A DNA stretch of 64,000 bases. Origin: a virus. This document shows positions 1-64,000 of this stretch, piece after piece. Both the position numbers and the translations under genes were made by a program. The notes below the pieces were generated by a model. That model was not told where the DNA came from. It searched no databases and worked only from the letters and a program-made list of their open reading frames with translations. Within the stretch, counting starts at the first letter, position 1. Each line of letters opens with the position of its first letter. The stretch lies in IMG/VR virus record IMGVR_UViG_3300025626_000004; one strand, written 5' to 3'.

Positions 1-2
1 TG

Positions 3-380
3 GAGTACAAATATCCGTGGCCGCTGCCACCTCACAAGGCATATGAAGCAACTGCTATGACTTATTCACCAGCATTGCGGTTATGGCAGAAACCTTATCC
101 ATTCCATCAGCCATGGACTGATTGGAATCTACTTAGTAGGCAAGCGAACAATGTTGCTGCAAATGCAACAGAATGGTTAGCAAAAGATGCGGTTGTTGCG
201 GATTCTGATCTTACAGTAGCATGGACACGCATTCAAACAGAAGCAATTAATAAAGTTTCAGCGTATTCTGTGGGTGGCTTTCTTCCGCATGAAGTAACAT
301 TTAGATTTACACCCGAAGATTCTGATCAGGGTGTTATTAATGATGCAATTGCCGCAGCATTAGATTCTGACGAAGGATAA
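3..380 (+). CDS. hypothetical protein, 5'-truncated (frame open from window start)
   Basis: Frame of ORF 57..380 stays open back to position 3; followed by a hairpin. Confidence 0.6.
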   Translation, partial: EYKYPWPLPPHKAYEATAMTYSPALRLWQKPYPFHQPWTDWNLLSRQANNVAANATEWLAKDAVVADSDLTVAWTRIQTEAINKVSAYSVGGFLPHEVTFRFTPEDSDQGVINDAIAAALDSDEG

Positions 381-386
381 CTACCG

Positions 387-406
387 GAGAGCCCTACGGG
401 GCTCTC
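387..406 (+). terminator. stable hairpin GAGAGCCC-TACG-GGGCTCTC (terminator/processing)
   Basis: 8-bp stem with UNCG tetraloop just after the stop codon; poor U-tract. Confidence 0.5.
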
Positions 407-477
407 TGAAAACGTTTATATATAAACGTATAATGATGATGACTATTCATTTATAATTAATTCTTGTGAGGTGCAAA

Positions 478-1440
478 ATGACAAGATCGACAGCGTTCTT
501 TGTAAACGGTGGAGCAGGCCGACATATCTGTTCAATCCCAGCATTCGAAAAATATGAAGCCGAAAATCCTGATGATGATTTTATCATTGTCTGTGAGGGC
601 GGTATGGACATGTATAAAGGTCACCCGACTTTGCATGCCCGTTCATATGATAACTGGCACAAAAATCTATTCCAAGATAAAATCAAAGATAGGAATTGTG
701 TTACTACTGAACCATATCGTGTTTGGGAATACTATAATCAAAAGGCAAATCTAGTTTCAGCCTTTGATATCCAGGTTAATGATAAAGGTTTGCGTGATCT
801 ACCAGATCCTACTCTATACTTAACTGCTGCAGAACTGATTCAAGGTCAAGATATAATCGATGAAGTTCGTGAAAAAACTAAAAAAGAAAAAGTAATTGTA
901 TTCCAACCATATGGGCGTAGTACGCAGCCTATGGGTAGTAAAGGTCAACACCTAGTTGATAGTGGTGGTAGGTCATTTGGATTAAACGATACGATTAAAT
1001 TAATAAAAAAATTACAGAAAAAATATGCAGTCGTATTATTTTCTGAATTTCAAGGTGATTGGTCTCAGCACGGTATTACTGAACCCGTTGCTCAACCAGA
1101 AGGTGCTCCATTACGTATTTGGGCATCAGCAATTAAAGCTGCAAATGGTTTCTTGGGCTGTGACAGTGTAGGACAACACTTTGCATATTCAACCAAAACT
1201 CCGGCAGTAACTGTATTAGGATCAACATATCAAGAAAATGTAAGTTACCCAGACAATGATATTTTTCAGGTGTTGGATCTTGGCCATGATCGCCGTAAAT
1301 ATGATCCTATCCGTATTTCTTTTGAAGAAGAAATTTCTATGGCACATGAAGGTATTATGATGCTATCTGAAGGCGCAATCAATGAGATTGCTAAAGAACT
1401 TGATATGGTTATTTCAAAGGGTGCTAAAAATGAAAAATGA
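478..1440 (+). CDS. GT-B glycosyltransferase, GT9 (heptosyltransferase)-like
   Basis: N-terminal GGAGR; C-terminal FLGCDSVGQH..TPAVTVLGST matches the GT9 D-S-x-x-x-H / P-x-V-x-x-G pattern. Confidence 0.6.
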   Translation: MTRSTAFFVNGGAGRHICSIPAFEKYEAENPDDDFIIVCEGGMDMYKGHPTLHARSYDNWHKNLFQDKIKDRNCVTTEPYRVWEYYNQKANLVSAFDIQVNDKGLRDLPDPTLYLTAAELIQGQDIIDEVREKTKKEKVIVFQPYGRSTQPMGSKGQHLVDSGGRSFGLNDTIKLIKKLQKKYAVVLFSEFQGDWSQHGITEPVAQPEGAPLRIWASAIKAANGFLGCDSVGQHFAYSTKTPAVTVLGSTYQENVSYPDNDIFQVLDLGHDRRKYDPIRISFEEEISMAHEGIMMLSEGAINEIAKELDMVISKGAKNEK

Positions 1441-3241
1441 TATTTGGATTGCAGGTATTGCTAGAGGGCATAATGCTGGTGTATGTCTACTAAAAAACGG
1501 TGAAATTGTATTTTCTATTGAGGAAGAACGGCTTTCTCGCAGAAAATATGACGGTGGTCCATATGCAGGAATGGTAAAAATTCTTGATTATACCGATAAG
1601 CTTGATTATTTGGTAGTAGCACACACTCAATCACTTCAGGAAACTGCTGGTAAAGTAGATTTTTCTGGCGAAGATGTGTACACCGGGCTTGCTAGAAAGC
1701 TTGGATTGATAGATCAAAACATTCAGACGCAGGCGCATCCACAAGTTATCGATATGTCTCAGCAGCACCATAAATTACATGCTGCTGTAGCATTCTATAG
1801 GTCTCCATTTGAGGAAGCAGTAGCACTTATTGCTGATGGTGCCGGTTCAATGATCCCGGTTTCAAACCCAAATACAGGGGAAGGTCTTGCGCTATGGGAA
1901 TATGAATCTATCATTACGGCGTCCTACCCCGCAAACTTTAAGACCATGTACAAACACCTGGGTTGCAGAGATCCATTAGTTGGTGCTGACGCATCATTTA
2001 GTGGTGAGCAATTTGGTGAAGAAGGCGAGTTTGAAGTTATGATTTCAGACCGTGGTGGTATCACTAAAACATATGAGGCTGTTACGCAATACTGTGGTTG
2101 GCAACCAATAGAAGCCGGCAAAACTATGGGATTATTTCCATATGGTAATGAGAACTCTGACCTAGATAATTTGTTTGATCCTCGTTCACCACATCCTGGC
2201 GTATTTGATAGAAATCTTTTTATTCCAAATGTTCCTAACGGTGCATTTGTGAATGACGGATTCTATAAATTCTTGCAAGCAAATGCAGAACAATATGAAG
2301 CCGTAGATGGAGATGTTACTAAGCTTGATTCTCGAAGAGATATGGCATATGCTATTCAAACTCAGTCTCAAGCTCAAATGGTTAAACTGATCCGAAAAGC
2401 CGTAGAGATGGGCGACACAAAGAATGTAGTGATCTCTGGTGGCTATGGTCTTAATTGTGTGGCAAACTATGCATATCTTGATGCGCTTAAAGATGAAGGG
2501 ATTAACATTTATGTAGAACCGATTTCTAATGATGCCGGTACCGCGATGGGTGCAGCCCTAATGTATTGGCATGCTCGCACTGACGACGAAACTAATAGAG
2601 ATCTTAATACTTTGTATTTGGGTCCAGATCACAATTATACTATTGATGATATTGCATTGGCCGTAACAAAGAGTGATACGGCTGTAATGAAAGATGCTAA
2701 CGATAAAGACATAGTTGATCTTATTACAAGTAAGAACATCGTAACTGTCTTCCAAGGTCGTTCTGAGAATGGACCACGGGCGCTTGGAAACAGATCTATT
2801 CTATTCGATCCTACACTTGAAGATGGTAAAGATTATGTCAACCTAGTAAAGAACCGTGAGTACTTTAGACCATTTGCTGGATCTATTCTAGCCGAAGACG
2901 TACACGAATGGTTTGATTTACGCGGAATGGATGAGACACCGCACATGATGTACGCGGTTAATTGTCAACCAGGAATAGAAGAAAAGATTCCGGCTATCAT
3001 CCACATTGACGGGACATGTCGTATTCAGACTGTTACTAAGGAACAAAATCCTTTGTACCATCGTTTGATTACTGCATTCAAAGATAAGACTGGTGTACCT
3101 ATCGTGTTTAATACCAGTTTTAACTTGGGGGGAGACCCTCTCGTAGAAACTATTGATCATGCTATCGATACTTTGGAAAAATCAGATATCGAATATCTTT
3201 ATTTACCGGAGCATGGAAAGCTTATCACAGTTTCAAATTAA
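1430..3241 (+). CDS. carbamoyltransferase, NodU/CmcH/TobZ family (full length)
   Basis: EEERLSRRK, HHKLHA, GGYGLNCVAN, DAGTAMGAA, GPRALGNRSIL, KNREYFRPFA, NTSFNLGG motifs. Confidence 0.92.
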   Translation: MKNDIWIAGIARGHNAGVCLLKNGEIVFSIEEERLSRRKYDGGPYAGMVKILDYTDKLDYLVVAHTQSLQETAGKVDFSGEDVYTGLARKLGLIDQNIQTQAHPQVIDMSQQHHKLHAAVAFYRSPFEEAVALIADGAGSMIPVSNPNTGEGLALWEYESIITASYPANFKTMYKHLGCRDPLVGADASFSGEQFGEEGEFEVMISDRGGITKTYEAVTQYCGWQPIEAGKTMGLFPYGNENSDLDNLFDPRSPHPGVFDRNLFIPNVPNGAFVNDGFYKFLQANAEQYEAVDGDVTKLDSRRDMAYAIQTQSQAQMVKLIRKAVEMGDTKNVVISGGYGLNCVANYAYLDALKDEGINIYVEPISNDAGTAMGAALMYWHARTDDETNRDLNTLYLGPDHNYTIDDIALAVTKSDTAVMKDANDKDIVDLITSKNIVTVFQGRSENGPRALGNRSILFDPTLEDGKDYVNLVKNREYFRPFAGSILAEDVHEWFDLRGMDETPHMMYAVNCQPGIEEKIPAIIHIDGTCRIQTVTKEQNPLYHRLITAFKDKTGVPIVFNTSFNLGGDPLVETIDHAIDTLEKSDIEYLYLPEHGKLITVSN

Positions 3242-3261
3242 GAGATGCACCTCTTAGAATT

Positions 3262-3293
3262 AAAGCCGGACATTAGTTTGTCCGGCTTTTTTT
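3262..3293. terminator. bidirectional intrinsic terminator
   Basis: AAAGCCGGACA-TTAGTT-TGTCCGGCTTTTTTT between convergent genes. Confidence 0.85.
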
Positions 3294-3561
3294 AAGAACC
3301 CAACCAAACATCAAAAGAACCGTCTTTGTTAAGTTCTAAGTCTTCAATAAAGACATGATGCTCATCGCCTGACTGAGCGATAAGAGAGTCAACCGCAGTT
3401 TGAACACCAATTTGATCAGCTGTAGTAAGGAATGTAGAAACTTCGGCAAATGTATATCCATTTGCATCTTCACCATTGATGAATGTATACGCTATACGAG
3501 AGTTAGCTTTAAGAGTTGCTGGAAGTTCAATGTCACACCATACTGATTTAAAGTTGTTCAT
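3292..3561 (-). CDS. hypothetical early protein
   Basis: 89-aa ORF with purine-rich RBS directly downstream of an early promoter. Confidence 0.7.
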   Translation of the reverse strand: MNNFKSVWCDIELPATLKANSRIAYTFINGEDANGYTFAEVSTFLTTADQIGVQTAVDSLIAQSGDEHHVFIEDLELNKDGSFDVWLGS

Positions 3562-3582
3562 TTTGATCTCTCTCTTGTTATC

Positions 3583-3627
3583 TTGTTTCTATAATTAGAA
3601 TAATACATTTGAGAAGTCTTGTACACA
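3583..3627 (-). repeat. early-promoter repeat copy 1 (TGTACA-N17-TATTCT)
   Basis: 45 bp identical to 35083..35127; diverged copy at 22841..22891. Confidence 0.9.
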
Positions 3628-3662
3628 GTTAATTTGCAATTAAATGCGTTTTTTTACTTTTT

Positions 3663-4307
3663 TTATAATAAAGATTCTGCAAAGTCTAATAGGTTATTAT
3701 AAACTTTAGTCTTCTTCTTAAGAGGTCTATTAGCAAAGCTATTAAACTTTTTCTCATCTTCGCTGTATTTGCCGGTTTTAACTAATATTGGTTTAAGATT
3801 AGCTTTGTCTGCCATCTTAGCATCAACCAACCTATCGCCAACATAATATCCGCCTTTGATAGGAACACGAAACTCATCGCGCAATCGTTTTAACATTGCT
3901 GTTTTTGGCTTAGCATACATATCATCTTTAGAATCAGACATGTTATAGAGCACGCCATCTATACTAGGACACCCAACATCACCGAACAACTCAATCATAT
4001 AGTTGTTCATATCTTCTACTTCATCAATAGTTAGTTCACCTCTAGAGATGCCTGGTTGGTCAAAGATGACAGCTAGCTTATATCCTTTAGCCCTAATCAT
4101 AGAGACAGCCGCAAGTGAACCTTCGATAGGGATAAACCTATCTCTAGTTTTAATTCCATCCTTACATTCAATCAAAACACCATCACGGTCGATAGCAATA
4201 AGTGGCTTAGTATATTTCTTATTCAATTGAGATCTATCTAATAGCTGATCAGGAGAACCTTGCTGAATATCAGCCGAAGATTCTTCGCCCCACATGTTAA
4301 ATGCCAT
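3663..4307 (-). CDS. gmhB: D,D-heptose 1,7-bisphosphate phosphatase (HAD IIIA)
   Basis: DRDGVL, DQPGISRG, KPKTAM, VGDRLVD motifs; heptose operon context. Confidence 0.8.
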   Translation of the reverse strand: MAFNMWGEESSADIQQGSPDQLLDRSQLNKKYTKPLIAIDRDGVLIECKDGIKTRDRFIPIEGSLAAVSMIRAKGYKLAVIFDQPGISRGELTIDEVEDMNNYMIELFGDVGCPSIDGVLYNMSDSKDDMYAKPKTAMLKRLRDEFRVPIKGGYYVGDRLVDAKMADKANLKPILVKTGKYSEDEKKFNSFANRPLKKKTKVYNNLLDFAESLL

Positions 4308-5124
4308 TAATATAATCCAATACGTTAGTCCATTTCATATCAATGTGTTTTGACAGCTGATCAATGTTTGCTTCAGTGAATGTTTGGTAACTGCCTCTAA
4401 GTTGATCTGGCATAGCAATATGATTAATAGTTACACCATATTTGGTAGCAATAGCTTCTCCAACCGCAGCAAAACTAACCGCATTACCAGTACCGACATT
4501 AAATATTCCTGATACATCTACGTCGATCATTTTTTCGTGCACTTCGCATATATCGTCAACACATACAAAATCTCTCTTATACTCAGTAGAATTTTCAAAT
4601 AACATTATAGATTCATCAGTAACAGCTTGAAGCTTAAACTTTGTAACAGGAGACGCTTGATTTCCTTTATTACCTTCGAACTTACCATAGGCATTAAAAT
4701 ATCTAAAACCTTGAATGTTAATTGGCAATGAACCCATCGCTAAGGTTTCTGCGACAAACCTATCGACAAGATATTTGCTCCATGCATAACCATTCATTGG
4801 ATGACAATCATCACCCTCTTTAAACGTTTTACTATTGCCATATACAGATGCTGATGATGCGTATTGAATGTCAATATTCATCTCAAGACATTTAACAATT
4901 AGATCAGTAGTAAATTCATAATTCATTTCCATAAGCTTTTCAGCATTGGTTTCTGTAGTGCTACTAATAGCACCGCAGTGAATTACTAAATCTATACCTT
5001 TATGCAATAGAAGTTCAGGCGTATCTCCATACTCCCAACCTTCTACATTATGACCCTTACTTTTAAAGTAAAGCCAAAGATTCTTCCCGATAAAGCCCTT
5101 GTGGCCTGTTATTAATATATTCAT
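4297..5124 (-). CDS. hldD: ADP-L-glycero-D-manno-heptose 6-epimerase
   Basis: TGHKGFIG, GAISSTT, YASSASVYG, YAWSK, RYFNAYG, YQTFTEA. Confidence 0.85.
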   Translation of the reverse strand: MNILITGHKGFIGKNLWLYFKSKGHNVEGWEYGDTPELLLHKGIDLVIHCGAISSTTETNAEKLMEMNYEFTTDLIVKCLEMNIDIQYASSASVYGNSKTFKEGDDCHPMNGYAWSKYLVDRFVAETLAMGSLPINIQGFRYFNAYGKFEGNKGNQASPVTKFKLQAVTDESIMLFENSTEYKRDFVCVDDICEVHEKMIDVDVSGIFNVGTGNAVSFAAVGEAIATKYGVTINHIAMPDQLRGSYQTFTEANIDQLSKHIDMKWTNVLDYINGI

Positions 5125-5983
5125 TGATTTCATCCATCGCTTCATTAAAATGATTTTGTTGTATAGCATATGTTCCTGAAGTGGCTACTGCTAACCCCGA
5201 CATTTTATTTGCTATAATCACGGCATCTTGAACTGGCAGATTATTATATATACCGAAAGCTAACGCAGCGGTAAAAGTATCTCCAGCACCTGTAACATCA
5301 AACACCTCTTGTGCGGTAGCCGCATAGTGTTCAATGGTATCTCCAACATATAGTACACCATCTGCACCAAGAGTGACAATGAAATGATGAATATCAAGTT
5401 CATTTCTTACTCGCTGTGCTTCTGACATTAACTGCTTAGGAGTTAATGTTTTACCTACATAGTCTTCGAATTCTTTAAGATTTGGCTTTAATATAAAAGC
5501 GCCTCTATATCTGTTTAATGAAACCTTTGGATCGACTATAGTTCTTTTCGATTTTTTAATAATTTTCTGAGGATCTTTTACAGTTCCCTTATTATAATCG
5601 GATAGTACAACTACGTCATATTGATTTGGTACAAAGAATTTATCTTGTACATCGTTATTTTCTATTCTTTTTTCTGCGTCAATTCTCGATACATAATGTG
5701 AACCAGAGAAGATGCGGAGCTTATGTGGCATGCTTTCTATTGATAATAGATTACCAGTCACAGCAATATCATCGAATATGTACTGAAAATCTTTGCTATA
5801 ATAAGCATCTAGTGTAACTTGATTGGTCATGCCACGTATATTCATATATACATTACCAGCACCACCCAATGAAATCTTTTTACTATTTAATTCTACTATT
5901 GGTACAGGGGCTTCTGGTGAGATACGTGATGTATCTCCATACCAGTACTCATCGATGATGAGATCGCCTATCACATGAATCAT
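5063..5983 (-). CDS. hldA: heptose 7-phosphate kinase (RfaE domain I, PfkB family)
   Basis: RISPEAPVP, GGAGNV, SDYNKG, VDPK, DVTGAGDTF. Confidence 0.9.
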   Translation of the reverse strand: MIHVIGDLIIDEYWYGDTSRISPEAPVPIVELNSKKISLGGAGNVYMNIRGMTNQVTLDAYYSKDFQYIFDDIAVTGNLLSIESMPHKLRIFSGSHYVSRIDAEKRIENNDVQDKFFVPNQYDVVVLSDYNKGTVKDPQKIIKKSKRTIVDPKVSLNRYRGAFILKPNLKEFEDYVGKTLTPKQLMSEAQRVRNELDIHHFIVTLGADGVLYVGDTIEHYAATAQEVFDVTGAGDTFTAALAFGIYNNLPVQDAVIIANKMSGLAVATSGTYAIQQNHFNEAMDEINEYINNRPQGLYREESLALL

Positions 5984-5985
5984 AG

Positions 5986-5993
5986 TATAAATA
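5986..5993 (+). promoter_or_regulatory. T4-type late promoter TATAAATA upstream of heme oxygenase
   Basis: Exact consensus 32 nt before the ATG at 6026. Confidence 0.7.
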
Positions 5994-6025
5994 CCAATCT
6001 ATTATATAACATTATGGAGTTATTT

Positions 6026-6625
6026 ATGTCTTTAAAACTGTTGACTGCTTCAATACATAAAGAAGCAGAAGAAATGAAGTGGTCTAAATTATTAGTTTCT
6101 GGTAATATGACAAGAAACCAATATGGTCAATATCTTTATAATCAATTGCAAATTTATTCTGCATTAGAAAATAGAGCTTTCGAATTAGGTTTTTTCAAAA
6201 AGTATCCTATTTTTTATGGTATAAGACGCACACTTGCGATGAGCGGAGATTTAGCTTATTATGAACATGATATTGGTTTAGAACCTGCTACACTAGATTA
6301 TATAGACTATATATCATATGCATCAGAAGCTGAAGTCATTGCACATATGTACGTTAGGCACTTTGGCGATATGTATGGTGGTCAGATTATTAGAAAGAAT
6401 CTACCAGAACCATATTGTGAAGCCGCAGTTAATTCCGAAACTGACGTAAAGCTATGGGAAGAATGTCCTGAAGTATATCAAAGCACATATATATTTGAAA
6501 ATCGTCCGGAGCTTATAAAAGAATTTAGAACTCTATTAGATAAGTCTATGGGCGATGATGCTATTTCATGCTTCGAATACGCTATGAGATTATTCTCAGA
6601 TTTGGAAAAACGTTTTGGTCTTTGA
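6026..6625 (+). CDS. hemO: heme oxygenase
   Basis: Proximal His (IHKEAE), IYSALE, AHMYVRHFGDMYGGQII distal helix; GGAG RBS before ATG 6026. Confidence 0.9.
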   Translation: MSLKLLTASIHKEAEEMKWSKLLVSGNMTRNQYGQYLYNQLQIYSALENRAFELGFFKKYPIFYGIRRTLAMSGDLAYYEHDIGLEPATLDYIDYISYASEAEVIAHMYVRHFGDMYGGQIIRKNLPEPYCEAAVNSETDVKLWEECPEVYQSTYIFENRPELIKEFRTLLDKSMGDDAISCFEYAMRLFSDLEKRFGL

Positions 6626-7268
6626 TAAGTTAATTGCCGCCAGCAAAAGGATGCAGAGAATATTAGAAGATAACTCTGTTAGCAACTCTCAACATCCTTT
6701 TGACTGGCCAGCAATTACTTATAAGAATCCAGGGGTATATCGTAGAGCCGACCTAGACATCATTGATGCAAGGCTCGATCGTAAGCTATGGATGATGCAT
6801 CTATGCATATATCCGAAAGTTAGCGATCCGTCACCTATTTACGGCTTCGATATAATTGCTGGTCCTAACAAAGTTACTGGTGCCTTCCATGATTTCAGTC
6901 CAGTAGCATTTGATAACCCTATATTAACACAGTTCAAAGAGAATGTAAAACCTTTTATTCCATCAAAACGCAGAGAATTACCTGAGTGGGCAAGAAATAT
7001 ATTTAGCGATTCTATGGTATCAGCCGGTAATGTTAGAGACGGACAAGAATTAGACGACATTCTAGAATTAGCCATAACTAATCTAGAATATTATCTGACT
7101 GCTATTGGTGAAGAAAGCGATAAAGATTATACAACTCAACACAATTGGTACTGTAAAAACCAAAAGAAAAATCCCCATACACCAAGGGTGATGGAGACTT
7201 TAGGCGTAGATCCTAAACGTGTTCGGGAATATATTGACGAATGTTTATTTCCTGAAATAGTTAATTGA
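6615..7268 (+). CDS. pcyX: ferredoxin-dependent bilin reductase, PcyA/PcyX type
   Basis: [43 protein letters not shown]; adjacent to heme oxygenase. Confidence 0.85.
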
Positions 7269-8450
7269 TTCTTCTAATGCATCAACACATTCTTCTATCA
7301 TAGCATTTGTATGAAGTGGTGTTGGTGCAAATCTCAATCGCTCTTCTCCGACAGCAACCGTTGGATAGTTAATAGCCTGAACGTAAATGCCATGCTCATT
7401 TAGTAATCTATCTGATATAGCCTTTGCTAGTTCAGCATCACGTATCATAACAGGTACAATATGGGTGCAAGACTTTTCTAATACCTCTATTCCTCTTGCT
7501 ATAAATTCTTGCTTCAATGATTGTGCATTGGCTTGATGTTGGGCTCTGAGGTCAGGATGATCTTTAAGATATTTAATACTAGCCAATGCACCAGCACATA
7601 TAACTGGTGAAATACTTGTAGTAAAAATAAAACCACTTGCTTCTAACCTTATAGCATCGATAACAGTTCTATTACCAGCAATATAACCACCGGTTACACC
7701 ATAAGCTTTACCTAAAGTGCCATTTACAATATCAACTCGGTCTTCTAAACCAAGCTCATCAAGCTTGCCTGCTGCACTATCACCGTATAAACCAACACCG
7801 TGTACTTCATCGATATATGTTATGGCTTCATACTTTTCAGCTAAATCACATATAGCATCAATATCTGAAATATCTCCGTCCATACTATAAATTGATTCAA
7901 AGACAATACATGGAGTAAAGCCGGCTAGTGTAGCTTGTTCTAATTTAATATCAAGATCCATTAAATTATTATGCTCAAACTTAAAGATCTCACATCTACT
8001 ATGTCTCATACCTTGAATGAGACTTGCATGGTTTTTGCTATCACTTACCCAACATATATTCTTATTGATGCGAGACAACGCTATAAGTGACCATTCATTT
8101 GCAACAAACGCACTTGAGAACAGTAATGCAGATTCTTTTTTATGTAGTTTAGCTATTTCATGTTCTAAGGCTACATGATAGTGCGAAGTACCAGATATAT
8201 TTCTAGTGCCTCCTGAGCCCGCGCCTGTTTGATCTAGGGCTGTATGCATAGCATCAATTACAACTTTGTGTTGACCCATACCTAAATAGTCATTGCTACA
8301 CCAATTAACTATCTCTTTAATAGCGTATTTACCATACCAAATTGCTTTAGGAAACTTACCTCGTTCACGAATAATATCGTTGAACACTCGGTATTTTCCT
8401 TCTTCTTTAGCTTTGCTTATCGTGGTAGAGAATGGAGTAATATCAATCAT
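7245..8450 (-). CDS. hemA: 5-aminolevulinate synthase (Shemin/C4 pathway)
   Basis: [44 protein letters not shown] (PLP Lys), [13 protein letters not shown]. Confidence 0.95.
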
Positions 8451-9325
8451 CTATTTAAATACGCTAATACCGCAGTTTCTGCAGATCCGGCGTCTCCTGG
8501 ATTTTCTGGAATATATGCATTATATTCTTCGTGTAATATTTTTTGTAAACCCTTATTAAATGCACATCCACCTGTAACAATTAATCGTGGTCTGTCGTAT
8601 TTGCTTATTGCGTATTCTATTAAATTACGACACAAATTTTCAAATACAACTTGGGTTGAACCGGCAATTTCTTTTTTGTCATAAGATGGTTTCCAATTAC
8701 CTATGCCTCTATGCATATTAATTTTAAATAATGGCTCTGAGCATTCTTTGAACACTAAATCCTTATATATGCTATCTATCACTAAATCGGTGGCATATCC
8801 CTTGCCGAACTTTTCTAATTTACTTTCATCGACTGACGGTTTAAATCCACATCTTTGAGTCATAGAAGAATAAAATAGACCTAGGCTATTAGGATATTTA
8901 ACTGATTTTCTTTGTGTAAGCTTACCATTCTCAGTTGTCCATATAGACGTACAACTAAATTCACCGACTGCATCTATGACAACTATTACGCTAGGAGTTT
9001 TATCAGTCTTATAGTAATGAGCTGCGTGAGATTCGTGATGCCATACAGTTCTATATTTACAGGTTATTCCTAGCCCCCGCAAATACTTGCGGATATTATT
9101 ACGCTTAAATGGTTTAGGCTGACCAACTAACCATTGGCGTATTGCCTTAGCCCAAGGTTTTTCGTACCATACAACTAAGTCTGGTTTGCCATACTTAAAA
9201 GCTTTATCTATTAAACTTTGGCTATGTATGTTTTCAGTTGAATAGTATGTCTTAACACATGTGCTATCTTTAAAAATTGAAATTGTGGCATCATGGCAAC
9301 CTCCTACCATACCCCATATTATCAT
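8447..9325 (-). CDS. stand-alone carbamoyltransferase N-terminal (Kae1-like) domain
   Basis: [35 protein letters not shown]; no YrdC-like C-terminal domain. Confidence 0.75.
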
Positions 9326-9681
9326 TTTTGGCTGTCGCCTTTAGCAACTCTATAGTTATCTTCAACTGAGTCTGGCGAGGACACTTCAATTATAGTACCT
9401 TCTTCGATACAAAATAACTGATGCGGAACAAGTGGCTCAATTCTAAGTGAATCTCCGGCTTTTAATCTTTGTTTTTTAACAGATGCATCAATAGTGTTTA
9501 TAGTTAAAACGTCAAATATGCCTTCAAACACTAACCAAGTCTCATCCTTTATTGCATGAAAATGCATAGAGAATTTAGCACCCTTATTAAAATTTAAAAG
9601 CTTACCACAATACTTATCGTTAGTAGCAAAAATAAGTTCGTGGCCCCATCCTTTTTCTACCATTCCTTCAAGCCGTGCCAT
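9322..9681 (-). CDS. cupin protein (sugar-phosphate isomerase-like)
   Basis: KGWGHE, SMHFHAIKDETW, PLVPHQ cupin motifs; ATG at 9681. Confidence 0.75.
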   Translation of the reverse strand: MARLEGMVEKGWGHELIFATNDKYCGKLLNFNKGAKFSMHFHAIKDETWLVFEGIFDVLTINTIDASVKKQRLKAGDSLRIEPLVPHQLFCIEEGTIIEVSSPDSVEDNYRVAKGDSQK

Positions 9682-10069
9682 CACAAATCCTTTTAATAAT
9701 ATTAGTAGTAGAATAACCATCACGTAATTTCAGTGAGACAGTTAGTTTTGCTATGTCTCTTCCTACAATTTGGTCAATTTGGTAATCACCACCCTTAGTA
9801 AGTACGTCTGGTTTTAATTGTTTAATTAGTTCATACGGCGTGTCTTCGTAGAATATGTATACATGATCTACAAACCGCAATGATTGTAACATATATCTTC
9901 TATCTTCTTCATTATTAATTGGCCTTGAATTACCTTTAAGTCTTCGCACAGATTCATCGGAATTTATGCCAACTATTAGTCTATCACCTAGATTTCTTGA
10001 TCTTTCTAGATAATCTAGGTGGCCTCGATGCAAAATATCAAAGCATCCGTTTGTAAATACTGTTTTCAT
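9668..10069 (-). CDS. hldC: heptose 1-phosphate adenylyltransferase (RfaE domain II)
   Basis: FTNGCFDILHRGH, NSDESVRRLKG..RPIN, KGGDY, STTNII. Confidence 0.9.
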   Translation of the reverse strand: MKTVFTNGCFDILHRGHLDYLERSRNLGDRLIVGINSDESVRRLKGNSRPINNEEDRRYMLQSLRFVDHVYIFYEDTPYELIKQLKPDVLTKGGDYQIDQIVGRDIAKLTVSLKLRDGYSTTNIIKRICDGTA

Positions 10070-10074
10070 AGTTG

Positions 10075-10103
10075 ATTATACCACATTTTAGCATTGTTGT
10101 AAA
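10075..10103 (-). promoter_or_regulatory. early promoter (TTTACA-N17-TATAAT) driving the hldC operon; probably a leaderless mRNA
   Basis: Minus strand GTTTACA acaatgctaaaatgtgg TATAAT, ending 6 nt before the hldC ATG. Confidence 0.75.
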
Positions 10104-10105
10104 CG

Positions 10106-10113
10106 TATAAATA
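10106..10113 (+). promoter_or_regulatory. late promoter TATAAATA (gp13 operon)
   Basis: Exact consensus before gp13. Confidence 0.85.
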
Positions 10114-10145
10114 GATGTAACACTGAAGAATTGAGGATATAAAAC

Positions 10146-10898
10146 ATGGCTTCTCCTAATAGTAGAGACACATTGATCGAATACTGTAAGCGAAAGCTAG
10201 GTGATCCGGTTATAGAAATTAACGTAGACGAAGATCAACTGGAAGACAGAGTTGATGAGGCTATCCAGCTTTATCAAGAATATCATTCAGATGCTACAGT
10301 TAAAACATATTTTAAACACTTAGTTACTGCTGACGATGTGACTAATGAATATATTCCCATTAGTTCTAATATTATATATATCGCTAGACTTTTTCCTATT
10401 CACACGTCATCAGCATCAAGAAACTTCTTTGACGTCAAATATCAATTAATGCTTAATGACATGTGGGATCTTAATTCGGTTGTTGGTGGAATTGCATATT
10501 ACGAGCAAACTCAACAATATCTATCAATGCTCGATATGAAGCTTAACGGAACGCCTCAAGTCACGTTTGCTCGGAGACAAAACAGGTTGTATGTTCACGG
10601 TGATTTCCAAGATAAAGATATTAAAGCCGGAGATTATATCGTAGCTGAGGTTTATCAGACCATAGATCCTCAAACACATACTTCAATATACAATGATATG
10701 TTTATTAAAGATTATACGACTGCGCTAATTAAACAACAATGGGGAGCAAACCTTATTAAGTTTGAAGGTATGCAACTCCCAGGCGGAGTATCACTTAACG
10801 GCCGTCAAATATACGAAGATGCTACAGGTGATATTGAACAGCTTAAAGAGCGTTTAAGATTAGAGCAAGAACTTCCACCATCATTTTATGTAGGTTAA
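10146..10898 (+). CDS. gp13: neck protein gp13
   Basis: KLGDPVIEINVDEDQLEDR, KQQWGANLIKFEGMQLPGGV; synteny. Confidence 0.92.
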   Translation: MASPNSRDTLIEYCKRKLGDPVIEINVDEDQLEDRVDEAIQLYQEYHSDATVKTYFKHLVTADDVTNEYIPISSNIIYIARLFPIHTSSASRNFFDVKYQLMLNDMWDLNSVVGGIAYYEQTQQYLSMLDMKLNGTPQVTFARRQNRLYVHGDFQDKDIKAGDYIVAEVYQTIDPQTHTSIYNDMFIKDYTTALIKQQWGANLIKFEGMQLPGGVSLNGRQIYEDATGDIEQLKERLRLEQELPPSFYVG

Positions 10899-10901
10899 AC
10901 C

Positions 10902-11780
10902 ATGGCCAGAAATTTATATTTCTCTGACGCGGTTAAATCCGAGCAGAGACTATACGAAGATATTATTATTGAATCTCTGAAAATGTATGGGCAAGACCTA
11001 TACTATTTGCCTCGGACTATTGTTAACGAGAATAAAATTTTTGGTGAAGATGTTCCTTCAAAATTCAATAATAGTTATAAAATAGAAATGTACATCGACA
11101 ACAGCGATGGGTTCGAAGGAGAAGGCGATCTATTCAGTAAGTTTGGTGTCGAGATTAGAGACGAAGCTACATTTACTGTTGCAAAGAAACGATGGAACCA
11201 CACTGTCGGACGCAATAATAATGAGATAACAGGTGAGCGTCCACGTGAGGGTGATTTGATTTATCTCCCTATGACCAATTCAATGTTTGAAATCACACAT
11301 GTTGAACATGAATCACCATTTTATCAATTAGCAAATTTACCTACTTTTAAAATGAGATGTTCACTGTTTGAATATAGTGATGAAGATCTTGATACTGGTT
11401 TGAATACAATAGATGGTATTGAGCAAAATCACGCATATGAATTTGATCTTACTCTATCAGGAGTCACCGGTGATTTTGAGGTTGGTGAGAGAGTACGACA
11501 GACGACTGCTAGCGGAGTTATATTATCAGGTGAAGTATCAAGTTGGGTATCAAGCACCAATGCTCTATCAATTATTCACTTTGGTGGAAACGATGGTAAG
11601 TTCCATTTGCCGGTTACAACTCTTACGGTCACCGGAGATGACACTAATGCAGTTGGAACCCTTACATCCTTTGTTGAAGACAATAAGCTATCTGAAAATG
11701 AACAAAATACGACGTTTGATACTGTCGGAGCTGGATTCTTAGACTTCAGTGAAAGCAATCCGTTTGGAGATCCTAGCTAA
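10902..11780 (+). CDS. gp14: neck protein gp14
   Basis: ESLKMYGQDLYYLPR, FSKFGVEIRD, PREGDLIY, ESPFYQL, FSESNPFG. Confidence 0.92.
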   Translation: MARNLYFSDAVKSEQRLYEDIIIESLKMYGQDLYYLPRTIVNENKIFGEDVPSKFNNSYKIEMYIDNSDGFEGEGDLFSKFGVEIRDEATFTVAKKRWNHTVGRNNNEITGERPREGDLIYLPMTNSMFEITHVEHESPFYQLANLPTFKMRCSLFEYSDEDLDTGLNTIDGIEQNHAYEFDLTLSGVTGDFEVGERVRQTTASGVILSGEVSSWVSSTNALSIIHFGGNDGKFHLPVTTLTVTGDDTNAVGTLTSFVEDNKLSENEQNTTFDTVGAGFLDFSESNPFGDPS

Positions 11781-12565
11781 TGTTTGGTACATATTTTTAT
11801 CATCAGCGTACGCGCAAAGCAGTTGCAACATTTGGAGCAATGTTTAACAATCTATACGTTCTAAGAAAAGATGCTGGTGGTGGAGTAATTAGTACTCAAA
11901 AGGTTCCATTATCATATGGACCTAGAGCAAAATTTCTTGAGCGTATTAGGGAAAATGCTGATCTTGAAACCGATACTAAGGTTGCTATTAAGTTACCAAG
12001 AATGTCTTTCGAAATTACTAACGTATCTTATGACCCTTCAAGGCAATTGCCTAAAGTAAATAACTATGCAAAAGCTGTAGCAGGCGGGTCAGTTCTTTCT
12101 AGACAAAAAATTTATGCTGGCAGTCCATATATTATGAGCTTCCAACTTAGCATATATGCAAAAAATCAGGATGACGCACTACAACTAGTTGAGCAAATTA
12201 TTCCGTATTTTAACCCACAATATACATTATCAGTTAAACCGTTTGACGATTTTTCTGATGTTAAAGAAGACGTACCAGTCGTTTTAACTGGCGTAGTCCT
12301 AAATGACGACTATGAAGGACCCATGGAAGGTCGAAGATCAATTATCTACACTTTAGATTTTGATATGCATATAACATTCCATGGACCGACATCAACAAGT
12401 GGAATTATTACTAAGTCTATTACTAATATTTTCAACCAAACCGCAGGCTTACTTGATAGCGATTTACCACTTGAATCAATTACTGTAACCCCAACTCCTA
12501 CTGGCGTCGGGCCAGATAGCGACTTTGGATTCCTTGAAGTGATAGCAGAGATAGATAGTGCATAA
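11780..12565 (+). CDS. gp15: tail sheath stabilizer/completion protein gp15
   Basis: FGAMFNN, KVPLSYGP, LPRMSFE, QLVEQIIPYFNP, YTLDF. Confidence 0.92.
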   Translation: MFGTYFYHQRTRKAVATFGAMFNNLYVLRKDAGGGVISTQKVPLSYGPRAKFLERIRENADLETDTKVAIKLPRMSFEITNVSYDPSRQLPKVNNYAKAVAGGSVLSRQKIYAGSPYIMSFQLSIYAKNQDDALQLVEQIIPYFNPQYTLSVKPFDDFSDVKEDVPVVLTGVVLNDDYEGPMEGRRSIIYTLDFDMHITFHGPTSTSGIITKSITNIFNQTAGLLDSDLPLESITVTPTPTGVGPDSDFGFLEVIAEIDSA

Positions 12566-12918
12566 TGGATAAAAATCAAGCCGATGACGATTTCGAAATG
12601 GTTCGTCAAACATATCATGATCTATTGTCAAAAGGTGGATCTTCATTAGAAGATATGATGGAGGTTGCGAGAGCGACAGAACATCCTAGAGCCTTTGAAG
12701 TATTATCTGGTATGATGAAAAATATGGCAGACATTAGTGGTAATCTTATGGATATGCATAAGAAGAAAAAAGAATTTCATACTAATGATAAAGCACCTGT
12801 AGCAATTGAGGGTGGAACTACTAACAACGTGTTTGTCGGATCAACGACTGAACTGCAACGTATGTTACAAGATGTAAATGATGAGAAAATTATAGATGTA
12901 TCTCCAACCAAAGAATGA
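12565..12918 (+). CDS. gp16: terminase small subunit gp16
   Basis: EHPRAFEV, NNVFVGSTTELQ. Confidence 0.9.
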   Translation: MDKNQADDDFEMVRQTYHDLLSKGGSSLEDMMEVARATEHPRAFEVLSGMMKNMADISGNLMDMHKKKKEFHTNDKAPVAIEGGTTNNVFVGSTTELQRMLQDVNDEKIIDVSPTKE

Positions 12919-14506
12919 AACATATCTTGGCAATGTAAATGTTAAACGAGACGGAGTCGTTCAACAATGGACTAACGAGCAAGTAGCAGAATATGCTAAA
13001 TGCATGAAGAATCCAGCTTATTTTACAACCACATATTGTAAGGTTATATCACTAGACGATGGCTTAGTGCCTTTTAACTTGTATCCTTATCAAGAAAAAA
13101 TGTTTAAGCACTTTAACGAGAATAGATTTAATATCGTTCTTGCATGCAGACAATCTGGAAAGTCAATCAGTTCGGTTGCGTATTTACTTTGGTATGCATT
13201 ATTCCATTCTGAAAAGGTTATTGCTGTTATGGCAAATAAGGGTGCGACCGCACGTGAGATGTTAGGTCGTATTACTCTTATGCTAGAAAATCTACCTTTC
13301 TTCTTACAACCGGGTTGTAAGGCTTTGAATAAAGGTTCAATCGAATTTTCAAATAATTCTCGGATAATTGCTGCAGCGACATCCGGTTCGTCAATTCGTG
13401 GTATGTCAGTCTCACTGCTATATCTTGACGAGTTTGCATTTGTGGAAAATGATGCTCAGTTTTATACATCAACCTATCCTGTTGTGTCTGCTGGTAAAAA
13501 TACTAAAGTTATTATTACATCAACCGCTAATGGTATTGGTAATGTGTTTCATAAGATATGGGAATCAGCACTACAAGGCGTAAGCGAATTTAAACCTATG
13601 AGGGTTGATTGGTGGGACGTTCCTGGTCGAGATAAGGCTTGGCAAGAACAAACGATTAGTAATACATCCCAACTTCAATTTGATCAAGAGTTTGGTAATA
13701 CATTTTTTGGCACCGGTGATACACTTATTAACGGCGAAACATTACTTAAGCTTAGAGCCGAAAACTATAAGCTGCACCGTGAAGGTGGAGATCTTTTAAT
13801 ATACGAAGAGCCTATTAAAGGTAACGAATATATTATGTTATGTGACGTCAGTAAAGGAAGAGGACAGGACTATTCTACGTTCAATGTGATCGACATTAGC
13901 TTACGCCCATTTAAACAGGTGGCTGTATATCGCAACAATACTATCTCTCCATTACTCTTCCCCGATATTATTTATAAATGGGCAGTTTCCTACAATCAGG
14001 CATATGTAGTTATTGAATCAAATGATCAAGGTACCGTTGTATGTAATGGATTGTACCAAGATCTAGAATATGAAAATATGCATGTAGAATCAGCGGTCAG
14101 GTCTGATGGGCTAGGTGTTGAAATGAATCGTAAAACTAAAAGGCTTGGTTGTTCGGCGTTCAAAGATATACTTGAGAGCAATAAATTACATATTGTAGAC
14201 CAGAATACTATTATGGAAATATCTACATTCACTGCTAAGGGGCAATCCTACGAGGCTTCTTCGGGTAACCATGATGACTTGGTTATGAATCTTGTTATGT
14301 TTGGTTACTTTATTTCTACTCAGTATTTTCAAGATATGACTGATATTAATATCAAAGAAATGATGTTTAAAAGAAAAATGCAAGAAATTGAAAACGATTT
14401 ACCGGGGTTTGGTTATATCGATGATGGATTAGATAATAATATATTAAGGGCCGAGGATGAAGATTCCCCTTGGGCAATCGAATACGAAGCAACTACACAC
14501 TTCTAA
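12896..14506 (+). CDS. gp17: terminase large subunit gp17
   Basis: CRQSGKS Walker A, LYLDEFAF, TSTANG, DYSTF, HDDLVM. Confidence 0.95.
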   Translation: MYLQPKNETYLGNVNVKRDGVVQQWTNEQVAEYAKCMKNPAYFTTTYCKVISLDDGLVPFNLYPYQEKMFKHFNENRFNIVLACRQSGKSISSVAYLLWYALFHSEKVIAVMANKGATAREMLGRITLMLENLPFFLQPGCKALNKGSIEFSNNSRIIAAATSGSSIRGMSVSLLYLDEFAFVENDAQFYTSTYPVVSAGKNTKVIITSTANGIGNVFHKIWESALQGVSEFKPMRVDWWDVPGRDKAWQEQTISNTSQLQFDQEFGNTFFGTGDTLINGETLLKLRAENYKLHREGGDLLIYEEPIKGNEYIMLCDVSKGRGQDYSTFNVIDISLRPFKQVAVYRNNTISPLLFPDIIYKWAVSYNQAYVVIESNDQGTVVCNGLYQDLEYENMHVESAVRSDGLGVEMNRKTKRLGCSAFKDILESNKLHIVDQNTIMEISTFTAKGQSYEASSGNHDDLVMNLVMFGYFISTQYFQDMTDINIKEMMFKRKMQEIENDLPGFGYIDDGLDNNILRAEDEDSPWAIEYEATTHF

Positions 14507-14511
14507 TTTAT

Positions 14512-14519
14512 TATAAATA
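14512..14519 (+). promoter_or_regulatory. late promoter TATAAATA (gp18)
   Basis: Exact consensus in the intergenic region. Confidence 0.85.
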
Positions 14520-14583
14520 GTTGTAAGTGAAAAATCTTCTTATTATGGATCGCATATAATTAAATTTTCGAGAGGAACGAAAA

Positions 14584-16323
14584 ATGGCATTTTCAGAATC
14601 TCCGGCAATTACCGTTAGAGAAGTCGACGCGTCTGGCACAGTGCCTGCAGTATCTTCTTCCACTGGTGGATTTGTTGGTAATTTTAGATGGGGCCCAGTA
14701 AACACTCCAACACTCATTTCAAATGAGTCTGGTCTGGTTACTACCTTTGGTGCACCATCACAGATAAACTCGGTTGATTTCCATTCAGCCGCATACTTTT
14801 TAAAGTATACAAACGCATTACAAGTTGTACGGGTCCTAGGTGACTCTGACGGATTTAATGCATATAGCGTAGAAGCTGGTGAAGCAGTAACTGGTAAAAA
14901 TGTTCGTATCACGAACCCAGATCAGTTCGACACTGCAAAAACTGGCCTCGACAGCGACAAGCATACATTTATTGCACGTTGGCCTGGATCTTTGGGCAAT
15001 AGCCTTCAAGTATCCGTGTGTCCAAATGCTACAGCACCTACAGTATTTACTGGTTGGACACATCAAGCAAGCTTTGACGCTGCTCCTGGTACATCTAACT
15101 TTGCTGAAGGCTTGAATGCAACTAACGATGAGATGCACGTAGCAGTTATTGACCAAGATGGTCTATTTACTGGCACTCGTGGAACTGTTCTTGAAACATT
15201 TCCATTCTTATCAGTTGCTAAGAACGCAAAAACATCTGACGGTTCAACGAACTTCGTTAAAGACGTAATCAACAGAAGTTCTAGATATATCTGGTGTGCT
15301 GGTTTTGATTCCGACTATACTGTTGCTTTGGCTGGCCAAGATGCTGTTGATTCTCGTGATTTCCAAAAATCTTCTGCTGCACAGATTATCAAAGATTATT
15401 CTTTGACCCAAGGTGACGAATCAGAGAACATGGACGTCGGTGATTATATCACTGGTTACGACAATTTTGAAGACAAAGACAATATCCAAGTTGATATGTT
15501 GATTGCTCCTCAAATGGCTTCGCGTACAGACACCACAACAATAGTTAACGACCTAGTAAGTATTGCACAAGGCACTCGTAAAGACTGTGTTGTTGTTACA
15601 TCACCTGCTCGTTCAGACATTATTGGTTCTGCTACTCCGGTTACTAATACGACTGCAACTGCCGCAACATTCACATCATCTTCATATCTTATAGTTGATA
15701 ACAACTATCTTAAAGTGTATGACAAATACAATGATGAGTTCATCCATATTCCGGCTGCGTCTTCGACTGCTGGTATTATGGCAGCGACTGATGTAAGCGC
15801 AGCTGCATGGTATTCACCAGCTGGTCCACGTCGTGGTCAGTATCTTGGTGTAACAGGTATTGCATACTCTCCTAATAAAGCAGAGCGTGACGTACTATAC
15901 AGAAACAGTGTTAATCCAATTGCTAATATTCCTGGTCAAGGTCTATTACTCTTTGGTGACAAAACTAAATTGGCCCGTCCATCAGCATTTGATCGTATTA
16001 ACGTACGTCGTTTGTTCCTGGTTATTGAGCGAGCGATTGCTTTGGCTGCGCGTAACGTTATGTTCGAATTCAATGATGAATTTACAAGAGCAGAATTTAC
16101 AGGTACAGTCGAACCATTCCTACGCGACATTAAAGGCCGTCGTGGTATTACTGACTTCCGTGTTATTTGTGACGAAACAAACAATACTGGTGCAGTTATA
16201 GATAGAAATGAATTCGTCGCTACTGTCTTAGTCAAACCTGCTCGTTCCATCAACTTTGTTACACTTAACTTTGTTGCTGTACGTACTGGCGTAGACTTCT
16301 CAGAAGTCGCTGGCGCGGTATAA
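14584..16323 (+). CDS. gp18: tail sheath protein gp18
   Basis: SPAITVREVD, FRWGPV, WYSPAG, FDRINVRRLF, FEFND, KPARSINFVTLNF. Confidence 0.96.
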   Translation: MAFSESPAITVREVDASGTVPAVSSSTGGFVGNFRWGPVNTPTLISNESGLVTTFGAPSQINSVDFHSAAYFLKYTNALQVVRVLGDSDGFNAYSVEAGEAVTGKNVRITNPDQFDTAKTGLDSDKHTFIARWPGSLGNSLQVSVCPNATAPTVFTGWTHQASFDAAPGTSNFAEGLNATNDEMHVAVIDQDGLFTGTRGTVLETFPFLSVAKNAKTSDGSTNFVKDVINRSSRYIWCAGFDSDYTVALAGQDAVDSRDFQKSSAAQIIKDYSLTQGDESENMDVGDYITGYDNFEDKDNIQVDMLIAPQMASRTDTTTIVNDLVSIAQGTRKDCVVVTSPARSDIIGSATPVTNTTATAATFTSSSYLIVDNNYLKVYDKYNDEFIHIPAASSTAGIMAATDVSAAAWYSPAGPRRGQYLGVTGIAYSPNKAERDVLYRNSVNPIANIPGQGLLLFGDKTKLARPSAFDRINVRRLFLVIERAIALAARNVMFEFNDEFTRAEFTGTVEPFLRDIKGRRGITDFRVICDETNNTGAVIDRNEFVATVLVKPARSINFVTLNFVAVRTGVDFSEVAGAV

Positions 16324-16336
16324 GGGGAGATAGAAA

Positions 16337-16864
16337 ATGGCTATTTTAGGCGTAGACGATTTTAAAGCAAAACTAGCAGGTGGTGGCGCTCGCCCCAATC
16401 TGTTTAAAGTTACACTTGGTTTTCCAGGTTATGCTGGCGGTGATGTTGAATTAACATCATTCATGTGTAGAACAGGACAGCTTCCGGGTTCAACGGTTCC
16501 GGCCGTACCGGTGGCTTTTAGAGGACGTCAATTGCAAATTGCAGGCGATCGTACCTTTGAACCATGGTCAGTAACAATTATCAATGACACGAACTTCACG
16601 GTTCGTGACTCAATGGAACGTTGGATGAACGGTATTAACGCACACGGCGCTAATACTGGTCTAGTTAACCCAACTGATTATCAAGCAGATCTTAAAGTTG
16701 ATCAACTTGATAAAGACGAAAGTATATTGAAAACATACAACTTCGTTGCTGCTTTCCCAACATTGATCTCACCGATTGAATTGGCATATGATGCCAATGA
16801 TGCGATCGAAGAGTTTAGTGTAGAGTTTGCATATCAGTACTGGACATCTAACACCACTTCTTAA
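16337..16864 (+). CDS. gp19: tail tube protein gp19
   Basis: GGARPNLF, FRGRQLQIAGDRTFEPW, EEFSVEFAYQYW. Confidence 0.95.
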   Translation: MAILGVDDFKAKLAGGGARPNLFKVTLGFPGYAGGDVELTSFMCRTGQLPGSTVPAVPVAFRGRQLQIAGDRTFEPWSVTIINDTNFTVRDSMERWMNGINAHGANTGLVNPTDYQADLKVDQLDKDESILKTYNFVAAFPTLISPIELAYDANDAIEEFSVEFAYQYWTSNTTS

Positions 16865-16870
16865 TGGTGA

Positions 16871-16878
16871 TATAAATA
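16871..16878 (+). promoter_or_regulatory. late promoter TATAAATA (gp20)
   Basis: Exact consensus, followed by hairpin 16881..16909. Confidence 0.8.
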
Positions 16879-16928
16879 TTAGGTTGGCAGTCTTTAAGGT
16901 TGCCAACCTTTTAAAATAGGATGGAATT

Positions 16929-18455
16929 ATGGCTGAAGAACAAGGCTTAAATATATTTGGATTTGAAATCCGTAGGAAGAGACAAAAAGAAGAAGATAAA
17001 AAACTTCCTTCTATTGTTCCTGCTACTGATGACGATGGCGCTGGTTATGTTACCGCGTCTGGTATGCACTATGGCCAATTCATTAATTTAGATGGTGATG
17101 AATCTAAAGATAATGCTCAGCTAATAATGAAATATCGTGGAGTATCAGCACACCCTGAGGTTGATGCTGCAATTGAAGATATTACTAATGAATCTATTTC
17201 AGCGTCAGAAGGTGAATCGGCACTTGAAATTAGACTAGACAAGGTTGAAGTATCTGATCAAATAAAAAAGGGTATTACCGAAGAATTCGAAAACATCGTG
17301 TCGATGCTAAATTTCAATGAAATTGGTCACGATATGTTTAAACGTTGGTATGTAGATGGACGTCTATATCACCACCTTGTTGTTAACGAAGCGAACCTTA
17401 AAGCTGGCATCCAGGAAATTCGTCCTATTGATGCCTCTAAAGTTCGTAAAATTAAACAAGTTAAAAAGAAAAAAGATCCAAAGACTGGTGCATTGATCGT
17501 CGAAAAGACTGATGAGTATTACTTGTATCAAGAAAAACCAGGAAGTACCTCGTCTGGTATTAAACTATCTAACGATTCCGTTAGCTATGTTACATCTGGT
17601 CTATTAGATGCTAGCCGTAAGAAAATTGTGTCACATCTGCATAAAGCTTTGAAGCCAATCAATCAACTTCGTATGATGGAAGACTCACTCGTCATCTATC
17701 GGCTTGCACGAGCGCCTGAGCGTAGAATATTCTATATTGATGTGGGTAACTTGCCTCGTGGTAAGTCCGAACAATATATGAAAGACATCATGGCCCGGTA
17801 TCGTAACAAGTTGGTCTATGACGCTGATACAGGAGCAGTTAAAGATGATCGCAAACATATGTCGATGCTTGAAGATTTTTGGCTGCCACGTCGCGAAGGT
17901 GGTCGTGGTACAGAGATCTCAACTTTACCAGGTGGCGAAAACCTCGGACAAATAGATGACATCGTATATTTTCAAAAGAAATTATATAAGTCTCTTAATG
18001 TTCCTATTGGTAGGCTTGAATCAGAAGGTCAATTTTCTTTAGGTAGAGCAACCGAGATCTCACGAGATGAGTTGAAATTTCAGAAATTCATTGATAGACT
18101 ACGTAAAAGGTTTGCACATCTATTCACTGGTATTCTAAAAACTCAGTTAATTATGAAAGGTCTTATTACTGAAGAAGACTGGGATTCATGGAAAAACGAT
18201 ATCTTTATCGATTATTCGCGTGATAACCATTTCACAGAACTTAAAGATGCTGAGCTATTAAGAGATCGTTTAACAACCCTAGATCAGGCTTCTCAATATG
18301 TTGGTGAATACTTCTCAAAAGAATATATTATGAAAAAGATTCTTATGCTAAGTGATGAGGATATTAAAGATATGGCAAAACAATCAGCCGAAGAACCTGA
18401 TCCAGAGCCAGCAGACAATAAAGAAGAGACTCCAGAAGTTAAGCCTGGAACGTAG
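16929..18455 (+). CDS. gp20: portal vertex protein gp20
   Basis: WYVDGR, NQLRMMEDSLVIYRLARAPERRIFYIDVGNLP, EDFWLPRREGGRGTEI. Confidence 0.97.
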   Translation: MAEEQGLNIFGFEIRRKRQKEEDKKLPSIVPATDDDGAGYVTASGMHYGQFINLDGDESKDNAQLIMKYRGVSAHPEVDAAIEDITNESISASEGESALEIRLDKVEVSDQIKKGITEEFENIVSMLNFNEIGHDMFKRWYVDGRLYHHLVVNEANLKAGIQEIRPIDASKVRKIKQVKKKKDPKTGALIVEKTDEYYLYQEKPGSTSSGIKLSNDSVSYVTSGLLDASRKKIVSHLHKALKPINQLRMMEDSLVIYRLARAPERRIFYIDVGNLPRGKSEQYMKDIMARYRNKLVYDADTGAVKDDRKHMSMLEDFWLPRREGGRGTEISTLPGGENLGQIDDIVYFQKKLYKSLNVPIGRLESEGQFSLGRATEISRDELKFQKFIDRLRKRFAHLFTGILKTQLIMKGLITEEDWDSWKNDIFIDYSRDNHFTELKDAELLRDRLTTLDQASQYVGEYFSKEYIMKKILMLSDEDIKDMAKQSAEEPDPEPADNKEETPEVKPGT

Positions 18456-18461
18456 AAAACG

Positions 18462-18469
18462 TATAAATA
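18462..18469 (+). promoter_or_regulatory. late promoter TATAAATA
   Basis: Exact consensus before the prohead core genes. Confidence 0.8.
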
Positions 18470-18491
18470 ATACCAAATATGAGGAAATATT

Positions 18492-18737
18492 ATGAACCCT
18501 ATTGAAACATTAGTTCAACAATCATTTGATAAAGATTTTAATTCTGCGAATAAAACTTTTACACAGATCATGAATGACCGGATGGACAATGCGCTAGAAC
18601 AAGAACGAATTAAAGTATCTGCTAGTATATACAATGGTGTCGATGCTGAACAGCTTGAGTTAGATCTAGAAGATGATAACACTGAAGAAGTAGTATCTGT
18701 CGAAAATGAAGAACAAGCAGATGAAGACGAAGTATAA
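18492..18737 (+). CDS. prohead core protein (gp67-like, acidic)
   Basis: Position after gp20; acidic C-terminus. Confidence 0.6.
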   Translation: MNPIETLVQQSFDKDFNSANKTFTQIMNDRMDNALEQERIKVSASIYNGVDAEQLELDLEDDNTEEVVSVENEEQADEDEV

Positions 18738-18936
18738 AGAGTTAAAGTATGATTTAAGCGAAGCAGTTAAAAAGCGACGCACAGTTTATAACCGTAGATT
18801 AAATGGTTATAAAGTTGAAATTGTACAAAATTATGATAAGTTTACTGCTTATATTGATGGTGATAAATTAGACGTATATGATACTAAACAGCATGCGCAA
18901 AAAATGCTTATGCAGATGGTAAGAGAATTGGACTAA
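18721..18936 (+). CDS. small protein in gp68 position
   Basis: Synteny between gp67-like and gp21. Confidence 0.5.
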   Translation: MKTKYKELKYDLSEAVKKRRTVYNRRLNGYKVEIVQNYDKFTAYIDGDKLDVYDTKQHAQKMLMQMVRELD

Positions 18937-18942
18937 ATCACT

Positions 18943-19602
18943 ATGAAGTTAATTACAGAATACGTAGAACACGATATCGAAATGATTGTTGAAGCCAAAG
19001 AAGGCGGAGGCAAGAATTACGCTATCGAAGGCGTATTTGCACAAGCAGAATCAAAGAACCGTAATGGACGCATTTATCCAAGAGCAATTATGGAAAATGC
19101 TGTAAACAAATACGTTACGGATCAAGTAAAAACTAAGCGAGCAGTTGGCGAGTTAAACCATCCTGATGGTCCCACTGTAAACTTAGATAAAGTATCCCAC
19201 CTAATTACAGATCTCAGATTTGAGAAAAATAATGTGGTAGGTAAGGCACAAATACTAGATACTCCGATGGGTAAGATTGTTAAAGGTCTACTTGACGGTG
19301 GTGTTCAGCTAGGAGTGTCGACTCGTGGTATGGGTAGCATTGAGCAACGTGGCAACGCCATGTATGTGAAGGAAGACTTTCTTCTTAATACGATTGACAT
19401 CGTACAAGATCCATCAGCACCAAACGCCTTTGTTAATGGGATTATGGAAGGTGTAGACTGGATCTGGAATAACGGTATTCTGGAAGCTCAAGACATTGAA
19501 AGAATGGAGACTGAAATTAAAAAAGCTCCACGCGCTGATCTCTATGAGACTCAGACTCGTGAGTTTAAGAATTTCCTCTCGTTAATGAAAAGTAAAATAT
19601 AA
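18943..19602 (+). CDS. gp21: prohead protease gp21
   Basis: KNRNGRIYP, GELNHP, VSHLI, GVSTRGMGS, DIVQDPSAP. Confidence 0.95.
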   Translation: MKLITEYVEHDIEMIVEAKEGGGKNYAIEGVFAQAESKNRNGRIYPRAIMENAVNKYVTDQVKTKRAVGELNHPDGPTVNLDKVSHLITDLRFEKNNVVGKAQILDTPMGKIVKGLLDGGVQLGVSTRGMGSIEQRGNAMYVKEDFLLNTIDIVQDPSAPNAFVNGIMEGVDWIWNNGILEAQDIERMETEIKKAPRADLYETQTREFKNFLSLMKSKI

Positions 19603-19617
19603 TATAGGAGTCAAGAC

Positions 19618-20658
19618 ATGACTGACCAAATCCAAGATCAGGATGTTGAGCTCGACGAGAATGAAATCGAAGAAGCTCACGATCCAAAAAATGCAGAGGC
19701 ACAATCTATTGCATCTGTACAATCTGCAGAAGACAAGGGACCTAAAGCGAAAGCTCGTAAGGGTGACAAGTCTAATTCAGAAAAAATGCCAAAAACAAAA
19801 GCTGGTATGATTAATGCGGCGTACAACAAAATGGCTGGTATGAAAAAAGAAGACCTTGCCGGTGCGCTAACACAACTTATGGGTGAAGATGTTGACCTAG
19901 ATGACGAAGCACTTGTTGCCGAAGCATCAAACGTTGATTTTTCAGAAGATTTAAATGCATTAGTCGAGTCTGAAGCTACTCTTTCCGAAGAGTTTAAAGC
20001 CAAAACAGCTGTTATTTTCGAAGCCGCAATTAAATCTAAATTGGCCGAAGAAGTAACTCGTTTAGAGGCTAGCTACGAAGAAGAGCTAACGGAAGCAGTA
20101 TCTTCCACTAAAGCCGAACTCGTAGAAAAAGTTGACAGCTATCTTAACTATGTTGTTGAAAACTGGATGAAAGAAAATCAGTTAGCAGTACAAAATGGCC
20201 TGCGCACTGAAATCGCTGAAAAATTCATGAACAGCTTGAAAGATCTGTTTACTGAGTCTTACATCGAAGTTCCAGAATCAAAAGTCGACCTGGTTGACGA
20301 ACTTGCTCAAGAAGTAGAAGAGCTTGAAGAAGCCCTTAATAAATCTACTCAAAAAGCAATAGAAGTTTCTGAGGAATTGGAAGTAATGAAGCGCGCCACT
20401 GTAATTAGTGAAGCGTCTGCTGATCTTGCAACTACTCAAGCTGAGAAACTTGCATCGCTTGTAGAAGATATTGATTTTGTAGATGTGGCTACTTTCACTG
20501 CGAAAGTCCAGACTATTAAAGAATCATACTTCACAAAAACAATTGTTGAGTCTTCAATTGATGAAGAAATTGACGACGCAGATGGAGACTTCGTTGAAGC
20601 ACCATCAGACGTAATGTCTCAATATATTTCCGCTATTAGACAATCGTCTAAAACATAA
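19618..20658 (+). CDS. gp22: prohead core scaffold gp22
   Basis: LSEEFKAKTAVIFEAA, VDSYLNYVVENWM; acidic coiled coil. Confidence 0.92.
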   Translation: MTDQIQDQDVELDENEIEEAHDPKNAEAQSIASVQSAEDKGPKAKARKGDKSNSEKMPKTKAGMINAAYNKMAGMKKEDLAGALTQLMGEDVDLDDEALVAEASNVDFSEDLNALVESEATLSEEFKAKTAVIFEAAIKSKLAEEVTRLEASYEEELTEAVSSTKAELVEKVDSYLNYVVENWMKENQLAVQNGLRTEIAEKFMNSLKDLFTESYIEVPESKVDLVDELAQEVEELEEALNKSTQKAIEVSEELEVMKRATVISEASADLATTQAEKLASLVEDIDFVDVATFTAKVQTIKESYFTKTIVESSIDEEIDDADGDFVEAPSDVMSQYISAIRQSSKT

Positions 20659-20678
20659 ATACCTAGGAGTTCCTAAAA

Positions 20679-22007
20679 ATGCAATCTTATGATAAACTAG
20701 TCGAAAAATGGGCACCAGTTCTGAATGAAAATTCAGCCGGTTCCATCGACAATCACCACAAACGTTCTGTAACCGCAGCCGTTCTCGAAAACCAAGAAAT
20801 TGCTATGCGTGAAGATCGCGCTGCGCAAAACGGTTTCCTAACAGAAGCTGCACCTGGTAACGCAACTAGCTCAATTGGTACATGGGATCCAGTACTGATT
20901 AGCTTGGTACGTCGTTCCATGCCAAACCTGATGGCCTATGATGTTGCTGGCGTTCAGCCAATGTCCGGTCCAACTGGCCTCATCTTTGCGATGAAAGCCC
21001 GTTACGGTGCTGGTGCAACTGGTTCAACCGAAGCTCTCTTCAACGAAGCTAACACAGAATTCTCTGGTTCACAAGCCGCTAACGGTTTCACACAACCTGC
21101 TGATGGTTCTGGCCTTAACGATTCTGCTGGTGCCGCAAACGGTATTGACGATGAGCGTACAACTGCTCTTTCTGGCAATCCAATGGGTACTGACTCTGCT
21201 GAAGCTCTTGGTTCTGCAAACAATGCTGCGTTTGCTGAAATGGGTTTCACCATTGAAAAAGCAACTGTGACCGCCAAGTCACGTGCACTGAAAGCTGAAT
21301 ACAGCTTAGAGCTTGCACAAGACTTGAAAGCGATTCATGGTCTTGACGCAGAAACTGAATTGGCAAATATCTTGTCAACTGAGATTCTTGCTGAAATCAA
21401 CCGCGAAGTAATTCGTACAATCAACTCACAAGCCAAAACTGGTGCACTGCAAGCTAACACAGCTGTAAACGGTATCTTTAACTTGTCTTCTGATGCTGAT
21501 GGTCGTTGGTCTGCTGAGAAGTTCAAAGGTCTGGTTGTACAAATCGAACGTGAAGCAAACGTAATTGCAAAAGAAACTCGTAGAGGAAAAGGTAACTTTA
21601 TTATCTGTTCTTCAGACGTAGCTTCTGCTTTGACTGCTTCCGGCATGCTCGATTATACTCCTGCTTTGTCAACTAACTTGAATGTTGATGACACAGGTTC
21701 AACCTTTGCTGGTGTTCTTAATGGTCGTACAAAAGTATACATCGATCCGTATGCAACTGTTGACTATATCACTGTTGGTTATAAGGGTACAAACCCATAT
21801 GATGCAGGTCTCTTCTATTGTCCATACGTACCACTCACAATGGTTCGTGCGGTTGGTGAAGATACGTTCCAGCCTAAAATTGGTTTCAAGACACGCTACG
21901 GCATGGCTTCTAACCCATTCGTTGGTGCGACTCCTGCTGACGGTCTTGCAACTGCAAAAACCAACCAGTACTACCGTATCTTCCGTGTAGACAACATCCT
22001 CACATAA
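20679..22007 (+). CDS. gp23: major capsid protein gp23
   Basis: GVQPMSGPTGLIFA, AKSRALKAEYSLELAQDLKAIHGLDAE, FYCPYVPL, FQPKIGFKTRYG. Confidence 0.98.
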   Translation: MQSYDKLVEKWAPVLNENSAGSIDNHHKRSVTAAVLENQEIAMREDRAAQNGFLTEAAPGNATSSIGTWDPVLISLVRRSMPNLMAYDVAGVQPMSGPTGLIFAMKARYGAGATGSTEALFNEANTEFSGSQAANGFTQPADGSGLNDSAGAANGIDDERTTALSGNPMGTDSAEALGSANNAAFAEMGFTIEKATVTAKSRALKAEYSLELAQDLKAIHGLDAETELANILSTEILAEINREVIRTINSQAKTGALQANTAVNGIFNLSSDADGRWSAEKFKGLVVQIEREANVIAKETRRGKGNFIICSSDVASALTASGMLDYTPALSTNLNVDDTGSTFAGVLNGRTKVYIDPYATVDYITVGYKGTNPYDAGLFYCPYVPLTMVRAVGEDTFQPKIGFKTRYGMASNPFVGATPADGLATAKTNQYYRIFRVDNILT

Positions 22008-22023
22008 GTTACTCATAAAAAAA

Positions 22024-22076
22024 GGGAGGGGATTTAACCCCTCCCAACTAAGCTCCACTTCGGTGGGGCTTTTTTT
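22024..22076. terminator. tandem hairpins / bidirectional terminator after gp23
   Basis: GGGAGGGG-ATTTAA-CCCCTCCC preceded by an A-run, then AGCTCCAC-TTCG-GTGGGGCT-T6. Confidence 0.85.
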
Positions 22077-22317
22077 ATGCTCCAACACCTGTCCATACAA
22101 ATTCGTCGAATCTTTGTTTAAGAACTTTGACAATGTCCCAGAAGTTTTCATCGTCAAATGGTTCAAGAACTATAATTGTTCCATCCCCATCATAAAACCA
22201 ACCATCCTTTATCACAATGTCAAAGACACCACAAGAGTAATCATAGTCAAGTATCATAGCAACTCGCTTTTTACCGAGTGCTTTATAAATACGAGCTTGA
22301 GTAATTGGTAAAGTCAT
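22075..22317 (-). CDS. hypothetical early protein
   Basis: AGGAGG RBS; last gene of the early cassette. Confidence 0.7.
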   Translation of the reverse strand: MTLPITQARIYKALGKKRVAMILDYDYSCGVFDIVIKDGWFYDGDGTIIVLEPFDDENFWDIVKVLKQRFDEFVWTGVGA

Positions 22318-22325
22318 AAGACCTC

Positions 22326-22439
22326 CTACTGATTAGATTTACGCAAAGCAATATACAGACTTTCAGGAATTACTTGCAACCCCTTCACTCGGCGAGCTTC
22401 ACAATATTCCTTGTAAGTTTTATATGAACACGCAGTCAT
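22326..22439 (-). CDS. 37-aa hypothetical protein (MTACSYKTYKEYCEARR...), absent from the ORF track
   Basis: TAATG overlap with the upstream gene; stop abuts the RBS of the next gene. Confidence 0.6.
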   Translation of the reverse strand: MTACSYKTYKEYCEARRVKGLQVIPESLYIALRKSNQ

Positions 22440-22822
22440 TACGCTGCCTCCCTATCATAGTCGTATGCACAGTGGTAGCCACTCTTACGAGCCTGCTTCT
22501 CTTTAAAATCAAACATTACTTTGTAATACCAATCTTCATTATTGTTCTTAAGAATTTGTAGTGGTGAGCTGTCAAGACCATCTTTTGCTCTCTCTGCTAC
22601 ATACTCTTCAACTGTGAAGTTATTGATAAGCTGTGTAAGGAATTTTGCCTTTGTGAAAGGACCACTATATTTAAAGCGAGCAATAAAAAGATCTTTACCT
22701 TTGCCGACGTTTGTTGGATGTACGTTTTTGCCAGCTTCGTACACAGGACGACCTTCGTAATCGGCTGTATACATTAGGTATCCGCCGTGGTAGTTAAAGT
22801 CTTTTCTGTTGAACTTTGTCAT
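22439..22822 (-). CDS. hypothetical early protein (MTKFNRKDF...)
   Basis: GGAG RBS and early promoter upstream of ATG 22822. Confidence 0.75.
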   Translation of the reverse strand: MTKFNRKDFNYHGGYLMYTADYEGRPVYEAGKNVHPTNVGKGKDLFIARFKYSGPFTKAKFLTQLINNFTVEEYVAERAKDGLDSSPLQILKNNNEDWYYKVMFDFKEKQARKSGYHCAYDYDREAA

Positions 22823-22840
22823 AGTGTATCTCCATGTTAG

Positions 22841-22891
22841 TGTTTCTGTAACCAGAATAATACATCTCATAAGTCTTGTACACACTTATTT
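22841..22891 (-). repeat. early-promoter repeat copy 2
   Basis: 6 mismatches in 51 bp versus the copy at 35084; TGTACA-N17-TATTCT retained. Confidence 0.85.
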
Positions 22892-22904
22892 GCGCTTTTT
22901 TTAA

Positions 22905-22912
22905 TATAAATA
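22905..22912 (+). promoter_or_regulatory. late promoter TATAAATA (gp3)
   Basis: Exact consensus. Confidence 0.8.
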
Positions 22913-22935
22913 GACATATATTAGAGGACACAACT

Positions 22936-23475
22936 ATGGCTAACGAATCTGCTACTATCTCTACCGGATTACTTGAATCCACACTTTCAACTAATACAAA
23001 TTTCTTGCAGCCGACAGGTTTTAAGTTATCAATTAATCGTAAATATATGCCAAACCTAGAGTACTTTGCACAGTCAGTTCAACATCCTGGTGCTTCTATA
23101 AATACTGTTGAGGTTCCATACAGACGTATTGGTTCTGTTCCATTTACAGGTGGAACAATGGTATTTGGTGAAGCCTCTGCTATGATCGTGCTTGACGAAA
23201 ACTTAAGTGCATACACAGAAATGTACAACTGGATTAATAGCTTTGTTGATAGACCAGATGTAAAAGCTTCTGATGGCAATAGTAACTTAGGCCCATCTGT
23301 AGCAGACATTACGGTGTCTATATTAACAAGCGCAAATAACGTTGCGAAGAAGCTAATATATAGAGATGCAATACCTACTCTACTAGGTGATATCAACTTT
23401 GAAGCTGGAACAGGTGATGTTCAATACATTACATTCCCAATTTCGTTTAGGTTCACTTACTTTGACTTACTTTAA
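22936..23475 (+). CDS. gp3: tail tube terminator/completion protein gp3
   Basis: NFLQPTGFK, LDENLSAYTEMYNWI, FRFTYF; synteny before uvsY. Confidence 0.85.
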   Translation: MANESATISTGLLESTLSTNTNFLQPTGFKLSINRKYMPNLEYFAQSVQHPGASINTVEVPYRRIGSVPFTGGTMVFGEASAMIVLDENLSAYTEMYNWINSFVDRPDVKASDGNSNLGPSVADITVSILTSANNVAKKLIYRDAIPTLLGDINFEAGTGDVQYITFPISFRFTYFDLL

Positions 23476-23492
23476 ACTTTTAAGGTTATATT

Positions 23493-23936
23493 ATGGATTT
23501 AAAAACTATACTCGAAATGTGGTCTGTCGACTCTATAATTGAAGAGACCAGCTTAGATGAAGCATCTAGGCAATCCCCCATTTTACATGCAAAATACCTT
23601 GAGCTGCATTCGCTGACTAGACTTCGCCTAAAAAAAGCTGAGCAAAAGCAAAAGATCTTATTAAAAGAGAAGTGGCTATATTACAACGGGAAAATGGATC
23701 ACTCCGAAATTATTGAAAAAGGTTGGGAACCTGATCCATTTAATGGGCTTAAAATTCTTAAAGGTGAAATGGACTATTATTATGATGCTGATCCTGAGAT
23801 ACAACAAACGGTTGAGGCTATAGAATATCTGAAGACCATAATGGATACTCTGAAGGAGGTTATAGATAATGTCAAATGGAGACATCAGACTATAGGTAAT
23901 ATGATTAAGTGGAGAGTATTTCAAAGTGGCGATTAA
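23493..23936 (+). CDS. uvsY: recombination mediator UvsY
   Basis: LHAKYL, KWLYYNGK, YYDAD, IGNMIKWRVFQSG. Confidence 0.9.
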   Translation: MDLKTILEMWSVDSIIEETSLDEASRQSPILHAKYLELHSLTRLRLKKAEQKQKILLKEKWLYYNGKMDHSEIIEKGWEPDPFNGLKILKGEMDYYYDADPEIQQTVEAIEYLKTIMDTLKEVIDNVKWRHQTIGNMIKWRVFQSGD

Positions 23937-24147
23937 ACCTAATTTACTATTCGAGTTGGATGTGAGAGACATCGAAATCATTGAAAGTGCACTGAGATCA
24001 AAGGCCGGACGTAGAGGCTTAGCAATTGCTCAAGGTGAAACTAGTGACAAACTTAAGTCTGAGATGATTGAAATAAATGATCTAATGGGAAGAATACACA
24101 ATCAGAAAAATTGGTACAGGCCAAAAGGGAAATTTGTGAGTGGCTAA
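23926..24147 (+). CDS. hypothetical protein
   Basis: 73-aa ORF overlapping both neighbours in the operon. Confidence 0.65.
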   Translation: MAIKPNLLFELDVRDIEIIESALRSKAGRRGLAIAQGETSDKLKSEMIEINDLMGRIHNQKNWYRPKGKFVSG

Positions 24148-25675
24148 TATTACATTATGGAAGAAGAACGAAAGTATAGCTCTTGTTAAATGTGATGATG
24201 GAATTGCCCACGAACTAAGTGAATACTTTTCATTTTTTGTTCCTGGTTACAAATATATGAAGATGTATAAAATTAAAGTGTGGGATGGTAAAATCCGCCT
24301 CTTTAATCTACAGACACGTGAGTTACCGGCTGGCCTATATCCGTTTGTTGTTGAATTTTGCAAGCGTAATAACTACACCATAGAAACCGAATCAAATGAA
24401 TTTGGATCTTTACTAGATACTGATAAAATTAAACCAAAAGATCTTAACGAATTTATAAAGTCTCTTAACCTGCAAAATAACGGACAGTCTATTGAAGTTC
24501 GTGACTATCAATTTGATGCTATAGCAAAGGCTTTAGATATTAATCGCTGTGTGTTGTTAAGCCCTACTGGTTCTGGTAAGTCTCTTATCATTTATGTATT
24601 GACACAGTATTATCATGCTATGCTTAATGACGATAGATATCCAATGAAGGCATTGATTATTGTTCCTACAACATCTCTTGTAGAACAAATGTATGATGAC
24701 TTTAAGAACTACGGGTTAGATGTAGAAAAAGAATGTCATAGAATTTATAGTGGAAGAGATAAAGATAATATACAAGCCTCTATCGTTATTTCAACATGGC
24801 AGTCTATTTACAAACTAGATGTAGAATGGTATGAACAGTTTGGTATAGTTATTGGAGATGAATGCCACGGATTTAAATCTAAATCTCTTACTGAGATTAT
24901 GACTAAGTGCGTGAACGCAAAGTATAGATATGGTACAACTGGCACCCTGGACAATGCCCAGGTCCACCACCTTGTCCTACAGGGACTGTTTGGTAAAATA
25001 CATAGGGTTACAACAACCAGGAAGCTACAAGATAATAATACATTAGCAGATCTTGATATAAATATATTAGTATTGAAGTATGATGAAAGCATTAGAAAGG
25101 CATTCGGAAAACAAAGTTATCAGGATGAGATTGCTTGGATAGTGGATAATAAGGCTAGAAACAACTTTATCCGTAACTTAGCAGTTGATCAAAAAGGTAA
25201 CACTCTGGTGTTATTTAATTTCGTTGAAAAGCATGGTAAACCATTATATGAATTGATTAAAGATAAAGCTGGTGATAATAGGCAAGTATTTTACGTATCA
25301 GGTGAAGTTGAAACGTCAGATCGTGAATCGATTAGAAAAATTACGGAGGGTGAAAAAGATGCTATTATCGTTGCTTCTCTTGGGACTTTTAGCACTGGAA
25401 TTAATATTCGCAACTTGCATAATATTATTTTTGCATCACCTTCTAAGTCCCAAATCAAAGTTCTTCAGTCTATCGGCAGAGGACTCAGAAAATCTGATAA
25501 TGGACAAGTTACTACCTTGTATGATATATCGGACGACCTCCACTACAAAGGCCACCAAAACTATGCGATGCTCCACTCGATAGAAAGAGTGAAGATATAT
25601 AAAAAAGAGAAGTTTAAATTTAAATTAATTGAGGTACCAATTCATGGACATCAGACACTTCAAGTTGACGACTAA
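24140..25675 (+). CDS. uvsW: SF2 helicase UvsW
   Basis: WDGKIRL, SPTGSGKS, DECH, GTTGT, QSIGRGLR. Confidence 0.95.
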   Translation: MANITLWKKNESIALVKCDDGIAHELSEYFSFFVPGYKYMKMYKIKVWDGKIRLFNLQTRELPAGLYPFVVEFCKRNNYTIETESNEFGSLLDTDKIKPKDLNEFIKSLNLQNNGQSIEVRDYQFDAIAKALDINRCVLLSPTGSGKSLIIYVLTQYYHAMLNDDRYPMKALIIVPTTSLVEQMYDDFKNYGLDVEKECHRIYSGRDKDNIQASIVISTWQSIYKLDVEWYEQFGIVIGDECHGFKSKSLTEIMTKCVNAKYRYGTTGTLDNAQVHHLVLQGLFGKIHRVTTTRKLQDNNTLADLDINILVLKYDESIRKAFGKQSYQDEIAWIVDNKARNNFIRNLAVDQKGNTLVLFNFVEKHGKPLYELIKDKAGDNRQVFYVSGEVETSDRESIRKITEGEKDAIIVASLGTFSTGINIRNLHNIIFASPSKSQIKVLQSIGRGLRKSDNGQVTTLYDISDDLHYKGHQNYAMLHSIERVKIYKKEKFKFKLIEVPIHGHQTLQVDD

Positions 25676-26087
25676 CGAAGAGCTTTTATGCGAAGTTGTA
25701 GAATATCATGATGAAGATGACGCTTTGGTAATTAGAAAGTCTTTAAAATTAGTATGCATGGATAATATGGAAACTGGAAACAGATATTATTCTTTTAGAC
25801 CTTTTATGATGTATCAACTAGAATCAGATTCATTTCAAATTTTAAGCGCGCAACACATTTTAGGAGAAACCCATCCACACGATGACATGTTATCAGAATA
25901 CTTTAAAGCACTATCTACTTTTATGGAAGATGCCGAAGATGGTAATATATCTGTAGACAAAATGCGGAGAGAAATGAAAGAGCATATGGATTCTATGGAA
26001 AAGAAAGTAGACAATATTTTAGAGGGAGACGAGAGTGGTGAGCTTGGTAAGATTTTGAAATTTAGAACAAAACCAATATTACACTAG
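25644..26087 (+). CDS. hypothetical protein (Sm-like fold suspected), in the uvsW-gp55 interval of marine T4-likes
   Basis: FKLTTNEELLCEV N-terminus; GAGG RBS; synteny. Confidence 0.65.
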   Translation: MDIRHFKLTTNEELLCEVVEYHDEDDALVIRKSLKLVCMDNMETGNRYYSFRPFMMYQLESDSFQILSAQHILGETHPHDDMLSEYFKALSTFMEDAEDGNISVDKMRREMKEHMDSMEKKVDNILEGDESGELGKILKFRTKPILH

Positions 26088-26118
26088 GGTATCCATCCAC
26101 CCTCAAGCTAACTCTTTA

Positions 26119-26147
26119 ATTATACCACTGTATTGCGATATTGTAAA
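26119..26147 (-). promoter_or_regulatory. antisense early-type promoter (TTTACA-N17-TATAAT)
   Basis: Perfect match to the phage consensus, including the extended TGG; no ORF downstream. Confidence 0.65.
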
Positions 26148-26180
26148 CCCCTAATGTAAGAATACCGAAAAAAAATTATG

Positions 26181-26209
26181 TGTACTTCTATTCACATACA
26201 CGGTATAAT
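26181..26209 (+). promoter_or_regulatory. early promoter (TGTACT-N17-TATAAT) for gp55
   Basis: Consensus with upstream A-tract. Confidence 0.8.
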
Positions 26210-26233
26210 ATAGACAATGTTAAGGAATGTATT

Positions 26234-26821
26234 ATGAAACCACAGGACAAGCCCCATTACGTCAACAATAGAGATTTCTCTAATGCTGTTGTTGAATACG
26301 TAAAAACACTAAACGAAGCTAGAGAAAATAATACTAAACTACCTGTTGTCACAAACTACGTAGCAACTTGTTTTCTTAAAATAGCCGAAGGCCTTTCACA
26401 CAAGTCAAACTTTATTCGTTACACATACCGTGAAGAAATGGTAATGGATGCTGTTGAGAATTGCCTTAAAGCTATTGAGAATTATAATATCGATGCTGCT
26501 ACACGTACAGGTAAACCTAATGCGTTCTCATATTTCACTCAAATATCATGGTATGCATTTCTCCGCCGTATTGCTAAAGAGAAAAAACAACAAGACGTGA
26601 AGATGAAATATATCTCCCAATCGGGCATAGATATGTTTGTCGTGGTCGAAGCTGGTAGCGCTGCTGCTGGAGTAGCCGGACATTTTGTTGATACTCTTAG
26701 AGACCGTATTGATAAAGTAAAAGAATACGACTCTGAGCTTAAGGTGTTTGCTAAGAAAGAAAAGAAACGTAAGAAGCCAATCCAAAAGGTCGACTCAGAC
26801 TTAACTGGATTCTTGGAATGA
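26234..26821 (+). CDS. gp55: late-transcription sigma factor gp55
   Basis: HYVNNRDF, KIAEGLSHKSNF, EEMVMDAVENC, NAFSYFTQISWYAFLRRIAKEKKQ. Confidence 0.96.
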   Translation: MKPQDKPHYVNNRDFSNAVVEYVKTLNEARENNTKLPVVTNYVATCFLKIAEGLSHKSNFIRYTYREEMVMDAVENCLKAIENYNIDAATRTGKPNAFSYFTQISWYAFLRRIAKEKKQQDVKMKYISQSGIDMFVVVEAGSAAAGVAGHFVDTLRDRIDKVKEYDSELKVFAKKEKKRKKPIQKVDSDLTGFLE

Positions 26822-27879
26822 AGATTGCGATAATCAATGACACTCATGCAGGCGTTCGTAACAGCTCTGATATTTTTCTTGATAATGCCGAGGATTTTTA
26901 TGGGAACTGTTTTTTTCCTTACCTCTTGCGCTCTGGCATTAGCCATATCGTACATCTTGGTGACTTCTATGATGTAAGGAAATTCATTAACTTTAAAGTG
27001 CTTAATCGTACACGATCTATGTTTTTAGATAAACTTAGAGAGAACAAGATTACTATGGATATTATTCCAGGTAATCACGACACATACTTTAAAAATACTA
27101 ATGATTTGAATTCACTAAAAGAATTACTAGGCCACTATATGAATGAAGTACATATAGTGATGGAACCAACAGTCATGGAGTACGGATCTCTTAAAATGGC
27201 ACTGGTACCATGGATTAATAAAGAAAACTACGAAAGCAGTGTAAACTTTATTAAGAACTGTAAAGCTGATATTCTTGGTGGTCATTTAGAACTACAAGGC
27301 TTTGATGTGCTTAAAGGTGTACCATCACATAGTGGTATGGATCATAGAATATTTGAAAGGTTTGAACAAGTATATTCAGGCCATTTTCATACCAAGTCTA
27401 AGAAAGACAATATAACATATCTTGGATCTCAGATGGAATTTACTTGGTCAGATGCACATGATCAAAAGTATTTCCATGTACTAGATACAGAATCCCGTGA
27501 GCTAACGGCTATTCCAAACGACAAGACTATATTTCACCGAATCAAATATGATGATACTACTGAAGATTATTCAAACTTTGATTTTAGTATAGTAGATAAT
27601 AAGTTTGTCAAAATAGTTGTGCTTAATAAATCTAACTTGTTTACATTTGACGAATTTGTTGATAAAATCCAATCAAGGCCAATCCATGAACTAAAAATTG
27701 CCGAAGACTTTAAAGAGTTTTCTGGCGAAAATGTTGAGGATGGTGAAATAGATGTTGAAGAAACTTCTACTTTGCTTGACTCTTATGTGGAAAGTGTCGA
27801 AACAGATTTGGATAAAGACAGGCTAAAGATTAGCATGAGGAATTTGCTGACTGAAGCTCAAGCTATGGAAATTGCATGA
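26818..27879 (+). CDS. gp47: recombination endonuclease subunit gp47 (Mre11-like)
   Basis: DTHAG, HLGDFYD, GNHD, GHLE, SGHFH. Confidence 0.95.
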   Translation: MKIAIINDTHAGVRNSSDIFLDNAEDFYGNCFFPYLLRSGISHIVHLGDFYDVRKFINFKVLNRTRSMFLDKLRENKITMDIIPGNHDTYFKNTNDLNSLKELLGHYMNEVHIVMEPTVMEYGSLKMALVPWINKENYESSVNFIKNCKADILGGHLELQGFDVLKGVPSHSGMDHRIFERFEQVYSGHFHTKSKKDNITYLGSQMEFTWSDAHDQKYFHVLDTESRELTAIPNDKTIFHRIKYDDTTEDYSNFDFSIVDNKFVKIVVLNKSNLFTFDEFVDKIQSRPIHELKIAEDFKEFSGENVEDGEIDVEETSTLLDSYVESVETDLDKDRLKISMRNLLTEAQAMEIA

Positions 27880-29618
27880 TTGTATTTGAACAAGTTAAGT
27901 ATAAGAATTTCTTATCTACAGGTAATGAATTCACTACAATTGATTTGAATAAAACTAAATCTACGCTTATCGTGGGATCTAACGGAGCTGGCAAGTCTAC
28001 ATTGCTAGATGCTTTATCATTTGCTTTGTTCGGAAAGCCACATCGTAATATAAATAAGCCACAATTAGTTAATACTATTAATAATAAAGATTGCATTGTT
28101 GAATTGTTGTTCCGTAGTGGTTCAGCACATTACAGGATCGTTAGAGGCATAAAGCCGGCGATCTTTGAAATCTGGAAGAACGGAGTCATATTAAATGAAA
28201 ACGCTCATGCCAGTGAATATCAGAAGGTCCTTGAGCAGAACATCATTAAGTTAAATCATAAATCGTTCCACCAAATCGTCGTATTGGGTAGCAGTTCCTT
28301 TATTCCCTTTATGCAGCTCGCTTCAGGCAACCGGCGTGAGGTTATCGAGGACCTTCTAGATATTAATGTCTTCTCTAAAATGGGTAAGCTTGTTAAGCAA
28401 AAGACTGCCGATATCAAAGACAAACTAAAAGACAATTCATATGAGTTGGATTTAGTCAAGAATAAGATTGAGACTCAAACTAAGTATATTCGTGATATTG
28501 CTCAAATCAATGAAACGGAAATCAATGAGAAAAAAAATAGTATTATCTCCATCAATAAAGAGATCGAGGGATTACACGATAGCAATAAAGACTTGGAGAG
28601 CTTTGTTGAAGCAAATGCCGAAGAGGTCAGATCTCAGCTCAAAAAAGGCAACGATGGTAAGCAAGTCATATTACACGATAAAGCTGCTACCGCACACGCC
28701 ATTACAGATATTGTTAAACACTCAAAATTCTATGCGGAAAATGACGAGTGCCCAACATGCACGCAGAAAATTGAAGCTACCTTTAAAGAAAATAAGATCT
28801 CGTCACTTAAAGAACAGGCGCGTGCCTTATCGAAACAAAGTCTAGCTCTTGAAGAAAGATCAAGAGAGATTAGTGATTTACTCGAAGCTGCTGGTAAAAT
28901 TGCAGAAGAGATTCGTAAGAACCAGTCTGACATTAGCGGTAACAATAGAGAAATTGTAACGTTACAAACTCAAATTAATCAGCTTGGTGCTGATATTAAT
29001 AGGTTACAGTCTAGTGGTGGTGATTTAGGTCAAGCGAATATTGATCTAACATCCATGCAGGATCAACGTAATGTTCTGGTTGATATGAAGTCTGTGCTAA
29101 ACGAAGATTATACATATCATGCAGCCATGGCAGAAATGCTAAAGGACACAGGTATTAAAACTAAAATCATCAAACAATACATACCAGTTATTAATAATCT
29201 AGTTAATAAGTATTTACAAATTCTAGATTTCTATGTGCATTTTGATTTAGACGAAGGCTTTAAAGAAACTATAAGATCTAGACATAGAGATTCGTTCTCA
29301 TACGATTCCTTTTCAGAAGGAGAAAAACAACGAATAGATTTAGCATTACTATTCACTTGGCGGATGATTGCTAAGATGAAAAACTCTGTTGCTACAAACT
29401 TATTGGTTTTAGATGAAACATTTGATTCCAGCCTTGACCACGACGGAGTAGATAACTTAACTAAAATCTTACATACACTAGATGAGTCTACTAATACTTT
29501 TATTATCTCACACAAAGGAGAAATCCTCGATGGTAAATTTAAGTCAAAGCTTGAGTTTGTAAAAGAGAAAAACTTTTCTAAAATCAAGAGTGTACAAATA
29601 GAAACAAATATGGTATAA
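27876..29618 (+). CDS. gp46: recombination ATPase gp46 (Rad50-like)
   Basis: GSNGAGKST, CPTC zinc hook, FSEGEK, LDETFD. Confidence 0.96.
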   Translation: MIVFEQVKYKNFLSTGNEFTTIDLNKTKSTLIVGSNGAGKSTLLDALSFALFGKPHRNINKPQLVNTINNKDCIVELLFRSGSAHYRIVRGIKPAIFEIWKNGVILNENAHASEYQKVLEQNIIKLNHKSFHQIVVLGSSSFIPFMQLASGNRREVIEDLLDINVFSKMGKLVKQKTADIKDKLKDNSYELDLVKNKIETQTKYIRDIAQINETEINEKKNSIISINKEIEGLHDSNKDLESFVEANAEEVRSQLKKGNDGKQVILHDKAATAHAITDIVKHSKFYAENDECPTCTQKIEATFKENKISSLKEQARALSKQSLALEERSREISDLLEAAGKIAEEIRKNQSDISGNNREIVTLQTQINQLGADINRLQSSGGDLGQANIDLTSMQDQRNVLVDMKSVLNEDYTYHAAMAEMLKDTGIKTKIIKQYIPVINNLVNKYLQILDFYVHFDLDEGFKETIRSRHRDSFSYDSFSEGEKQRIDLALLFTWRMIAKMKNSVATNLLVLDETFDSSLDHDGVDNLTKILHTLDESTNTFIISHKGEILDGKFKSKLEFVKEKNFSKIKSVQIETNMV

Positions 29619-29619
29619 T
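29591..29619 (+). promoter_or_regulatory. early promoter (TGTACA-N17-TATAAT) for gp45
   Basis: Consensus in the 3' end of gp46. Confidence 0.75.
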
Positions 29620-29645
29620 TGTACTATTCACAAACGGAGTATATT

Positions 29646-30323
29646 ATGGAACTGAATGAGTCAACAATTTCTGTCCTTAAGAATTACGCTAGTATTAATC
29701 CTAATATCGTAATCGAACAAGGCAATAAACTCAAGACTATGACTGAGGCACGTAACGTTATGTCTTCAGCAACTCTTGATAATGAATTCCCACAAGGATT
29801 TGGTATTTACGATCTTAACGAGTTTCTTGGTGTGATATCATTGGTCGATGAACCTACATTATCTTTTGAACAAGATTATGTGGTAGTAAGTGACTCAACA
29901 TGTAGTTCACGAATCAAATACTTCTTCTCTGATCCTGAAATGCTTACAACTCCTAAGAAAGATGTTGTAATGCCTTCTTCTGAGGTTACCTTCACGTTAG
30001 ATAATGATACGCTAAACCGTATTAAGCGTGCAGCGTCAACTCTTGGCCACACCGAACTCTCTATTACTGGCAAATCAAATAAGCTTTCAATGTCCGTTGT
30101 TGATAGCCAAAACGCCACATCTAATAACTTTTCTGTTGATCTCGACGGAGAATTTTCTGCAGAAGAGTTTAATTTCATTATAAATATCAGCAATCTAAAG
30201 ATGGTTCCTGGTGATTATGATGTTAGTATATCGTCGAAACTTATTTCGCACTTTGTTAACAAAGAATCAGGTATCCAGTACTGGATTGCACTTGAAAAAA
30301 CATCAACTTATATCGGAGCCTAA
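29646..30323 (+). CDS. gp45: sliding clamp gp45
   Basis: LKNYASIN, FGIYDLNEFL, YWIALE. Confidence 0.95.
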   Translation: MELNESTISVLKNYASINPNIVIEQGNKLKTMTEARNVMSSATLDNEFPQGFGIYDLNEFLGVISLVDEPTLSFEQDYVVVSDSTCSSRIKYFFSDPEMLTTPKKDVVMPSSEVTFTLDNDTLNRIKRAASTLGHTELSITGKSNKLSMSVVDSQNATSNNFSVDLDGEFSAEEFNFIINISNLKMVPGDYDVSISSKLISHFVNKESGIQYWIALEKTSTYIGA

Positions 30324-30326
30324 ATT

Positions 30327-30566
30327 ATGGTAGATAAAAAAGAAACTAAAACTGAAGCTGAAGATGCAACAGATCCAAATGCACAAATTTATGAAACGTC
30401 AAATCGCGCAGCACGTAGTATGATTGCTGTTATTGATACTATGACTCAGCGCGGTGCATTTAAAGGTGAAGAGCTTTCTACCATCGGACAACTTCGTGAT
30501 CAATGTGTAAGTCTTATCCAAATGGCTGAAAATTATCAGCAGGAGCAGGCACAAAACCAAGACTAA
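30327..30566 (+). CDS. hypothetical protein
   Basis: IDTMTQRGAFKGEELSTIGQL; operon position. Confidence 0.7.
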   Translation: MVDKKETKTEAEDATDPNAQIYETSNRAARSMIAVIDTMTQRGAFKGEELSTIGQLRDQCVSLIQMAENYQQEQAQNQD

Positions 30567-30569
30567 TAG

Positions 30570-30598
30570 TTTACTATCCTGCCCATACGTGATACTAT
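30570..30598 (+). promoter_or_regulatory. early-type promoter (TTTACT-N17-TACTAT) for gp44
   Basis: Intergenic near-consensus. Confidence 0.6.
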
Positions 30599-30625
30599 CT
30601 ACTTTATATAATGAGGGTTTAAGCT

Positions 30626-31555
30626 ATGTCTAATGAATATCTTTGGGTCGAGAAATATCGTCCCACTACAATATCTGAAGTGATTTTACCTAAATCTCTT
30701 AAGGATACTTTCAATGCCATGGTTACTACCGGTGAATTGCCCAATATGCTTTTCACCGGTACTGCCGGTACTGGAAAAACAACGGTAGCTAAAGCTTTAT
30801 GCAAAGAGCTTAGTCTAGATTATATTATGATCAACGGTTCTGAAGAAGGTAATATCGATACTCTTCGTACTAAGATCAAGCAGTTTGCATCAACAGTTTC
30901 TCTGCAAGGTGGCTATAAAGTTGTCATACTCGATGAAGCTGATTATCTTAACCCACAATCAACACAACCAGCATTACGTGGGTTTATTGAAGAGTTTAGT
31001 AATAATTGTCGGTTCATTCTTACATGTAACTTTAAGAATCGTATTATTGAACCGTTACATTCTCGGTGTGGTGTATATGAATTTAATACTACTAAGAAAG
31101 ATATGCCGCGCTTAGCTGCATTCTTTCACGAGCATTTGTTATATGTCCTTAAGGCTGAAGGCATTGAAGCTAACGAGAAAGCCGCAGCGGATCTTGTAAT
31201 GAAGCATGCTCCAGATTGGCGAAGAGTTTTAAATGAAGCCCAACGTCGCAGTATTAATGGAATGACCATTGATGACGTGAGTGCTTCTGTTAGTATTACT
31301 GATTTAGTAACGCATCTAAAGACCAAAGACTTTAAAAAGATGCGTGCATGGGTTGCAAACCATATGGATGTTGATGCTACTTCTATATTCCGTAATGTGT
31401 ATGACTCTATGAATGAGTTGGTTGCACCACATTCTATTCCTCAAGTTGTATTGATACTTGCTGACTATCAGTATAAGAACGCCTTTGTGGCAGACCATGA
31501 ATTAAACGTCGTAGCTTGTATGACAGAAATTATGGCCAACGTAGAATTTAACTAA
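30626..31555 (+). CDS. gp44: clamp loader large subunit gp44
   Basis: WVEKYRP, GTAGTGKTT, DEADYL, PLHSRC. Confidence 0.96.
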   Translation: MSNEYLWVEKYRPTTISEVILPKSLKDTFNAMVTTGELPNMLFTGTAGTGKTTVAKALCKELSLDYIMINGSEEGNIDTLRTKIKQFASTVSLQGGYKVVILDEADYLNPQSTQPALRGFIEEFSNNCRFILTCNFKNRIIEPLHSRCGVYEFNTTKKDMPRLAAFFHEHLLYVLKAEGIEANEKAAADLVMKHAPDWRRVLNEAQRRSINGMTIDDVSASVSITDLVTHLKTKDFKKMRAWVANHMDVDATSIFRNVYDSMNELVAPHSIPQVVLILADYQYKNAFVADHELNVVACMTEIMANVEFN

Positions 31556-31803
31556 TGCTAACATTATTTACAAAAGATAATTGTGTCTATTGTCATTTTC
31601 TTGAAGAGAAGCTTGATGATTGGGGCATAAAATACACTAAGATAAACAATCAACCTTTGCCCGATGGGCACAAAACTTATCCACAATTATATTATAAGCA
31701 TCACGATATTCAACTTGGTGCTAGTACGGACCTCACGCTTGAGCAGATTACAAGTAGAGTTAAAGAAATAGATTGGTTGGGTTCAGATGGCGGAGTCGAG
31801 TAA
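31555..31803 (+). CDS. glutaredoxin-like protein
   Basis: CVYC active site, TYPQ cis-Pro motif. Confidence 0.8.
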   Translation: MLTLFTKDNCVYCHFLEEKLDDWGIKYTKINNQPLPDGHKTYPQLYYKHHDIQLGASTDLTLEQITSRVKEIDWLGSDGGVE

Positions 31804-32536
31804 AAGAAAAGTAGCATATGTTTTTGACGTAGATGGTACACTTATGCCAGCTAGACAAAAACTTGATGAAGATCGTGCTAACATACTATATCAGTTTATG
31901 ATGGGCCATGATGTTTATATTGTGACTGGTTCTGACTATGAAAAAACTGATGAACAACTACACGGTTTACAGAATGATTGCCACGGGAGCTACCAGTGTA
32001 GTGGTAACGAGCTCTGGGTCAAAGGAGAACGTGTCTACTCTAATAATATACTAATATCTGAAGAGATGTTAGACTGGTTTAATTATGTGGTGCATCGTAG
32101 TGATTTTGCTATTAAAACTGGAAACCATGTGGAAATTAGATCAGGCCTAATAAACTTCTCTGTATTAGGTCGCAATGCTAATAACGATCAACGTGCTGAG
32201 TATATCAAGTTTGATAATATGAATTCTGAACGCGAACACATATCTAGATTGTTCAATGATAGGTTTAGTGTGTTTGATTATAAGTCTGCAGTAGCAGGTT
32301 CAACAGGCCTAGATATTACTATGCTAGATAAAGATAAATCCCAGGTGTACAGAAAGCTATCAACAGAGTATAATGAAATTATATTCTTTGGTGATCATTG
32401 TCTCGAAGGCGAAAACGATTATCCATTTGTATGTGCTATGACAGATGCTAGTAGACCTTTGGATAAAGCATGGCACGTTTCTAGCCCTGATCATACATTT
32501 GAACTTATAGAAAGGATTAGTAATGTCACCATTTGA
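31787..32536 (+). CDS. phosphomannomutase-like HAD IIB hydrolase
   Basis: FDVDGTL, VTGSDY, INFSVLGRNA, FFGD..GENDY (eukaryote-type PMM pattern). Confidence 0.8.
   Translation: MAESSKRKVAYVFDVDGTLMPARQKLDEDRANILYQFMMGHDVYIVTGSDYEKTDEQLHGLQNDCHGSYQCSGNELWVKGERVYSNNILISEEMLDWFNYVVHRSDFAIKTGNHVEIRSGLINFSVLGRNANNDQRAEYIKFDNMNSEREHISRLFNDRFSVFDYKSAVAGSTGLDITMLDKDKSQVYRKLSTEYNEIIFFGDHCLEGENDYPFVCAMTDASRPLDKAWHVSSPDHTFELIERISNVTI
32346..32374 (+). promoter_or_regulatory. internal early promoter (TGTACA-N17-TATAAT) for gp62/regA
   Basis: Perfect consensus inside the PMM gene. Confidence 0.55.
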
Positions 32537-32900
32537 TTATTTAAATGCTATTAATGACACTAAGAAAAATATTATAGTCGACGACATTACTGAAAAGAAA
32601 TATAATTCTTTTATGGTAAATCGTGGCTTATCGTATTTTCAAGATACTGTTATTGTTGCTAATGAAATGAATCGTTATCATAACACTGATAATAAACTCC
32701 AATTTGACTTTCTTATAAATATGATTAGGAAACGTAAACGTTTCTCTAAATGGTTAAAACCTCAAATTGAGAGTGATATTGAAGTGATTAAATTATACTA
32801 TGGCTACAGTAATGAAAAAGCCCGCCAAGTATTATCTCTTCTGTCACCGCATCAAATCGATGGGTTAAAGAAGAAGGTTAATACAGGTGGAAGAAAATAA
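32523..32900 (+). CDS. gp62: clamp loader small subunit gp62
   Basis: FMVNRGLS, ANEMN, KRKRFSKW, YYGYSNEKA. Confidence 0.93.
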   Translation: MSPFDYLNAINDTKKNIIVDDITEKKYNSFMVNRGLSYFQDTVIVANEMNRYHNTDNKLQFDFLINMIRKRKRFSKWLKPQIESDIEVIKLYYGYSNEKARQVLSLLSPHQIDGLKKKVNTGGRK

Positions 32901-33297
32901 AATTATAGAGTGGGTTCCAGATCTTATGCTGGAAGTAACACTAAGAGAGCCAGACGATTTTCTAAAGGTTAGAGAGACTCTCACACGTATTGGTGTGGCA
33001 TCTCGTAAAGAAAAAAAGCTATTCCAGTCTTGCCACATATTGCATAAACAAGGTAGGTATTTCATTGTCCATTTTAAGGAGTTATTTCTGTTAGATGGTA
33101 AGAAAGCAAACCTTGAGGAAAATGATATTGGAAGGCGTAACACGATCTCGGTATTAATGTCTGATTGGGGATTAATAGAAATTGTGAATAAAGAGTCGGC
33201 AAAACCTTTAGCTCCTTTACGACAAATTAAAATTATCCCATTCAAAGAAAAAAACCAATGGGAACTATGTCCGAAATATAATATCGGAAATAAATAA
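32887..33297 (+). CDS. regA: translational repressor RegA
   Basis: DFLKVRETLTRIG, QSCHILHKQGRY, VHFKELF, PKYNIG. Confidence 0.97.
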   Translation: MEENKIIEWVPDLMLEVTLREPDDFLKVRETLTRIGVASRKEKKLFQSCHILHKQGRYFIVHFKELFLLDGKKANLEENDIGRRNTISVLMSDWGLIEIVNKESAKPLAPLRQIKIIPFKEKNQWELCPKYNIGNK

Positions 33298-33299
33298 AA

Positions 33300-33336
33300 A
33301 AATAGGAGCTATGCATAAAAAGTATAGCTCCTATTT
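33300..33336. promoter_or_regulatory. 13-bp inverted repeat with a central ATGC-N7-GTAT (T-N11-A) box; terminator or LysR-type operator
   Basis: AAATAGGAGCTAT...ATAGCTCCTATTT. Confidence 0.5.
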
Positions 33337-33359
33337 AGCTAAGTCGTATATATATTATC

Positions 33360-33415
33360 GTAGTGCGGAATATTCCGACTACATTAAATCTTGCTTGCTT
33401 AAGGAGATAAACATG
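33360..33415 (+). ncRNA. ROSE-like RNA thermometer in the Hsp20 5' UTR
   Basis: Hairpin GTAGTGCGGAA-TA-TTCCGACTAC, then ATCTT(G)CTT-GCTT-AAGGAGAT pairing a UUGCU motif with bulged G to the SD. Confidence 0.75.
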
Positions 33416-33898
33416 ACAGGCATTAACGTAAACTCACTATTCCCACGCGCATCCTTTGTTGGATTCGACCATTTGTTTCAAGAGCTAGAATATACGGCTA
33501 AACATTCAAATGACCATTACCCTCCACATAATATTATTAAAACCAGCGATGATGATTATCTCATTGAGTTGGCTATTGCTGGGTTTTCTCAGGATGAAAT
33601 TAATGTGGAAGTTAAGGATCGTACCTTAACTGTGATTGGTGAGCATATATCGAAAGGGAGAGATTTTATCCATCGTGGCATTTCTACAAAGAAATTTAAG
33701 CGAACCTTTCGGCTGTCCGAGCACGTTATCGTGCATGGAGCAGACATTCAGGATGGCATACTTGCGATTGAATTGAAGTATGAACTCCCAGAAGATCAGC
33801 GTCCTCGTAAAATCAATATTGGTCAAACGAGGAATACAAATGACACAAATACTAACGATGCCCAGAACGGGAATCATACAGCTCGCACAACTCTTTAA
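33413..33898 (+). CDS. small heat shock protein Hsp20/IbpA
   Basis: VGFDHLF, YPPHNI, IELAIAGF, HRGIS, DGILAI, RPRKINI. Confidence 0.93.
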   Translation: MTGINVNSLFPRASFVGFDHLFQELEYTAKHSNDHYPPHNIIKTSDDDYLIELAIAGFSQDEINVEVKDRTLTVIGEHISKGRDFIHRGISTKKFKRTFRLSEHVIVHGADIQDGILAIELKYELPEDQRPRKINIGQTRNTNDTNTNDAQNGNHTARTTL

Positions 33899-34124
33899 AT
33901 TCGTAATAAATTTTTTGGGAAGTTTACGTAGTTCATATCTATATTCAATAAAAGTTACAGAAACTATTAAAGAATTGGATAGGCTAAGTAATGCTGAATT
34001 AAAAGATATAGGTATTTGCCGTGGTGATATTTACACCATTGCAAACTCGAAATCTATGTCTGATTATTCAGATAAAATTTCAACGAAGGTAGAGCCAAAC
34101 TCTAACATTAAGGGGTGGGTTTAA
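33840..34124 (+). CDS. DUF1127 (YjiS-like) small protein
   Basis: ELDRLSNAELKDIGICRGDI matches the DUF1127 L..LsD.eL.DIGl.R.dI pattern; GAGG RBS. Confidence 0.8.
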   Translation: MTQILTMPRTGIIQLAQLFKFVINFLGSLRSSYLYSIKVTETIKELDRLSNAELKDIGICRGDIYTIANSKSMSDYSDKISTKVEPNSNIKGWV

Positions 34125-34300
34125 TGACAAGTGCAATAATGTCTTATACCTTCTCGCCATTGTCGGGGTTGTGGTCTTCGCTAGATCGGCATTTCCAAGT
34201 GATTGGTTATACGAGAGCGGCAGCGGAACTCGGAAGATTGGGTTTCCACGAGGAAGCGAAATATTGCAAGACACAAGTCGAGCAATTACGTAGTAAATAA
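34124..34300 (+). CDS. small protein with G-Y-x-R-A-A-A-E-L-x-R-L-G motif (resembles Rhodobacteraceae small proteins)
   Basis: TAATG coupling to the DUF1127 gene. Confidence 0.65.
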   Translation: MTSAIMSYTFSPLSGLWSSLDRHFQVIGYTRAAAELGRLGFHEEAKYCKTQVEQLRSK

Positions 34301-34309
34301 GTTAATACT

Positions 34310-34332
34310 AGAGGGCTGTAATGGCCCTCTTT
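34310..34332 (+). terminator. intrinsic terminator
   Basis: AGAGGGC-TGTAATG-GCCCTCT-TT. Confidence 0.65.
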
Positions 34333-34349
34333 AACTACTTGGAGATATT

Positions 34350-34550
34350 ATGAAAGAACAACTTGTAAAGGCTGCACGCATGCACGCCGAAGGCGAACTA
34401 GAACGTGCCAAAACTAACATTATGGTTTATATGAAAAACAGTGTTGGCATTGGTGAGCATAGCGATATTGTCGAAGCTATCCAAGAAGAACTTGACAAAA
34501 TGGCAATGGCTACCGATAGAATTGAAATGTTAGAAAGACATTTTAGTTAA
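34350..34550 (+). CDS. hypothetical protein (VGIGEHSDIVEAI family of marine T4-likes)
   Basis: GGAG RBS; recognisable motif. Confidence 0.75.
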   Translation: MKEQLVKAARMHAEGELERAKTNIMVYMKNSVGIGEHSDIVEAIQEELDKMAMATDRIEMLERHFS

Positions 34551-34555
34551 ATAAA

Positions 34556-34581
34556 AAAAGAGCGCTCAACGGCGCTCTTTT
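34556..34581. terminator. bidirectional terminator
   Basis: AAAAGAGCGCT-CAAC-GGCGCTCTTTT between convergent genes. Confidence 0.85.
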
Positions 34582-34606
34582 ACTTTATTATAGGTATTCA
34601 ACTTCT

Positions 34607-34828
34607 CTATAAACCTCCTAACATTTTTACGAACTCTGTGCTTTTTTCGGCACTCATGCCGTGTATTGCACCAATATCAATCATATCAATTTTAGCGATA
34701 TGCGGCAAATCTTGTATACCTAGGACAAACCTATTAGCCTCATCCTGATCCATACGAAATGTATTGGATACCATGACACCTCGTTTCATGCCACCCTTCA
34801 TAGTGACTCTTACATTAACATCATTCAT
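34607..34828 (-). CDS. hypothetical early protein
   Basis: ATGA coupling with the upstream ORF. Confidence 0.65.
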   Translation of the reverse strand: MNDVNVRVTMKGGMKRGVMVSNTFRMDQDEANRFVLGIQDLPHIAKIDMIDIGAIHGMSAEKSTEFVKMLGGL

Positions 34829-35064
34829 ATTGAAATATCCAAGCTTCTTGAAACGCCATAGCGCTTATATGTTTCTTTACCAAACTCATCACAAACTTCT
34901 TTGTGTATACGAGTTAACTTACGGGCTGCACTCCAAGCATTATATGCACCGTCATATTTGCATAATACTTTTGGCGCGGTAGGATCCATTCCATAAATAC
35001 GCATCTCTGCGATAGCTTGAGCATCAAACTTTGTAACTTCATAAAGTGAGTAAGTAGTAGCCAT
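34825..35064 (-). CDS. hypothetical early protein
   Basis: GAGGA RBS, directly after an early promoter. Confidence 0.7.
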   Translation of the reverse strand: MATTYSLYEVTKFDAQAIAEMRIYGMDPTAPKVLCKYDGAYNAWSAARKLTRIHKEVCDEFGKETYKRYGVSRSLDISI

Positions 35065-35082
35065 TTAAGTAATCCTCAGTGT

Positions 35083-35127
35083 TTGTTTCTATAATTAGAA
35101 TAATACATTTGAGAAGTCTTGTACACA
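35083..35127 (-). repeat. early-promoter repeat copy 3
   Basis: 45 bp identical to 3583..3627. Confidence 0.9.
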
Positions 35128-35182
35128 CTTATTTTCACTTTTTTAATAATAATATATAATATTTTAATGATGATGGTAAAGC

Positions 35183-35776
35183 ATGCATATAACTGATACA
35201 GAAATACATCAAAAAGAATTTCAAAAAACTCAAATGATGATTACTAAATTGTCCAAATACGACCCTGAACTACATATGGAAGGCGGGGGTAGTTTATGTG
35301 ACTTCCATTATAATGCGCTCACCCACTTGAAATCTGTATGTGAGGACAATAACTATTTTTTTGGAAGTACCCGTATTCCAAGGTTTGATTTTGAGAGGAT
35401 TGATGATAACACGATTTTAAATAAAATAGAATTTCTTTTCGGTAGACAACTTAATACTGTTGACATAGCAAACAACTCGCATATATCAGATCAAATTTGG
35501 AATGATATAGTTATCAATAAAAAGGACAACAAAGTATTACTTACTCATTTAGATGGTCAAACAAAAAGAAGATTTGCGTTTGATGACTTTCAGCCAGACA
35601 ATTTTGTTATCAATCAGGGTAAAAGATTGAGTGCTGATGCAATGCCTTGGACCCTTGCGTACGTAGACCTTGAAGCGTTTCTTCCATGTCCCATATCACG
35701 CAGTAAAAATAACTTTATCAAAATGGGCCTTGGTTTCGAGAACTATACACAACATCTTAAAAATAATAATTCGTAG
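35183..35776 (+). CDS. hypothetical protein, protein-kinase-like (APH/choline kinase) motifs
   Basis: FDDFQPDNF catalytic-loop-like and YVDLE (DFE-like) motifs. Confidence 0.5.
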   Translation: MHITDTEIHQKEFQKTQMMITKLSKYDPELHMEGGGSLCDFHYNALTHLKSVCEDNNYFFGSTRIPRFDFERIDDNTILNKIEFLFGRQLNTVDIANNSHISDQIWNDIVINKKDNKVLLTHLDGQTKRRFAFDDFQPDNFVINQGKRLSADAMPWTLAYVDLEAFLPCPISRSKNNFIKMGLGFENYTQHLKNNNS

Positions 35777-35805
35777 TGTACTTATGACGCACCATATGGT
35801 ATAAT
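35777..35805 (+). promoter_or_regulatory. early promoter (TGTACT-N17-TATAAT) for gp43
   Basis: Consensus in the intergenic region. Confidence 0.8.
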
Positions 35806-35829
35806 GTTTCTAATCATGGAGGAATACAC

Positions 35830-38367
35830 TTGGCGTTTTACACATCTGTCCAACGATATGGCAACCAACTTATGTACTGCGGTTATAATGACAGCGGTGT
35901 ACGTATTGAAAAGAAGATCAAATTTAAACCACAATTATTTTTAAAAAGCCAAAAACCTCAGACTGACTGGATTGCTATGGATGGCACGCGAGTCGAACCA
36001 ATCAACTTTGATGATATGCGCGAGGCTAAAGATTTCTTAGCTAAGTATAAAGATCTGAATGAGTTTAAAATATATGGCAATACCAATTATGCTGCACAAT
36101 ATATTGCTCAACAATTTCCAAATAAAATAGATTTTAAACCTAGTGATGTAAACGTAGTAAACTTTGATATAGAAGTTGCATCCGATCAAGGATTTCCAAA
36201 GCCGGATGAAGCTTTTCATCCTATCATTTCTATAGCACTTAAATCTTCTAAGTCTTCTGTCTATGAAGTGTGGGGTTTAGGTGAATATGATTATAGCAAA
36301 ACGCAACTTGATATGGGAACTGATCTAATTCAGTATCGCAAGTTTGATAGCGAAGCCGCACTACTTGCATCCTTCCACAAATATTGGTGTGAAAACAGAC
36401 CAGATATTTTAACTGGATGGAATATTCGTTACTTTGATATTCCGTATCTTATTAATCGTATTAAACGTGTTGGCACCGAAGCGGCCGCCAATAAGCTTTC
36501 TCCTTGGGGAATATTAAATGCATTTGATACTTCTCGCGGTATGAAAGGATCTCAGGTTCAACACGGCTATGAGATCCTTGGTATCCAACAAGCTGATTAT
36601 CTCGAGTTGTTCAAAAAGTTTGGATATTCATATGGTCCACAAGAATCATATAAGCTAGACCAAATTGCTTATACTGTTCTTAATGAGAAAAAACTATCCT
36701 ATGAAGAGCACGGCAGCTTATTTACTTTGTACGAGAAAGATCATCAGAAGTTTATTGATTATAATATTAAAGATGTTCAGCTTGTTCAGCGTATTGATGA
36801 CAAGATGGGTCTTATTGAATTATGCCAGACTATGGCATACAAAGCAGGTGTAAACATAAGCGATACATTTGGTACCACTGCCATATGGGATGCAATTATA
36901 TATCGTGAGCTAAACAAGAAACGTATTGCTCTGCTTCCTAATGAGACTAAGACAAAGGATCCATATCCAGGTGGTTATGTAAAAGAGCCACATGTTGGCA
37001 TGCATGATTGGGTAGTATCTTTCGATCTTAATTCACTATATCCTAATCTAATTGTACAATATAACATGTCACCCGAGACACTACTAAACGGAGCTTACCG
37101 GCATGGTGTTGATCATTATATGGACAATGATGCCGATACTGCTGGTAAAGATATTGCTATTGCAGCTAACGGATCTTCTTACCGTAAAGATTTTCAAGGC
37201 ATTATTCCTAGTATCATTGAGAGTTATTATGCCGAACGAAAAGAAATCAAAGGAGAGATGCTTGACGTAGAGCGTGCATACCAACTCAATAAAACTGAAG
37301 ACCTTGAGAAGCAAATTAACCAATTAAACAATCGCCAAATGGCAATTAAGATTTTGCTTAACTCTCTATATGGAGCCCTTGGTAACAGATGGTTCCGTTA
37401 TTTTGATATGCGCATGGCAGAAGGTATTACTTTGTCAGGACAGCTGGCAATCAAATGGTCTGAGCGTTGTGTTAATACTGAGATGAATAAGATTATGGGC
37501 ACCGAAAAGGTTGACTATGTTATCGCTATGGATACAGATTCACTTTATGTTAACTTCGGCCCGCTTGTAAAAAAATTCGCACCTAAGGATCCAGTTAAGT
37601 TTCTTGATAAGATATGCGGTGAGCATTTTCAAGACAACCTTAATGTCGCGTACGATAAACTTTCCACACGTATGAATGCATATAAAAATCGTATGGTCAT
37701 GGAACGTGAAGGCATCTCTGACAAAGGCATATGGACAGCAAAGAAAAGATATATTCTTAACGTGCATAATAACGAAGGTGTACAATATGCTGAGCCTAAG
37801 TTAAAGATTATGGGAATTGAAGCAATTAAGTCTTCAACTCCTGAGGTCGTACGTGAAAAGTTTCGTGAGGTATTTAAGATTATTATTCGAGGTGATGAGA
37901 AACTTACACAAGATTTTATTGCGGACTTCTATAACACATTTAGAACCTTATCACCAGAACAAATATCATTTCCTCGTGGAGTAGGGTTTGGTGATAGTAC
38001 TATGGGTAAATGGACTAACAAAGATAAAGGTAGTAAAAAGTCATATAAAGGTGGAACGCCTATTCACATCCGTGGGGCTTTGTTGTATAATGGCCTTATA
38101 GATAAATTAGGACTTGCACAAAAATATACTAAAATCAGTGATGGGGAGAAGGTTAAGTTTTGCTACTTACGAACTCCAAATACAATACATGAGAATGTTA
38201 TTGCCTTTCCTGATTACCTACCAGATGAACTGAATTTACATAAGTATATAAACTATGATATTCAGTTTGAAAAAACCTTTATCGATCCACTAAAATCTGT
38301 GATCGATGCTACAGGCTGGTTTATCAACTATGATAACAGCGGAACACTAGATGAATTTTTCGGATAA
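35830..38367 (+). CDS. gp43: family B DNA polymerase gp43
   Basis: FDIEV, YNIKDV, SFDLNSLYP, KILLNSLYGALGN, DTDS, KKRY, KSSTP. Confidence 0.98.
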   Translation: MAFYTSVQRYGNQLMYCGYNDSGVRIEKKIKFKPQLFLKSQKPQTDWIAMDGTRVEPINFDDMREAKDFLAKYKDLNEFKIYGNTNYAAQYIAQQFPNKIDFKPSDVNVVNFDIEVASDQGFPKPDEAFHPIISIALKSSKSSVYEVWGLGEYDYSKTQLDMGTDLIQYRKFDSEAALLASFHKYWCENRPDILTGWNIRYFDIPYLINRIKRVGTEAAANKLSPWGILNAFDTSRGMKGSQVQHGYEILGIQQADYLELFKKFGYSYGPQESYKLDQIAYTVLNEKKLSYEEHGSLFTLYEKDHQKFIDYNIKDVQLVQRIDDKMGLIELCQTMAYKAGVNISDTFGTTAIWDAIIYRELNKKRIALLPNETKTKDPYPGGYVKEPHVGMHDWVVSFDLNSLYPNLIVQYNMSPETLLNGAYRHGVDHYMDNDADTAGKDIAIAANGSSYRKDFQGIIPSIIESYYAERKEIKGEMLDVERAYQLNKTEDLEKQINQLNNRQMAIKILLNSLYGALGNRWFRYFDMRMAEGITLSGQLAIKWSERCVNTEMNKIMGTEKVDYVIAMDTDSLYVNFGPLVKKFAPKDPVKFLDKICGEHFQDNLNVAYDKLSTRMNAYKNRMVMEREGISDKGIWTAKKRYILNVHNNEGVQYAEPKLKIMGIEAIKSSTPEVVREKFREVFKIIIRGDEKLTQDFIADFYNTFRTLSPEQISFPRGVGFGDSTMGKWTNKDKGSKKSYKGGTPIHIRGALLYNGLIDKLGLAQKYTKISDGEKVKFCYLRTPNTIHENVIAFPDYLPDELNLHKYINYDIQFEKTFIDPLKSVIDATGWFINYDNSGTLDEFFG

Positions 38368-38377
38368 GGAATATATT

Positions 38378-38788
38378 ATGAGCGACTGGGCTAATGACAT
38401 CTACATGATGCACAACAAATTTGGTGTGCACAAGTGGTTTGAAGAAAATAAGCACGATAAAGAGCTTATGAAAAAGTATCTTGATTTTCGCATTGCTATG
38501 TGTCAAGAAGAACTTGATGAAACATTTATTGCGGCCAAGGAAGAAGACCCTGAAGAGATCGTTGATGGTCTTATTGACCTATGTGTTTTTGCAATTGGTA
38601 CATTAGATGTATTAGGTGTTGATGCCAATAAAGCATGGGATAAAGTCTACGAAGCTAATATGACTAAATCGCCAGGAATTAAAGAAGGCCGTCCAAACCC
38701 ATTTGGCCTACCAGATCTATTAAAGCCTGAGGGTTGGAAAGCCCCAACACATGAGGGAAATCATGGCAATATCCCTAACATTATTTAA
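38378..38788 (+). CDS. all-alpha NTP pyrophosphohydrolase (MazG/PRA-PH-like; possible dCTPase)
   Basis: EELDET, EEIVDGLIDL, ANMTK, DLLKPEGW. Confidence 0.75.
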   Translation: MSDWANDIYMMHNKFGVHKWFEENKHDKELMKKYLDFRIAMCQEELDETFIAAKEEDPEEIVDGLIDLCVFAIGTLDVLGVDANKAWDKVYEANMTKSPGIKEGRPNPFGLPDLLKPEGWKAPTHEGNHGNIPNII

Positions 38789-39692
38789 AAGCCAATTTGA
38801 TAACAAAACTCATCGCACAATGGATCTTGATAACTGGCAACAGTTTTCAGGGCTATTATGTGATTTGTCTAAACAACCAAAAGGTAGTAAACGAGATGCT
38901 GAACTTATTTCACCGGCTCATTATAAAGATGGAACTACACGAGCCAACAAGAATGTTTTATCTTGGTCAGGCTGGTGTGCTGTTGACGTTGATGATTGGA
39001 AATTTGAAGGAGAATTAAAAGATGCTTTGGCTCGCGCTATCCCTAACTGGGGTTATATCTGTTATTCAACTGCTAGTTCTACAAAAGATCAACCGAAGTT
39101 TAGACTCGTCTTCAGACTTGATGAAGACATTGAATCTGAAAGAATCAGACAATTTTGGTATGCCCTTAACACCGAACTTGGGGAAATGGGAGATAAGCAA
39201 ACTAAAGACCTTAGTCGAATGTACTACATTCCAGCATTATATGACGGTGCTAACAACTTTTATTTTGATGTGGGTGGTGATTCTATTGACGTGGCATCTC
39301 TTATCGCCAAGCATCCGTATAATGATAGACAGCATTCAAACAATTTCTTAGATAGATTGCCCGAAGAATTACAGAAGCAGGTAATTGAATATCGTAAAAG
39401 TAAGTTAGATAATACGTCTGTAAGTTGGAGTAGTTACCGAAATTGCCCGTTCTGGCCACGTAAGCTAGCTGCAGAATATGTAATCATATCTAATACTGGT
39501 TGGTACTCAAAGATGTATCAGATGATGGTTGCAATATCATCGAGTGCTATTAGACGTCAATATCCAATAACATCAAATGAAATTGCACAGCTATGTCGTG
39601 AATTTGATGCCGAGCACGGCAATTGGTATGAGAATAGGCCTTTAACAGTTGAAGCAGATCGGGCTTTAGAATATGTGTATAGGAATTCATAA
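38763..39692 (+). CDS. archaeo-eukaryotic primase (AEP/PrimPol)-like protein
   Basis: AVDVDD, YSTASS, PKFRLVF, D...KDLSRMYYIP motifs plus helical C-terminus. Confidence 0.7.
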   Translation: MAISLTLFKSQFDNKTHRTMDLDNWQQFSGLLCDLSKQPKGSKRDAELISPAHYKDGTTRANKNVLSWSGWCAVDVDDWKFEGELKDALARAIPNWGYICYSTASSTKDQPKFRLVFRLDEDIESERIRQFWYALNTELGEMGDKQTKDLSRMYYIPALYDGANNFYFDVGGDSIDVASLIAKHPYNDRQHSNNFLDRLPEELQKQVIEYRKSKLDNTSVSWSSYRNCPFWPRKLAAEYVIISNTGWYSKMYQMMVAISSSAIRRQYPITSNEIAQLCREFDAEHGNWYENRPLTVEADRALEYVYRNS

Positions 39693-40172
39693 ATGATATA
39701 TAATGGAAAAGTTTCGGCAGAATTTATTCGGCAACGCGATGTTAAAGTTGAAAAGGACAAACGAGATTTTCACTCAGCAACTAGACAATGGGATTTTGAA
39801 TTCCCTGAATATCATCAAGCCTCTTTAAATAATGGCCATGTTCTATATGAAGGCTTTGAGTACGATACGACACATAACTTTTTTGGCAATTGCGATTTTA
39901 AGCATGTGAATGCAAAACAACAAATACATATTTCAAAATACATCTATGACAAATTATGTAAAGGCATCATAGAGCATATAGTTACTTGGAAATTTGTAGA
40001 CAGAAATTGGAAACAGCATCTAGCAGAAAATGATATTATAAAATACGATGTTTTAGATTACATTTCTACCGATGATATTTTACGTGCTATAAGCGACAAC
40101 ACTAGTATTTGTGGGTGTACAATTAACTTGGGTAATGGTATAATTGTTAAAACTCAAGAGGACAGCTTATGA
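39693..40172 (+). CDS. hypothetical protein, possible PD-(D/E)xK nuclease
   Basis: E..E ... YD ... DFK spacing. Confidence 0.4.
   Translation: MIYNGKVSAEFIRQRDVKVEKDKRDFHSATRQWDFEFPEYHQASLNNGHVLYEGFEYDTTHNFFGNCDFKHVNAKQQIHISKYIYDKLCKGIIEHIVTWKFVDRNWKQHLAENDIIKYDVLDYISTDDILRAISDNTSICGCTINLGNGIIVKTQEDSL
40116..40144 (+). promoter_or_regulatory. early promoter (TGTACA-N17-TATAAT)
   Basis: Consensus upstream of the 40169 operon. Confidence 0.7.
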
Positions 40173-40480
40173 AATATGATACTGGTAAACCACAATTAGA
40201 TCTAATCCCATCTGATCAACTCAATGCAATTGCAGAAGTACTTGGCTTTGGCGCTAATAAGTACGGTCGTAATAACTGGCGTGATGACGGTGCAACCACT
40301 AGCTGGTCTCGTACGTACTCATCTATACAACGCCACCTCACCTCTTGGAATAACAATGAAGATTTAGATCCTGAATCTGGAAATACTCATCTAGCACATG
40401 CATGTACCCAACTTATCATATTGATGCAACACATTGCTGATGGTCATAATAACATGGATGATAGATATAAAAATGAATGA
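40169..40480 (+). CDS. dATP/dGTP diphosphohydrolase domain protein (DUF5664-like)
   Basis: KYDTGKP..DLIP, FGANKYG.NNW, RHL, DPESG..HLAHA. Confidence 0.8.
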   Translation: MKYDTGKPQLDLIPSDQLNAIAEVLGFGANKYGRNNWRDDGATTSWSRTYSSIQRHLTSWNNNEDLDPESGNTHLAHACTQLIILMQHIADGHNNMDDRYKNE

Positions 40481-40664
40481 ACCTAATGTAAAAAATAAGA
40501 TGATGGAATTAAATCGTCCTATTGATGAAGCAATTCTTATGTGTGACAACCGCGAAGAAATACTAATGTTGGCTTCAATGATGCTTATTAGTATCAAAGA
40601 TATTTTTGATGCTCAACTTGGCATTGAAGGCCGAAAAGATATGTTTAAGGGTATGTTAAAATGA
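40473..40664 (+). CDS. hypothetical protein
   Basis: Operon-coupled ORF. Confidence 0.65.
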
Positions 40665-40918
40665 ATGATGGTAAAATGAGATTACACGATCTTGAGCCAA
40701 TGATAATGGATTGTTGGAGTGTTTGTAATGATTTGGAAACAGTATTTAAGCAAATAGGTGATGGTGAACGTGTACCGACAGAAGATGAGCTTATGAATGC
40801 TTTAATTGGTATACAGCAAGTATATCAATGGAAGTTTGAACAGTTGTTTTATAACTATGAAATGTTATTGCAATCACAACGCAATCGCAATGAGGAGAAC
40901 ACAAATGATAGCTGGTAA
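40661..40918 (+). CDS. hypothetical protein
   Basis: ATGA-coupled ORF. Confidence 0.7.
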
Positions 40919-41246
40919 AGTATGGGGACAAACAGAACTCTTAGAAGCAAACGGAGCTTTAGAGTTTCATCGTATTGAGATGAACGAAGGCGGCACATGC
41001 TCTAAGCATTTACACGAATTTAAATGGAACGGTTTTTACGTTGAATCGGGTATTATGAAAGTTCTTGTTTGGCAAAACTCTTATGATTTAGTCGATGAAA
41101 CTATTATTGGTCCAGGTCAATATCACAAAGTGCCACCAGGCGTATACCATCAATTTGAATGTATCCAATCGGGTGTTGCGTTTGAATTATATTGGGCCGA
41201 GTTTAACCACAACGATATTAAGCGTGAAACTGTAGGTCACGCGTGA
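40905..41246 (+). CDS. cupin protein (sugar isomerase-like)
   Basis: [24 protein letters not shown]; GAGGAG RBS. Confidence 0.75.
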
Positions 41247-41247
41247 A

Positions 41248-41586
41248 ATGAAGTACGTTATTGATATTGATGGTACTATATGTAAGGAAGTAATTATTCC
41301 CGATAGTGGTGGTAAGAAAGATTATGCCAACCACATTCCAATGCCCGAGCGTATTGCAAAAGTAAATGCATTGTATGATGCAGGACACACAATTAAGTAT
41401 ATGACAGCACGTGGTTGTGTAAGTGGTGTAGACTATTATAGACTAACACACAATCAACTAGTGGAATGGGGTGCGAAGCATCATGAACTAAGCGTTGGTG
41501 AAAAAGAAAACTACGACATCTGGATTGACGATAAAGCCTTTTGGAGTGAAAACTTTTTTCGTGAGACAGGAGAAAGCTATGAGTAG
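41248..41586 (+). CDS. small HAD-family phosphatase
   Basis: DIDGTIC, TARG, WIDDKA. Confidence 0.8.
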   Translation: MKYVIDIDGTICKEVIIPDSGGKKDYANHIPMPERIAKVNALYDAGHTIKYMTARGCVSGVDYYRLTHNQLVEWGAKHHELSVGEKENYDIWIDDKAFWSENFFRETGESYE

Positions 41587-41776
41587 CTGGCACTATCAAC
41601 TAATGCGCCACAAAGATGAAAGCCTTGCAGTACACGAATACTATCCGGGTGATAGGGCCGCGGGTTGGACCATAGAACCAATTAGTATTGTTGGGGATGA
41701 TGTTGAGGATGTTAAGAAGTCAATTCAAATGATTCTTGCCGACATTGATAAGCATGGAATTAAAAGTTATGAGTAA
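41579..41776 (+). CDS. hypothetical protein
   Basis: AGGAG RBS; coupled ORF. Confidence 0.65.
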   Translation: MSSWHYQLMRHKDESLAVHEYYPGDRAAGWTIEPISIVGDDVEDVKKSIQMILADIDKHGIKSYE

Positions 41777-41963
41777 AGTCTTAATGTGTGATCCACCCAG
41801 CGGATGGAAGTATGGATTTCCTAAACCGTTACCAGCGGACTTGCCTAAGAACGAAAGTATAATCCCTTGGTTGTTAGAGCAAGGCTATCCACAAGCAGAG
41901 GTTGATGCATGTGGTAAACATTTTTACTGTAGGTATTGGGAGACGGAGGTAGATGATGAGTAA
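41769..41963 (+). CDS. hypothetical protein (DPPSGWKYGFPK motif)
   Basis: Coupled ORF. Confidence 0.65.
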   Translation: MSKVLMCDPPSGWKYGFPKPLPADLPKNESIIPWLLEQGYPQAEVDACGKHFYCRYWETEVDDE

Positions 41964-42750
41964 ATTCATTGCAGCGATGGATCACAGTGGTGGTTCGACT
42001 GGCGGCGTATTAGAACGCTACGGACAAGAATATACCGAATCAAACAAGATGGACAAAGTTCATGCTATGCGTTTGCGTATGCTTGCTTGCCCAGCATTTA
42101 CATCTGACGCTATTTCAGGTGCTATCTTATATAAAGACACCGTTGAGCGTGGTATAGTTCCTATTCTACGAAAAAAAGGAATCACACCATATTTAAAGAT
42201 TGATAATGGATGTGAACAAGACGGCACGCTTAAACCCTTTGATGTTGATGGTATGTGCGATTATTCCAGGGCCCACAATATTGTTGGTACTAAGATGCGA
42301 TCGATTATTAAAAGCCAAGATGGACTTTGGCCTGTACTAGAACAGCAATTTAGATTTGCTGGTCATATTGCTAGCCGTGGATTGATTCCAATTGTTGAAC
42401 CTGAGATTCCTATCGACAGTCCTGAAAAAGAGGCATTAGAAAATAGTCTTGCCAAAGCTTTACCACACTATTTGAGCACATTCAAAAAGAAGCTAATTCT
42501 TAAATTGACATTGCCTGAAAGAGAAAACCTGTATGTAAATTTGTCTATGTATAAGTGTGTAGCTAAAACTGTAGGATTATCAGGTGGATATTCTACTGAT
42601 GTTGCTTGTTACAAATTAAAACGAAATACTTCTATGGGTGCCAGCTTCAGTAGGGCTTTGACCGAAGGTCTTACAATCAGTCAAAACGATAATCAGTTCA
42701 ATATTAAGTTGGCTTCTAATATTCAAAAAATTAAAGCAGCAGCGTCATGA
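41953..42750 (+). CDS. fructose-bisphosphate aldolase class I
   Basis: FIAAMDHSGGST, LKIDNG, GTKMRS, PIVEPE, LKLTLP, LSGGYS, SFSRAL. Confidence 0.88.
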   Translation: MMSKFIAAMDHSGGSTGGVLERYGQEYTESNKMDKVHAMRLRMLACPAFTSDAISGAILYKDTVERGIVPILRKKGITPYLKIDNGCEQDGTLKPFDVDGMCDYSRAHNIVGTKMRSIIKSQDGLWPVLEQQFRFAGHIASRGLIPIVEPEIPIDSPEKEALENSLAKALPHYLSTFKKKLILKLTLPERENLYVNLSMYKCVAKTVGLSGGYSTDVACYKLKRNTSMGASFSRALTEGLTISQNDNQFNIKLASNIQKIKAAAS

Positions 42751-43178
42751 TTATTGGTTTCACGGCATCGACATTTGACTTGCTTCATGCCGGACATATT
42801 TCTATGCTACGTGAAGCCAGGACACAGTGTGACTATCTAATATGTGGATTACAGGTTGATCCAAGTATTGATAGGAAAAAAAAGAACCCACCAGTCCAGT
42901 CTATAGTAGAGCGTCAGGCACAATTAAATGCTATTGAATATGTAGATGAAGTAATTATTTATTGTACAGAAGATGATTTACTTGATATAATCAATATGTA
43001 TCATATAGACGTACGCATTCTTGGCGTCGAATATAAAGATAAAGAATTTACTGGCCGTGATGAATGTCGCAAACGTGGCATTCAAATATATTTTAACAAG
43101 CGTGACCATAGATTTAGCACTAGCGATCTACGTAAACGTGTGATGGAGGCAGAACATGCACGAACTGACAGTAACTGA
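42747..43178 (+). CDS. cytidylyltransferase (TagD-like)
   Basis: FDLLHAGH, RDHRFSTSDLR. Confidence 0.85.
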   Translation: MIIGFTASTFDLLHAGHISMLREARTQCDYLICGLQVDPSIDRKKKNPPVQSIVERQAQLNAIEYVDEVIIYCTEDDLLDIINMYHIDVRILGVEYKDKEFTGRDECRKRGIQIYFNKRDHRFSTSDLRKRVMEAEHARTDSN

Positions 43179-43830
43179 TATTCGCAGCATTTTTATTAAT
43201 GAACTAGCTAATAAGCGTTTTACTATAGACAAGACCGGCGCTAAAACAATAGAAATGATTGGCGCTAGCTTTATTGCTACCGAGCCTTCTATCTTTGGCA
43301 CTGTTAATGAAGAATATGTACGTAAAGAAATTGATTGGTACTTAGGCCTATCCACTAATATCAATGACATATATGGCGACGTATTAGAGTCAGGTAAAGA
43401 ACCACCAAAGGCTTGGCAATACACAGCCAACGACCATGGTGAGATCAATTCTAATTATGGCTATCTCATATATGCTGACAAGTACTTCCGCCAATATGAA
43501 AGTGCGTTAATCGAACTTGAAAATAATCCAGATAGCCGTCGTGCTACTATGATCTACCAACGCCCATCAATCCAAGTTGAATTTCAAGAAAATGGTAAGA
43601 ATGATTTTATCTGTACCAATGCCGTAACTTATTATATTCGTGATGAGAAACTAAGTTGTGTTGTTCAGATGAGATCTAATGATGTTGTCTATGGATATAA
43701 GAATGATTATGCATGGCAGCAATTTGTTCTTAATACACTTGCACAAGATTTAAATGTTGATACTGGTGATATTATGTGGCAAGTACAAAATCTTCACGTG
43801 TATGAAAAGCACTTTGATCTTGTCAAGTAA
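43156..43830 (+). CDS. gp42: dCMP hydroxymethyltransferase (T4 gp42-like)
   Basis: DKTGAKTIE, INSNYG, SRRATMIY.RP, DFICTN, MRSNDVVYGYKNDYAWQ (Asp at the cytosine-specificity position), LHVYEKHF. Confidence 0.88.
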   Translation: MHELTVTDIRSIFINELANKRFTIDKTGAKTIEMIGASFIATEPSIFGTVNEEYVRKEIDWYLGLSTNINDIYGDVLESGKEPPKAWQYTANDHGEINSNYGYLIYADKYFRQYESALIELENNPDSRRATMIYQRPSIQVEFQENGKNDFICTNAVTYYIRDEKLSCVVQMRSNDVVYGYKNDYAWQQFVLNTLAQDLNVDTGDIMWQVQNLHVYEKHFDLVK

Positions 43831-44263
43831 ATGGGATAAGCGTTACTTAGAACTAGCAAGCGTAGTTGCGTCATGGTCTAAGGATCCATCGAGTAAAGTT
43901 GGTGCAGTAGCTGTTGGTGATAAGGGACAAGTGTTATCACAGGGATTTAACGGATTTGCTCGTGGCGTAGACGATACCGAAGAGCGATTAAATACTAGAG
44001 ATCAAAAATACAAGTTTATTGTCCACGCTGAAATGAATGCTATATTCAACGCCGCATTTAGTGGTGTATCTCTTGAAGGATCCGTGTTATATGTAACTGG
44101 ATTGCCATGCTGTTCTGAATGTGCAAAGGGTATTGTTCAGGTTGGTGTCAAGCGTGTAGTTATGGAACTTCCACAATTTAGCAATCCTAGATGGAAAGAT
44201 TCTTGGATGTTATCCGCACAAATGTTTGACGAAGCTGGCGTAAAATATGAGTTTGTGAAATGA
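43820..44263 (+). CDS. cd: dCMP deaminase (start codon uncertain)
   Basis: SKDPSSKVGA, GFNG, HAEMNAI, PCCSECAK. Confidence 0.9.
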   Translation: MSSKWDKRYLELASVVASWSKDPSSKVGAVAVGDKGQVLSQGFNGFARGVDDTEERLNTRDQKYKFIVHAEMNAIFNAAFSGVSLEGSVLYVTGLPCCSECAKGIVQVGVKRVVMELPQFSNPRWKDSWMLSAQMFDEAGVKYEFVK

Positions 44264-45216
44264 ATGTAATAACCAATCCAATATCAAACATACCAAAGAA
44301 TGAGAAGTCTCATGTTCATGGCTGGTCTCAATTATGGAGAGACCAGCTAAAAGCATCTATAGATCACAAGTGCAGTCCTCATATAAGGAAGTCTGACATC
44401 GTGTACATAGAACATGGTGCAAACTTTGGTGGAACACTAAATCTTTTCGGAGGAGCAAACAAAGAGGTCTTTAATAAGATTAATCTTGTAATGTCATGTC
44501 CGAATATTGTATCTTTGGATTGGGATATGCCAGACTATGGATCTATGCTAAAGAAAAGGCTTGAGGCTCCTACTACATACGAAGGTATTACAGAAACATG
44601 GTGCGATGCCGTATCACATCGGATAAAGAGTATCCCGTCACTGAAACAAAAGGATCTCAAGACTGACTCTATTATCTTTGGAGATTCACATACGATAGCG
44701 TTTAGTGGCGCTGGAGACCGCGTGTATCGCACTGATGGTAAGACCCTATATGGAACTGTACATAAAGGGATACAAAAAGAAATTACAGAGTCTGTTGGTA
44801 AGATTACATTTTGTATGGGATCTATTGATATCAGACATCATATTCTCCGTCATCCCGAAGTATCCTTAAAATATACAATTAAAGAGTATGTAAGACAAGC
44901 CAACGAATTAGCAGATGATGTATGGTTCACTGCTCCTGTTCCGGTAGAATTTGAAGGTCGACGTATTCCTAAGTCCGGCTTTTATAAGAAAACTCCATTT
45001 TATGGATCCTGGAAAGACAGGTGGAATCTTACAAACGAGTTCATCGATATGCTACATACTGAATCAAAGGGCAAGGTTATTATGCCACCAAAGGAATGGT
45101 ATACTATGGATGCCGAGAAATATGCAACAACTTACATGGAGCATGGTTCTAGTTTCCACATAGCTCCACCATACTATAGGCGTAATGACTGGGGAGTATC
45201 TCCCTTTGGCGCATAA
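44260..45216 (+). CDS. hypothetical protein with SGNH/GDSL-like C-terminal domain
   Basis: FGDSHT (block I), MGSIDIRHH (block III-like), SSFHI (block V His). Confidence 0.55.
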   Translation: MNVITNPISNIPKNEKSHVHGWSQLWRDQLKASIDHKCSPHIRKSDIVYIEHGANFGGTLNLFGGANKEVFNKINLVMSCPNIVSLDWDMPDYGSMLKKRLEAPTTYEGITETWCDAVSHRIKSIPSLKQKDLKTDSIIFGDSHTIAFSGAGDRVYRTDGKTLYGTVHKGIQKEITESVGKITFCMGSIDIRHHILRHPEVSLKYTIKEYVRQANELADDVWFTAPVPVEFEGRRIPKSGFYKKTPFYGSWKDRWNLTNEFIDMLHTESKGKVIMPPKEWYTMDAEKYATTYMEHGSSFHIAPPYYRRNDWGVSPFGA

Positions 45217-46090
45217 TAATCACGTAGTAGACGGAATAAACCGTGACATTAATCCATTTTATGGAGATCCAAAGGAATACTATTTAGACCTTGCGAAGAA
45301 TTGGGAGGATCCATATGGAGAACCCGTTATTACTGAACATGATGGCGTTCGTGTTATTCGTGATGATTTTTTGGTTGGCTCTAAAGTTCGTGGTGGTGAT
45401 TGTCTTATTAGTAGTCTACCCGATCACATTGATACTATCGCTTATGTTCAACCTCGTAGCGGCCTTGCTGGTGTTAGTATTCTTGATGTGGCTAAACGGC
45501 ACGACAAAGACGTCATGCTTTTTATGCCGTCTTCAAAACGAATCTCAGATCATCAAGCCTGTTGTATTGAGCGAGGAGCTAAAACTAGCTTTCATCGAAT
45601 AGCTGCAATGCCAAATTTAAACCTTATTGCGAAGAAGTGGTCAGACGAAAGAAAAAATGTTTTCTTCATTCCTCTAGGTCTTAAGCATGAAATGGTAACA
45701 GCTGGAATAGTAAAGGTAGCTTCAAATATAACGGCACCAGAAGAAGTATACATTGCCACTTCCACGGGTGTGCTCACACGGGGGCTTCAAATAGCTTGGC
45801 CTAATACTAAATTCACTTCTGTTTGTGTATCTCGCAATATGAAAGCCGGTGAACTTGGAATAGCCGAAGCCGTGTCAGAACCATTAGGATTTCATTCGGC
45901 CGAAAAGAAAGAGAACCTGCCACCATTCCCTACAATAGATACTTATGACGGTAAAGCTTGGAAATATATTCCTAAGAATACTGGTAGAGATATTCTGTTT
46001 TGGAATGTAGGTAAAGAACCAGTACTACAAAATCTTAATTTGCCAGAAACTATTGATTCGTATAGAGATTGGGAAAAAAATGTGGCTTAA
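45206..46090 (+). CDS. PLP-dependent fold-type II enzyme of the phage DNA-hypermodification type
   Basis: IRDD..VGSKVRG (PLP Lys), STGVLTRGL loop, YDGKAW, FWNVG; TTG start after GGGGAG. Confidence 0.75.
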   Translation: MAHNNHVVDGINRDINPFYGDPKEYYLDLAKNWEDPYGEPVITEHDGVRVIRDDFLVGSKVRGGDCLISSLPDHIDTIAYVQPRSGLAGVSILDVAKRHDKDVMLFMPSSKRISDHQACCIERGAKTSFHRIAAMPNLNLIAKKWSDERKNVFFIPLGLKHEMVTAGIVKVASNITAPEEVYIATSTGVLTRGLQIAWPNTKFTSVCVSRNMKAGELGIAEAVSEPLGFHSAEKKENLPPFPTIDTYDGKAWKYIPKNTGRDILFWNVGKEPVLQNLNLPETIDSYRDWEKNVA

Positions 46091-47096
46091 CGAAGAAGCA
46101 ATTGATGTTCTCGTAAACTATTACTATCCAAAAGCAGGATGGCTACAAGACAATGTAAACTGGGGACCGCTAGATTATGAAGGACCGGAAGCAAATAAAA
46201 TCGTTAACGACCCTCTCTTACAAAAGATTGACATCTATGATTGTAAAACAAGAAACGCTGCAGGCTTCTCAAATGTATTACAAGATCTGAGGTTCGGATC
46301 TAAAACTCCTAAGTGGAGATGGCAGAAAGAAGATAGACGTAAGATCTCGGCATCAAACGATGATATTAGTTGGTCTATTGAAACGTGGTTATATACATTT
46401 CTTTGCCATCGTATTACTGGGTCAGGAGCTTCGTTTGAAAATGATCATGGCTATCGTAATAATGTAATTCAACATTGGGGTAAGCATAGAGACATTAAAG
46501 ATATGGCAGAGGATTTGGTGGAGACTAAAGCCTCTGGAAAACCGTTGTTTACGTCTATCGGCAATCAACCTCCAGCTCCTAAGAAGGGAGTTAGTAATGT
46601 TGACTTTATGGTAAATGAATTGCCAGAAGTTATTAATAGATTTACAGATTTTCTTCTCTTAAAAAAAAGAGGTCATAAAGAAATTGTAGATCACCTAAAT
46701 GAGCATAATAAAAAAGCAGGTCATCGTAAATTTAATTTTCAGTACGCTGCTTTCTCTATGGATTGCTCTGACTATTTTCCTGAACACGCTGATGTGGATT
46801 CTCATACATATTTAGGAAACAACGCGGTACGATGCATGAAGAAATTATCTAAAGGCTGGAAAGATGACGACTTCATGGATCTACTGAGAGAACGAACCAA
46901 CGGTAAGCCAAAAGATCTTGAAGATGTTATGTGTGATTTTGTGAGATTTGGGCAAAACTATGTTCCACGAGGTAATGGGACGTTTGATCATATTCCATCA
47001 ACACTATCAAATGCATCTGGATGGACGTCTGGGTGGGAACAAAGGCAAGGTAAACCTCCGGTAATAGGTTTACAACTTGACCAATTTATGGTATAA
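46080..47096 (+). CDS. 5hmU-DNA-kinase-helical / aGPT-Pplase-like DNA modification protein
   Basis: DPLLQK..IY....R, FLCHRI and LEDVMCDFVRF recall DPIL..Y.F.N..R, LFR.F and IE..LCE..KY of that family; recalled by eye only. Confidence 0.5.
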   Translation: MWLNEEAIDVLVNYYYPKAGWLQDNVNWGPLDYEGPEANKIVNDPLLQKIDIYDCKTRNAAGFSNVLQDLRFGSKTPKWRWQKEDRRKISASNDDISWSIETWLYTFLCHRITGSGASFENDHGYRNNVIQHWGKHRDIKDMAEDLVETKASGKPLFTSIGNQPPAPKKGVSNVDFMVNELPEVINRFTDFLLLKKRGHKEIVDHLNEHNKKAGHRKFNFQYAAFSMDCSDYFPEHADVDSHTYLGNNAVRCMKKLSKGWKDDDFMDLLRERTNGKPKDLEDVMCDFVRFGQNYVPRGNGTFDHIPSTLSNASGWTSGWEQRQGKPPVIGLQLDQFMV

Positions 47097-47097
47097 T
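47069..47097 (+). promoter_or_regulatory. early promoter (TTTACA-N17-TATAAT); near-leaderless for ugd
   Basis: Consensus ends 7 nt before the ATG at 47104. Confidence 0.7.
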
Positions 47098-47103
47098 AAA
47101 ATC

Positions 47104-47955
47104 ATGTTAAAAATTACAATCATTGGCCACGGTTTTGTAGGCAAAGCAGTTGACTATGCATTCCAGGATGGCGTAGAAAAACAAATCATAGATCCTAAGA
47201 TAGGAGTGCATTTAAAAGACGTTTCGTTAAATGCAAATCTCACATTCGTATGTCTTCCAACCCCTATGGGTAAAGATGGTAAATGCGACACTTCAATATT
47301 GAAGTCCGTTTTAGATGAAATAAAACATCGCATGAGTGGCATAATTGTAATTAAATCTACCGTTCCGCCAGACGAGGTTAAAGCACTTGTATCTGGGTCT
47401 TCTTCTAAGAGGATAGTTTATAATCCAGAATTTTTAACAGAGCGGAATGCAAACGAAGATATCGTTAATCCATTCATACAGATTCTAGGTGGGGATAAGA
47501 CCACCACAGAAACGTTAGAGCGCTACTACAAAGAATATAGTATATGCAAACCATGCCCCACATATCACATGTCAGCGACGGATGCTAGTTTTGTAAAGTA
47601 CGGAATAAATGCCTTCTTGGCAGCTAAGCTTACTTTCTTTAATGAATTCTATGATGCAGTAAAAGAGTTTGGCGGAAACTATGGCAAGATTGCCAATGCG
47701 ATTGGAACAGATCCTAGAATTGGTGATTCCCATACTCGTGTTCCTGGTTTTGATGGCAAACGTGGTTTTGGTGGTGCATGCTTCCCTAAAGATGTGTCGG
47801 CCTTTATTAACTTTACAACTCAGGCCGGTATGTTGGAATATGTTATGAAACGCAATAACGAATACAGATCTGTGTACGATAAAGATGATCGTGAAAAAGA
47901 ACAAAATATCCAGTATAATATGACTGGCGAAATAGCACATGTGAATGAACGATGA
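47104..47955 (+). CDS. ugd: UDP-glucose/GDP-mannose 6-dehydrogenase (short form)
   Basis: GHGFVG, CLPTP, IKSTVPP, YNPEFL, KYGINAFLA, GFGGACFPKD. Confidence 0.85.
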   Translation: MLKITIIGHGFVGKAVDYAFQDGVEKQIIDPKIGVHLKDVSLNANLTFVCLPTPMGKDGKCDTSILKSVLDEIKHRMSGIIVIKSTVPPDEVKALVSGSSSKRIVYNPEFLTERNANEDIVNPFIQILGGDKTTTETLERYYKEYSICKPCPTYHMSATDASFVKYGINAFLAAKLTFFNEFYDAVKEFGGNYGKIANAIGTDPRIGDSHTRVPGFDGKRGFGGACFPKDVSAFINFTTQAGMLEYVMKRNNEYRSVYDKDDREKEQNIQYNMTGEIAHVNER

Positions 47956-48872
47956 AAGTATTCATAACAGGAATTGCCGGATTTATCGGATATCACTTAG
48001 CTAGAGATCTACAGGCTCTAGGCCATGATGTATCTGGAATGGATGATTATAACGATTACTACGATCCTGAACTGAAAGCTGATAGAACAAATATTTTGAA
48101 TCAACGTCAGATTAGAGTTGATGTACAAGATGTAAAGTATATTGGTCTTATAAAAAATGCTCATAGTGCTGATCTTATAGTACACTTGGCCGCTTATGCC
48201 GGAGTAAGATATTCTTTAGACAATCCACAGTTGTACATTGACAATAATGTTATCGCAACCGCAGAAGTGATTAAGCTGGCCGAAGAATCTGATACGCCAG
48301 TTGTCTATGCTTCGTCTTCTTCTGTATATGGCGGACAAAACTTTACTGAGGATGCCCCGTTCCAACATTTAAGTAATCCATACGCTTGGAGCAAGTATGT
48401 TAATGAGTGTCAGTTTAAACATAGCAAATTGACTTCATCCACGGGATTTAGATTTTTCACTGTGTACGGACCTTATGGTAGACCTGACATGGCACTATAT
48501 ACATTTGTAGATAATATTATGAATGGTAAACCTATTACAGTTAATAATCATGGAGACATGACGCGAGATTTTACTTATGTACAAGACATCATAAATGGTA
48601 TACTATTGCTAATAGATGAGACGATAGTTAATAATGTTCACGATATATACAATATTGGATCCGGCAAGTCTACACAACTTTTACGGTTTATTGAACTTAT
48701 TGAAGACAACTTAGGAATTAAAGCTGAAAAGATTATGGCACCTATGCATCCGGCTGATGTGCAAAATACTTTAGCTGATATTACTAAGATAAAAACCCTA
48801 GGCTATAAGCCTAAAACCACTGTTGAAGCTGGGATAAGTGAATTTGTATCCTGGTATAAATCATATTATTGA
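47952..48872 (+). CDS. NAD-dependent epimerase (UDP-glucuronate 4-epimerase-like)
   Basis: TGIAGFIG, HLAAYAGVRYS, YASSSSVYG, RFFTVYGPYGRPDMA, RDFTYV. Confidence 0.88.
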   Translation: MKVFITGIAGFIGYHLARDLQALGHDVSGMDDYNDYYDPELKADRTNILNQRQIRVDVQDVKYIGLIKNAHSADLIVHLAAYAGVRYSLDNPQLYIDNNVIATAEVIKLAEESDTPVVYASSSSVYGGQNFTEDAPFQHLSNPYAWSKYVNECQFKHSKLTSSTGFRFFTVYGPYGRPDMALYTFVDNIMNGKPITVNNHGDMTRDFTYVQDIINGILLLIDETIVNNVHDIYNIGSGKSTQLLRFIELIEDNLGIKAEKIMAPMHPADVQNTLADITKIKTLGYKPKTTVEAGISEFVSWYKSYY

Positions 48873-48882
48873 GGAGACACGC

Positions 48883-49926
48883 ATGAGTGTAATGGATAAA
48901 CTAAAGAAAAACTCTAAGCTAAAACATACTGAGGTGTTATCTGAAAGTAAGTTCTTTAATGATAAAGATATGACATCAACATCTGTCCCTATGATAAACG
49001 TTGCTTTGTCGGGTTCTATTGACGGTGGATTAAATCCTGGTTTGACAGTTCTTGCCGGGCCATCAAAACACTTTAAAACCTCGTTTGCTTTACTTATGGC
49101 CGCCGCTTATATGAAAAAACATAGCGATGCTGTGATGTTATTCTATGATTCAGAGTTTGGTTCTCCTGAGGCATACTTTGAACAATTTGGTATTGATACA
49201 AGTCGTGTCCTTCATACTCCAATCACCAATGTCGAAGAATTAAAATTCGATTTGATTGCGCAGCTTGAAGCACTTGATACTAAAGATAATGTCATTGTTG
49301 TTATCGACTCTATCGGTAATTTGGCTTCTAAGAAAGAAATGGAAGACACAATTAACGAGAAATCAGTTGCTGATATGTCTCGTGCTAAAGCGCTAAAAGG
49401 TTTGTTCCGAATGACAACGCCTTATCTTGCTATGAAAAACATTGTATTACTTGCTATCAATCACACATATCAAGAGATTGGTTTGTATCCAAAGGCTATT
49501 GTTTCTGGTGGTACAGGTATTTACTATTCAGCAAATAATATTTGGATTCTTGGCCGCCGCCAAAATAAGAAAGGTACAGAAATTGCAGGTTATGATTTTG
49601 TTATCAACATCGAAAAATCTCGATTTGTTAAAGAAAAATCTAAGATCCCAATTACAGTATCATGGGAAGGTGGCGTAGAAACTTATAGCGGGCTGCTTGA
49701 AGTAGCCCTTGCTGGTGGATATGTTACAAAACCTTCGAATGGTTGGTATGCACATGTCGATCGGAATACAGGCGAAGTTAGCGAAAATAAAGTTAGAGAG
49801 TCTGCAACCCTTAATAAAGAATTCTGGGATCCTATCTTTGATGGTACGGACTTTAAAGAGTTTGTTAAGAAACAATATACAATCGGATATAAATCGGATA
49901 TTGATATGGATGAACTAGTTCAATGA
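48883..49926 (+). CDS. uvsX: RecA-like recombinase UvsX
   Basis: AGPSKHFKT, YDSEFG, DSIGNLAS, SGGTGIYYSA, KSRFVKEK. Confidence 0.96.
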   Translation: MSVMDKLKKNSKLKHTEVLSESKFFNDKDMTSTSVPMINVALSGSIDGGLNPGLTVLAGPSKHFKTSFALLMAAAYMKKHSDAVMLFYDSEFGSPEAYFEQFGIDTSRVLHTPITNVEELKFDLIAQLEALDTKDNVIVVIDSIGNLASKKEMEDTINEKSVADMSRAKALKGLFRMTTPYLAMKNIVLLAINHTYQEIGLYPKAIVSGGTGIYYSANNIWILGRRQNKKGTEIAGYDFVINIEKSRFVKEKSKIPITVSWEGGVETYSGLLEVALAGGYVTKPSNGWYAHVDRNTGEVSENKVRESATLNKEFWDPIFDGTDFKEFVKKQYTIGYKSDIDMDELVQ

Positions 49927-50231
49927 TTAATGTAAATAAGGTTTCTGAGGGGCTCGACTATGAGTTGATCCCCGCACAAAATAATAATGAGCAGGCTTGG
50001 CACGTTAGATGCCTGACCGGACCATTTCCAGAGACAGTTTTGTCTTTTGGTAATCTGAGCATCGATGGTAAAGATGAGGCTATTCATTTTAATTTTACTG
50101 TAGTTGAATCACCTGATCCCGACTTATCGCCTGACAATCAGGCATTGCAAGTCTGGTGTGGTGAGATCCTACACGATATTATTGAAATGGGTATTAGTAA
50201 GGGCGAAGTGCAATTAACAGATAAAACATGA
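49923..50231 (+). CDS. hypothetical protein in gp40 position
   Basis: Synteny uvsX-gp40-gp41. Confidence 0.55.
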   Translation: MINVNKVSEGLDYELIPAQNNNEQAWHVRCLTGPFPETVLSFGNLSIDGKDEAIHFNFTVVESPDPDLSPDNQALQVWCGEILHDIIEMGISKGEVQLTDKT

Positions 50232-50238
50232 GGAATAA

Positions 50239-50676
50239 ATGAAAATTTTAATTATGGGATTACCAGGTTCTGGCAAAACTTGGTTGGCAGAAAGGTTGCA
50301 AAAAAGATTAGATTGCGCATGGTTCAATGCCGATAAAGTTCGTGAGATGGCTAATGACTGGGAGTTTTCCGAAGCTGCCAGATATCGCCAAGCACATCGA
50401 ATGGCATCTATTGCTAACCATGAAAAGTATCACGATCGTACGGTTATATGTGATTTTGTCTGTCCGACTGAAGTTACTAGAGCTATTTTTGATGCTGACT
50501 ATACTGTATGGATGGATACAATCAAAGAAGGTCGATTCAATGATACTAACAAGATGTTTCAGAGTCCACCTCAGAAGGATGTTAACTACCACGTTTCTAA
50601 GTGGTTTGATGACACGGATGAAAAACTAGTTGATGCTATTCATAGGCATATTGACATAAAAAACAAAGGAGAATAA
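50239..50676 (+). CDS. adenylyl-sulfate kinase (CysC)-like P-loop kinase
   Basis: MGLPGSGKT, NADKVR, DWEFS..AR, DFVCP. Confidence 0.7.
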   Translation: MKILIMGLPGSGKTWLAERLQKRLDCAWFNADKVREMANDWEFSEAARYRQAHRMASIANHEKYHDRTVICDFVCPTEVTRAIFDADYTVWMDTIKEGRFNDTNKMFQSPPQKDVNYHVSKWFDDTDEKLVDAIHRHIDIKNKGE

Positions 50677-50679
50677 AGC

Positions 50680-51090
50680 ATGTTCGATTGGAAAGCGCCT
50701 ACAACTCAAATGTTAGGACGTTGGCAGCCTTGGCATAAAGGCCATACAGAATTGTTTCGTAAGGCACATAACCTAACTGGACAAGTTGCTATTATGATCC
50801 GTGATGTAGGTGGAATTGTTGGTCAGGATGCTGGTGGAGGTAGGACAAACGAGCAAGTTGATAATCCATTTGATTTTACTTTTGTCTCTCAACAAATAAT
50901 TACTGCCTTGTCAAATCAAGGGTATACAGTTAATATAGATTATGTTATAATGGAAGTACCGAACATTGTAGATATTAGTTATGGACGTGGTGTAGGTTAT
51001 ACATTCACAGAGCACGATCTTGGCGAAGATATTCATAATATTTCTGCCACTAAGATTCGTGCTAAAATGAGAGATGAGGGACTTCTTTGA
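50680..51090 (+). CDS. HxGH nucleotidyltransferase
   Basis: GRWQPWHKGH, YGRGVGY, ISATKIR. Confidence 0.75.
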   Translation: MFDWKAPTTQMLGRWQPWHKGHTELFRKAHNLTGQVAIMIRDVGGIVGQDAGGGRTNEQVDNPFDFTFVSQQIITALSNQGYTVNIDYVIMEVPNIVDISYGRGVGYTFTEHDLGEDIHNISATKIRAKMRDEGLL

Positions 51091-52454
51091 ATATAAACAT
51101 TGAACAAACTATCCTACGTAATCTGCTTGTGAACGAGCCGTTTATGCGTAAGGTTCTACCGTTCGTTAAGCCTGAATATTTTGAAGGTGTATATCGTCAA
51201 CTCTATAAAGAAGTTGGTAAATACGTAGCAAAATATAATAGGCTGCCTTCGGCCGAAACATTTAAGATTGAAATTGATCAAGCAGATACGTTTTCTGATG
51301 AGCAATACCGGCATGCTATTGAAATCATGCCGGAGATCTTTAAGGCTGAACAGACTGATAACGAATGGCTTATTGATACTACAGAGAAGTGGTGCCAAGA
51401 CAGAGCAATTCATAATGCTATTATGGACTCCATTCATATTATTGATGGTAAACATGAAACTCTTACGAAGAATGCTATTCCTGATGTTCTAACAAAAGCT
51501 CTGTCTATATCCTTTGATCCTAACATTGGTCACGATTATCTTGATGACGCAGCAAAAAGATTTGATTTTTATAACCTAGCTGAAGAACGAGTGCCATTTG
51601 ACCTTGAATCATTCAACACAATTACTAAAGGCGGCTTGCCAAATAAAACATTGAATATTGCTCTTGCCGGAACCGGCGTTGGTAAATCATTGTTCATGTG
51701 CCACGTAAGTGCAGCGGCATTATCACAGGGAAAGAATGTACTATATCTCACTATGGAGATGAGTGAAGAACGTATTGCTGAGCGTATTGACGCTAACTTG
51801 TTAAATGTTCCGATCGATCAACTTGATAAGATGACTAAGGATATGTTTACTGAAAAGGTGGCTAAGATCAAACGTAGCACTGGTGGTAAACTCATTGTGA
51901 AAGAATATCCTACTGGTTCGGCTCACGCTGGACACTTCAGGGCTTTGTTGAGTGAGTTAAAACTTAAGAAGCAATTTGTCCCTGATATTATCTGTATCGA
52001 CTATCTTAATATTTGTGCATCATCTCGTATGAAGGGCATGGGAGGATCTATCAATTCGTATAATCTTATTAAAGCAATCGCTGAGGAATTACGTGGACTT
52101 GCTGTCGAGTTCGACGTACCGATCATCTCTGCAACGCAGACGACTCGTAGTGGTTATGGTAACTCAGATGTTGGGCTTGAAGATACGTCCGAGTCTTTTG
52201 GATTACCCGCAACAGCAGATCTAATGTTTGCTCTTATATCAACCGAAGAGCTTGAGCAATCAGGTCAAATGATGGTTAAGCAATTAAAGAATAGATACAA
52301 CGATATTGGTATTAAGAAACGTTTTGTTGTAGGCCTAGATAGAGCTAAGATGAGACTGTTTGACGTCGATGAATCAGAACAGACATTGACCGATGATACG
52401 CCGACGTTTGATAAGAGCGAAATCAACGAACGTTTTAAAGACTTTAAAATTTAG
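51087..52454 (+). CDS. gp41: replicative helicase gp41
   Basis: LAGTGVGKS, EMSEERIAERIDAN, KEYPT, DYLNI, SESFGLPATAD, KQLKNRY. Confidence 0.96.
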   Translation: MNINIEQTILRNLLVNEPFMRKVLPFVKPEYFEGVYRQLYKEVGKYVAKYNRLPSAETFKIEIDQADTFSDEQYRHAIEIMPEIFKAEQTDNEWLIDTTEKWCQDRAIHNAIMDSIHIIDGKHETLTKNAIPDVLTKALSISFDPNIGHDYLDDAAKRFDFYNLAEERVPFDLESFNTITKGGLPNKTLNIALAGTGVGKSLFMCHVSAAALSQGKNVLYLTMEMSEERIAERIDANLLNVPIDQLDKMTKDMFTEKVAKIKRSTGGKLIVKEYPTGSAHAGHFRALLSELKLKKQFVPDIICIDYLNICASSRMKGMGGSINSYNLIKAIAEELRGLAVEFDVPIISATQTTRSGYGNSDVGLEDTSESFGLPATADLMFALISTEELEQSGQMMVKQLKNRYNDIGIKKRFVVGLDRAKMRLFDVDESEQTLTDDTPTFDKSEINERFKDFKI

Positions 52455-52476
52455 ATAAATAGAATGGAACGTACAA

Positions 52477-53121
52477 ATGAAGGTTAGGTTAATTGGTTAC
52501 ACTCAATCTACAGAACACCACATCGGCCTCGATACCACTGAAGACATCATCGCGTATTGCGCCCGTGTCTCCAATCCATCGGCCCAAGTTAACTCCGAAA
52601 CAGCCCCCAAATTACTTGCCTACCTTAAACGGCACAAGCACTGGTCCCCATTTGAAATGTGCTCAGCCACGCTTGAAGTCGAAACAACAAGAGACATTGC
52701 CCGACAATTCCTCAGGCATCGCTCCTTTTCCTTTCAAGAGTTTTCTCAGCGTTATGCTAATCCTAATGATATGGCTAATACTTTCGTACTGAGGGAAGCT
52801 AGGCTTCAAGACAATGCTAATAGGCAGAATTCAATTAAAACGGACGATGAATTACTTAAAAAAACTTGGATTGCTAAGCAAGAGCAAATTATTCATGAAG
52901 CAAAATTGGCTTACCAGTGGGCTATTGATAATGGTATTGCTAAAGAACAGGCTCGTGTTGTACTGCCTGAAGGTAATACCATATCTCGACTATATGTTAA
53001 TGGCACTATTCGTAGCTGGATTCATTATCTTGAGCTTCGTCAGGCTGATGGGACTCAGTTAGAACATATTCTGTTGGCACATGAGATTGCTAAAGTTATT
53101 AGTAAAATATTTCCAGTTTAG
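52477..53121 (+). CDS. thyX: flavin-dependent thymidylate synthase
   Basis: HWSPFE, RQFLRHRSFSFQEFSQRY, KEQARVVLP, RSWIHY. Confidence 0.95.
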   Translation: MKVRLIGYTQSTEHHIGLDTTEDIIAYCARVSNPSAQVNSETAPKLLAYLKRHKHWSPFEMCSATLEVETTRDIARQFLRHRSFSFQEFSQRYANPNDMANTFVLREARLQDNANRQNSIKTDDELLKKTWIAKQEQIIHEAKLAYQWAIDNGIAKEQARVVLPEGNTISRLYVNGTIRSWIHYLELRQADGTQLEHILLAHEIAKVISKIFPV

Positions 53122-53125
53122 TGTT

Positions 53126-53186
53126 TACTTCTGCCTCATTATAATATATGATAATTATAATATAAAAAAATAATGAGGCAGAAGTA
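53126..53186 (+). promoter_or_regulatory. 17-bp perfect inverted repeat sequestering the hydrolase SD/AUG, overlapped by promoter TTTACT-N17-TATGAT (53124..53152)
   Basis: TACTTCTGCCTCATTAT / ATAATGAGGCAGAAGTA. Confidence 0.75.
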
Positions 53187-53752
53187 TGAAATTTATAACA
53201 GTAGCTAGTATAGCATTTAACGCCATGTTCCTATCAGGAATAGCAATCGGCGGTACTTTGGCAATACAAGAAGATATTGCTAAAAAGCAACAAGTTCAAA
53301 TAGATATCAGTGCGAGCGTAGCCAATGCACTACGTCAGGAGCAGATTCAGTGTATGGCAACAAACATATATTTTGAAACACGTTCGGTATCTCTTGCAGA
53401 TGCAATGTCAGTTTCAGATGTTGTTTTAAATAGAGTTGCGTCTAATGACTATCCTAATAGTGTATGCGAAGTAGTTTATGATTCTGTATTAGTTAATGGT
53501 AAGCCAGCAAAAAACAAGTGCCAATTTTCATGGTATTGTGATGGCAAGTCAGATAATCCTAAAGATACAGAAGCTTGGGATAGAGCAATGAAGTTTGCTA
53601 GTGACATGATAATACATAGTAAATATCGTGGAGTAACAGAAGGCTCTACTCATTATCATGCATCATATGTGAAACCATATTGGGCTCCTACTTTGGATCG
53701 TGTTGCTCGTATTGGCAGCCACATATTTTATAGAGCAAAGGGAAGTAAATAA
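53186..53752 (+). CDS. SleB-like cell wall hydrolase (Hydrolase_2) with N-terminal signal/anchor
   Basis: CMATNIYFE.R, VVLNRV, YPNSVCEVV, CQFSWYCDGK, THYHASYVKPYW, IGSHIFY. Confidence 0.9.
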   Translation: MKFITVASIAFNAMFLSGIAIGGTLAIQEDIAKKQQVQIDISASVANALRQEQIQCMATNIYFETRSVSLADAMSVSDVVLNRVASNDYPNSVCEVVYDSVLVNGKPAKNKCQFSWYCDGKSDNPKDTEAWDRAMKFASDMIIHSKYRGVTEGSTHYHASYVKPYWAPTLDRVARIGSHIFYRAKGSK

Positions 53753-54051
53753 TGAAATTGAGTAAACAAAACATTGATTACAAATTTAGAGAGGGTGAAC
53801 TTATTACCGAGTTCCAAGAGTATATTGATAAAACATATTCTGGACATTACTCACAAAGCAAGTTTCAATCAACTGAAGTTATTATTGAACGTGGTCACGG
53901 AACTGGTTTCTGTATGGGCAATGTTGACAAATACTCTAATCGTTATGGTAAAAAAGGTACACGTACTGATGCCAGAAAAGATTTAATGAAAGTGCTCCAT
54001 TATGCGCTTATCCAATTATATATCCATGATAGTGAAGATGAAGCGTTATGA
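53752..54051 (+). CDS. DUF3310-like protein
   Basis: TYSGHY, GFCMGNVDKY..RYGKK, DLMKVLHY. Confidence 0.75.
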   Translation: MKLSKQNIDYKFREGELITEFQEYIDKTYSGHYSQSKFQSTEVIIERGHGTGFCMGNVDKYSNRYGKKGTRTDARKDLMKVLHYALIQLYIHDSEDEAL

Positions 54052-54281
54052 CTAAGATAACACCAGAGAATACGCCAAACAAATATGTAAGATGGTTTTG
54101 TTGGTTCATACAATTTAGATATGTATGGGACATTCAAACCTTATTTGAAAAATATCTTCCAATGGAAAAGGTATATCGAACTTTAGGGTTTGGTTTGTTT
54201 TGGTTTATATGGTTTTGTATGTTGATGTTTGTATTATACAAGATTACAGGAAGTATGGAATTCCTACTCTGGTTTGAATAG
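54048..54281 (+). CDS. hypothetical membrane protein
   Basis: Aromatic-rich transmembrane segment. Confidence 0.6.
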   Translation: MTKITPENTPNKYVRWFCWFIQFRYVWDIQTLFEKYLPMEKVYRTLGFGLFWFIWFCMLMFVLYKITGSMEFLLWFE

Positions 54282-54356
54282 TGTGATTATAATATTACAA
54301 ACCAAGAACATTGTACAAAAATACCCAGAACATCTAGATAGTTTAAATAAATAAAT

Positions 54357-54640
54357 CGTAAACGTTGAAGCAACGTGGACACATTCTGGACCTGGGGGCG
54401 GTACCCAGCAGCTCCACCAAATTTACTCTGTAGAGTAAAAACTGATAATTTACTTTGTAGAGTAAATTTGATGGGGCTGAAATAGGATCGACAGGTGTGA
54501 AGATGAAAGTGGAGTTTACCGGATGACTGCGTTATTGGTCAAAACTACTAACTGCAAACAATAACTTTGCACCTTCTGGATTTGCGCTAGCCGCATAATC
54601 ACAGGGAGCTGGCCACTTGCTTAGCAACAGAAAAGTGGCA
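54357..54640 (+). ncRNA. ssrA: permuted two-piece tmRNA (alphaproteobacterial type); tag (A)ANNNFAPSGFALAA*
   Basis: Acceptor piece with T-arm CTGGG-GGCGGTA-CCCAG and CAGCTCC-A-CCA (to 54419); coding piece starts GGGGCTGAAATAGGATCGAC (54473); G3:U70 pair; tag ORF 54554..54598; 3' GCCACTT..GCAACAGAAAAGTGGC helix. Confidence 0.93.
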
Positions 54641-54670
54641 CATATTTTTTTACAAACTTAAGGAACTAAC

Positions 54671-55051
54671 ATGAAAAATTTTGTTGCCACTTCTGTCGCA
54701 CTTCTTCTAACAACTACTGCTGTATCTGCGGCTGATCTTGGCATGGGCTTTTCGGCTGGTGGTGAAATCGTTTCTGAATACACATATGACGCAGAAAACA
54801 TGAACGTTACACTTACCCCTGAGGTTGGTTATACACTCGCTCTTGGTAGAGACATTGATTTTACAATGTCTACTGACTTAGAACTATATGATGATGAATT
54901 CGTAGCAAACAATGCATTTGATGATATTATTTTGGATCTTGAAGCATCAATGATGTTGATGAACTCTTTAGAAGCATACGCCAAAACATCGTATGATATT
55001 GAAGACGGTACTCGTGGAGAAATTTCTATGGGCCTAAGCTTCTCATTCTAA
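54671..55051 (+). CDS. secreted small outer-membrane beta-barrel-like protein
   Basis: Signal peptide (..AVSA/AD), alternating beta pattern, C-terminal GLSFSF. Confidence 0.65.
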   Translation: MKNFVATSVALLLTTTAVSAADLGMGFSAGGEIVSEYTYDAENMNVTLTPEVGYTLALGRDIDFTMSTDLELYDDEFVANNAFDDIILDLEASMMLMNSLEAYAKTSYDIEDGTRGEISMGLSFSF

Positions 55052-55097
55052 TGTTATAGATATTAGTATGGTTAGGTTGATCGCTTAATAGATCCGT

Positions 55098-55124
55098 GCC
55101 GGGCCATGGTTAGCCCGGCTTTTT
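55098..55124 (+). terminator. intrinsic terminator (possibly the 3' end of a small RNA)
   Basis: GCCGGGC-CATGGTTA-GCCCGGC-TTTTT. Confidence 0.8.
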
Positions 55125-55137
55125 ATTAAGGTAAAGT

Positions 55138-56073
55138 ATGAATTATTTTGAATTAACACCTGAAGAAAACACGTTTACTAATATTGTGGTAGATCTAACC
55201 CACAGGTGTAATATGGAATGTGCTAACTGCTATATTCCAAACAGGGATGTGCCTGACTTAGATAAAGATCGATTATATGATTTTTTATCGAGACTTCCAG
55301 AAAGAACATATATTCGTTTAATTGGTGCAGAACCAACTATGCGCACAGACTTACCAGAAATTATTACTAAAGTAAAAGAACTTGGCCATAGACCTAGCGT
55401 CACGACGAACGGATTAAAGCTTGCTAATAGATCATATGTTAAGAAGCTAAAGGATTCAGGGCTTCGCCTATTGCTTCACAGTATGAATGGCGCTGATAAT
55501 AATGCAACCTATAAAGAACTTGACAATGGTAATTGGGCTACTGTTAAGGTTAGAGCATTAGATAATATATTTGCTGAACGATTACCCATTAATACTGGTA
55601 CAATCATTGCTAAAGGCGTCAATGAGCATACGCTAGGTAGACAGATAGAGCTATTTGCCGAAAGAGCTATAGCAAATGGTATCAACTTCGATACAACAAC
55701 TCCGTACAATAGAATAACTCCGGTTCTTAGGATGAAATCCGTTGGAGCCATTGGTCGGTACATGGAGAATTCTTCTTACGATATGGATGAATTAATTGAT
55801 CTGTGTATAAGTCAACTTGGCGTTAATAGATCTGATATGTCTCAAACATCTGCCGGAGTAGTGAAGGCTGGACCACAATCGGGTGAAGCTTTAACTTCAT
55901 ATATGTTTAAATATAAATCAAAGGCCGGCACAATCCTTATTCGACTGATCGATTGGCAGACTGATGACGATGGAGTTATTGACCACGACAATCCGAATCG
56001 TGGAAGACTTACTGAAGATTTTACTATTGCACCATTTTTTGAGCACGTTAAAAAACATGAATACGGTTATTAG
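55138..56073 (+). CDS. radical SAM enzyme
   Basis: CNMECANC (CxxxCxxC), GAEPT, TTNG. Confidence 0.9.
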   Translation: MNYFELTPEENTFTNIVVDLTHRCNMECANCYIPNRDVPDLDKDRLYDFLSRLPERTYIRLIGAEPTMRTDLPEIITKVKELGHRPSVTTNGLKLANRSYVKKLKDSGLRLLLHSMNGADNNATYKELDNGNWATVKVRALDNIFAERLPINTGTIIAKGVNEHTLGRQIELFAERAIANGINFDTTTPYNRITPVLRMKSVGAIGRYMENSSYDMDELIDLCISQLGVNRSDMSQTSAGVVKAGPQSGEALTSYMFKYKSKAGTILIRLIDWQTDDDGVIDHDNPNRGRLTEDFTIAPFFEHVKKHEYGY

Positions 56074-56578
56074 AACTGATCCAAAATTTAGTACTGCATT
56101 AGATGCCGTTAAACAGATGGTATCAAAAATACCTGACGGTAGACTAAAACAAAACTATGGATATAAAAATTTACATACTGAAGACTGGGTTGCAATTTCT
56201 TTGTTCGAAAATGGATTTTCTTCTATTTCATATCGTTCAATATGGGAAAACAATTGTCGAATTCTTAATAGATTTTACAAAACGCCTGATGCACGATTTG
56301 AAAATGAAAAAAGAAAAGTATCTCAAACCACTTTAGATATGATTCAACAACAATTAGATATAGCCAAGATACTAGATTTTGATTGCGCCTTTATGAGTCG
56401 CGAAACTAAGACTCAGGCCTTTCTTCATTATAAGAAATTCTTGCCACAAAGTTGGCACGTAACAGACGATAAATACATTGCATGGAGAAGCGATGGTTTG
56501 TCAGTTTATCAACATCTCATGTGGACTCCGCTAAACAGTAACGAATTTATTATGGAGAAAGAAATATGCATGTCGTAA
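56057..56578 (+). CDS. hypothetical protein, GNAT-like fold suspected
   Basis: RILNRFY..P..R, QQLDIAK..DFDCAFMSRE. Confidence 0.5.
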   Translation: MNTVIRTDPKFSTALDAVKQMVSKIPDGRLKQNYGYKNLHTEDWVAISLFENGFSSISYRSIWENNCRILNRFYKTPDARFENEKRKVSQTTLDMIQQQLDIAKILDFDCAFMSRETKTQAFLHYKKFLPQSWHVTDDKYIAWRSDGLSVYQHLMWTPLNSNEFIMEKEICMS

Positions 56579-57426
56579 ATAATATTGATGAAGTCAATGC
56601 TTCTAGTATTAGACAGCTTGTTGGCGAGCATCGTACGGTTGTCATAAAAAATAAAAATCCGGTTTCACCAGAAAAGCTTATTGCCTTTTATAAAGAACTT
56701 GGTAATGTAGTAAAACAAAATGATAAGGTTACCGGAACTATAGCAACCGGTGAGTTGGTTAGAGTAAGGCAGAATGGATTATTTGCTGGCAAAGATGATG
56801 GTGAGCTTGAGTGGCATAGCGCTGGTATGAATAGAACCGGCCATGATGATATTGTGGCAATGTATATGAATCAGCCTGCAGAATCTGGCGGAGACACCCA
56901 CTTTACTGATCATCAAAGTGCCTGGCAAGATTTAGATGACGAGACAAAAGATCTTTGCCGCAAATTAAAATCTAAAGTAGTGACATATAATGCTACAATG
57001 AAATTAGAAAAAATGCATTACAAAAATGTATTTAGTGATGAGCAAACTATGATGGAGTTTCGCGACATTGATGGAAAGACAAGTTTTGAAAAACAGACCC
57101 CACGTAAGGACCTTGTAACAAAGCATCCTATCAATGGAAAAGAAGGGCTGTACTTTCCTTGGAGTGTAATCCGAGGATTTACCGGATTAGATCATAAAGA
57201 ACAACACGATTTATACTATATGTTAAAATCACATACTTTACAATATACTTCTACACATACGTGGGATGCATATGATATTGTACTAAGTGACCAACATCAT
57301 AGTTTACATAAGAGGGATGCATATGTTGGAGACCGTGAATTATGGAGAGCTGGAATCTGCCTACGACCTAAGGCAGAGTTTGTTGAAGAATGGACTTGTG
57401 AAAGTCTCATGTCCGAAGCCTCTTAA
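56566..57426 (+). CDS. TauD/TfdA-family Fe(II)/2OG enzyme with HxA motif
   Basis: LEWHSAG, GGDTHFTD, LVTKHPING, WDAYDIVLSD, SLHKR, RELWR. Confidence 0.85.
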   Translation: MHVVNNIDEVNASSIRQLVGEHRTVVIKNKNPVSPEKLIAFYKELGNVVKQNDKVTGTIATGELVRVRQNGLFAGKDDGELEWHSAGMNRTGHDDIVAMYMNQPAESGGDTHFTDHQSAWQDLDDETKDLCRKLKSKVVTYNATMKLEKMHYKNVFSDEQTMMEFRDIDGKTSFEKQTPRKDLVTKHPINGKEGLYFPWSVIRGFTGLDHKEQHDLYYMLKSHTLQYTSTHTWDAYDIVLSDQHHSLHKRDAYVGDRELWRAGICLRPKAEFVEEWTCESLMSEAS

Positions 57427-58021
57427 CTTAGAACAGTTTGAAGCAATTACTAAAAGTCTTGGTAAACCCTTGGTTACTGACAAACATGTTTTAAACGAAG
57501 GTCGAACAGTTCAAGAGTTAAGTGATGTTGGTTTGTTTGGTGATGGCGAAGTAGATTGGCATCATGATTGGAGTTATGGTAGAGGCAATTACTTTGGAAC
57601 TATACTTTATAATGTGAACAATGCTCAGAGATCTCCTACATGGTTCTGTGATATGTCTAAGGCACCAGATTCTCTTAGATATATGTATCAAGACGCCGAA
57701 GGAGAATACTATCCTCCTACACATTTACATGGACAATGTTTTACAGAAAAGCAATTGCGGATTCTTAACAAGCAAAAGATAACGCGTAAATTTAATATAG
57801 AACACCATATTACTGGTGAAAAGATTCTGTATTGCAGCCTAGCAACTATGCGAAACAACGAATATAATGTTGAGCCTATACGAGAGTGGATTGAAGAAAA
57901 CTCTTACATCCATCATTGGGAAGATAATGATATATTGTTATGGGACAACTTAAAGATGATCCATAAGCGCTCGGCCTTTGAAGGAAAAAGATTATTATGG
58001 AGAACACAATTTCTAATATAG
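57323..58021 (+). CDS. TauD/TfdA-family Fe(II)/2OG dioxygenase (canonical HxD); start codon uncertain
   Basis: DWHHD, TWFCD, HHITGEK, WEDNDILLWDN, IHKR, RLLWR. Confidence 0.85.
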   Translation: MLETVNYGELESAYDLRQSLLKNGLVKVSCPKPLNLEQFEAITKSLGKPLVTDKHVLNEGRTVQELSDVGLFGDGEVDWHHDWSYGRGNYFGTILYNVNNAQRSPTWFCDMSKAPDSLRYMYQDAEGEYYPPTHLHGQCFTEKQLRILNKQKITRKFNIEHHITGEKILYCSLATMRNNEYNVEPIREWIEENSYIHHWEDNDILLWDNLKMIHKRSAFEGKRLLWRTQFLI

Positions 58022-58446
58022 CAGTAATCAGTTTTCCAAGAACAGCTTCTAAAGCACTAGTTGATTATATGGCAAAAGAACATAGTAAGCTACCTGCGCA
58101 CGGTGTTCTACATAAGCCTGAGTATTTAGGAAAGAATGATTACAATGTAAAAGATATTGTGTTTGGGCAAAATCATATATTACACGGGCATTGGCATAGC
58201 TTAAACCAACTAGATTCAGAAATATACGATTTTGTAAAAGAAAACTATACTATTGTGTGCTCTCACCGACAGAAGCATTTAGTTAAAAAGTCTTTGTTGC
58301 AAATAACCGGTAAGGATTTATACGATGATGTTTACAAACGGTCAATGGAAGAGTATTCAAAATGGAAAATATCTGCTCATTACGTTATGTCAGGAAATGA
58401 CGCTCACATAATTCCTGAGCCTGATCCCACGAGTATTCTGGTTTAA
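57997..58446 (+). CDS. sulfotransferase-like (P-loop) small protein
   Basis: N-terminal ISFPRTASK resembles the 5'-PSB loop PRTGS. Confidence 0.45.
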   Translation: MENTISNIAVISFPRTASKALVDYMAKEHSKLPAHGVLHKPEYLGKNDYNVKDIVFGQNHILHGHWHSLNQLDSEIYDFVKENYTIVCSHRQKHLVKKSLLQITGKDLYDDVYKRSMEEYSKWKISAHYVMSGNDAHIIPEPDPTSILV

Positions 58447-58966
58447 ATCTCCAAGACAACATAAGCCTCAGATCGGCACTTTCATTTTCTACACTGTGTG
58501 GATATTCATTCCTAAACAGTACAGCAGTATCATCAAATACGTATTCGAACTTACGCTCCAATTGATCCTTATCGATGATTTGGCGTGTTCCTAATTTTTC
58601 ATGGTGAATATATTTAATTTCACGCTCATCAGGAAAATCCCAAAATACAGTTTTGGTTTGTGGCGTACAATTTTTTACAGGTATATTGATACTAACATTA
58701 TATGTGTTATCGAGTTTTGTACCAGCACCATCAGCATGAATATTAATTTGCTTTCCTGGGAATAAGCTTAAGATTAAAACCACATCTTTTAGATGTTCTG
58801 TAATAGATCCAAAGTGTCCTATTAAATGAGGGGTGGCATCTACGTTATTGTGCCACTGCTTAGTTTTCTCAAGTGCTTTATAATCTAGATTAGCATTTTT
58901 TATAAACTCTTCACATTTTGCCTTGCTATAGTTAAGATGTTTTAATTCTCTTATGTATTTCATCAA
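58385..58966 (-). CDS. cupin/2OG-Fe(II) oxygenase-like protein
   Basis: IHAD, SINIP, PHSVEN, RLMLSW. Confidence 0.65.
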   Translation of the reverse strand: MMKYIRELKHLNYSKAKCEEFIKNANLDYKALEKTKQWHNNVDATPHLIGHFGSITEHLKDVVLILSLFPGKQINIHADGAGTKLDNTYNVSINIPVKNCTPQTKTVFWDFPDEREIKYIHHEKLGTRQIIDKDQLERKFEYVFDDTAVLFRNEYPHSVENESADLRLMLSWRFKPEYSWDQAQELCERHFLT

Positions 58967-59423
58967 TAGTCTCCGTATAAGATAAGCTCAACACAACTCT
59001 ATTAAATGGGCTAAATTCATTATTCACTCTATGTGGAATGTCAACCCTCCAGCATTTAGCTGACACCAAATCTATGCTATCAACTACATTATATCGGCCA
59101 GGCTCGCCCTCCATGTATTGGAATGTAGAAGTTGGATGGACTGCCAGCGGAATATTAATTGCTGTAATTCTTTGACGAACTCCGTTTGCTTCTGCCTTAT
59201 CATCCACATGTGTTTTACATATTGTGTTAGCTGGTACCATAATCACTGCAGCATATGAAGGCACTGGTAGGTCTTTCCATATATATGAAATCCTATTCAT
59301 CTCTTCTTCATTTAATTTGTATGGTCTAATTGTCCATGCCGGTTCTGAGATATTATTGCCAATGTCAATTAACCATTTTTTATCGTCTTCTCGTACCGAA
59401 GTATCAACGTCAAAGTATTTCAT
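58932..59423 (-). CDS. cupin/2OG-Fe(II) oxygenase-like protein
   Basis: THVD, AINIP, PHRVNN, RVVLSL. Confidence 0.65.
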   Translation of the reverse strand: MKYFDVDTSVREDDKKWLIDIGNNISEPAWTIRPYKLNEEEMNRISYIWKDLPVPSYAAVIMVPANTICKTHVDDKAEANGVRQRITAINIPLAVHPTSTFQYMEGEPGRYNVVDSIDLVSAKCWRVDIPHRVNNEFSPFNRVVLSLSYTETIDEIHKRIKTS

Positions 59424-59802
59424 TAGTCTTTCCTACAATATGATATCTGAATAAATCCATAGTGCCATTCAAAGCGCTGTGCGATTTAGTGGTATCTACA
59501 TAATGAGCCCATCCCTTTTCCATGTAAAACGCATGATCTTCTAAGATAAACAGGCATCTTTTATCAGTAATAATAGGAAAATGGATACGCGGAGTTTGGT
59601 CTGTGTGTACTGTATAACAAGTCTTTGGGCTTAGGCACATTATTCGACTAGAATACATCTGGTATTTTTCAAACAAAGAATTTGTATATGGTATGTTATA
59701 AACAGGATCTATACTTTTTTGCAAAAGCACATGCTTGTCTACATTCATATATTCCTGTACCTCATCGAGTATTAGTGAGGCGTTTAATCTTCCCAGTCTC
59801 AT
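59410..59802 (-). CDS. aspartyl/asparaginyl beta-hydroxylase-like protein
   Basis: RIMCL.PKTCY.VHTD, RIHFPI.T, VDTTKSHSALN, RYHIV. Confidence 0.7.
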   Translation of the reverse strand: MRLGRLNASLILDEVQEYMNVDKHVLLQKSIDPVYNIPYTNSLFEKYQMYSSRIMCLSPKTCYTVHTDQTPRIHFPIITDKRCLFILEDHAFYMEKGWAHYVDTTKSHSALNGTMDLFRYHIVGKTNEIL

Positions 59803-60110
59803 GCATCAGCAAAAGTATATGATACTAAAGAATCCACGGTGGTTGCCGCCTCGATTGCTGCGGTCATTCCACTATAAGTAGAAAGTGCAATAAATTCGGC
59901 ATGGGATGCATCTTCCCAGTTTCTAACCACAGAAACTTCATTTCCACCTTCATTTATCGTGAGTGATTCATCAGTAATTTCTCCGGCAATTAAACCTTCT
60001 TCGATATAGTCACGCAAATCTTGATGAATAGCTGAACCGACTGTTCTGATAGCATCTAGTGCAGTATCAAATGTTCTATTAAATCGGATAGTATATGTCT
60101 GCTGTTTCAT
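59799..60110 (-). CDS. hypothetical acidic protein
   Basis: GAGG RBS; coupled ORF. Confidence 0.7.
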   Translation of the reverse strand: MKQQTYTIRFNRTFDTALDAIRTVGSAIHQDLRDYIEEGLIAGEITDESLTINEGGNEVSVVRNWEDASHAEFIALSTYSGMTAAIEAATTVDSLVSYTFADA

Positions 60111-60765
60111 TGTGTACCTCTTTTAAAAAATGGTTTTCAACATACGGTTGAAAATGTTGATCGTCCAAATGATAACCGTCAGAAAATAGTTTTTTATCTT
60201 CGAAGTTATCAAATAGTGGCTTATCTAATATAAGGTTAAATGGATAATTATACGTATGTAGCAACTTATTATTTGCTGTCCACCAAAGAACTTTATGTCC
60301 TCTGTTCTTTAAAAACCCGTCTAACATACAACATTTTATGATGTTGTCCTCTAATTCAAGTTGCTGGTTAGCTAAAAGCTTTACTCGCTGTAATGCCTTT
60401 AAATCATTTCTACTTGATCGTAATGCTTCATCATAATCATTTGTTTCTAATAAAACAGTTTTAGAATAAAAAGCCAAATGCTTCATATACTGTTTACTTG
60501 TCCAAAATTCTGGTGTACTATACGCGCCTTTGACATAAGCACCTTCATTCATAAATTCAGTATAGCGAGTATGATGTGGTGCTTCTATAATAAAAATGCC
60601 CGCACCAGCCTGACTCATTACTCTAGGAAAGTATGTATCAATGCCGTGGCCGTAAGCTGCTAGATTCTCAACCTCTGCTACGGTTTGTAGAGTCGTGGTC
60701 AAACTTGGCGAATACCGTATAGTGCTATGGCTTGTTCCTAGTATCACGATCTTCTTCATAAACAA
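60079..60765 (-). CDS. SGNH/GDSL-like hydrolase/acyltransferase
   Basis: LGTSHS, ENLAAYGHG, DGYH. Confidence 0.55.
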   Translation of the reverse strand: MFMKKIVILGTSHSTIRYSPSLTTTLQTVAEVENLAAYGHGIDTYFPRVMSQAGAGIFIIEAPHHTRYTEFMNEGAYVKGAYSTPEFWTSKQYMKHLAFYSKTVLLETNDYDEALRSSRNDLKALQRVKLLANQQLELEDNIIKCCMLDGFLKNRGHKVLWWTANNKLLHTYNYPFNLILDKPLFDNFEDKKLFSDGYHLDDQHFQPYVENHFLKEVHNETADIYYPI

Positions 60766-60822
60766 AATGATCCTTCTTCATAAAATAACGAAACCGTATG
60801 TACGCTAATATTCTTCTGTACA

Positions 60823-60830
60823 TATTTATA
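60823..60830 (-). promoter_or_regulatory. late promoter TATAAATA for the minus-strand arm of the island
   Basis: TATTTATA on the plus strand upstream of 60765. Confidence 0.6.
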
Positions 60831-61437
60831 ATCCTATTCTCAATATATCTTGATTCATAGATGTTGTGATCATATCACCATGTAAGGATAGAAATGATCT
60901 ATCATATATAGAAACAAATTCGCTATACGATTCTAATGGTTTATCATACTTATTATTGTACAAATATCCGACATTCATTGGTGTTATATCATCACAAGAT
61001 CCATACGACTGGATTCGCTTATGTTTAAAGTATTTAAGCATACGATAATTGTCAAATAAAATCATGGAACATAATATATAACCACCTTCATTTAAATGGC
61101 TTTTAAATATATTCATACATTGCAAAAAGTATTCGTATGTTGTATGCGTGAATACGCTGTACGCAAAAATCACATCATACTTTTCAGTTAACTCCGGGAA
61201 ATCCTGCTTTCCGTTCTTATTGTAAACTGGGCTGTATATATCTTGATATATGAAATTGAAGTCAGGATAGGTGTATGTACAATATTCATGTGCGGATTTT
61301 TCTATCTCAAATCCTGTATATTGTTCTTTCCTTATTTTTCCCCAATCTATTAGGTTTCCGTTACCACAACCATAATCTAAGATTTTAGCCTGATCTATAT
61401 TATCTGGTATGAATAGCTTATATTTTTCATTATGCAT
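60826..61437 (-). CDS. class I SAM-dependent methyltransferase
   Basis: ILDYGCGNG, YDVIFAYSVFTH, LNEGG. Confidence 0.85.
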   Translation of the reverse strand: MHNEKYKLFIPDNIDQAKILDYGCGNGNLIDWGKIRKEQYTGFEIEKSAHEYCTYTYPDFNFIYQDIYSPVYNKNGKQDFPELTEKYDVIFAYSVFTHTTYEYFLQCMNIFKSHLNEGGYILCSMILFDNYRMLKYFKHKRIQSYGSCDDITPMNVGYLYNNKYDKPLESYSEFVSIYDRSFLSLHGDMITTSMNQDILRIGL

Positions 61438-61474
61438 AACGTTATATATATTTTTAATAATATGAAAATAAGCG

Positions 61475-61503
61475 TGTACAAGTCTTTTGATTTGTGTTAC
61501 TTT
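61475..61503 (+). promoter_or_regulatory. early-type promoter (TGTACA-N17-TACTTT), diverged member of the repeat family
   Basis: AAAATAAGCGTGTACAAG flank resembles the three repeat copies. Confidence 0.55.
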
Positions 61504-61538
61504 TATATGGAAACGTTAAATGTAAATGTGAGAAAAGC

Positions 61539-61622
61539 ATGAAAAATTATATGATCAACCTTTTGTCGAACACTATGTCAGTTTTGTTAGTTATAGGCCT
61601 ATGGATGTTAATCGTATCCTAA
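61539..61622 (+). CDS. 27-aa hydrophobic peptide (MKNYMINLLSNTMSVLLVIGLWMLIVS)
   Basis: Directly after an early-type promoter; single transmembrane-like segment. Confidence 0.35.
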   Translation: MKNYMINLLSNTMSVLLVIGLWMLIVS

Positions 61623-61868
61623 GACTGCAACATTGTCCAGCTCGTCACTAATAACCTCGGCTTCGCGAATTTTGTAGGCAGCTTCGAATCCTTCCTCATA
61701 TGCATCTAAGCATTGGGATTCGTTATTCCACAGACGTTTGAAATAACTATTATAATAGCCTTCTACAATTTCGTCAGATTCAACCTTAGGAATCAGGTGA
61801 CCTTTAACCAACCAAAAATAACGGTTGGCTTCTTTACGCATAAACGGCGAACACATTAGAACCTCCAT
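61608..61868 (-). CDS. hypothetical protein
   Basis: 86-aa ORF; likely true start at MCSPF after GGAGG. Confidence 0.65.
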   Translation of the reverse strand: MEVLMCSPFMRKEANRYFWLVKGHLIPKVESDEIVEGYYNSYFKRLWNNESQCLDAYEEGFEAAYKIREAEVISDELDNVAVLGYD

Positions 61869-61928
61869 TTAATTATGCAACTATGTATAAAATGTTAGTG
61901 CTAACATATGATCAAGGAATAATAAAAA

Positions 61929-62096
61929 GTGGATAATTTTAATGGTAAAGTGGTAAGGCAAGAAGTCATTACTTACTACATTGCTGCTGATGATATTATG
62001 ACCAAACATGTAAAAACAACAGACCATTGTGGCGATGGCAGTGTTATTGAAGGTGTGTCGACTATACCAATTGTGGATAGGGGAAAGTTTAAATGA
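61929..62096 (+). CDS. 55-aa hypothetical protein, absent from the ORF track
   Basis: GTG start after AAGGAA; ATGA overlap with kdsA. Confidence 0.5.
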   Translation: MDNFNGKVVRQEVITYYIAADDIMTKHVKTTDHCGDGSVIEGVSTIPIVDRGKFK

Positions 62097-62869
62097 GAAT
62101 TATTGCAGGACCATGTCAACACGAAAATCTTTCAATGTCATTTAAGATTGCAGAGCATTGTGCCGAAGTGTGTAGTAAACTTGGAATAGAATATATCTTT
62201 AAGGCTAGTTACGATAAAGCAAATCGTACTAATGTTGATGGCACTCGTGGTATGGGCATGAGTTATACTATGGATTGTCTTAGTGTTATTAAGTCTATGG
62301 TTGGGTGTGATACATTAACGGATGTGCATGATTACGTTCAGGCGAAGCGTATATCCAGAGAGTTTAATGACTCAGTAGATATATTACAAATTCCAGCATT
62401 TTTATGTAGACAAACAGATCTTATTAAAGCAGCATGCGCTACAGATAAAATTATTAATATTAAAAAGGGTCAATTCCTTGCACCGTGGGATGTCGAAGGT
62501 ATTTTAAGTAAAACCCAGGACGCAAAAGAAGTGTGGATAACAGAGAGAGGAACTAGCTTTGGATATAACAATCTTGTGGTCGATTTTAATGGCATTCAGT
62601 ACATGCTTGATAATTATGATGTACCGATCGTATTTGATGCAACGCACTCATGTCAGAAACCTGGGGGAAACGGCAAATCGTCTGGTGGTAATCGTGATTA
62701 TGTTCCAGGCCTTTCTCGTGCTGCCTCTGCTTTGGGAGTCAGTAATTTCTTTTTAGAAGTGCATCCTGATCCTGACAATGCTCCGAGTGATGGGCCAAAT
62801 ATGGTGTATCTAAAAGACTTTGAAAAGGTAGTATCTGATATAGTGAGTGCTCATCATTCCCGCTATTAA
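62093..62869 (+). CDS. kdsA: KDO 8-phosphate synthase
   Basis: IAGPC, KASYDKANRT, QIPAFLCRQTDL, KKGQF, ERGTSFGY, DATHS, EVHPDP..A.SDG. Confidence 0.95.
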   Translation: MRIIAGPCQHENLSMSFKIAEHCAEVCSKLGIEYIFKASYDKANRTNVDGTRGMGMSYTMDCLSVIKSMVGCDTLTDVHDYVQAKRISREFNDSVDILQIPAFLCRQTDLIKAACATDKIINIKKGQFLAPWDVEGILSKTQDAKEVWITERGTSFGYNNLVVDFNGIQYMLDNYDVPIVFDATHSCQKPGGNGKSSGGNRDYVPGLSRAASALGVSNFFLEVHPDPDNAPSDGPNMVYLKDFEKVVSDIVSAHHSRY

Positions 62870-63470
62870 TTTAGATATTAGTAATAAGTGCACGCTAGCT
62901 TGTCCAAGATGTACACGTAAGTGGTACACTCATAGAGGCTATCGTGTTCCTGGTTATGATATGACTATAGAAGAATATGAAAAAATCGTATCGTATTTTG
63001 ATCATATCAACTTTTGTGGTAATATATCAGATCCAGTTATGAACAAATGGTTTATAGACTTTCTAAAAATAAACTATACAAGAGATATATCATGTGAGGT
63101 ACATAACGCAGCAACAGGCAAAAAGTTATCGTGGTACAAGAAAGCTTTTGACTCAAATCCTGATGCTCGTTGGATATTTGGACTAGATGGATACCCTGAA
63201 GAAAGCAGCATATATAGAGTTAATCAAAAAGGACATGAACTATTTGAGGCCATGAAACTATGTGCTCAGATGGGACTAGACACTAGTTGGAGGATGATTA
63301 TCTTTAAGTATAATGAAGATCACGTTGACGATTGTAGGAGGATAGCAGAATCGCTTGGAGTAAATTTTCAACAAATTATATCAAGTCGGTTCAAACAAGA
63401 TGATCCATATAAACCAACTAAAAACTTTATAGCAAGAGATTATGAAAACAGTATCCCCAAAATGTCTTAA
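62847..63470 (+). CDS. radical SAM enzyme (short core)
   Basis: CTLACPRC, CGNISDP, FGLDG. Confidence 0.85.
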   Translation: MLIIPAINLDISNKCTLACPRCTRKWYTHRGYRVPGYDMTIEEYEKIVSYFDHINFCGNISDPVMNKWFIDFLKINYTRDISCEVHNAATGKKLSWYKKAFDSNPDARWIFGLDGYPEESSIYRVNQKGHELFEAMKLCAQMGLDTSWRMIIFKYNEDHVDDCRRIAESLGVNFQQIISSRFKQDDPYKPTKNFIARDYENSIPKMS

Positions 63471-63723
63471 TGAAGATCACCAATTAGGCCACACAGCTCG
63501 TGGATATATTTTGCCTTGTTGTTGGGCAGATAGACCTGACTTATTTGAAAGTGATATGAAGCACCTTGTACAAGAAAAATTTAAATTAGATACTATAAAA
63601 AGTGTAGAAGACATTACACAATCTACCGAGTGGTTAAACTTTTATGCAGATTTGTCTAAAGGTGTTGGTTGCTCTATATGCTACATTTATTGTGGCGGTA
63701 ATAATGTAAAGGAAATGACATGA
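63442..63723 (+). CDS. SPASM/Twitch-like Cys-rich domain protein
   Basis: PKC, GYILPCCW, CSICYIYC. Confidence 0.65.
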   Translation: MKTVSPKCLNEDHQLGHTARGYILPCCWADRPDLFESDMKHLVQEKFKLDTIKSVEDITQSTEWLNFYADLSKGVGCSICYIYCGGNNVKEMT

Positions 63724-64000
63724 CTACTAAAACAGCAATTTTAATACCGGCTAGATATGCTAGCACACGATTTCCAGGTAAACCGCTTACTAAACTAGGC
63801 AATAAAACCATGATTGAAACCGTGTACGAAAAATGCCTTGCAACAGGATACGACACATATGTTCTTACAGATGATATGCGCATATTCGAATTATTTGATG
63901 CACATAGCTGTTGGATAGAACCTGAAATAGAATACGCCAATGGTACTGAAAGATGTGCTGACGCAATTACAAATTCCTTTTTTAACGAATATAGTAAATT
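63720..64000 (+). CDS. kdsB: CMP-KDO synthetase, 3'-truncated
   Basis: ILIPARYASTRFPGKPL, VLTDD, NGTERCA; ATGA overlap. Confidence 0.9.
   Translation, partial: MTTKTAILIPARYASTRFPGKPLTKLGNKTMIETVYEKCLATGYDTYVLTDDMRIFELFDAHSCWIEPEIEYANGTERCADAITNSFFNEYSK

What the first reader, a model, noticed from the sequence alone, without database searches (positions are those of the whole stretch)
42747..48872. Candidate new DNA hypermodification pathway: hmC synthesis joined to thymidine-hypermodification-type enzymes
Seen: overlapping genes for a cytidylyltransferase, a gp42-type dCMP hydroxymethylase, dCMP deaminase, an SGNH-like protein, a fold-II PLP enzyme and a helical protein resembling the 5hmU-DNA-kinase/aGPT-Pplase family. 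The hydroxymethylase has MRSND..GYKNDY, with Asp at the position that confers dCMP specificity in T4 gp42. A UDP-sugar dehydrogenase and epimerase follow. ThyX (52477) supplies dTMP separately, and no T4 alpha/beta glucosyltransferase is recognisable in the window. Known: in ViI/M6/phiW-14-type phages, kinase, amino-acid transferase and (in ViI/M6) PLP enzymes decorate 5hmU made by a dUMP hydroxymethylase, not 5hmC. Inference: this phage either builds an amino-acid-derived (possibly acylated or glycosylated) hypermodified cytosine, or reaches 5hmU by hydroxymethylating dCMP and then deaminating it. I know of no characterised example of either route.
Basis: partly seen in the sequence, partly recalled or inferred. 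Interest (0 to 1): 0.88.

Follow-up and report, generated by a model that had tools for sequence, protein, structure and literature searches.

The report
Kinase-less hydroxymethylcytosine hypermodification cassette
An uncultured marine T4-like phage makes T4's hydroxymethylcytosine, but where T4 has its sugar-adding gene it has three enzymes related to those that attach and trim amino acids on thymine in other phages, so its DNA probably carries a decorated cytosine that no one has described chemically.

Summary
The region 43156-47096 encodes five proteins:
- a gp42-type dCMP hydroxymethylase, 51% identical to Tequatrovirus gp42, with ThyA D169 kept and N177 changed to Asp;
- a dCMP deaminase;
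- p318, a two-domain protein whose C-terminal half is an SGNH fold with an invariant GDSH;
- a PLP enzyme in the same PHROG as the validated DNA decarboxylase M6 gp52;
- p338, a helical protein whose model is closest to amino acid:DNA transferases.

All 26 related IMG/VR loci with enough flank carry hydroxymethylase, p318, PLP enzyme and p338 together. They sit between gp43 and uvsX, where T4 has beta-gt.

New evidence here:
- Seven cluster representatives are natural p318-p338 fusions.
- The trio also occurs in a T7-like podovirus beside another Asp-type TS homologue.

No 5-hmdU DNA kinase was found in five long related contigs.

Most likely this is a post-replicative, amino-acid-derived modification of 5hmC that starts without a kinase. 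The chemistry is unproven, and p338 is linked to transferases by predicted structure only.

The scan has found this cassette before on other DNA. I found no paper describing it.

The parts
38351..38788 (+). MazG/PRA-PH-type NTP pyrophosphohydrolase, a candidate dCTPase that would keep dCTP out of the DNA
   Evidence: PF01503 2.3e-11 and phrog_671 1.1e-23. It follows gp43 in 40 related loci. PF01503 co-occurs with TS homologues on modified-cytosine contigs (PMC8670742). The substrate is inferred.
40169..40480 (+). dNTP diphosphohydrolase N-terminal-like protein (PF18909), a second candidate for clearing canonical dNTPs
   Evidence: PF18909 7.1e-28. In 9 of 11 other loci its homologue ends within about 60 nt of the hydroxymethylase gene. 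Here about 2.6 kb of sugar-type genes lie between them.
40806..43178 (+). Lineage-specific sugar-type insert: cupin (40806-41246), HAD/phosphoheptose-isomerase-like (41248-41586), class I aldolase-like (41953-42750), RfaE-II-like nucleotidyltransferase (42747-43178)
   Evidence: Among 80 loci the NT is in 15, the cupin in 14, the aldolase in 1 and the HAD-like gene in none. The insert is accessory, and no link to DNA modification is shown.
43156..43830 (+). gp42-type dCMP hydroxymethylase
   Evidence: PF00303 5.3e-19 and phrog_160 5e-50. It is 50-53% identical to gp42 of T4-like phages. The catalytic Cys aligns, D169 is kept, and N177 and L143 are both Asp as in a Tequatrovirus gp42. The motif RSND....ND is present in 56 of 57 loci.
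43754..44263 (+). dCMP deaminase
   Evidence: PF00383 1.9e-21 and phrog_174 2.4e-44. It is adjacent to the hydroxymethylase in the main clade but lies after gp41 in the clade with gene order HM-p338-PLP-p318. It is not part of the invariant core.
44260..45216 (+). p318: N-terminal alpha/beta domain with a Gly-rich NLFGG loop, plus a C-terminal SGNH-fold domain (GDSH, GxID.RHH, ME..S.H). Proposed acyl or ester transferase that works together with p338.
   Evidence: phrog_13881 3.4e-95. AF2 pLDDT 89.6. SGNH/GDSL structures match at Z 8.4-11.9 over residues 133-313, including the O-acetyltransferases PatB and OatA at about Z 10. S143, H144, D190, R192, H194, E294 and H300 are invariant across 14 divergent homologues. 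It is fused to p338 in seven cluster representatives.
45185..46090 (+). Fold-type II PLP enzyme of the M6 gp52 / ViI gp226 family of DNA-adduct decarboxylases
   Evidence: phrog_7093 1e-33. M6 gp52 is itself phrog_7093 at 2.2e-159. hhalign against M6 gp52 gives probability 92.5%, E 4.9e-7 over 216 columns, and window K67 (GSKVRG) aligns with gp52 K36, the predicted Schiff-base lysine (PMC8989533). The Atlas neighbours are named Trp-synthase-beta-like, or carry PALP. The Lys motif is conserved in 67 of 74 loci, and the rest are partial hits.
46080..47096 (+). p338: helical protein of the HhH-GPD-like superfamily, nearest to amino acid:DNA transferases. Proposed base-flipping transferase acting on 5hmC in DNA.
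   Evidence: AF2 pLDDT 87. In BFVD the first 12 hits are all AADT, aGPT-Pplase1 or HMUDK_hel proteins, or unnamed phage proteins. The top hit has E 2.8e-14 and TM 0.81. In the PDB the best hit is 8z2m, PaMx11 gp46 glycinyltransferase, at Z 8.6, tied with AGOG and DUF2419. The family has 278 clusters at 90% identity and 139 at 50%.
47104..47955 (+). Compact nucleotide-sugar dehydrogenase-like protein with GHGFVG and GFGGACFPKD motifs and no C-terminal UDP-binding domain
   Evidence: PF03721 and PF00984 at about 1e-16, TIGR03026 at 3.1e-41 covering model positions 76-295 of 413. Sequence read. Present in 24 of 80 loci. Accessory.
47952..48872 (+). NAD-dependent SDR sugar epimerase/dehydratase
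   Evidence: PF01370 9.2e-44 and phrog_540 6.3e-77. Present in 15 of 80 loci. Accessory.
50239..51090 (+). Two adjacent same-frame ORFs that match the two halves of phrog_10255 'kinase': a P-loop N-terminal part and a nucleotidyltransferase-like C-terminal part
   Evidence: Found only in the 10-11 closest loci, as two ORFs there too. It cannot be the general activating kinase of the cassette.
52477..53121 (+). ThyX, a separate dTMP supply
   Evidence: PF02511 5.9e-41. Present in 29 loci.

Best explanation
This is a cassette for hypermodifying cytosine in the phage's own DNA.

Before replication, the gp42-type enzyme makes 5-hydroxymethyl-dCMP. One of the two conserved NTP pyrophosphohydrolases probably removes dCTP. 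The deaminase and ThyX feed dTMP, so thymine stays canonical.

After 5hmC is incorporated, a three-protein module takes the place of T4's beta-glucosyltransferase. The helical protein p338 binds DNA and flips out 5hmC, as its structural relatives do. The SGNH-fold protein p318 works in complex with p338. It stands in for the P-loop DNA kinase of the thymidine pathways, most likely by acylating the 5-CH2OH group so that it can be displaced, or by delivering an acyl or aminoacyl group. An amino acid is installed on the base. The PLP enzyme, a homologue of M6 gp52 and ViI gp226, then decarboxylates it, leaving an amine-bearing side chain on cytosine.

Shown by computation: the family assignments, the conservation of the four genes together, their position in the beta-gt slot, and the p318-p338 fusions.

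Inferred: the DNA substrate, the order of steps, the acyl activation, the identity of the amino acid and the final structure.

The flanking sugar-nucleotide genes are lineage-specific and may or may not extend the modification.
For: - Hydroxymethylase: 50-53% identical to gp42, with the Tequatrovirus gp42 pattern at ThyA positions 143, 146, 169 and 177. It lacks the D169N signature of 5hoC synthases.
- Synteny: a Tequatrovirus has pol-imm-42-beta-gt-uvsX-40-41. Here and in 80 loci the order is pol...HM-(dCD)-p318-PLP-p338-uvsX...41. HM, p318 and PLP are all present in 26 of 26 loci with enough flank.
- PLP enzyme: same PHROG as M6 gp52, which was shown to decarboxylate an amino-acid adduct on DNA. 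hhalign probability is 92.5% and the Schiff-base Lys aligns.
- p338: the nearest structures are AADT, aGPT-Pplase and HMUDK_hel proteins and PaMx11 gp46.
- p318-p338 fusions exist in seven cluster representatives. L091 has a fusion followed by the PLP gene.
- The same trio lies in a T7-like podovirus, about 5 kb upstream of a TMP-kinase-like gene and a TS homologue with D169 kept and Asp at position 177.
- p318 keeps an invariant Ser-His set in an SGNH fold, a fold shared with the O-acetyltransferases PatB and OatA.
- No HMUDK was found in five related contigs that are 38-86% complete.
- ThyX is present, so T is made normally.
Against: - No chemistry was measured.
- p338 has no Pfam ADDT or HMUDK_hel match. 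Only 1 of 72 family representatives gives a weak ADDT hit. hhalign against M6 gp51 is null. The PDB Z of 8.6 is tied with DNA glycosylases and is low for a helical protein.
- The role of p318 as activator is only an analogy. No acyl donor is identified and its N-domain has no assigned fold.
- Fold-II PLP enzymes catalyse many reactions besides decarboxylation.
- A kinase could lie in unsampled parts of these incomplete genomes.
- The window also holds a NodU/CmcH carbamoyltransferase, a family with a known 5hmC-modifying member.
Confidence: 0.55

Rival explanations
1. The 5hmU route. The deaminase converts hm-dCMP to hm-dUMP, 5hmU enters DNA, and the module then performs a thymidine-type hypermodification.
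For: The deaminase gene overlaps the hydroxymethylase gene in the main clade. Every characterised AADT and gp52-type PLP enzyme acts on 5hmU-derived bases (PMC8989533).
Against: In the HM-p338-PLP-p318 clade the deaminase lies after gp41. The T7-like loci with the trio show no deaminase in the ORFs examined. Phages that carbamoylate 5hmC also pair a TS homologue with a dCMP deaminase. ThyX shows the phage invests in ordinary dTMP. A dUMP-specific (Asn) hydroxymethylase would be the simpler route, yet Asp is kept in 56 of 57 loci. No HMUDK was found.
Confidence: 0.1
2. The module does modify 5hmC, but the product is not an amino-acid adduct. Examples are an O-acyl-hmC made by p318 with p338 as its DNA-binding partner, or a product of PLP-dependent elimination or replacement chemistry.
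For: p318 has the fold and catalytic Ser-His of SGNH esterases and O-acyltransferases. p318-p338 fusions occur, and one 225-kb phage contig has the fusion with no PLP gene within 14.7 kb. Aeromonas phages with gene 42 and no glucosyltransferase carry a p318 homologue but no detectable PLP or p338 homologue.
Against: The PLP gene is present in all 26 T4-like loci with enough flank. Its closest characterised relative is a decarboxylase of amino-acid adducts on DNA.
Confidence: 0.18
3. The hmC is glycosylated or carbamoylated. The flanking sugar-nucleotide genes (NT, dehydrogenase, epimerase, kinase pair), or the carbamoyltransferase at 1382-3241, make the real modification, and the trio is auxiliary.
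For: Sugar-nucleotide genes flank the core on both sides in this lineage. An Aeromonas p318 homologue lies two genes from a UDP-galactopyranose mutase gene. A NodU/CmcH carbamoyltransferase is present, and a member of that family makes 5-carbamoyloxymethyl-C.
Against: No glycosyltransferase was recognised in the cluster, and the T4-like beta-gt is absent. The sugar genes are in only 15-24 of 80 loci, whereas the trio is universal. The carbamoyltransferase lies about 40 kb away among heptose-pathway genes, the context that the MetaGPA authors found on unmodified contigs.
Confidence: 0.1
4. This is not DNA modification. The genes are auxiliary metabolic genes acting on free nucleotides, amino acids or cell-surface sugars that happen to sit in a variable slot.
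For: The window is rich in sugar and tailoring genes. No biochemical data exist.
Against: The genes sit strictly together with a dCMP hydroxymethylase across pol identities of 48-71% and in an unrelated podovirus. p338 has a base-flipping fold. PLP homologues lie within, or are annotated as, 'DNA modification methylase' genes, one of them next to ParB genes. There is no late promoter in the region, and the genes lie in the replication block.
Confidence: 0.05

Closest known systems
Thymidine hypermodification pathways of phages M6, ViI, PaMx11, PhiW-14 and SP10 (PMC8989533; PMC11472151)
   Same: In both, a TS-homologue hydroxymethylase supplies a 5-hydroxymethylpyrimidine. A helical transferase of the AADT/aGPT-Pplase structural class is present. 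There is also a fold-II PLP enzyme of the same PHROG as M6 gp52. The genes are clustered in the replication region.
   Different: The hydroxymethylase here is dCMP-specific (Asp), not dUMP-specific (Asn). No P-loop 5-HMUDK was found. An SGNH-fold protein, fused to the helical protein in some phages, stands where the kinase would be. p338 does not match Pfam ADDT. No radical SAM, FAD or acetyltransferase tailoring genes are in the core.
T4 hmC pathway (gp42, gp56, gp1, alpha- and beta-glucosyltransferase)
   Same: The hydroxymethylase is orthologous at 50-53% identity. The chromosomal slot is the same, between gp43 and uvsX. The logic is also shared: replace C before replication, then decorate afterwards.
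   Different: No glucosyltransferase is present. The p318, PLP and p338 genes occupy the beta-gt position.
5hmC carbamoyltransferase system (MetaGPA, PMC8670742)
   Same: It is a non-sugar decoration of phage 5hmC. It shares the co-occurring set of TS homologue, PRA-PH pyrophosphohydrolase and dCMP deaminase.
   Different: That system uses a single NodU/CmcH enzyme. Here there is a three-protein module of unrelated folds.
RB69/DLP3 arabinosyl-5-hydroxycytosine pathway (PMC13326640)
   Same: It is found in T4-like phages, with a TS homologue next to the modification genes and its own sugar-nucleotide synthesis genes.
   Different: Those TS homologues carry D169N and make 5hoC. This one keeps D169 and is only about 28% identical to RB69 gp48. 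GT-B arabinosyltransferases are absent here.

Membership tests
T4 gp42-type dCMP hydroxymethylase | Thymidylate-synthase fold with the catalytic Cys (T4 C148 / ThyA C146) | tested here: met
   PF00303 5.3e-19. The Cys is invariant in alignment A4.
T4 gp42-type dCMP hydroxymethylase | Asp at the ThyA N177 position (T4 D179), which selects dCMP | tested here: met
   GYKND aligns with GFRND of a Tequatrovirus gp42 (phage ES19) and with LPFN of ThyA. Conserved in 56 of 57 loci.
T4 gp42-type dCMP hydroxymethylase | ThyA D169 kept (D169N marks 5hoC synthases), and Asp at the L143 position as in gp42 | tested here: met
   RSND and DFICTN. The criterion comes from PMC13326640.
T4 gp42-type dCMP hydroxymethylase | Converts dCMP to 5-hm-dCMP | not testable with these tools
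   Needs an enzyme assay.
Amino acid:DNA transferase (Pfam ADDT PF18724 / aGPT-Pplase) | Match to the family HMM | tested here: not met
   No Pfam hit at E up to 10. PF18724 is absent from the cassette in five related contigs. Only 1 of 72 family representatives hits, at E 1e-3. M6 gp51 as a control scores 1.4e-46.
Amino acid:DNA transferase (Pfam ADDT PF18724 / aGPT-Pplase) | Two-lobed helical fold of PaMx11 gp46 (PUGT) | tested here: met
   8z2m is the best PDB representative, with Z 8.6 and 206 residues aligned, though it is tied with AGOG and DUF2419. BFVD AADT and Pplase1 proteins match at E 3.4e-4 to 1.3e-3.
Amino acid:DNA transferase (Pfam ADDT PF18724 / aGPT-Pplase) | Partnered with a 5-hmdU DNA kinase that makes the phosphorylated substrate | tested here: not met
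   PF18748, PF18723 and M6 gp54 find nothing in contigs that are 38-86% complete or in the window. The genomes are incomplete, so absence is not proven.
Amino acid:DNA transferase (Pfam ADDT PF18724 / aGPT-Pplase) | Transfers a free amino acid to an activated 5-methylene of a pyrimidine in DNA | not testable with these tools
   Needs in vitro reconstitution.
M6 gp52 / ViI gp226 PLP-dependent DNA-adduct decarboxylases (phrog_7093) | Match to the family profile that contains M6 gp52 | tested here: met
   Window protein 1e-33. M6 gp52 2.2e-159, full length. hhalign probability 92.5%.
M6 gp52 / ViI gp226 PLP-dependent DNA-adduct decarboxylases (phrog_7093) | Schiff-base lysine (M6 K36) | tested here: met
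   K67 in GSKVRG aligns with SK36IRG (K36 from PMC8989533). Conserved in the loci.
M6 gp52 / ViI gp226 PLP-dependent DNA-adduct decarboxylases (phrog_7093) | Decarboxylates an amino acid attached to a base in DNA | not testable with these tools
   Needs an assay.
SGNH/GDSL hydrolase-acyltransferase superfamily | Flavodoxin-like SGNH fold | tested here: met
   Z 8.4-11.9 to about 50 SGNH structures over residues 133-313. Foldseek probability 1.00.
SGNH/GDSL hydrolase-acyltransferase superfamily | Block I GDS nucleophile and block V His | tested here: met
   GDSH (S143) and H300 are invariant in 14 divergent homologues.
SGNH/GDSL hydrolase-acyltransferase superfamily | Block III GxND oxyanion Asn and block V Asp (DxxH) | tested here: inconclusive
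   The sequences read GSID or GNID, and SxxH with an invariant E294. The register could not be checked on coordinates.
T4 alpha/beta-glucosyltransferases | Homologue present in the window | tested here: not met
   tblastn with a Tequatrovirus glucosyltransferase gives a best E of 0.53. Alpha-gt was not tested.

The most novel reading that the evidence does not exclude
DNA hypermodification here starts by a chemistry not yet seen on DNA. An SGNH-fold enzyme, docked on or fused to a base-flipping helical protein, acylates the hydroxymethyl group of 5hmC, or transfers an aminoacyl group to it, with no ATP-dependent DNA kinase involved. This yields a new amine-bearing cytosine that is widespread in marine T4-like and T7-like phages. 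In this particular lineage, a dehydrogenase that lacks its UDP-binding domain, an epimerase and a nucleotidyltransferase process the adduct further.
Probability: 0.3. Interest if true: 0.9.

Novelty: new variant of a known kind. Interest (0 to 1): 0.8.

Why it matters
All amino-acid-type DNA hypermodifications characterised so far sit on thymine and depend on a DNA kinase. All known decorations of gp42-derived 5hmC are sugars or a carbamoyl group.

A conserved cassette that puts AADT-like and gp52-like enzymes on a cytosine-specific hydroxymethylase would add a new class of modified cytosine. It has an esterase-fold partner in place of the kinase, so it probably also brings a new way of activating the base.

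The family is large: 158 IMG/VR contigs and 139 clusters at 50% identity. Such DNA could therefore be common in ocean viromes. That would affect restriction and CRISPR evasion, and it could bias library preparation and sequencing of marine viromes.

The enzymes would also be candidate tools for labelling 5hmC.

Tried and rejected
Readings rejected:
- An RB69-type 5-hydroxycytosine synthase. D169 is kept and identity to RB69 gp48 is only about 28%.
- A second AADT paralogue in related contig G001. The weak PF18724 hit lies in the gp44 clamp-loader gene.
- The P-loop kinase pair at 50239-51090 as the missing DNA kinase. It is found only in the 10-11 closest loci.

Tests that gave nothing:
- A sequence-level link from p338 to AADT: Pfam and hhalign against M6 gp51 with a narrow and a broad profile.
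- A link from the C-terminus of Aeromonas 44RR ORF233c to p338. HMM and hhalign are null. Only a sub-threshold HMUDK_hel hit at E 9e-4 remains.
- The p318 N-domain against a T4-like glucosyltransferase by hhalign. The Atlas returned no usable hit for residues 1-132, and a search for shorter proteins returned only fragments.
- A PDB sequence search for p338 and for the PLP profile.
- Promoter and terminator scans, which are at chance level. There is no TATAAATA between about 33 and 60 kb on the + strand.
- Megablast of the region against GenBank phages, and tblastn of p338. No cultured phage has it.

Tools that were not available:
- No whole genome is held for the window.

Because of this, the neighbourhoods of most fusion proteins and any read-level signal of modification could not be examined.

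Full report
**What is there.** The window is part of an uncultured marine T4-like phage. Its gp43 polymerase is at most 52% identical to any GenBank phage, and cyanomyoviruses come next at about 45%. The region has no nucleotide match in GenBank phages.

Between gp43 (35830-38367) and uvsX (48838-49926) lies a run of same-strand, mostly overlapping genes. In order they are:
- a MazG/PRA-PH pyrophosphohydrolase and a primase-like protein;
- a PF18909 dNTP diphosphohydrolase-like protein;
- a cupin, a HAD-like protein, a class I aldolase-like protein and an RfaE-II-like nucleotidyltransferase;
- a TS-fold enzyme and a dCMP deaminase;
- three proteins without Pfam hits (318, 301 and 338 aa);
- a nucleotide-sugar dehydrogenase-like protein and an SDR epimerase.

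ThyX lies at 52477-53121.

**The hydroxymethylase.** It is 50-53% identical to gp42 of Tequatrovirus and Klebsiella T4-like phages, and 42.5% identical to the annotated gp42 of Aeromonas phage 31. I aligned it with E. coli ThyA, a Tequatrovirus gp42 (phage ES19), phage 31 gp42 and RB69 gp48. It keeps the catalytic Cys and ThyA D169, and it has Asp at positions 177 and 143, exactly as the gp42 sequences do. RB69 gp48 carries D169N, which Lee et al. 2026 showed is diagnostic for 5-hydroxycytosine synthases. The enzyme is therefore a dCMP hydroxymethylase by every sequence criterion available. The motif is kept in 56 of 57 related loci.

**The three unknowns.**

*p338 (46080-47096).* The start is the ATG at 46080, as in its homologues.
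- Its AF2 model has pLDDT 87 and is all-helical.
- Against viral models, the first three hits are family members at 27-29% identity. One of them is named 'Amino acid:DNA transferase domain-containing' (E 2.8e-14, TM 0.81).
- The next nine hits are AADT, aGPT-Pplase1 or 5-hmdU DNA kinase helical-domain proteins or unnamed phage proteins.
- Against 48,161 PDB representatives, the best chain is 8z2m, the PaMx11 gp46 5-PmdU glycinyltransferase, at Z 8.6. AGOG, DUF2419 and other HhH-GPD glycosylases follow closely. The authors of that structure also found it closest to glycosylases, at Z about 6.
- There is no sequence-level support. I therefore call p338 a new family within that structural class, not a member of Pfam ADDT.

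*The 301-aa protein.* It matches phrog_7093 at 1e-33.
- M6 gp52 is the PLP enzyme shown to decarboxylate C-alpha-glycinylthymidine in DNA. It is a full-length member of that PHROG, at 2.2e-159.
- A profile of the window's family aligns to gp52 with 92.5% probability. Window K67 falls on gp52 K36, the predicted Schiff-base lysine, and the two share a C-terminal PFP..YD.K.WK...FWN.G motif.
- Other homologues lie within, or are annotated as, 'DNA modification methylase' genes, one of them next to ParB genes.

*p318.* Its model has pLDDT 89.6.
- Residues 133-313 match SGNH/GDSL esterases and the O-acetyltransferases PatB and OatA at Z 8.4-11.9.
- GDSH, GxID.RHH and a C-terminal His are invariant across 14 very divergent homologues.
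- The N-terminal 130 residues form an alpha/beta domain with a Gly-rich loop. I could not assign its fold.

**Conservation.** A scan of IMG/VR found 158 contigs encoding p338 relatives, and 80 were fetched.
- Every one of the 26 loci with at least 4.5 kb on both sides of p338 also has the hydroxymethylase, p318 and the PLP enzyme.
- One clade has the order HM-dCD-p318-PLP-p338. Another has HM-p338-PLP-p318, with the deaminase moved to after gp41.
- In a Tequatrovirus the order is pol-imm-42-glucosyltransferase-uvsX-40-41, so the trio sits in the beta-gt slot.
- The nucleotidyltransferase, dehydrogenase, epimerase and aldolase occur in 15, 24, 15 and 1 of 80 loci.
- In other loci the PF18909 gene abuts the hydroxymethylase gene. 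The 40.8-43.2 kb sugar genes of this window therefore look like an insertion.

**New links.** A profile search of 1.84 billion cluster representatives found 139 clusters in the p338 family.
- Seven of them, 639-790 aa long, carry a complete p318 domain at the N-terminus (E 1e-37 to 1e-66) and a complete p338 domain at the C-terminus.
- Related loci show a fusion followed by the PLP gene. They also show a T7-like podovirus (RNA polymerase, T7-type SSB, primase-helicase) with p318, p338 and PLP genes in a row. About 5 kb downstream it has a TMP-kinase-like gene and a TS homologue reading RSSD....YD, again with D169 kept and Asp at position 177.
- The trio is thus a mobile functional unit tied to cytosine-type TS homologues, and p318 and p338 probably act as one enzyme.

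**The missing kinase.** Pfam HMUDK_HMUD1, Pfam HMUDK_hel and M6 gp54 find nothing in five related contigs of 69-152 kb that are 38-86% complete, nor in the window. The only P-loop kinase nearby, at 50239-51090, is confined to the closest clade. This does not prove absence, but it fits p318 replacing the kinase.

**Mechanism.** I commit to the following: 5hmC replaces C before replication. After replication, p338 flips out 5hmC and p318 activates or loads the 5-CH2OH group through an acyl-enzyme. An amino acid is attached, and the gp52-like enzyme decarboxylates it to an amine. Only the family assignments and the genomic linkage are shown. The chemistry is inference. My confidence is about 0.55. 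The rivals are listed separately.

**Comparison and novelty.** I found no paper describing AADT-type or gp52-type enzymes on gp42-derived 5hmC, or an SGNH partner. Burke et al. 2021 only speculated that HMUDK-like kinases phosphorylate TET-made 5hmC.

Earlier notes of this scan report the same cassette on other genomes and read it the same way. I saw those notes after forming my own reading.

Petrov et al. 2010 record that Aeromonas phages 44RR, 31 and 25 have genes 42 and 56 but no glucosyltransferase. 44RR and 31 are among 43 GenBank phage records, 38 of them Aeromonas phages, with a p318 homologue, so they offer a cultured entry point.

Noticed in passing
window 1382-3241 (+), with 466-1440 upstream: A full NodU/CmcH-type O-carbamoyltransferase (PDB 7xb6 at 6e-53, TobZ at 1e-41). 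A member of this family carbamoylates 5hmC in phage DNA (PMC8670742). Here it lies among heptose-pathway genes, the kind of context that paper found on unmodified contigs. The diagnostic residues (TobZ W408, G421, R423) were not checked.
   Followed up: partly
window 40169-40480 (+): A 103-aa protein matching PF18909 (dATP/dGTP diphosphohydrolase N-terminal, 7e-28). Its homologue sits directly upstream of the hydroxymethylase gene in most of the 11 other loci that have it, so it may be the pathway's dCTPase rather than a purine dNTPase.
   Followed up: partly
window 50239-50676 and 50680-51090 (+): Two ORFs in the same frame, separated only by TAA and one codon. Together they cover the N- and C-halves of phrog_10255 'kinase'. 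They are separate ORFs in the 10-11 closest relatives too, and in at least one of those they are in different frames. This looks like a split bifunctional kinase/nucleotidyltransferase.
   Followed up: partly
L001 5995-8382 (Aeromonas phage 44RR2.8t ORF233c) and L089 2767-6041 (Aes012): Cultured Aeromonas T4-like phages carry p318 homologues. The 44RR group has gene 42 and no glucosyltransferase. In 44RR the homologue is fused to a 460-aa C-terminal region with a sub-threshold HMUDK_hel hit (E 9e-4). In Aes012 it is two genes downstream of a UDP-galactopyranose mutase gene, with a 358-aa unknown in between.
   Followed up: partly
L086 (Erythrobacter phage vB_EliS_R6L gp1) and L087 5986-6696 (Microcystis phage Mae-JY30): Homologues of the PLP enzyme (29-31% identical) lie inside a long 'DNA modification methylase' gene, or directly after two ParB/sulfiredoxin genes. 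This points to other PLP-dependent DNA modification systems.
   Followed up: no
window 47104-47955 (+): The nucleotide-sugar dehydrogenase-like protein keeps the Rossmann motif and the catalytic Cys motif but lacks the whole C-terminal UDP-binding domain. Its substrate may therefore not be a UDP-sugar.
   Followed up: no
window 62093-63470 (+): A DAHP_synth_1 / KDO8P-synthase-like gene (1.2e-52), followed by a weak radical SAM match. These are further sugar-type genes outside the finding.
   Followed up: no
L021 6748-7212: In one related locus a small UDG-superfamily protein (PF03167, E 1.6e-4) lies between the hydroxymethylase gene and the trio, followed by a 329-aa protein with no family hit.
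   Followed up: no

What the first reader, a model, noticed from the sequence alone, without database searches (positions are those of the whole stretch)
56566..57426. TauD-fold Fe/2OG enzyme with an HxA halogenase-type facial triad
Seen: the metal motif reads W-H-S-A (codons 56815..56823) where TauD enzymes have H-x-D. The distal His and 2OG-binding Arg (SLHKR...RELWR) are retained. The next gene is a paralogue with the canonical WHHD. Known: replacing the carboxylate with Ala/Gly opens a halide site in SyrB2/WelO5/BesD-type radical halogenases. Inference: a marine phage may encode a halogenase-hydroxylase pair acting on a shared substrate (small molecule, nucleotide or virion protein).
Basis: partly seen in the sequence, partly recalled or inferred. 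Interest (0 to 1): 0.8.

Follow-up and report, generated by a model that had tools for sequence, protein, structure and literature searches.

The report
Phage TauD enzyme lacking iron-binding Asp
A marine T4-like phage carries an iron and 2-oxoglutarate enzyme that has stably lost one of its three iron-holding residues, as chlorinating enzymes do, so it may be a viral halogenase, but this is roughly a 40% bet and is untested.

Summary
Gene 56566..57426 encodes a 286-aa TauD/TfdA-family Fe(II)/2OG enzyme that reads W83-H84-S85-A86 where the family has HxD. The distal His (H248), the 2OG Thr (T111), the 2OG Arg (R257) and the substrate Arg (R261) are all kept.

The Ala is not a private mutation. 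It defines a well-supported clade of marine-phage proteins (37-100% identity; A in 19 of 22 representatives, plus S, C and E).

In 18 of 18 close IMG/VR loci the gene sits in a fixed module: radical SAM, GNAT-like, TauD(HxA), TauD(HxD), often followed by a sulfotransferase-like gene.

Three results weaken the halogenase reading:
- The surrounding phage TauD radiation mostly carries HxN at this position (63 of 113 representatives), with frequent D/N swaps.
- One pair of proteins 72% identical to each other differs by A versus D at this site.
- AspH shows that a two-His Fe/2OG site can be a plain hydroxylase.

No known halogenase is among the sequence or structure neighbours. I could not read model coordinates, so an alternative carboxylate ligand is not excluded.

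Verdict: a real, conserved two-His TauD variant. Radical halogenation is the single most likely chemistry (about 0.4) but is unproven. This scan has already flagged the same family on other DNA (e1-5835285, which called it "about an even bet").

The parts
55138..56073 (+). Radical SAM enzyme (311 aa, C24-x3-C28-x2-C31), first gene of the conserved module
   Evidence: Pfam PF04055 E 1.7e-14. The best NCBIfam core matches are TrsS, tetraether lipid synthase Tes and MoaA, all far below their cut-offs. It lies upstream of the HxA gene in L001, L005, L006, L007 and L008 and in 18 IMG/VR loci.
56057..56578 (+). GNAT-like protein (173 aa from ATG 56057; the ORF is open from 55964)
   Evidence: No Pfam, PHROG or NCBIfam hit. 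The AF2 model has pLDDT 81. All top Foldseek hits are GNAT acetyltransferases, with E about 3e-5 and TM about 0.5. Its position is conserved.
56566..57426 (+). TauD/TfdA-fold Fe(II)/2OG enzyme with a two-His (HxA) iron site, the gene of the finding
   Evidence: PF02668 99.8 bits. AF2 pLDDT 90.3. VIA Z 23-25 to PlaO1, TauD, AtsK, RdpA/AAD and Rv0097/ScoE. 79 homologues found.
56815..56823 (+). H84-S85-A86 in place of HxD
   Evidence: Sequence. Alignment to TfdA-type WHSD. The column is A in 19 of 22 clade representatives. The codon is GCT in nine loci.
57307..57348 (+). Distal His H248 (57307-09), 2OG-binding R257 (57334-36) and substrate-anion R261 (57346-48)
   Evidence: All three are invariant. 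They align to TauD H255, R266 and R270 and to the TfdA-type His and Arg.
57323..58021 (+). Second TauD-family gene with the canonical triad. It overlaps the end of gene 1 by 104 nt in another frame.
   Evidence: PF02668 E 5e-16. WH[HN]D is invariant in five orthologues. It follows the HxA gene in 18 of 18 close IMG/VR loci.
57560..57568 (+). H-H-D motif of gene 2
   Evidence: Sequence and alignment A4/A6.
57997..58446 (+). Small (149 aa) sulfotransferase-like protein; a weak assignment
   Evidence: ISFPRTASKAL aligns with the VHIPKNGGTNF motif of the L006/L007 counterparts, whose products carry a faint Sulfotransfer_2 hit. No significant family hit of its own. Present in 10 of 18 IMG/VR modules.

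Best explanation
Gene 1 encodes an active Fe(II)/2-oxoglutarate enzyme of the TauD/TfdA fold. Its iron is held by only two protein ligands, H84 and H248. The carboxylate position is a conserved Ala, which leaves one coordination site open. The single most likely use of that site is to bind chloride or bromide. 2OG decarboxylation would then form a halo-ferryl species, which abstracts a hydrogen from an aliphatic carbon and returns the halogen, as in SyrB2, WelO5 and BesD. The substrate is unknown. By homology to TauD N95 and R270, the conserved E80 and R261 suggest a small molecule with a cationic and an anionic group. The enzyme works inside a conserved phage module (radical SAM, GNAT-like, HxA-TauD, HxD-TauD, sulfotransferase-like). 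There the canonical paralogue probably hydroxylates or further processes the same scaffold. Shown: the fold, the conserved loss of Asp, the retention of the other catalytic residues, and the conserved module. Inferred: halide binding, halogen transfer, the nature of the substrate, and cooperation with gene 2.
For: HxA sits at the Asp position. Ala is kept through a 99%-supported clade reaching down to 37% identity, on a long stem branch of 0.62. H84, T111, H248, R257 and R261 are invariant, which argues for an active enzyme. Eleven positions besides A86 are conserved only in this clade (Y42, Q51, F73, N89, M99, M101, Q177, T185, H245, Y253, W260), consistent with a functional shift. The confident model is a full TauD barrel. 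The module is conserved in 18 of 18 close viral loci. All holders are marine or seawater metagenomes, that is, a chloride-rich habitat. From established knowledge, characterised Fe/2OG enzymes with Ala or Gly at this position are halogenases, apart from the AspH family.
Against: The enclosing radiation mostly carries HxN here, with repeated D/N swaps between close relatives. Loss of the carboxylate in these phage enzymes is therefore not in general about halide binding. L038 (HxA) and L039 (HxD) are 72% identical, and the clade also holds E, S and C at this column, so the position may be tolerant. HxN-type enzymes lie next to the same gene-2 type in other modules (L008, L043, L044). AspH has the same first sphere, keeps a water at this site, hydroxylates and does not halogenate (PMC13168262). 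No halogenase appears among 34 PDB sequence matches or the top 50 structural neighbours. The acidic residue at position 94 is universal in the clade, and its distance to the iron could not be measured.
Confidence: 0.4

Rival explanations
1. It is a two-His hydroxylase or oxidase of the AspH type. A water, or the substrate's own anionic group, fills the site left by the Asp, and the enzyme carries out ordinary oxygen-transfer chemistry within the same module.
For: AspH is a precedent: two His, a water at the carboxylate site, hydroxylation and no halogenation even with pseudohalides. Carboxylate loss is common in this radiation (N 63, D 20, A 22 of 113) with easy D/N and A/D exchange. HxN-type relatives occupy the equivalent place beside gene-2 orthologues. 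All nearest structures are hydroxylases, sulfatases or isonitrile synthases.
Against: Ala is far more strictly kept than a merely tolerant site would predict (19 of 22 representatives; all near homologues). The clade has a long stem and its own conserved residues. AspH belongs to a different Pfam family, PF05118, which gene 1 does not match.
Confidence: 0.37
2. The canonical triad is restored by another protein residue. A nearby Asp, Glu or His (D94/D95 of GHDD, E80, E82 or H245) ligates the iron, so the enzyme is an ordinary dioxygenase with a shifted ligand.
For: An acidic residue at position 94 is present throughout the HxA clade and in the DPEE subgroup of HxN relatives. H245 is invariant in the clade.
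Against: By alignment D94 corresponds to TauD P109 at the start of the next strand, beside the R270-equivalent and not beside the iron (a topological inference, not a measurement). E82 varies (E, D, V, F, P, S). E80 is also present in the HxD paralogue. H245 also occurs in some HxN and HxD relatives.
Confidence: 0.1
3. It is a non-catalytic or regulatory partner that forms a heteromer with the canonical gene-2 enzyme.
For: The adjacency is strict and the reading frames overlap (104 nt here, 13 nt in L001). By general knowledge, not checked here, TauD-family enzymes are oligomers.
Against: All other iron and 2OG residues are invariant over deep divergence, which a dead subunit would not need. 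Some loci separate the two genes (L005, L017, L024, L025) or carry two HxA copies (L008, L034).
Confidence: 0.08
4. It is a sequencing error or a private mutation of an ordinary taurine dioxygenase.
For: GCT (Ala) is one base away from GAT (Asp). Public annotation calls the identical protein a taurine dioxygenase.
Against: The identical protein is on 77 contigs. Ala is present in about 80 homologues and in nine independently assembled loci.
Confidence: 0.01

Closest known systems
TauD/TfdA-family Fe(II)/2OG dioxygenases (PF02668): E. coli TauD, AtsK, RdpA/AAD-1/AAD-2, PlaO1, ScoE/Rv0097
   Same: Same Pfam family and fold (99.8 bits; Z 23-25, rmsd 2.2-3.0 over 217-242 residues). The proximal His, the distal His, the Thr and Arg that bind 2OG, and the second Arg that binds the substrate anion in TauD are all shared.
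   Different: The Asp of HxD is Ala, conserved across a clade. Sequence identity is only 16-20%. The gene is encoded by marine T4-like phages in a radical SAM/GNAT module rather than a sulfur-scavenging operon.
Fe(II)/2OG radical halogenases (SyrB2/CytC3 HxA; WelO5, BesD, AdeV HxG)
   Same: Two-His first sphere with Ala at the carboxylate position; intact 2OG site; a free-standing enzyme next to other tailoring enzymes.
   Different: No detectable specific homology: none appears among the PDB sequence matches or the top 50 structural neighbours. As far as I know and could find in the literature, no halogenase has been described in the TauD/TfdA family or in a virus. Viral halogenases described so far are flavin-dependent (VirX1, cited in PMC10452541). 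Halide binding is untested.
AspH-type two-His hydroxylases (PF05118)
   Same: An Fe/2OG enzyme that lacks the carboxylate ligand but still hydroxylates (PMC13168262, PMC6817910).
   Different: A different Pfam family and different substrates (EGF domains). Gene 1 does not match PF05118. The PF05118-like genes nearby on the minus strand keep HxD.
HxN TauD-like proteins of marine myoviruses, for example Pelagibacter phage Mosig Mosig_00075
   Same: Same phage TauD radiation and the same kind of island (FA desaturase, Asp_Arg_Hydrox, N-acetyltransferase, MoaA-like radical SAM).
   Different: They carry Asn, which could still ligate iron and leaves no room for a halide. Identity to gene 1 is 28%. 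They are uncharacterised.

Membership tests
TauD/TfdA family (PF02668) | Match to the family HMM above the gathering score | tested here: met
   99.8 bits against a cut-off of 27, covering residues 5-262.
TauD/TfdA family (PF02668) | Double-stranded beta-helix fold of TauD type | tested here: met
   AF2 pLDDT 90.3. VIA Z 24.8 to PlaO1 and P. putida TauD, and Z 23.7 to TauD 1os7.
TauD/TfdA family (PF02668) | HxD/E...H two-His-one-carboxylate facial triad | tested here: not met
   H84 and H248 are present, but the carboxylate position is A86.
TauD/TfdA family (PF02668) | 2OG-binding Thr and Arg | tested here: met
   T111 aligns with TauD T126 and R257 with R266; both are invariant.
Fe(II)/2OG radical halogenases | Carboxylate ligand replaced by Ala or Gly and conserved among orthologues | tested here: met
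   A in 19 of 22 clade representatives and in all near homologues. Exceptions are S, C, E and one D.
Fe(II)/2OG radical halogenases | Specific homology to a characterised halogenase lineage | tested here: inconclusive
   No halogenase appears among 34 PDB sequence matches or among the 50 listed structural neighbours. Absence from a list does not exclude a relationship.
Fe(II)/2OG radical halogenases | No other protein ligand fills the vacated site, and a halide binds there | not testable with these tools
Fe(II)/2OG radical halogenases | Halide-dependent C-H halogenation | not testable with these tools
   Needs biochemistry.
AspH-type two-His hydroxylases (PF05118) | Match to the Asp_Arg_Hydrox family | tested here: not met
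   Gene 1 hits only PF02668.

The most novel reading that the evidence does not exclude
This clade is the first Fe(II)/2OG radical halogenase lineage in the TauD/TfdA family and the first in viruses. It is widespread in marine T4-like phages, and together with a radical SAM enzyme, a GNAT, a canonical TauD hydroxylase and a sulfotransferase-like protein it makes a halogenated small molecule or lipid during infection. The natural HxA/HxD pair at 72% identity (L038/L039) would then be a ready-made halogenase/hydroxylase switch.
Probability: 0.35. Interest if true: 0.85.

Novelty: new variant of a known kind. Interest (0 to 1): 0.62.

Why it matters
If it halogenates, this would add an independent evolutionary origin of radical halogenation in a very well-studied scaffold (TauD). 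It would be the first iron-type viral halogenase and would link abundant ocean phages to organohalogen formation. It would also supply a compact free-standing enzyme with natural Ala/Asp/Asn variants for studying what decides halogenation versus hydroxylation. If it does not halogenate, the family, together with its many HxN relatives, is still a large natural set of Fe/2OG enzymes working without the canonical carboxylate. That would widen the AspH exception to a second fold family. Either way, the public name "taurine dioxygenase" is probably wrong for these proteins.

Tried and rejected
- Megablast of the module against 50,697 phage records found nothing. tblastn found only Pelagibacter phage Mosig at 28% identity.
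- PHROGs gave only marginal hits.
- The ESM Atlas search for the GNAT-like protein gave nothing above 0.79.
- The script box holds no model coordinates. Distances from the iron site to D94, D95, E80, E82 and H245 could not be measured, and only topology-based reasoning is offered.
- Contexts of deep HxA relatives (P0086, P0089, P0160) lie on short contigs and added little.
- RNA-library contigs from two metatranscriptome studies match pieces of the module at 99% or more (X17, X18, X20). These are contigs, and DNA carry-over cannot be excluded, so they do not prove transcription. Uncovered parts mean nothing.
- Literature searches for a phage or TauD-family Fe/2OG halogenase, or for an HxN triad, found no such report.
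- The C-terminal tail of gene 1 (EW[TS]CESL) was considered as a ligand supplied from the tail and rejected. Many clade members end before it, and the model is disordered there.

Full report
**Setting.** The window is part of a T4-like marine myovirus. It encodes a gp20 portal, gp23 capsid protein, tail sheath, large terminase, UvsW, gp46-like protein, family-B polymerase and gp41 helicase. Its capsid protein is 60-69% identical to those of Phage C48C1, Methylophilales phage Melnitz, Pelagibacter phages Mosig and HTVC008M, and Synechococcus myoviruses. The host is unknown. The 3.3-kb module is held at 70-100% of sampled words by marine and seawater metagenomes from 11 coded studies.

**Observation.**
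- ORF 56566..57426 (+) encodes 286 aa. The codons TGG CAT AGC GCT at 56812-56823 give W83-H84-S85-A86.
- The protein matches Pfam TauD (PF02668) at 99.8 bits, E 3.3e-28.
- A profile of the family aligned to the TfdA-type enzyme AAD-2 (5bke) puts H84 on the His and A86 on the Asp of WHSD.
- Against E. coli TauD, H248 aligns with H255, T111 with T126, R257 with R266 (the 2OG C5 carboxylate binder) and R261 with R270 (the sulfonate binder).
- The AlphaFold2 model is confident (pLDDT 90.3; only the last ~17 residues are disordered). It superposes on PlaO1, TauD, AtsK, RdpA/AAD and Rv0097/ScoE with Z 23-25.
- The next gene (ATG 57323 to 58021) is also PF02668 and reads W-H-H-D at 57557-57568. It is only 24% identical to gene 1 and sits in a separate all-Asp branch of the tree.

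**Is the Ala real and conserved?**
- The identical protein is recorded on 77 contigs. 79 homologues of 37-100% identity were found.
- In the alignment H84, T111, H248, R250, R257 and R261 are invariant, and A86 is at least 90% conserved.
- Nine independently assembled loci all use GCT at this codon, while the flanking His and Ser/Asn/Cys codons vary synonymously or conservatively.
- This rules out a sequencing error or a private mutation.

**Wider family.** A profile search of 1.84 billion representatives gave 2,468 hits at E 1e-3 or better.
- Reading the Asp column in 134 full-length representatives gave N 63, D 39, A 22, E 3, H 3, G 2, C 1 and S 1.
- In a FastTree phylogeny, gene 1 lies in a 22-representative clade with 99% local support and a stem of 0.62. 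That clade reads A 19, S 1, C 1, E 1.
- The clade is nested in a 113-representative clade, also 99% supported, in which the same column is mostly Asn. D and N swap between close relatives, for example P0113/P0114, P0189/P0221 and P0146/P0195.
- The TauD-like gene of the cultured Pelagibacter phage Mosig reads WHSN.
- At least two further HxA lineages exist (P0095/P0160/P0183; L045/L046), along with isolated HxG proteins.
- Inside the HxA clade, two IMG/VR proteins that are 72% identical differ by A (L038, WHNA) versus D (L039, WHND).
- Eleven positions other than A86 are conserved in the HxA clade but not in the N or D groups: Y42, Q51, F73, N89, M99, M101, Q177, T185, H245, Y253 and W260.

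**Context.**
- Five metagenomic loci down to 45% identity, and 18 of 18 IMG/VR loci of the near clade, share the same gene order: radical SAM, then a ~175-208-aa protein, then HxA-TauD, then HxD-TauD. In four of the IMG/VR loci (L017, L024, L025, L033) and in L005, roughly a gene's length separates the two TauD genes. In L008 the gene after the HxA gene is a second HxA copy, and the gene-2 orthologue lies upstream of the radical SAM gene. A small sulfotransferase-like gene follows in 10 of the 18.
- The middle protein has no family hit but folds (pLDDT 81) like GNAT acetyltransferases.
- The radical SAM core is closest to TrsS, the lipid-linking enzyme Tes and MoaA. All are far below their family cut-offs.
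- Some loci add a carbamoyltransferase, nucleotidyltransferase, HAD hydrolase, B12-radical SAM, FA desaturase, Asp decarboxylase, ATP-grasp or PhyH genes.
- In L008, L043 and L044 an HxN-type TauD lies directly beside a gene-2 orthologue.
- Gene 1 overlaps gene 2 by 104 nt here and by 13 nt in L001.
- Short contigs from metatranscriptome libraries of two studies match parts of the module at 99% or more. This is compatible with transcription but does not prove it.

**Interpretation.**
- The invariant iron and 2OG residues argue that gene 1 is a working Fe/2OG enzyme with a two-His site.
- Apart from the AspH family, characterised enzymes with Ala or Gly at this position are radical halogenases, which have arisen several times. 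This statement rests on established knowledge.
- The strict retention of Ala, the long stem, the clade-specific residues and the chloride-rich habitat fit that reading.
- Four points count against it. The surrounding radiation has largely given up the carboxylate for Asn, which leaves no halide site. A/D and D/N exchanges happen at high identity. HxN enzymes take the equivalent place in sister modules. AspH shows that a two-His site can keep a water and simply hydroxylate, even refusing pseudohalides (PMC13168262; also PMC6817910 and PMC10947486).
- None of the sequence or structure neighbours is a halogenase. I found no report of a TauD-family or viral Fe/2OG halogenase. Known viral halogenases are flavin enzymes.

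- By alignment D94 and D95 correspond to TauD P109 and A110, at the start of the strand that pairs with the R270-bearing strand. By topology they should sit near R261 and the substrate rather than on the iron.
- This is an inference.
- An acidic residue at position 94 is universal in the clade, so the possibility stays open at about 0.1.

**Odds.**

| Reading | Probability |
|---|---|
| Radical halogenase | about 0.40 |
| AspH-type two-His oxygenase (water or substrate anion at the open site) | about 0.37 |
| Relocated protein ligand | about 0.10 |
| Non-catalytic partner of gene 2 | about 0.08 |
| Artefact | about 0.01 |

**Earlier notes in this scan.** The scan has noted the same family on other genomes. 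One follow-up (e1-5835285) reached essentially the same verdict, "about an even bet". My tests were run independently here and agree. They add the quantified module conservation, the 72%-identical A/D pair, the clade-specific positions and the GNAT fold.

Noticed in passing
L011:5791-6600 (Pelagibacter phage Mosig, Mosig_00075) and many representatives P0094-P0223: A large group of phage TauD-like proteins carries H-x-N instead of H-x-D (63 of 134 representatives), with frequent D/N swaps between close relatives. I found no description of an Asn-type triad in Fe/2OG enzymes.
   Followed up: partly
L038:4938-5834 and L039:1677-2570: Two IMG/VR proteins that are 72% identical differ at the carboxylate position: WHNA versus WHND. 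They form a natural test pair.
   Followed up: partly
window 57323-57426: Gene 1 and gene 2 overlap by 104 nt in different frames. The overlapped C-terminal tail of gene 1 (EW[TS]CESL) is conserved in many homologues but absent in others, and it is disordered in the model.
   Followed up: partly
L008:3690-11599: A related phage locus packs four TauD genes (HxN, HxD, HxA, HxA) together with aspartate decarboxylase, FA desaturase, radical SAM, GNAT-like, ATP-grasp and PhyH genes. It looks like a larger tailoring pathway.
   Followed up: no
window 58385-59802 (minus strand): Three small cupin genes, one with a significant Asp_Arg_Hydrox (PF05118) match. By eye they keep HxD (HAD, HVD, HTD). Similar genes accompany the module in L005, L006 and Mosig. 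With the FA-desaturase neighbours, this hints at lipid or LPS modification like LpxO/OlsC; the idea is untested.
   Followed up: no
window 54671-55051: A 126-aa ORF directly upstream of the module begins with a signal-peptide-like stretch (MKNFVATSVALLLTTTAVSAADL).
   Followed up: no
window 55944-58393: Short contigs from metatranscriptomic libraries of two studies match module genes at 99% identity or more. DNA carry-over is not excluded.
   Followed up: partly
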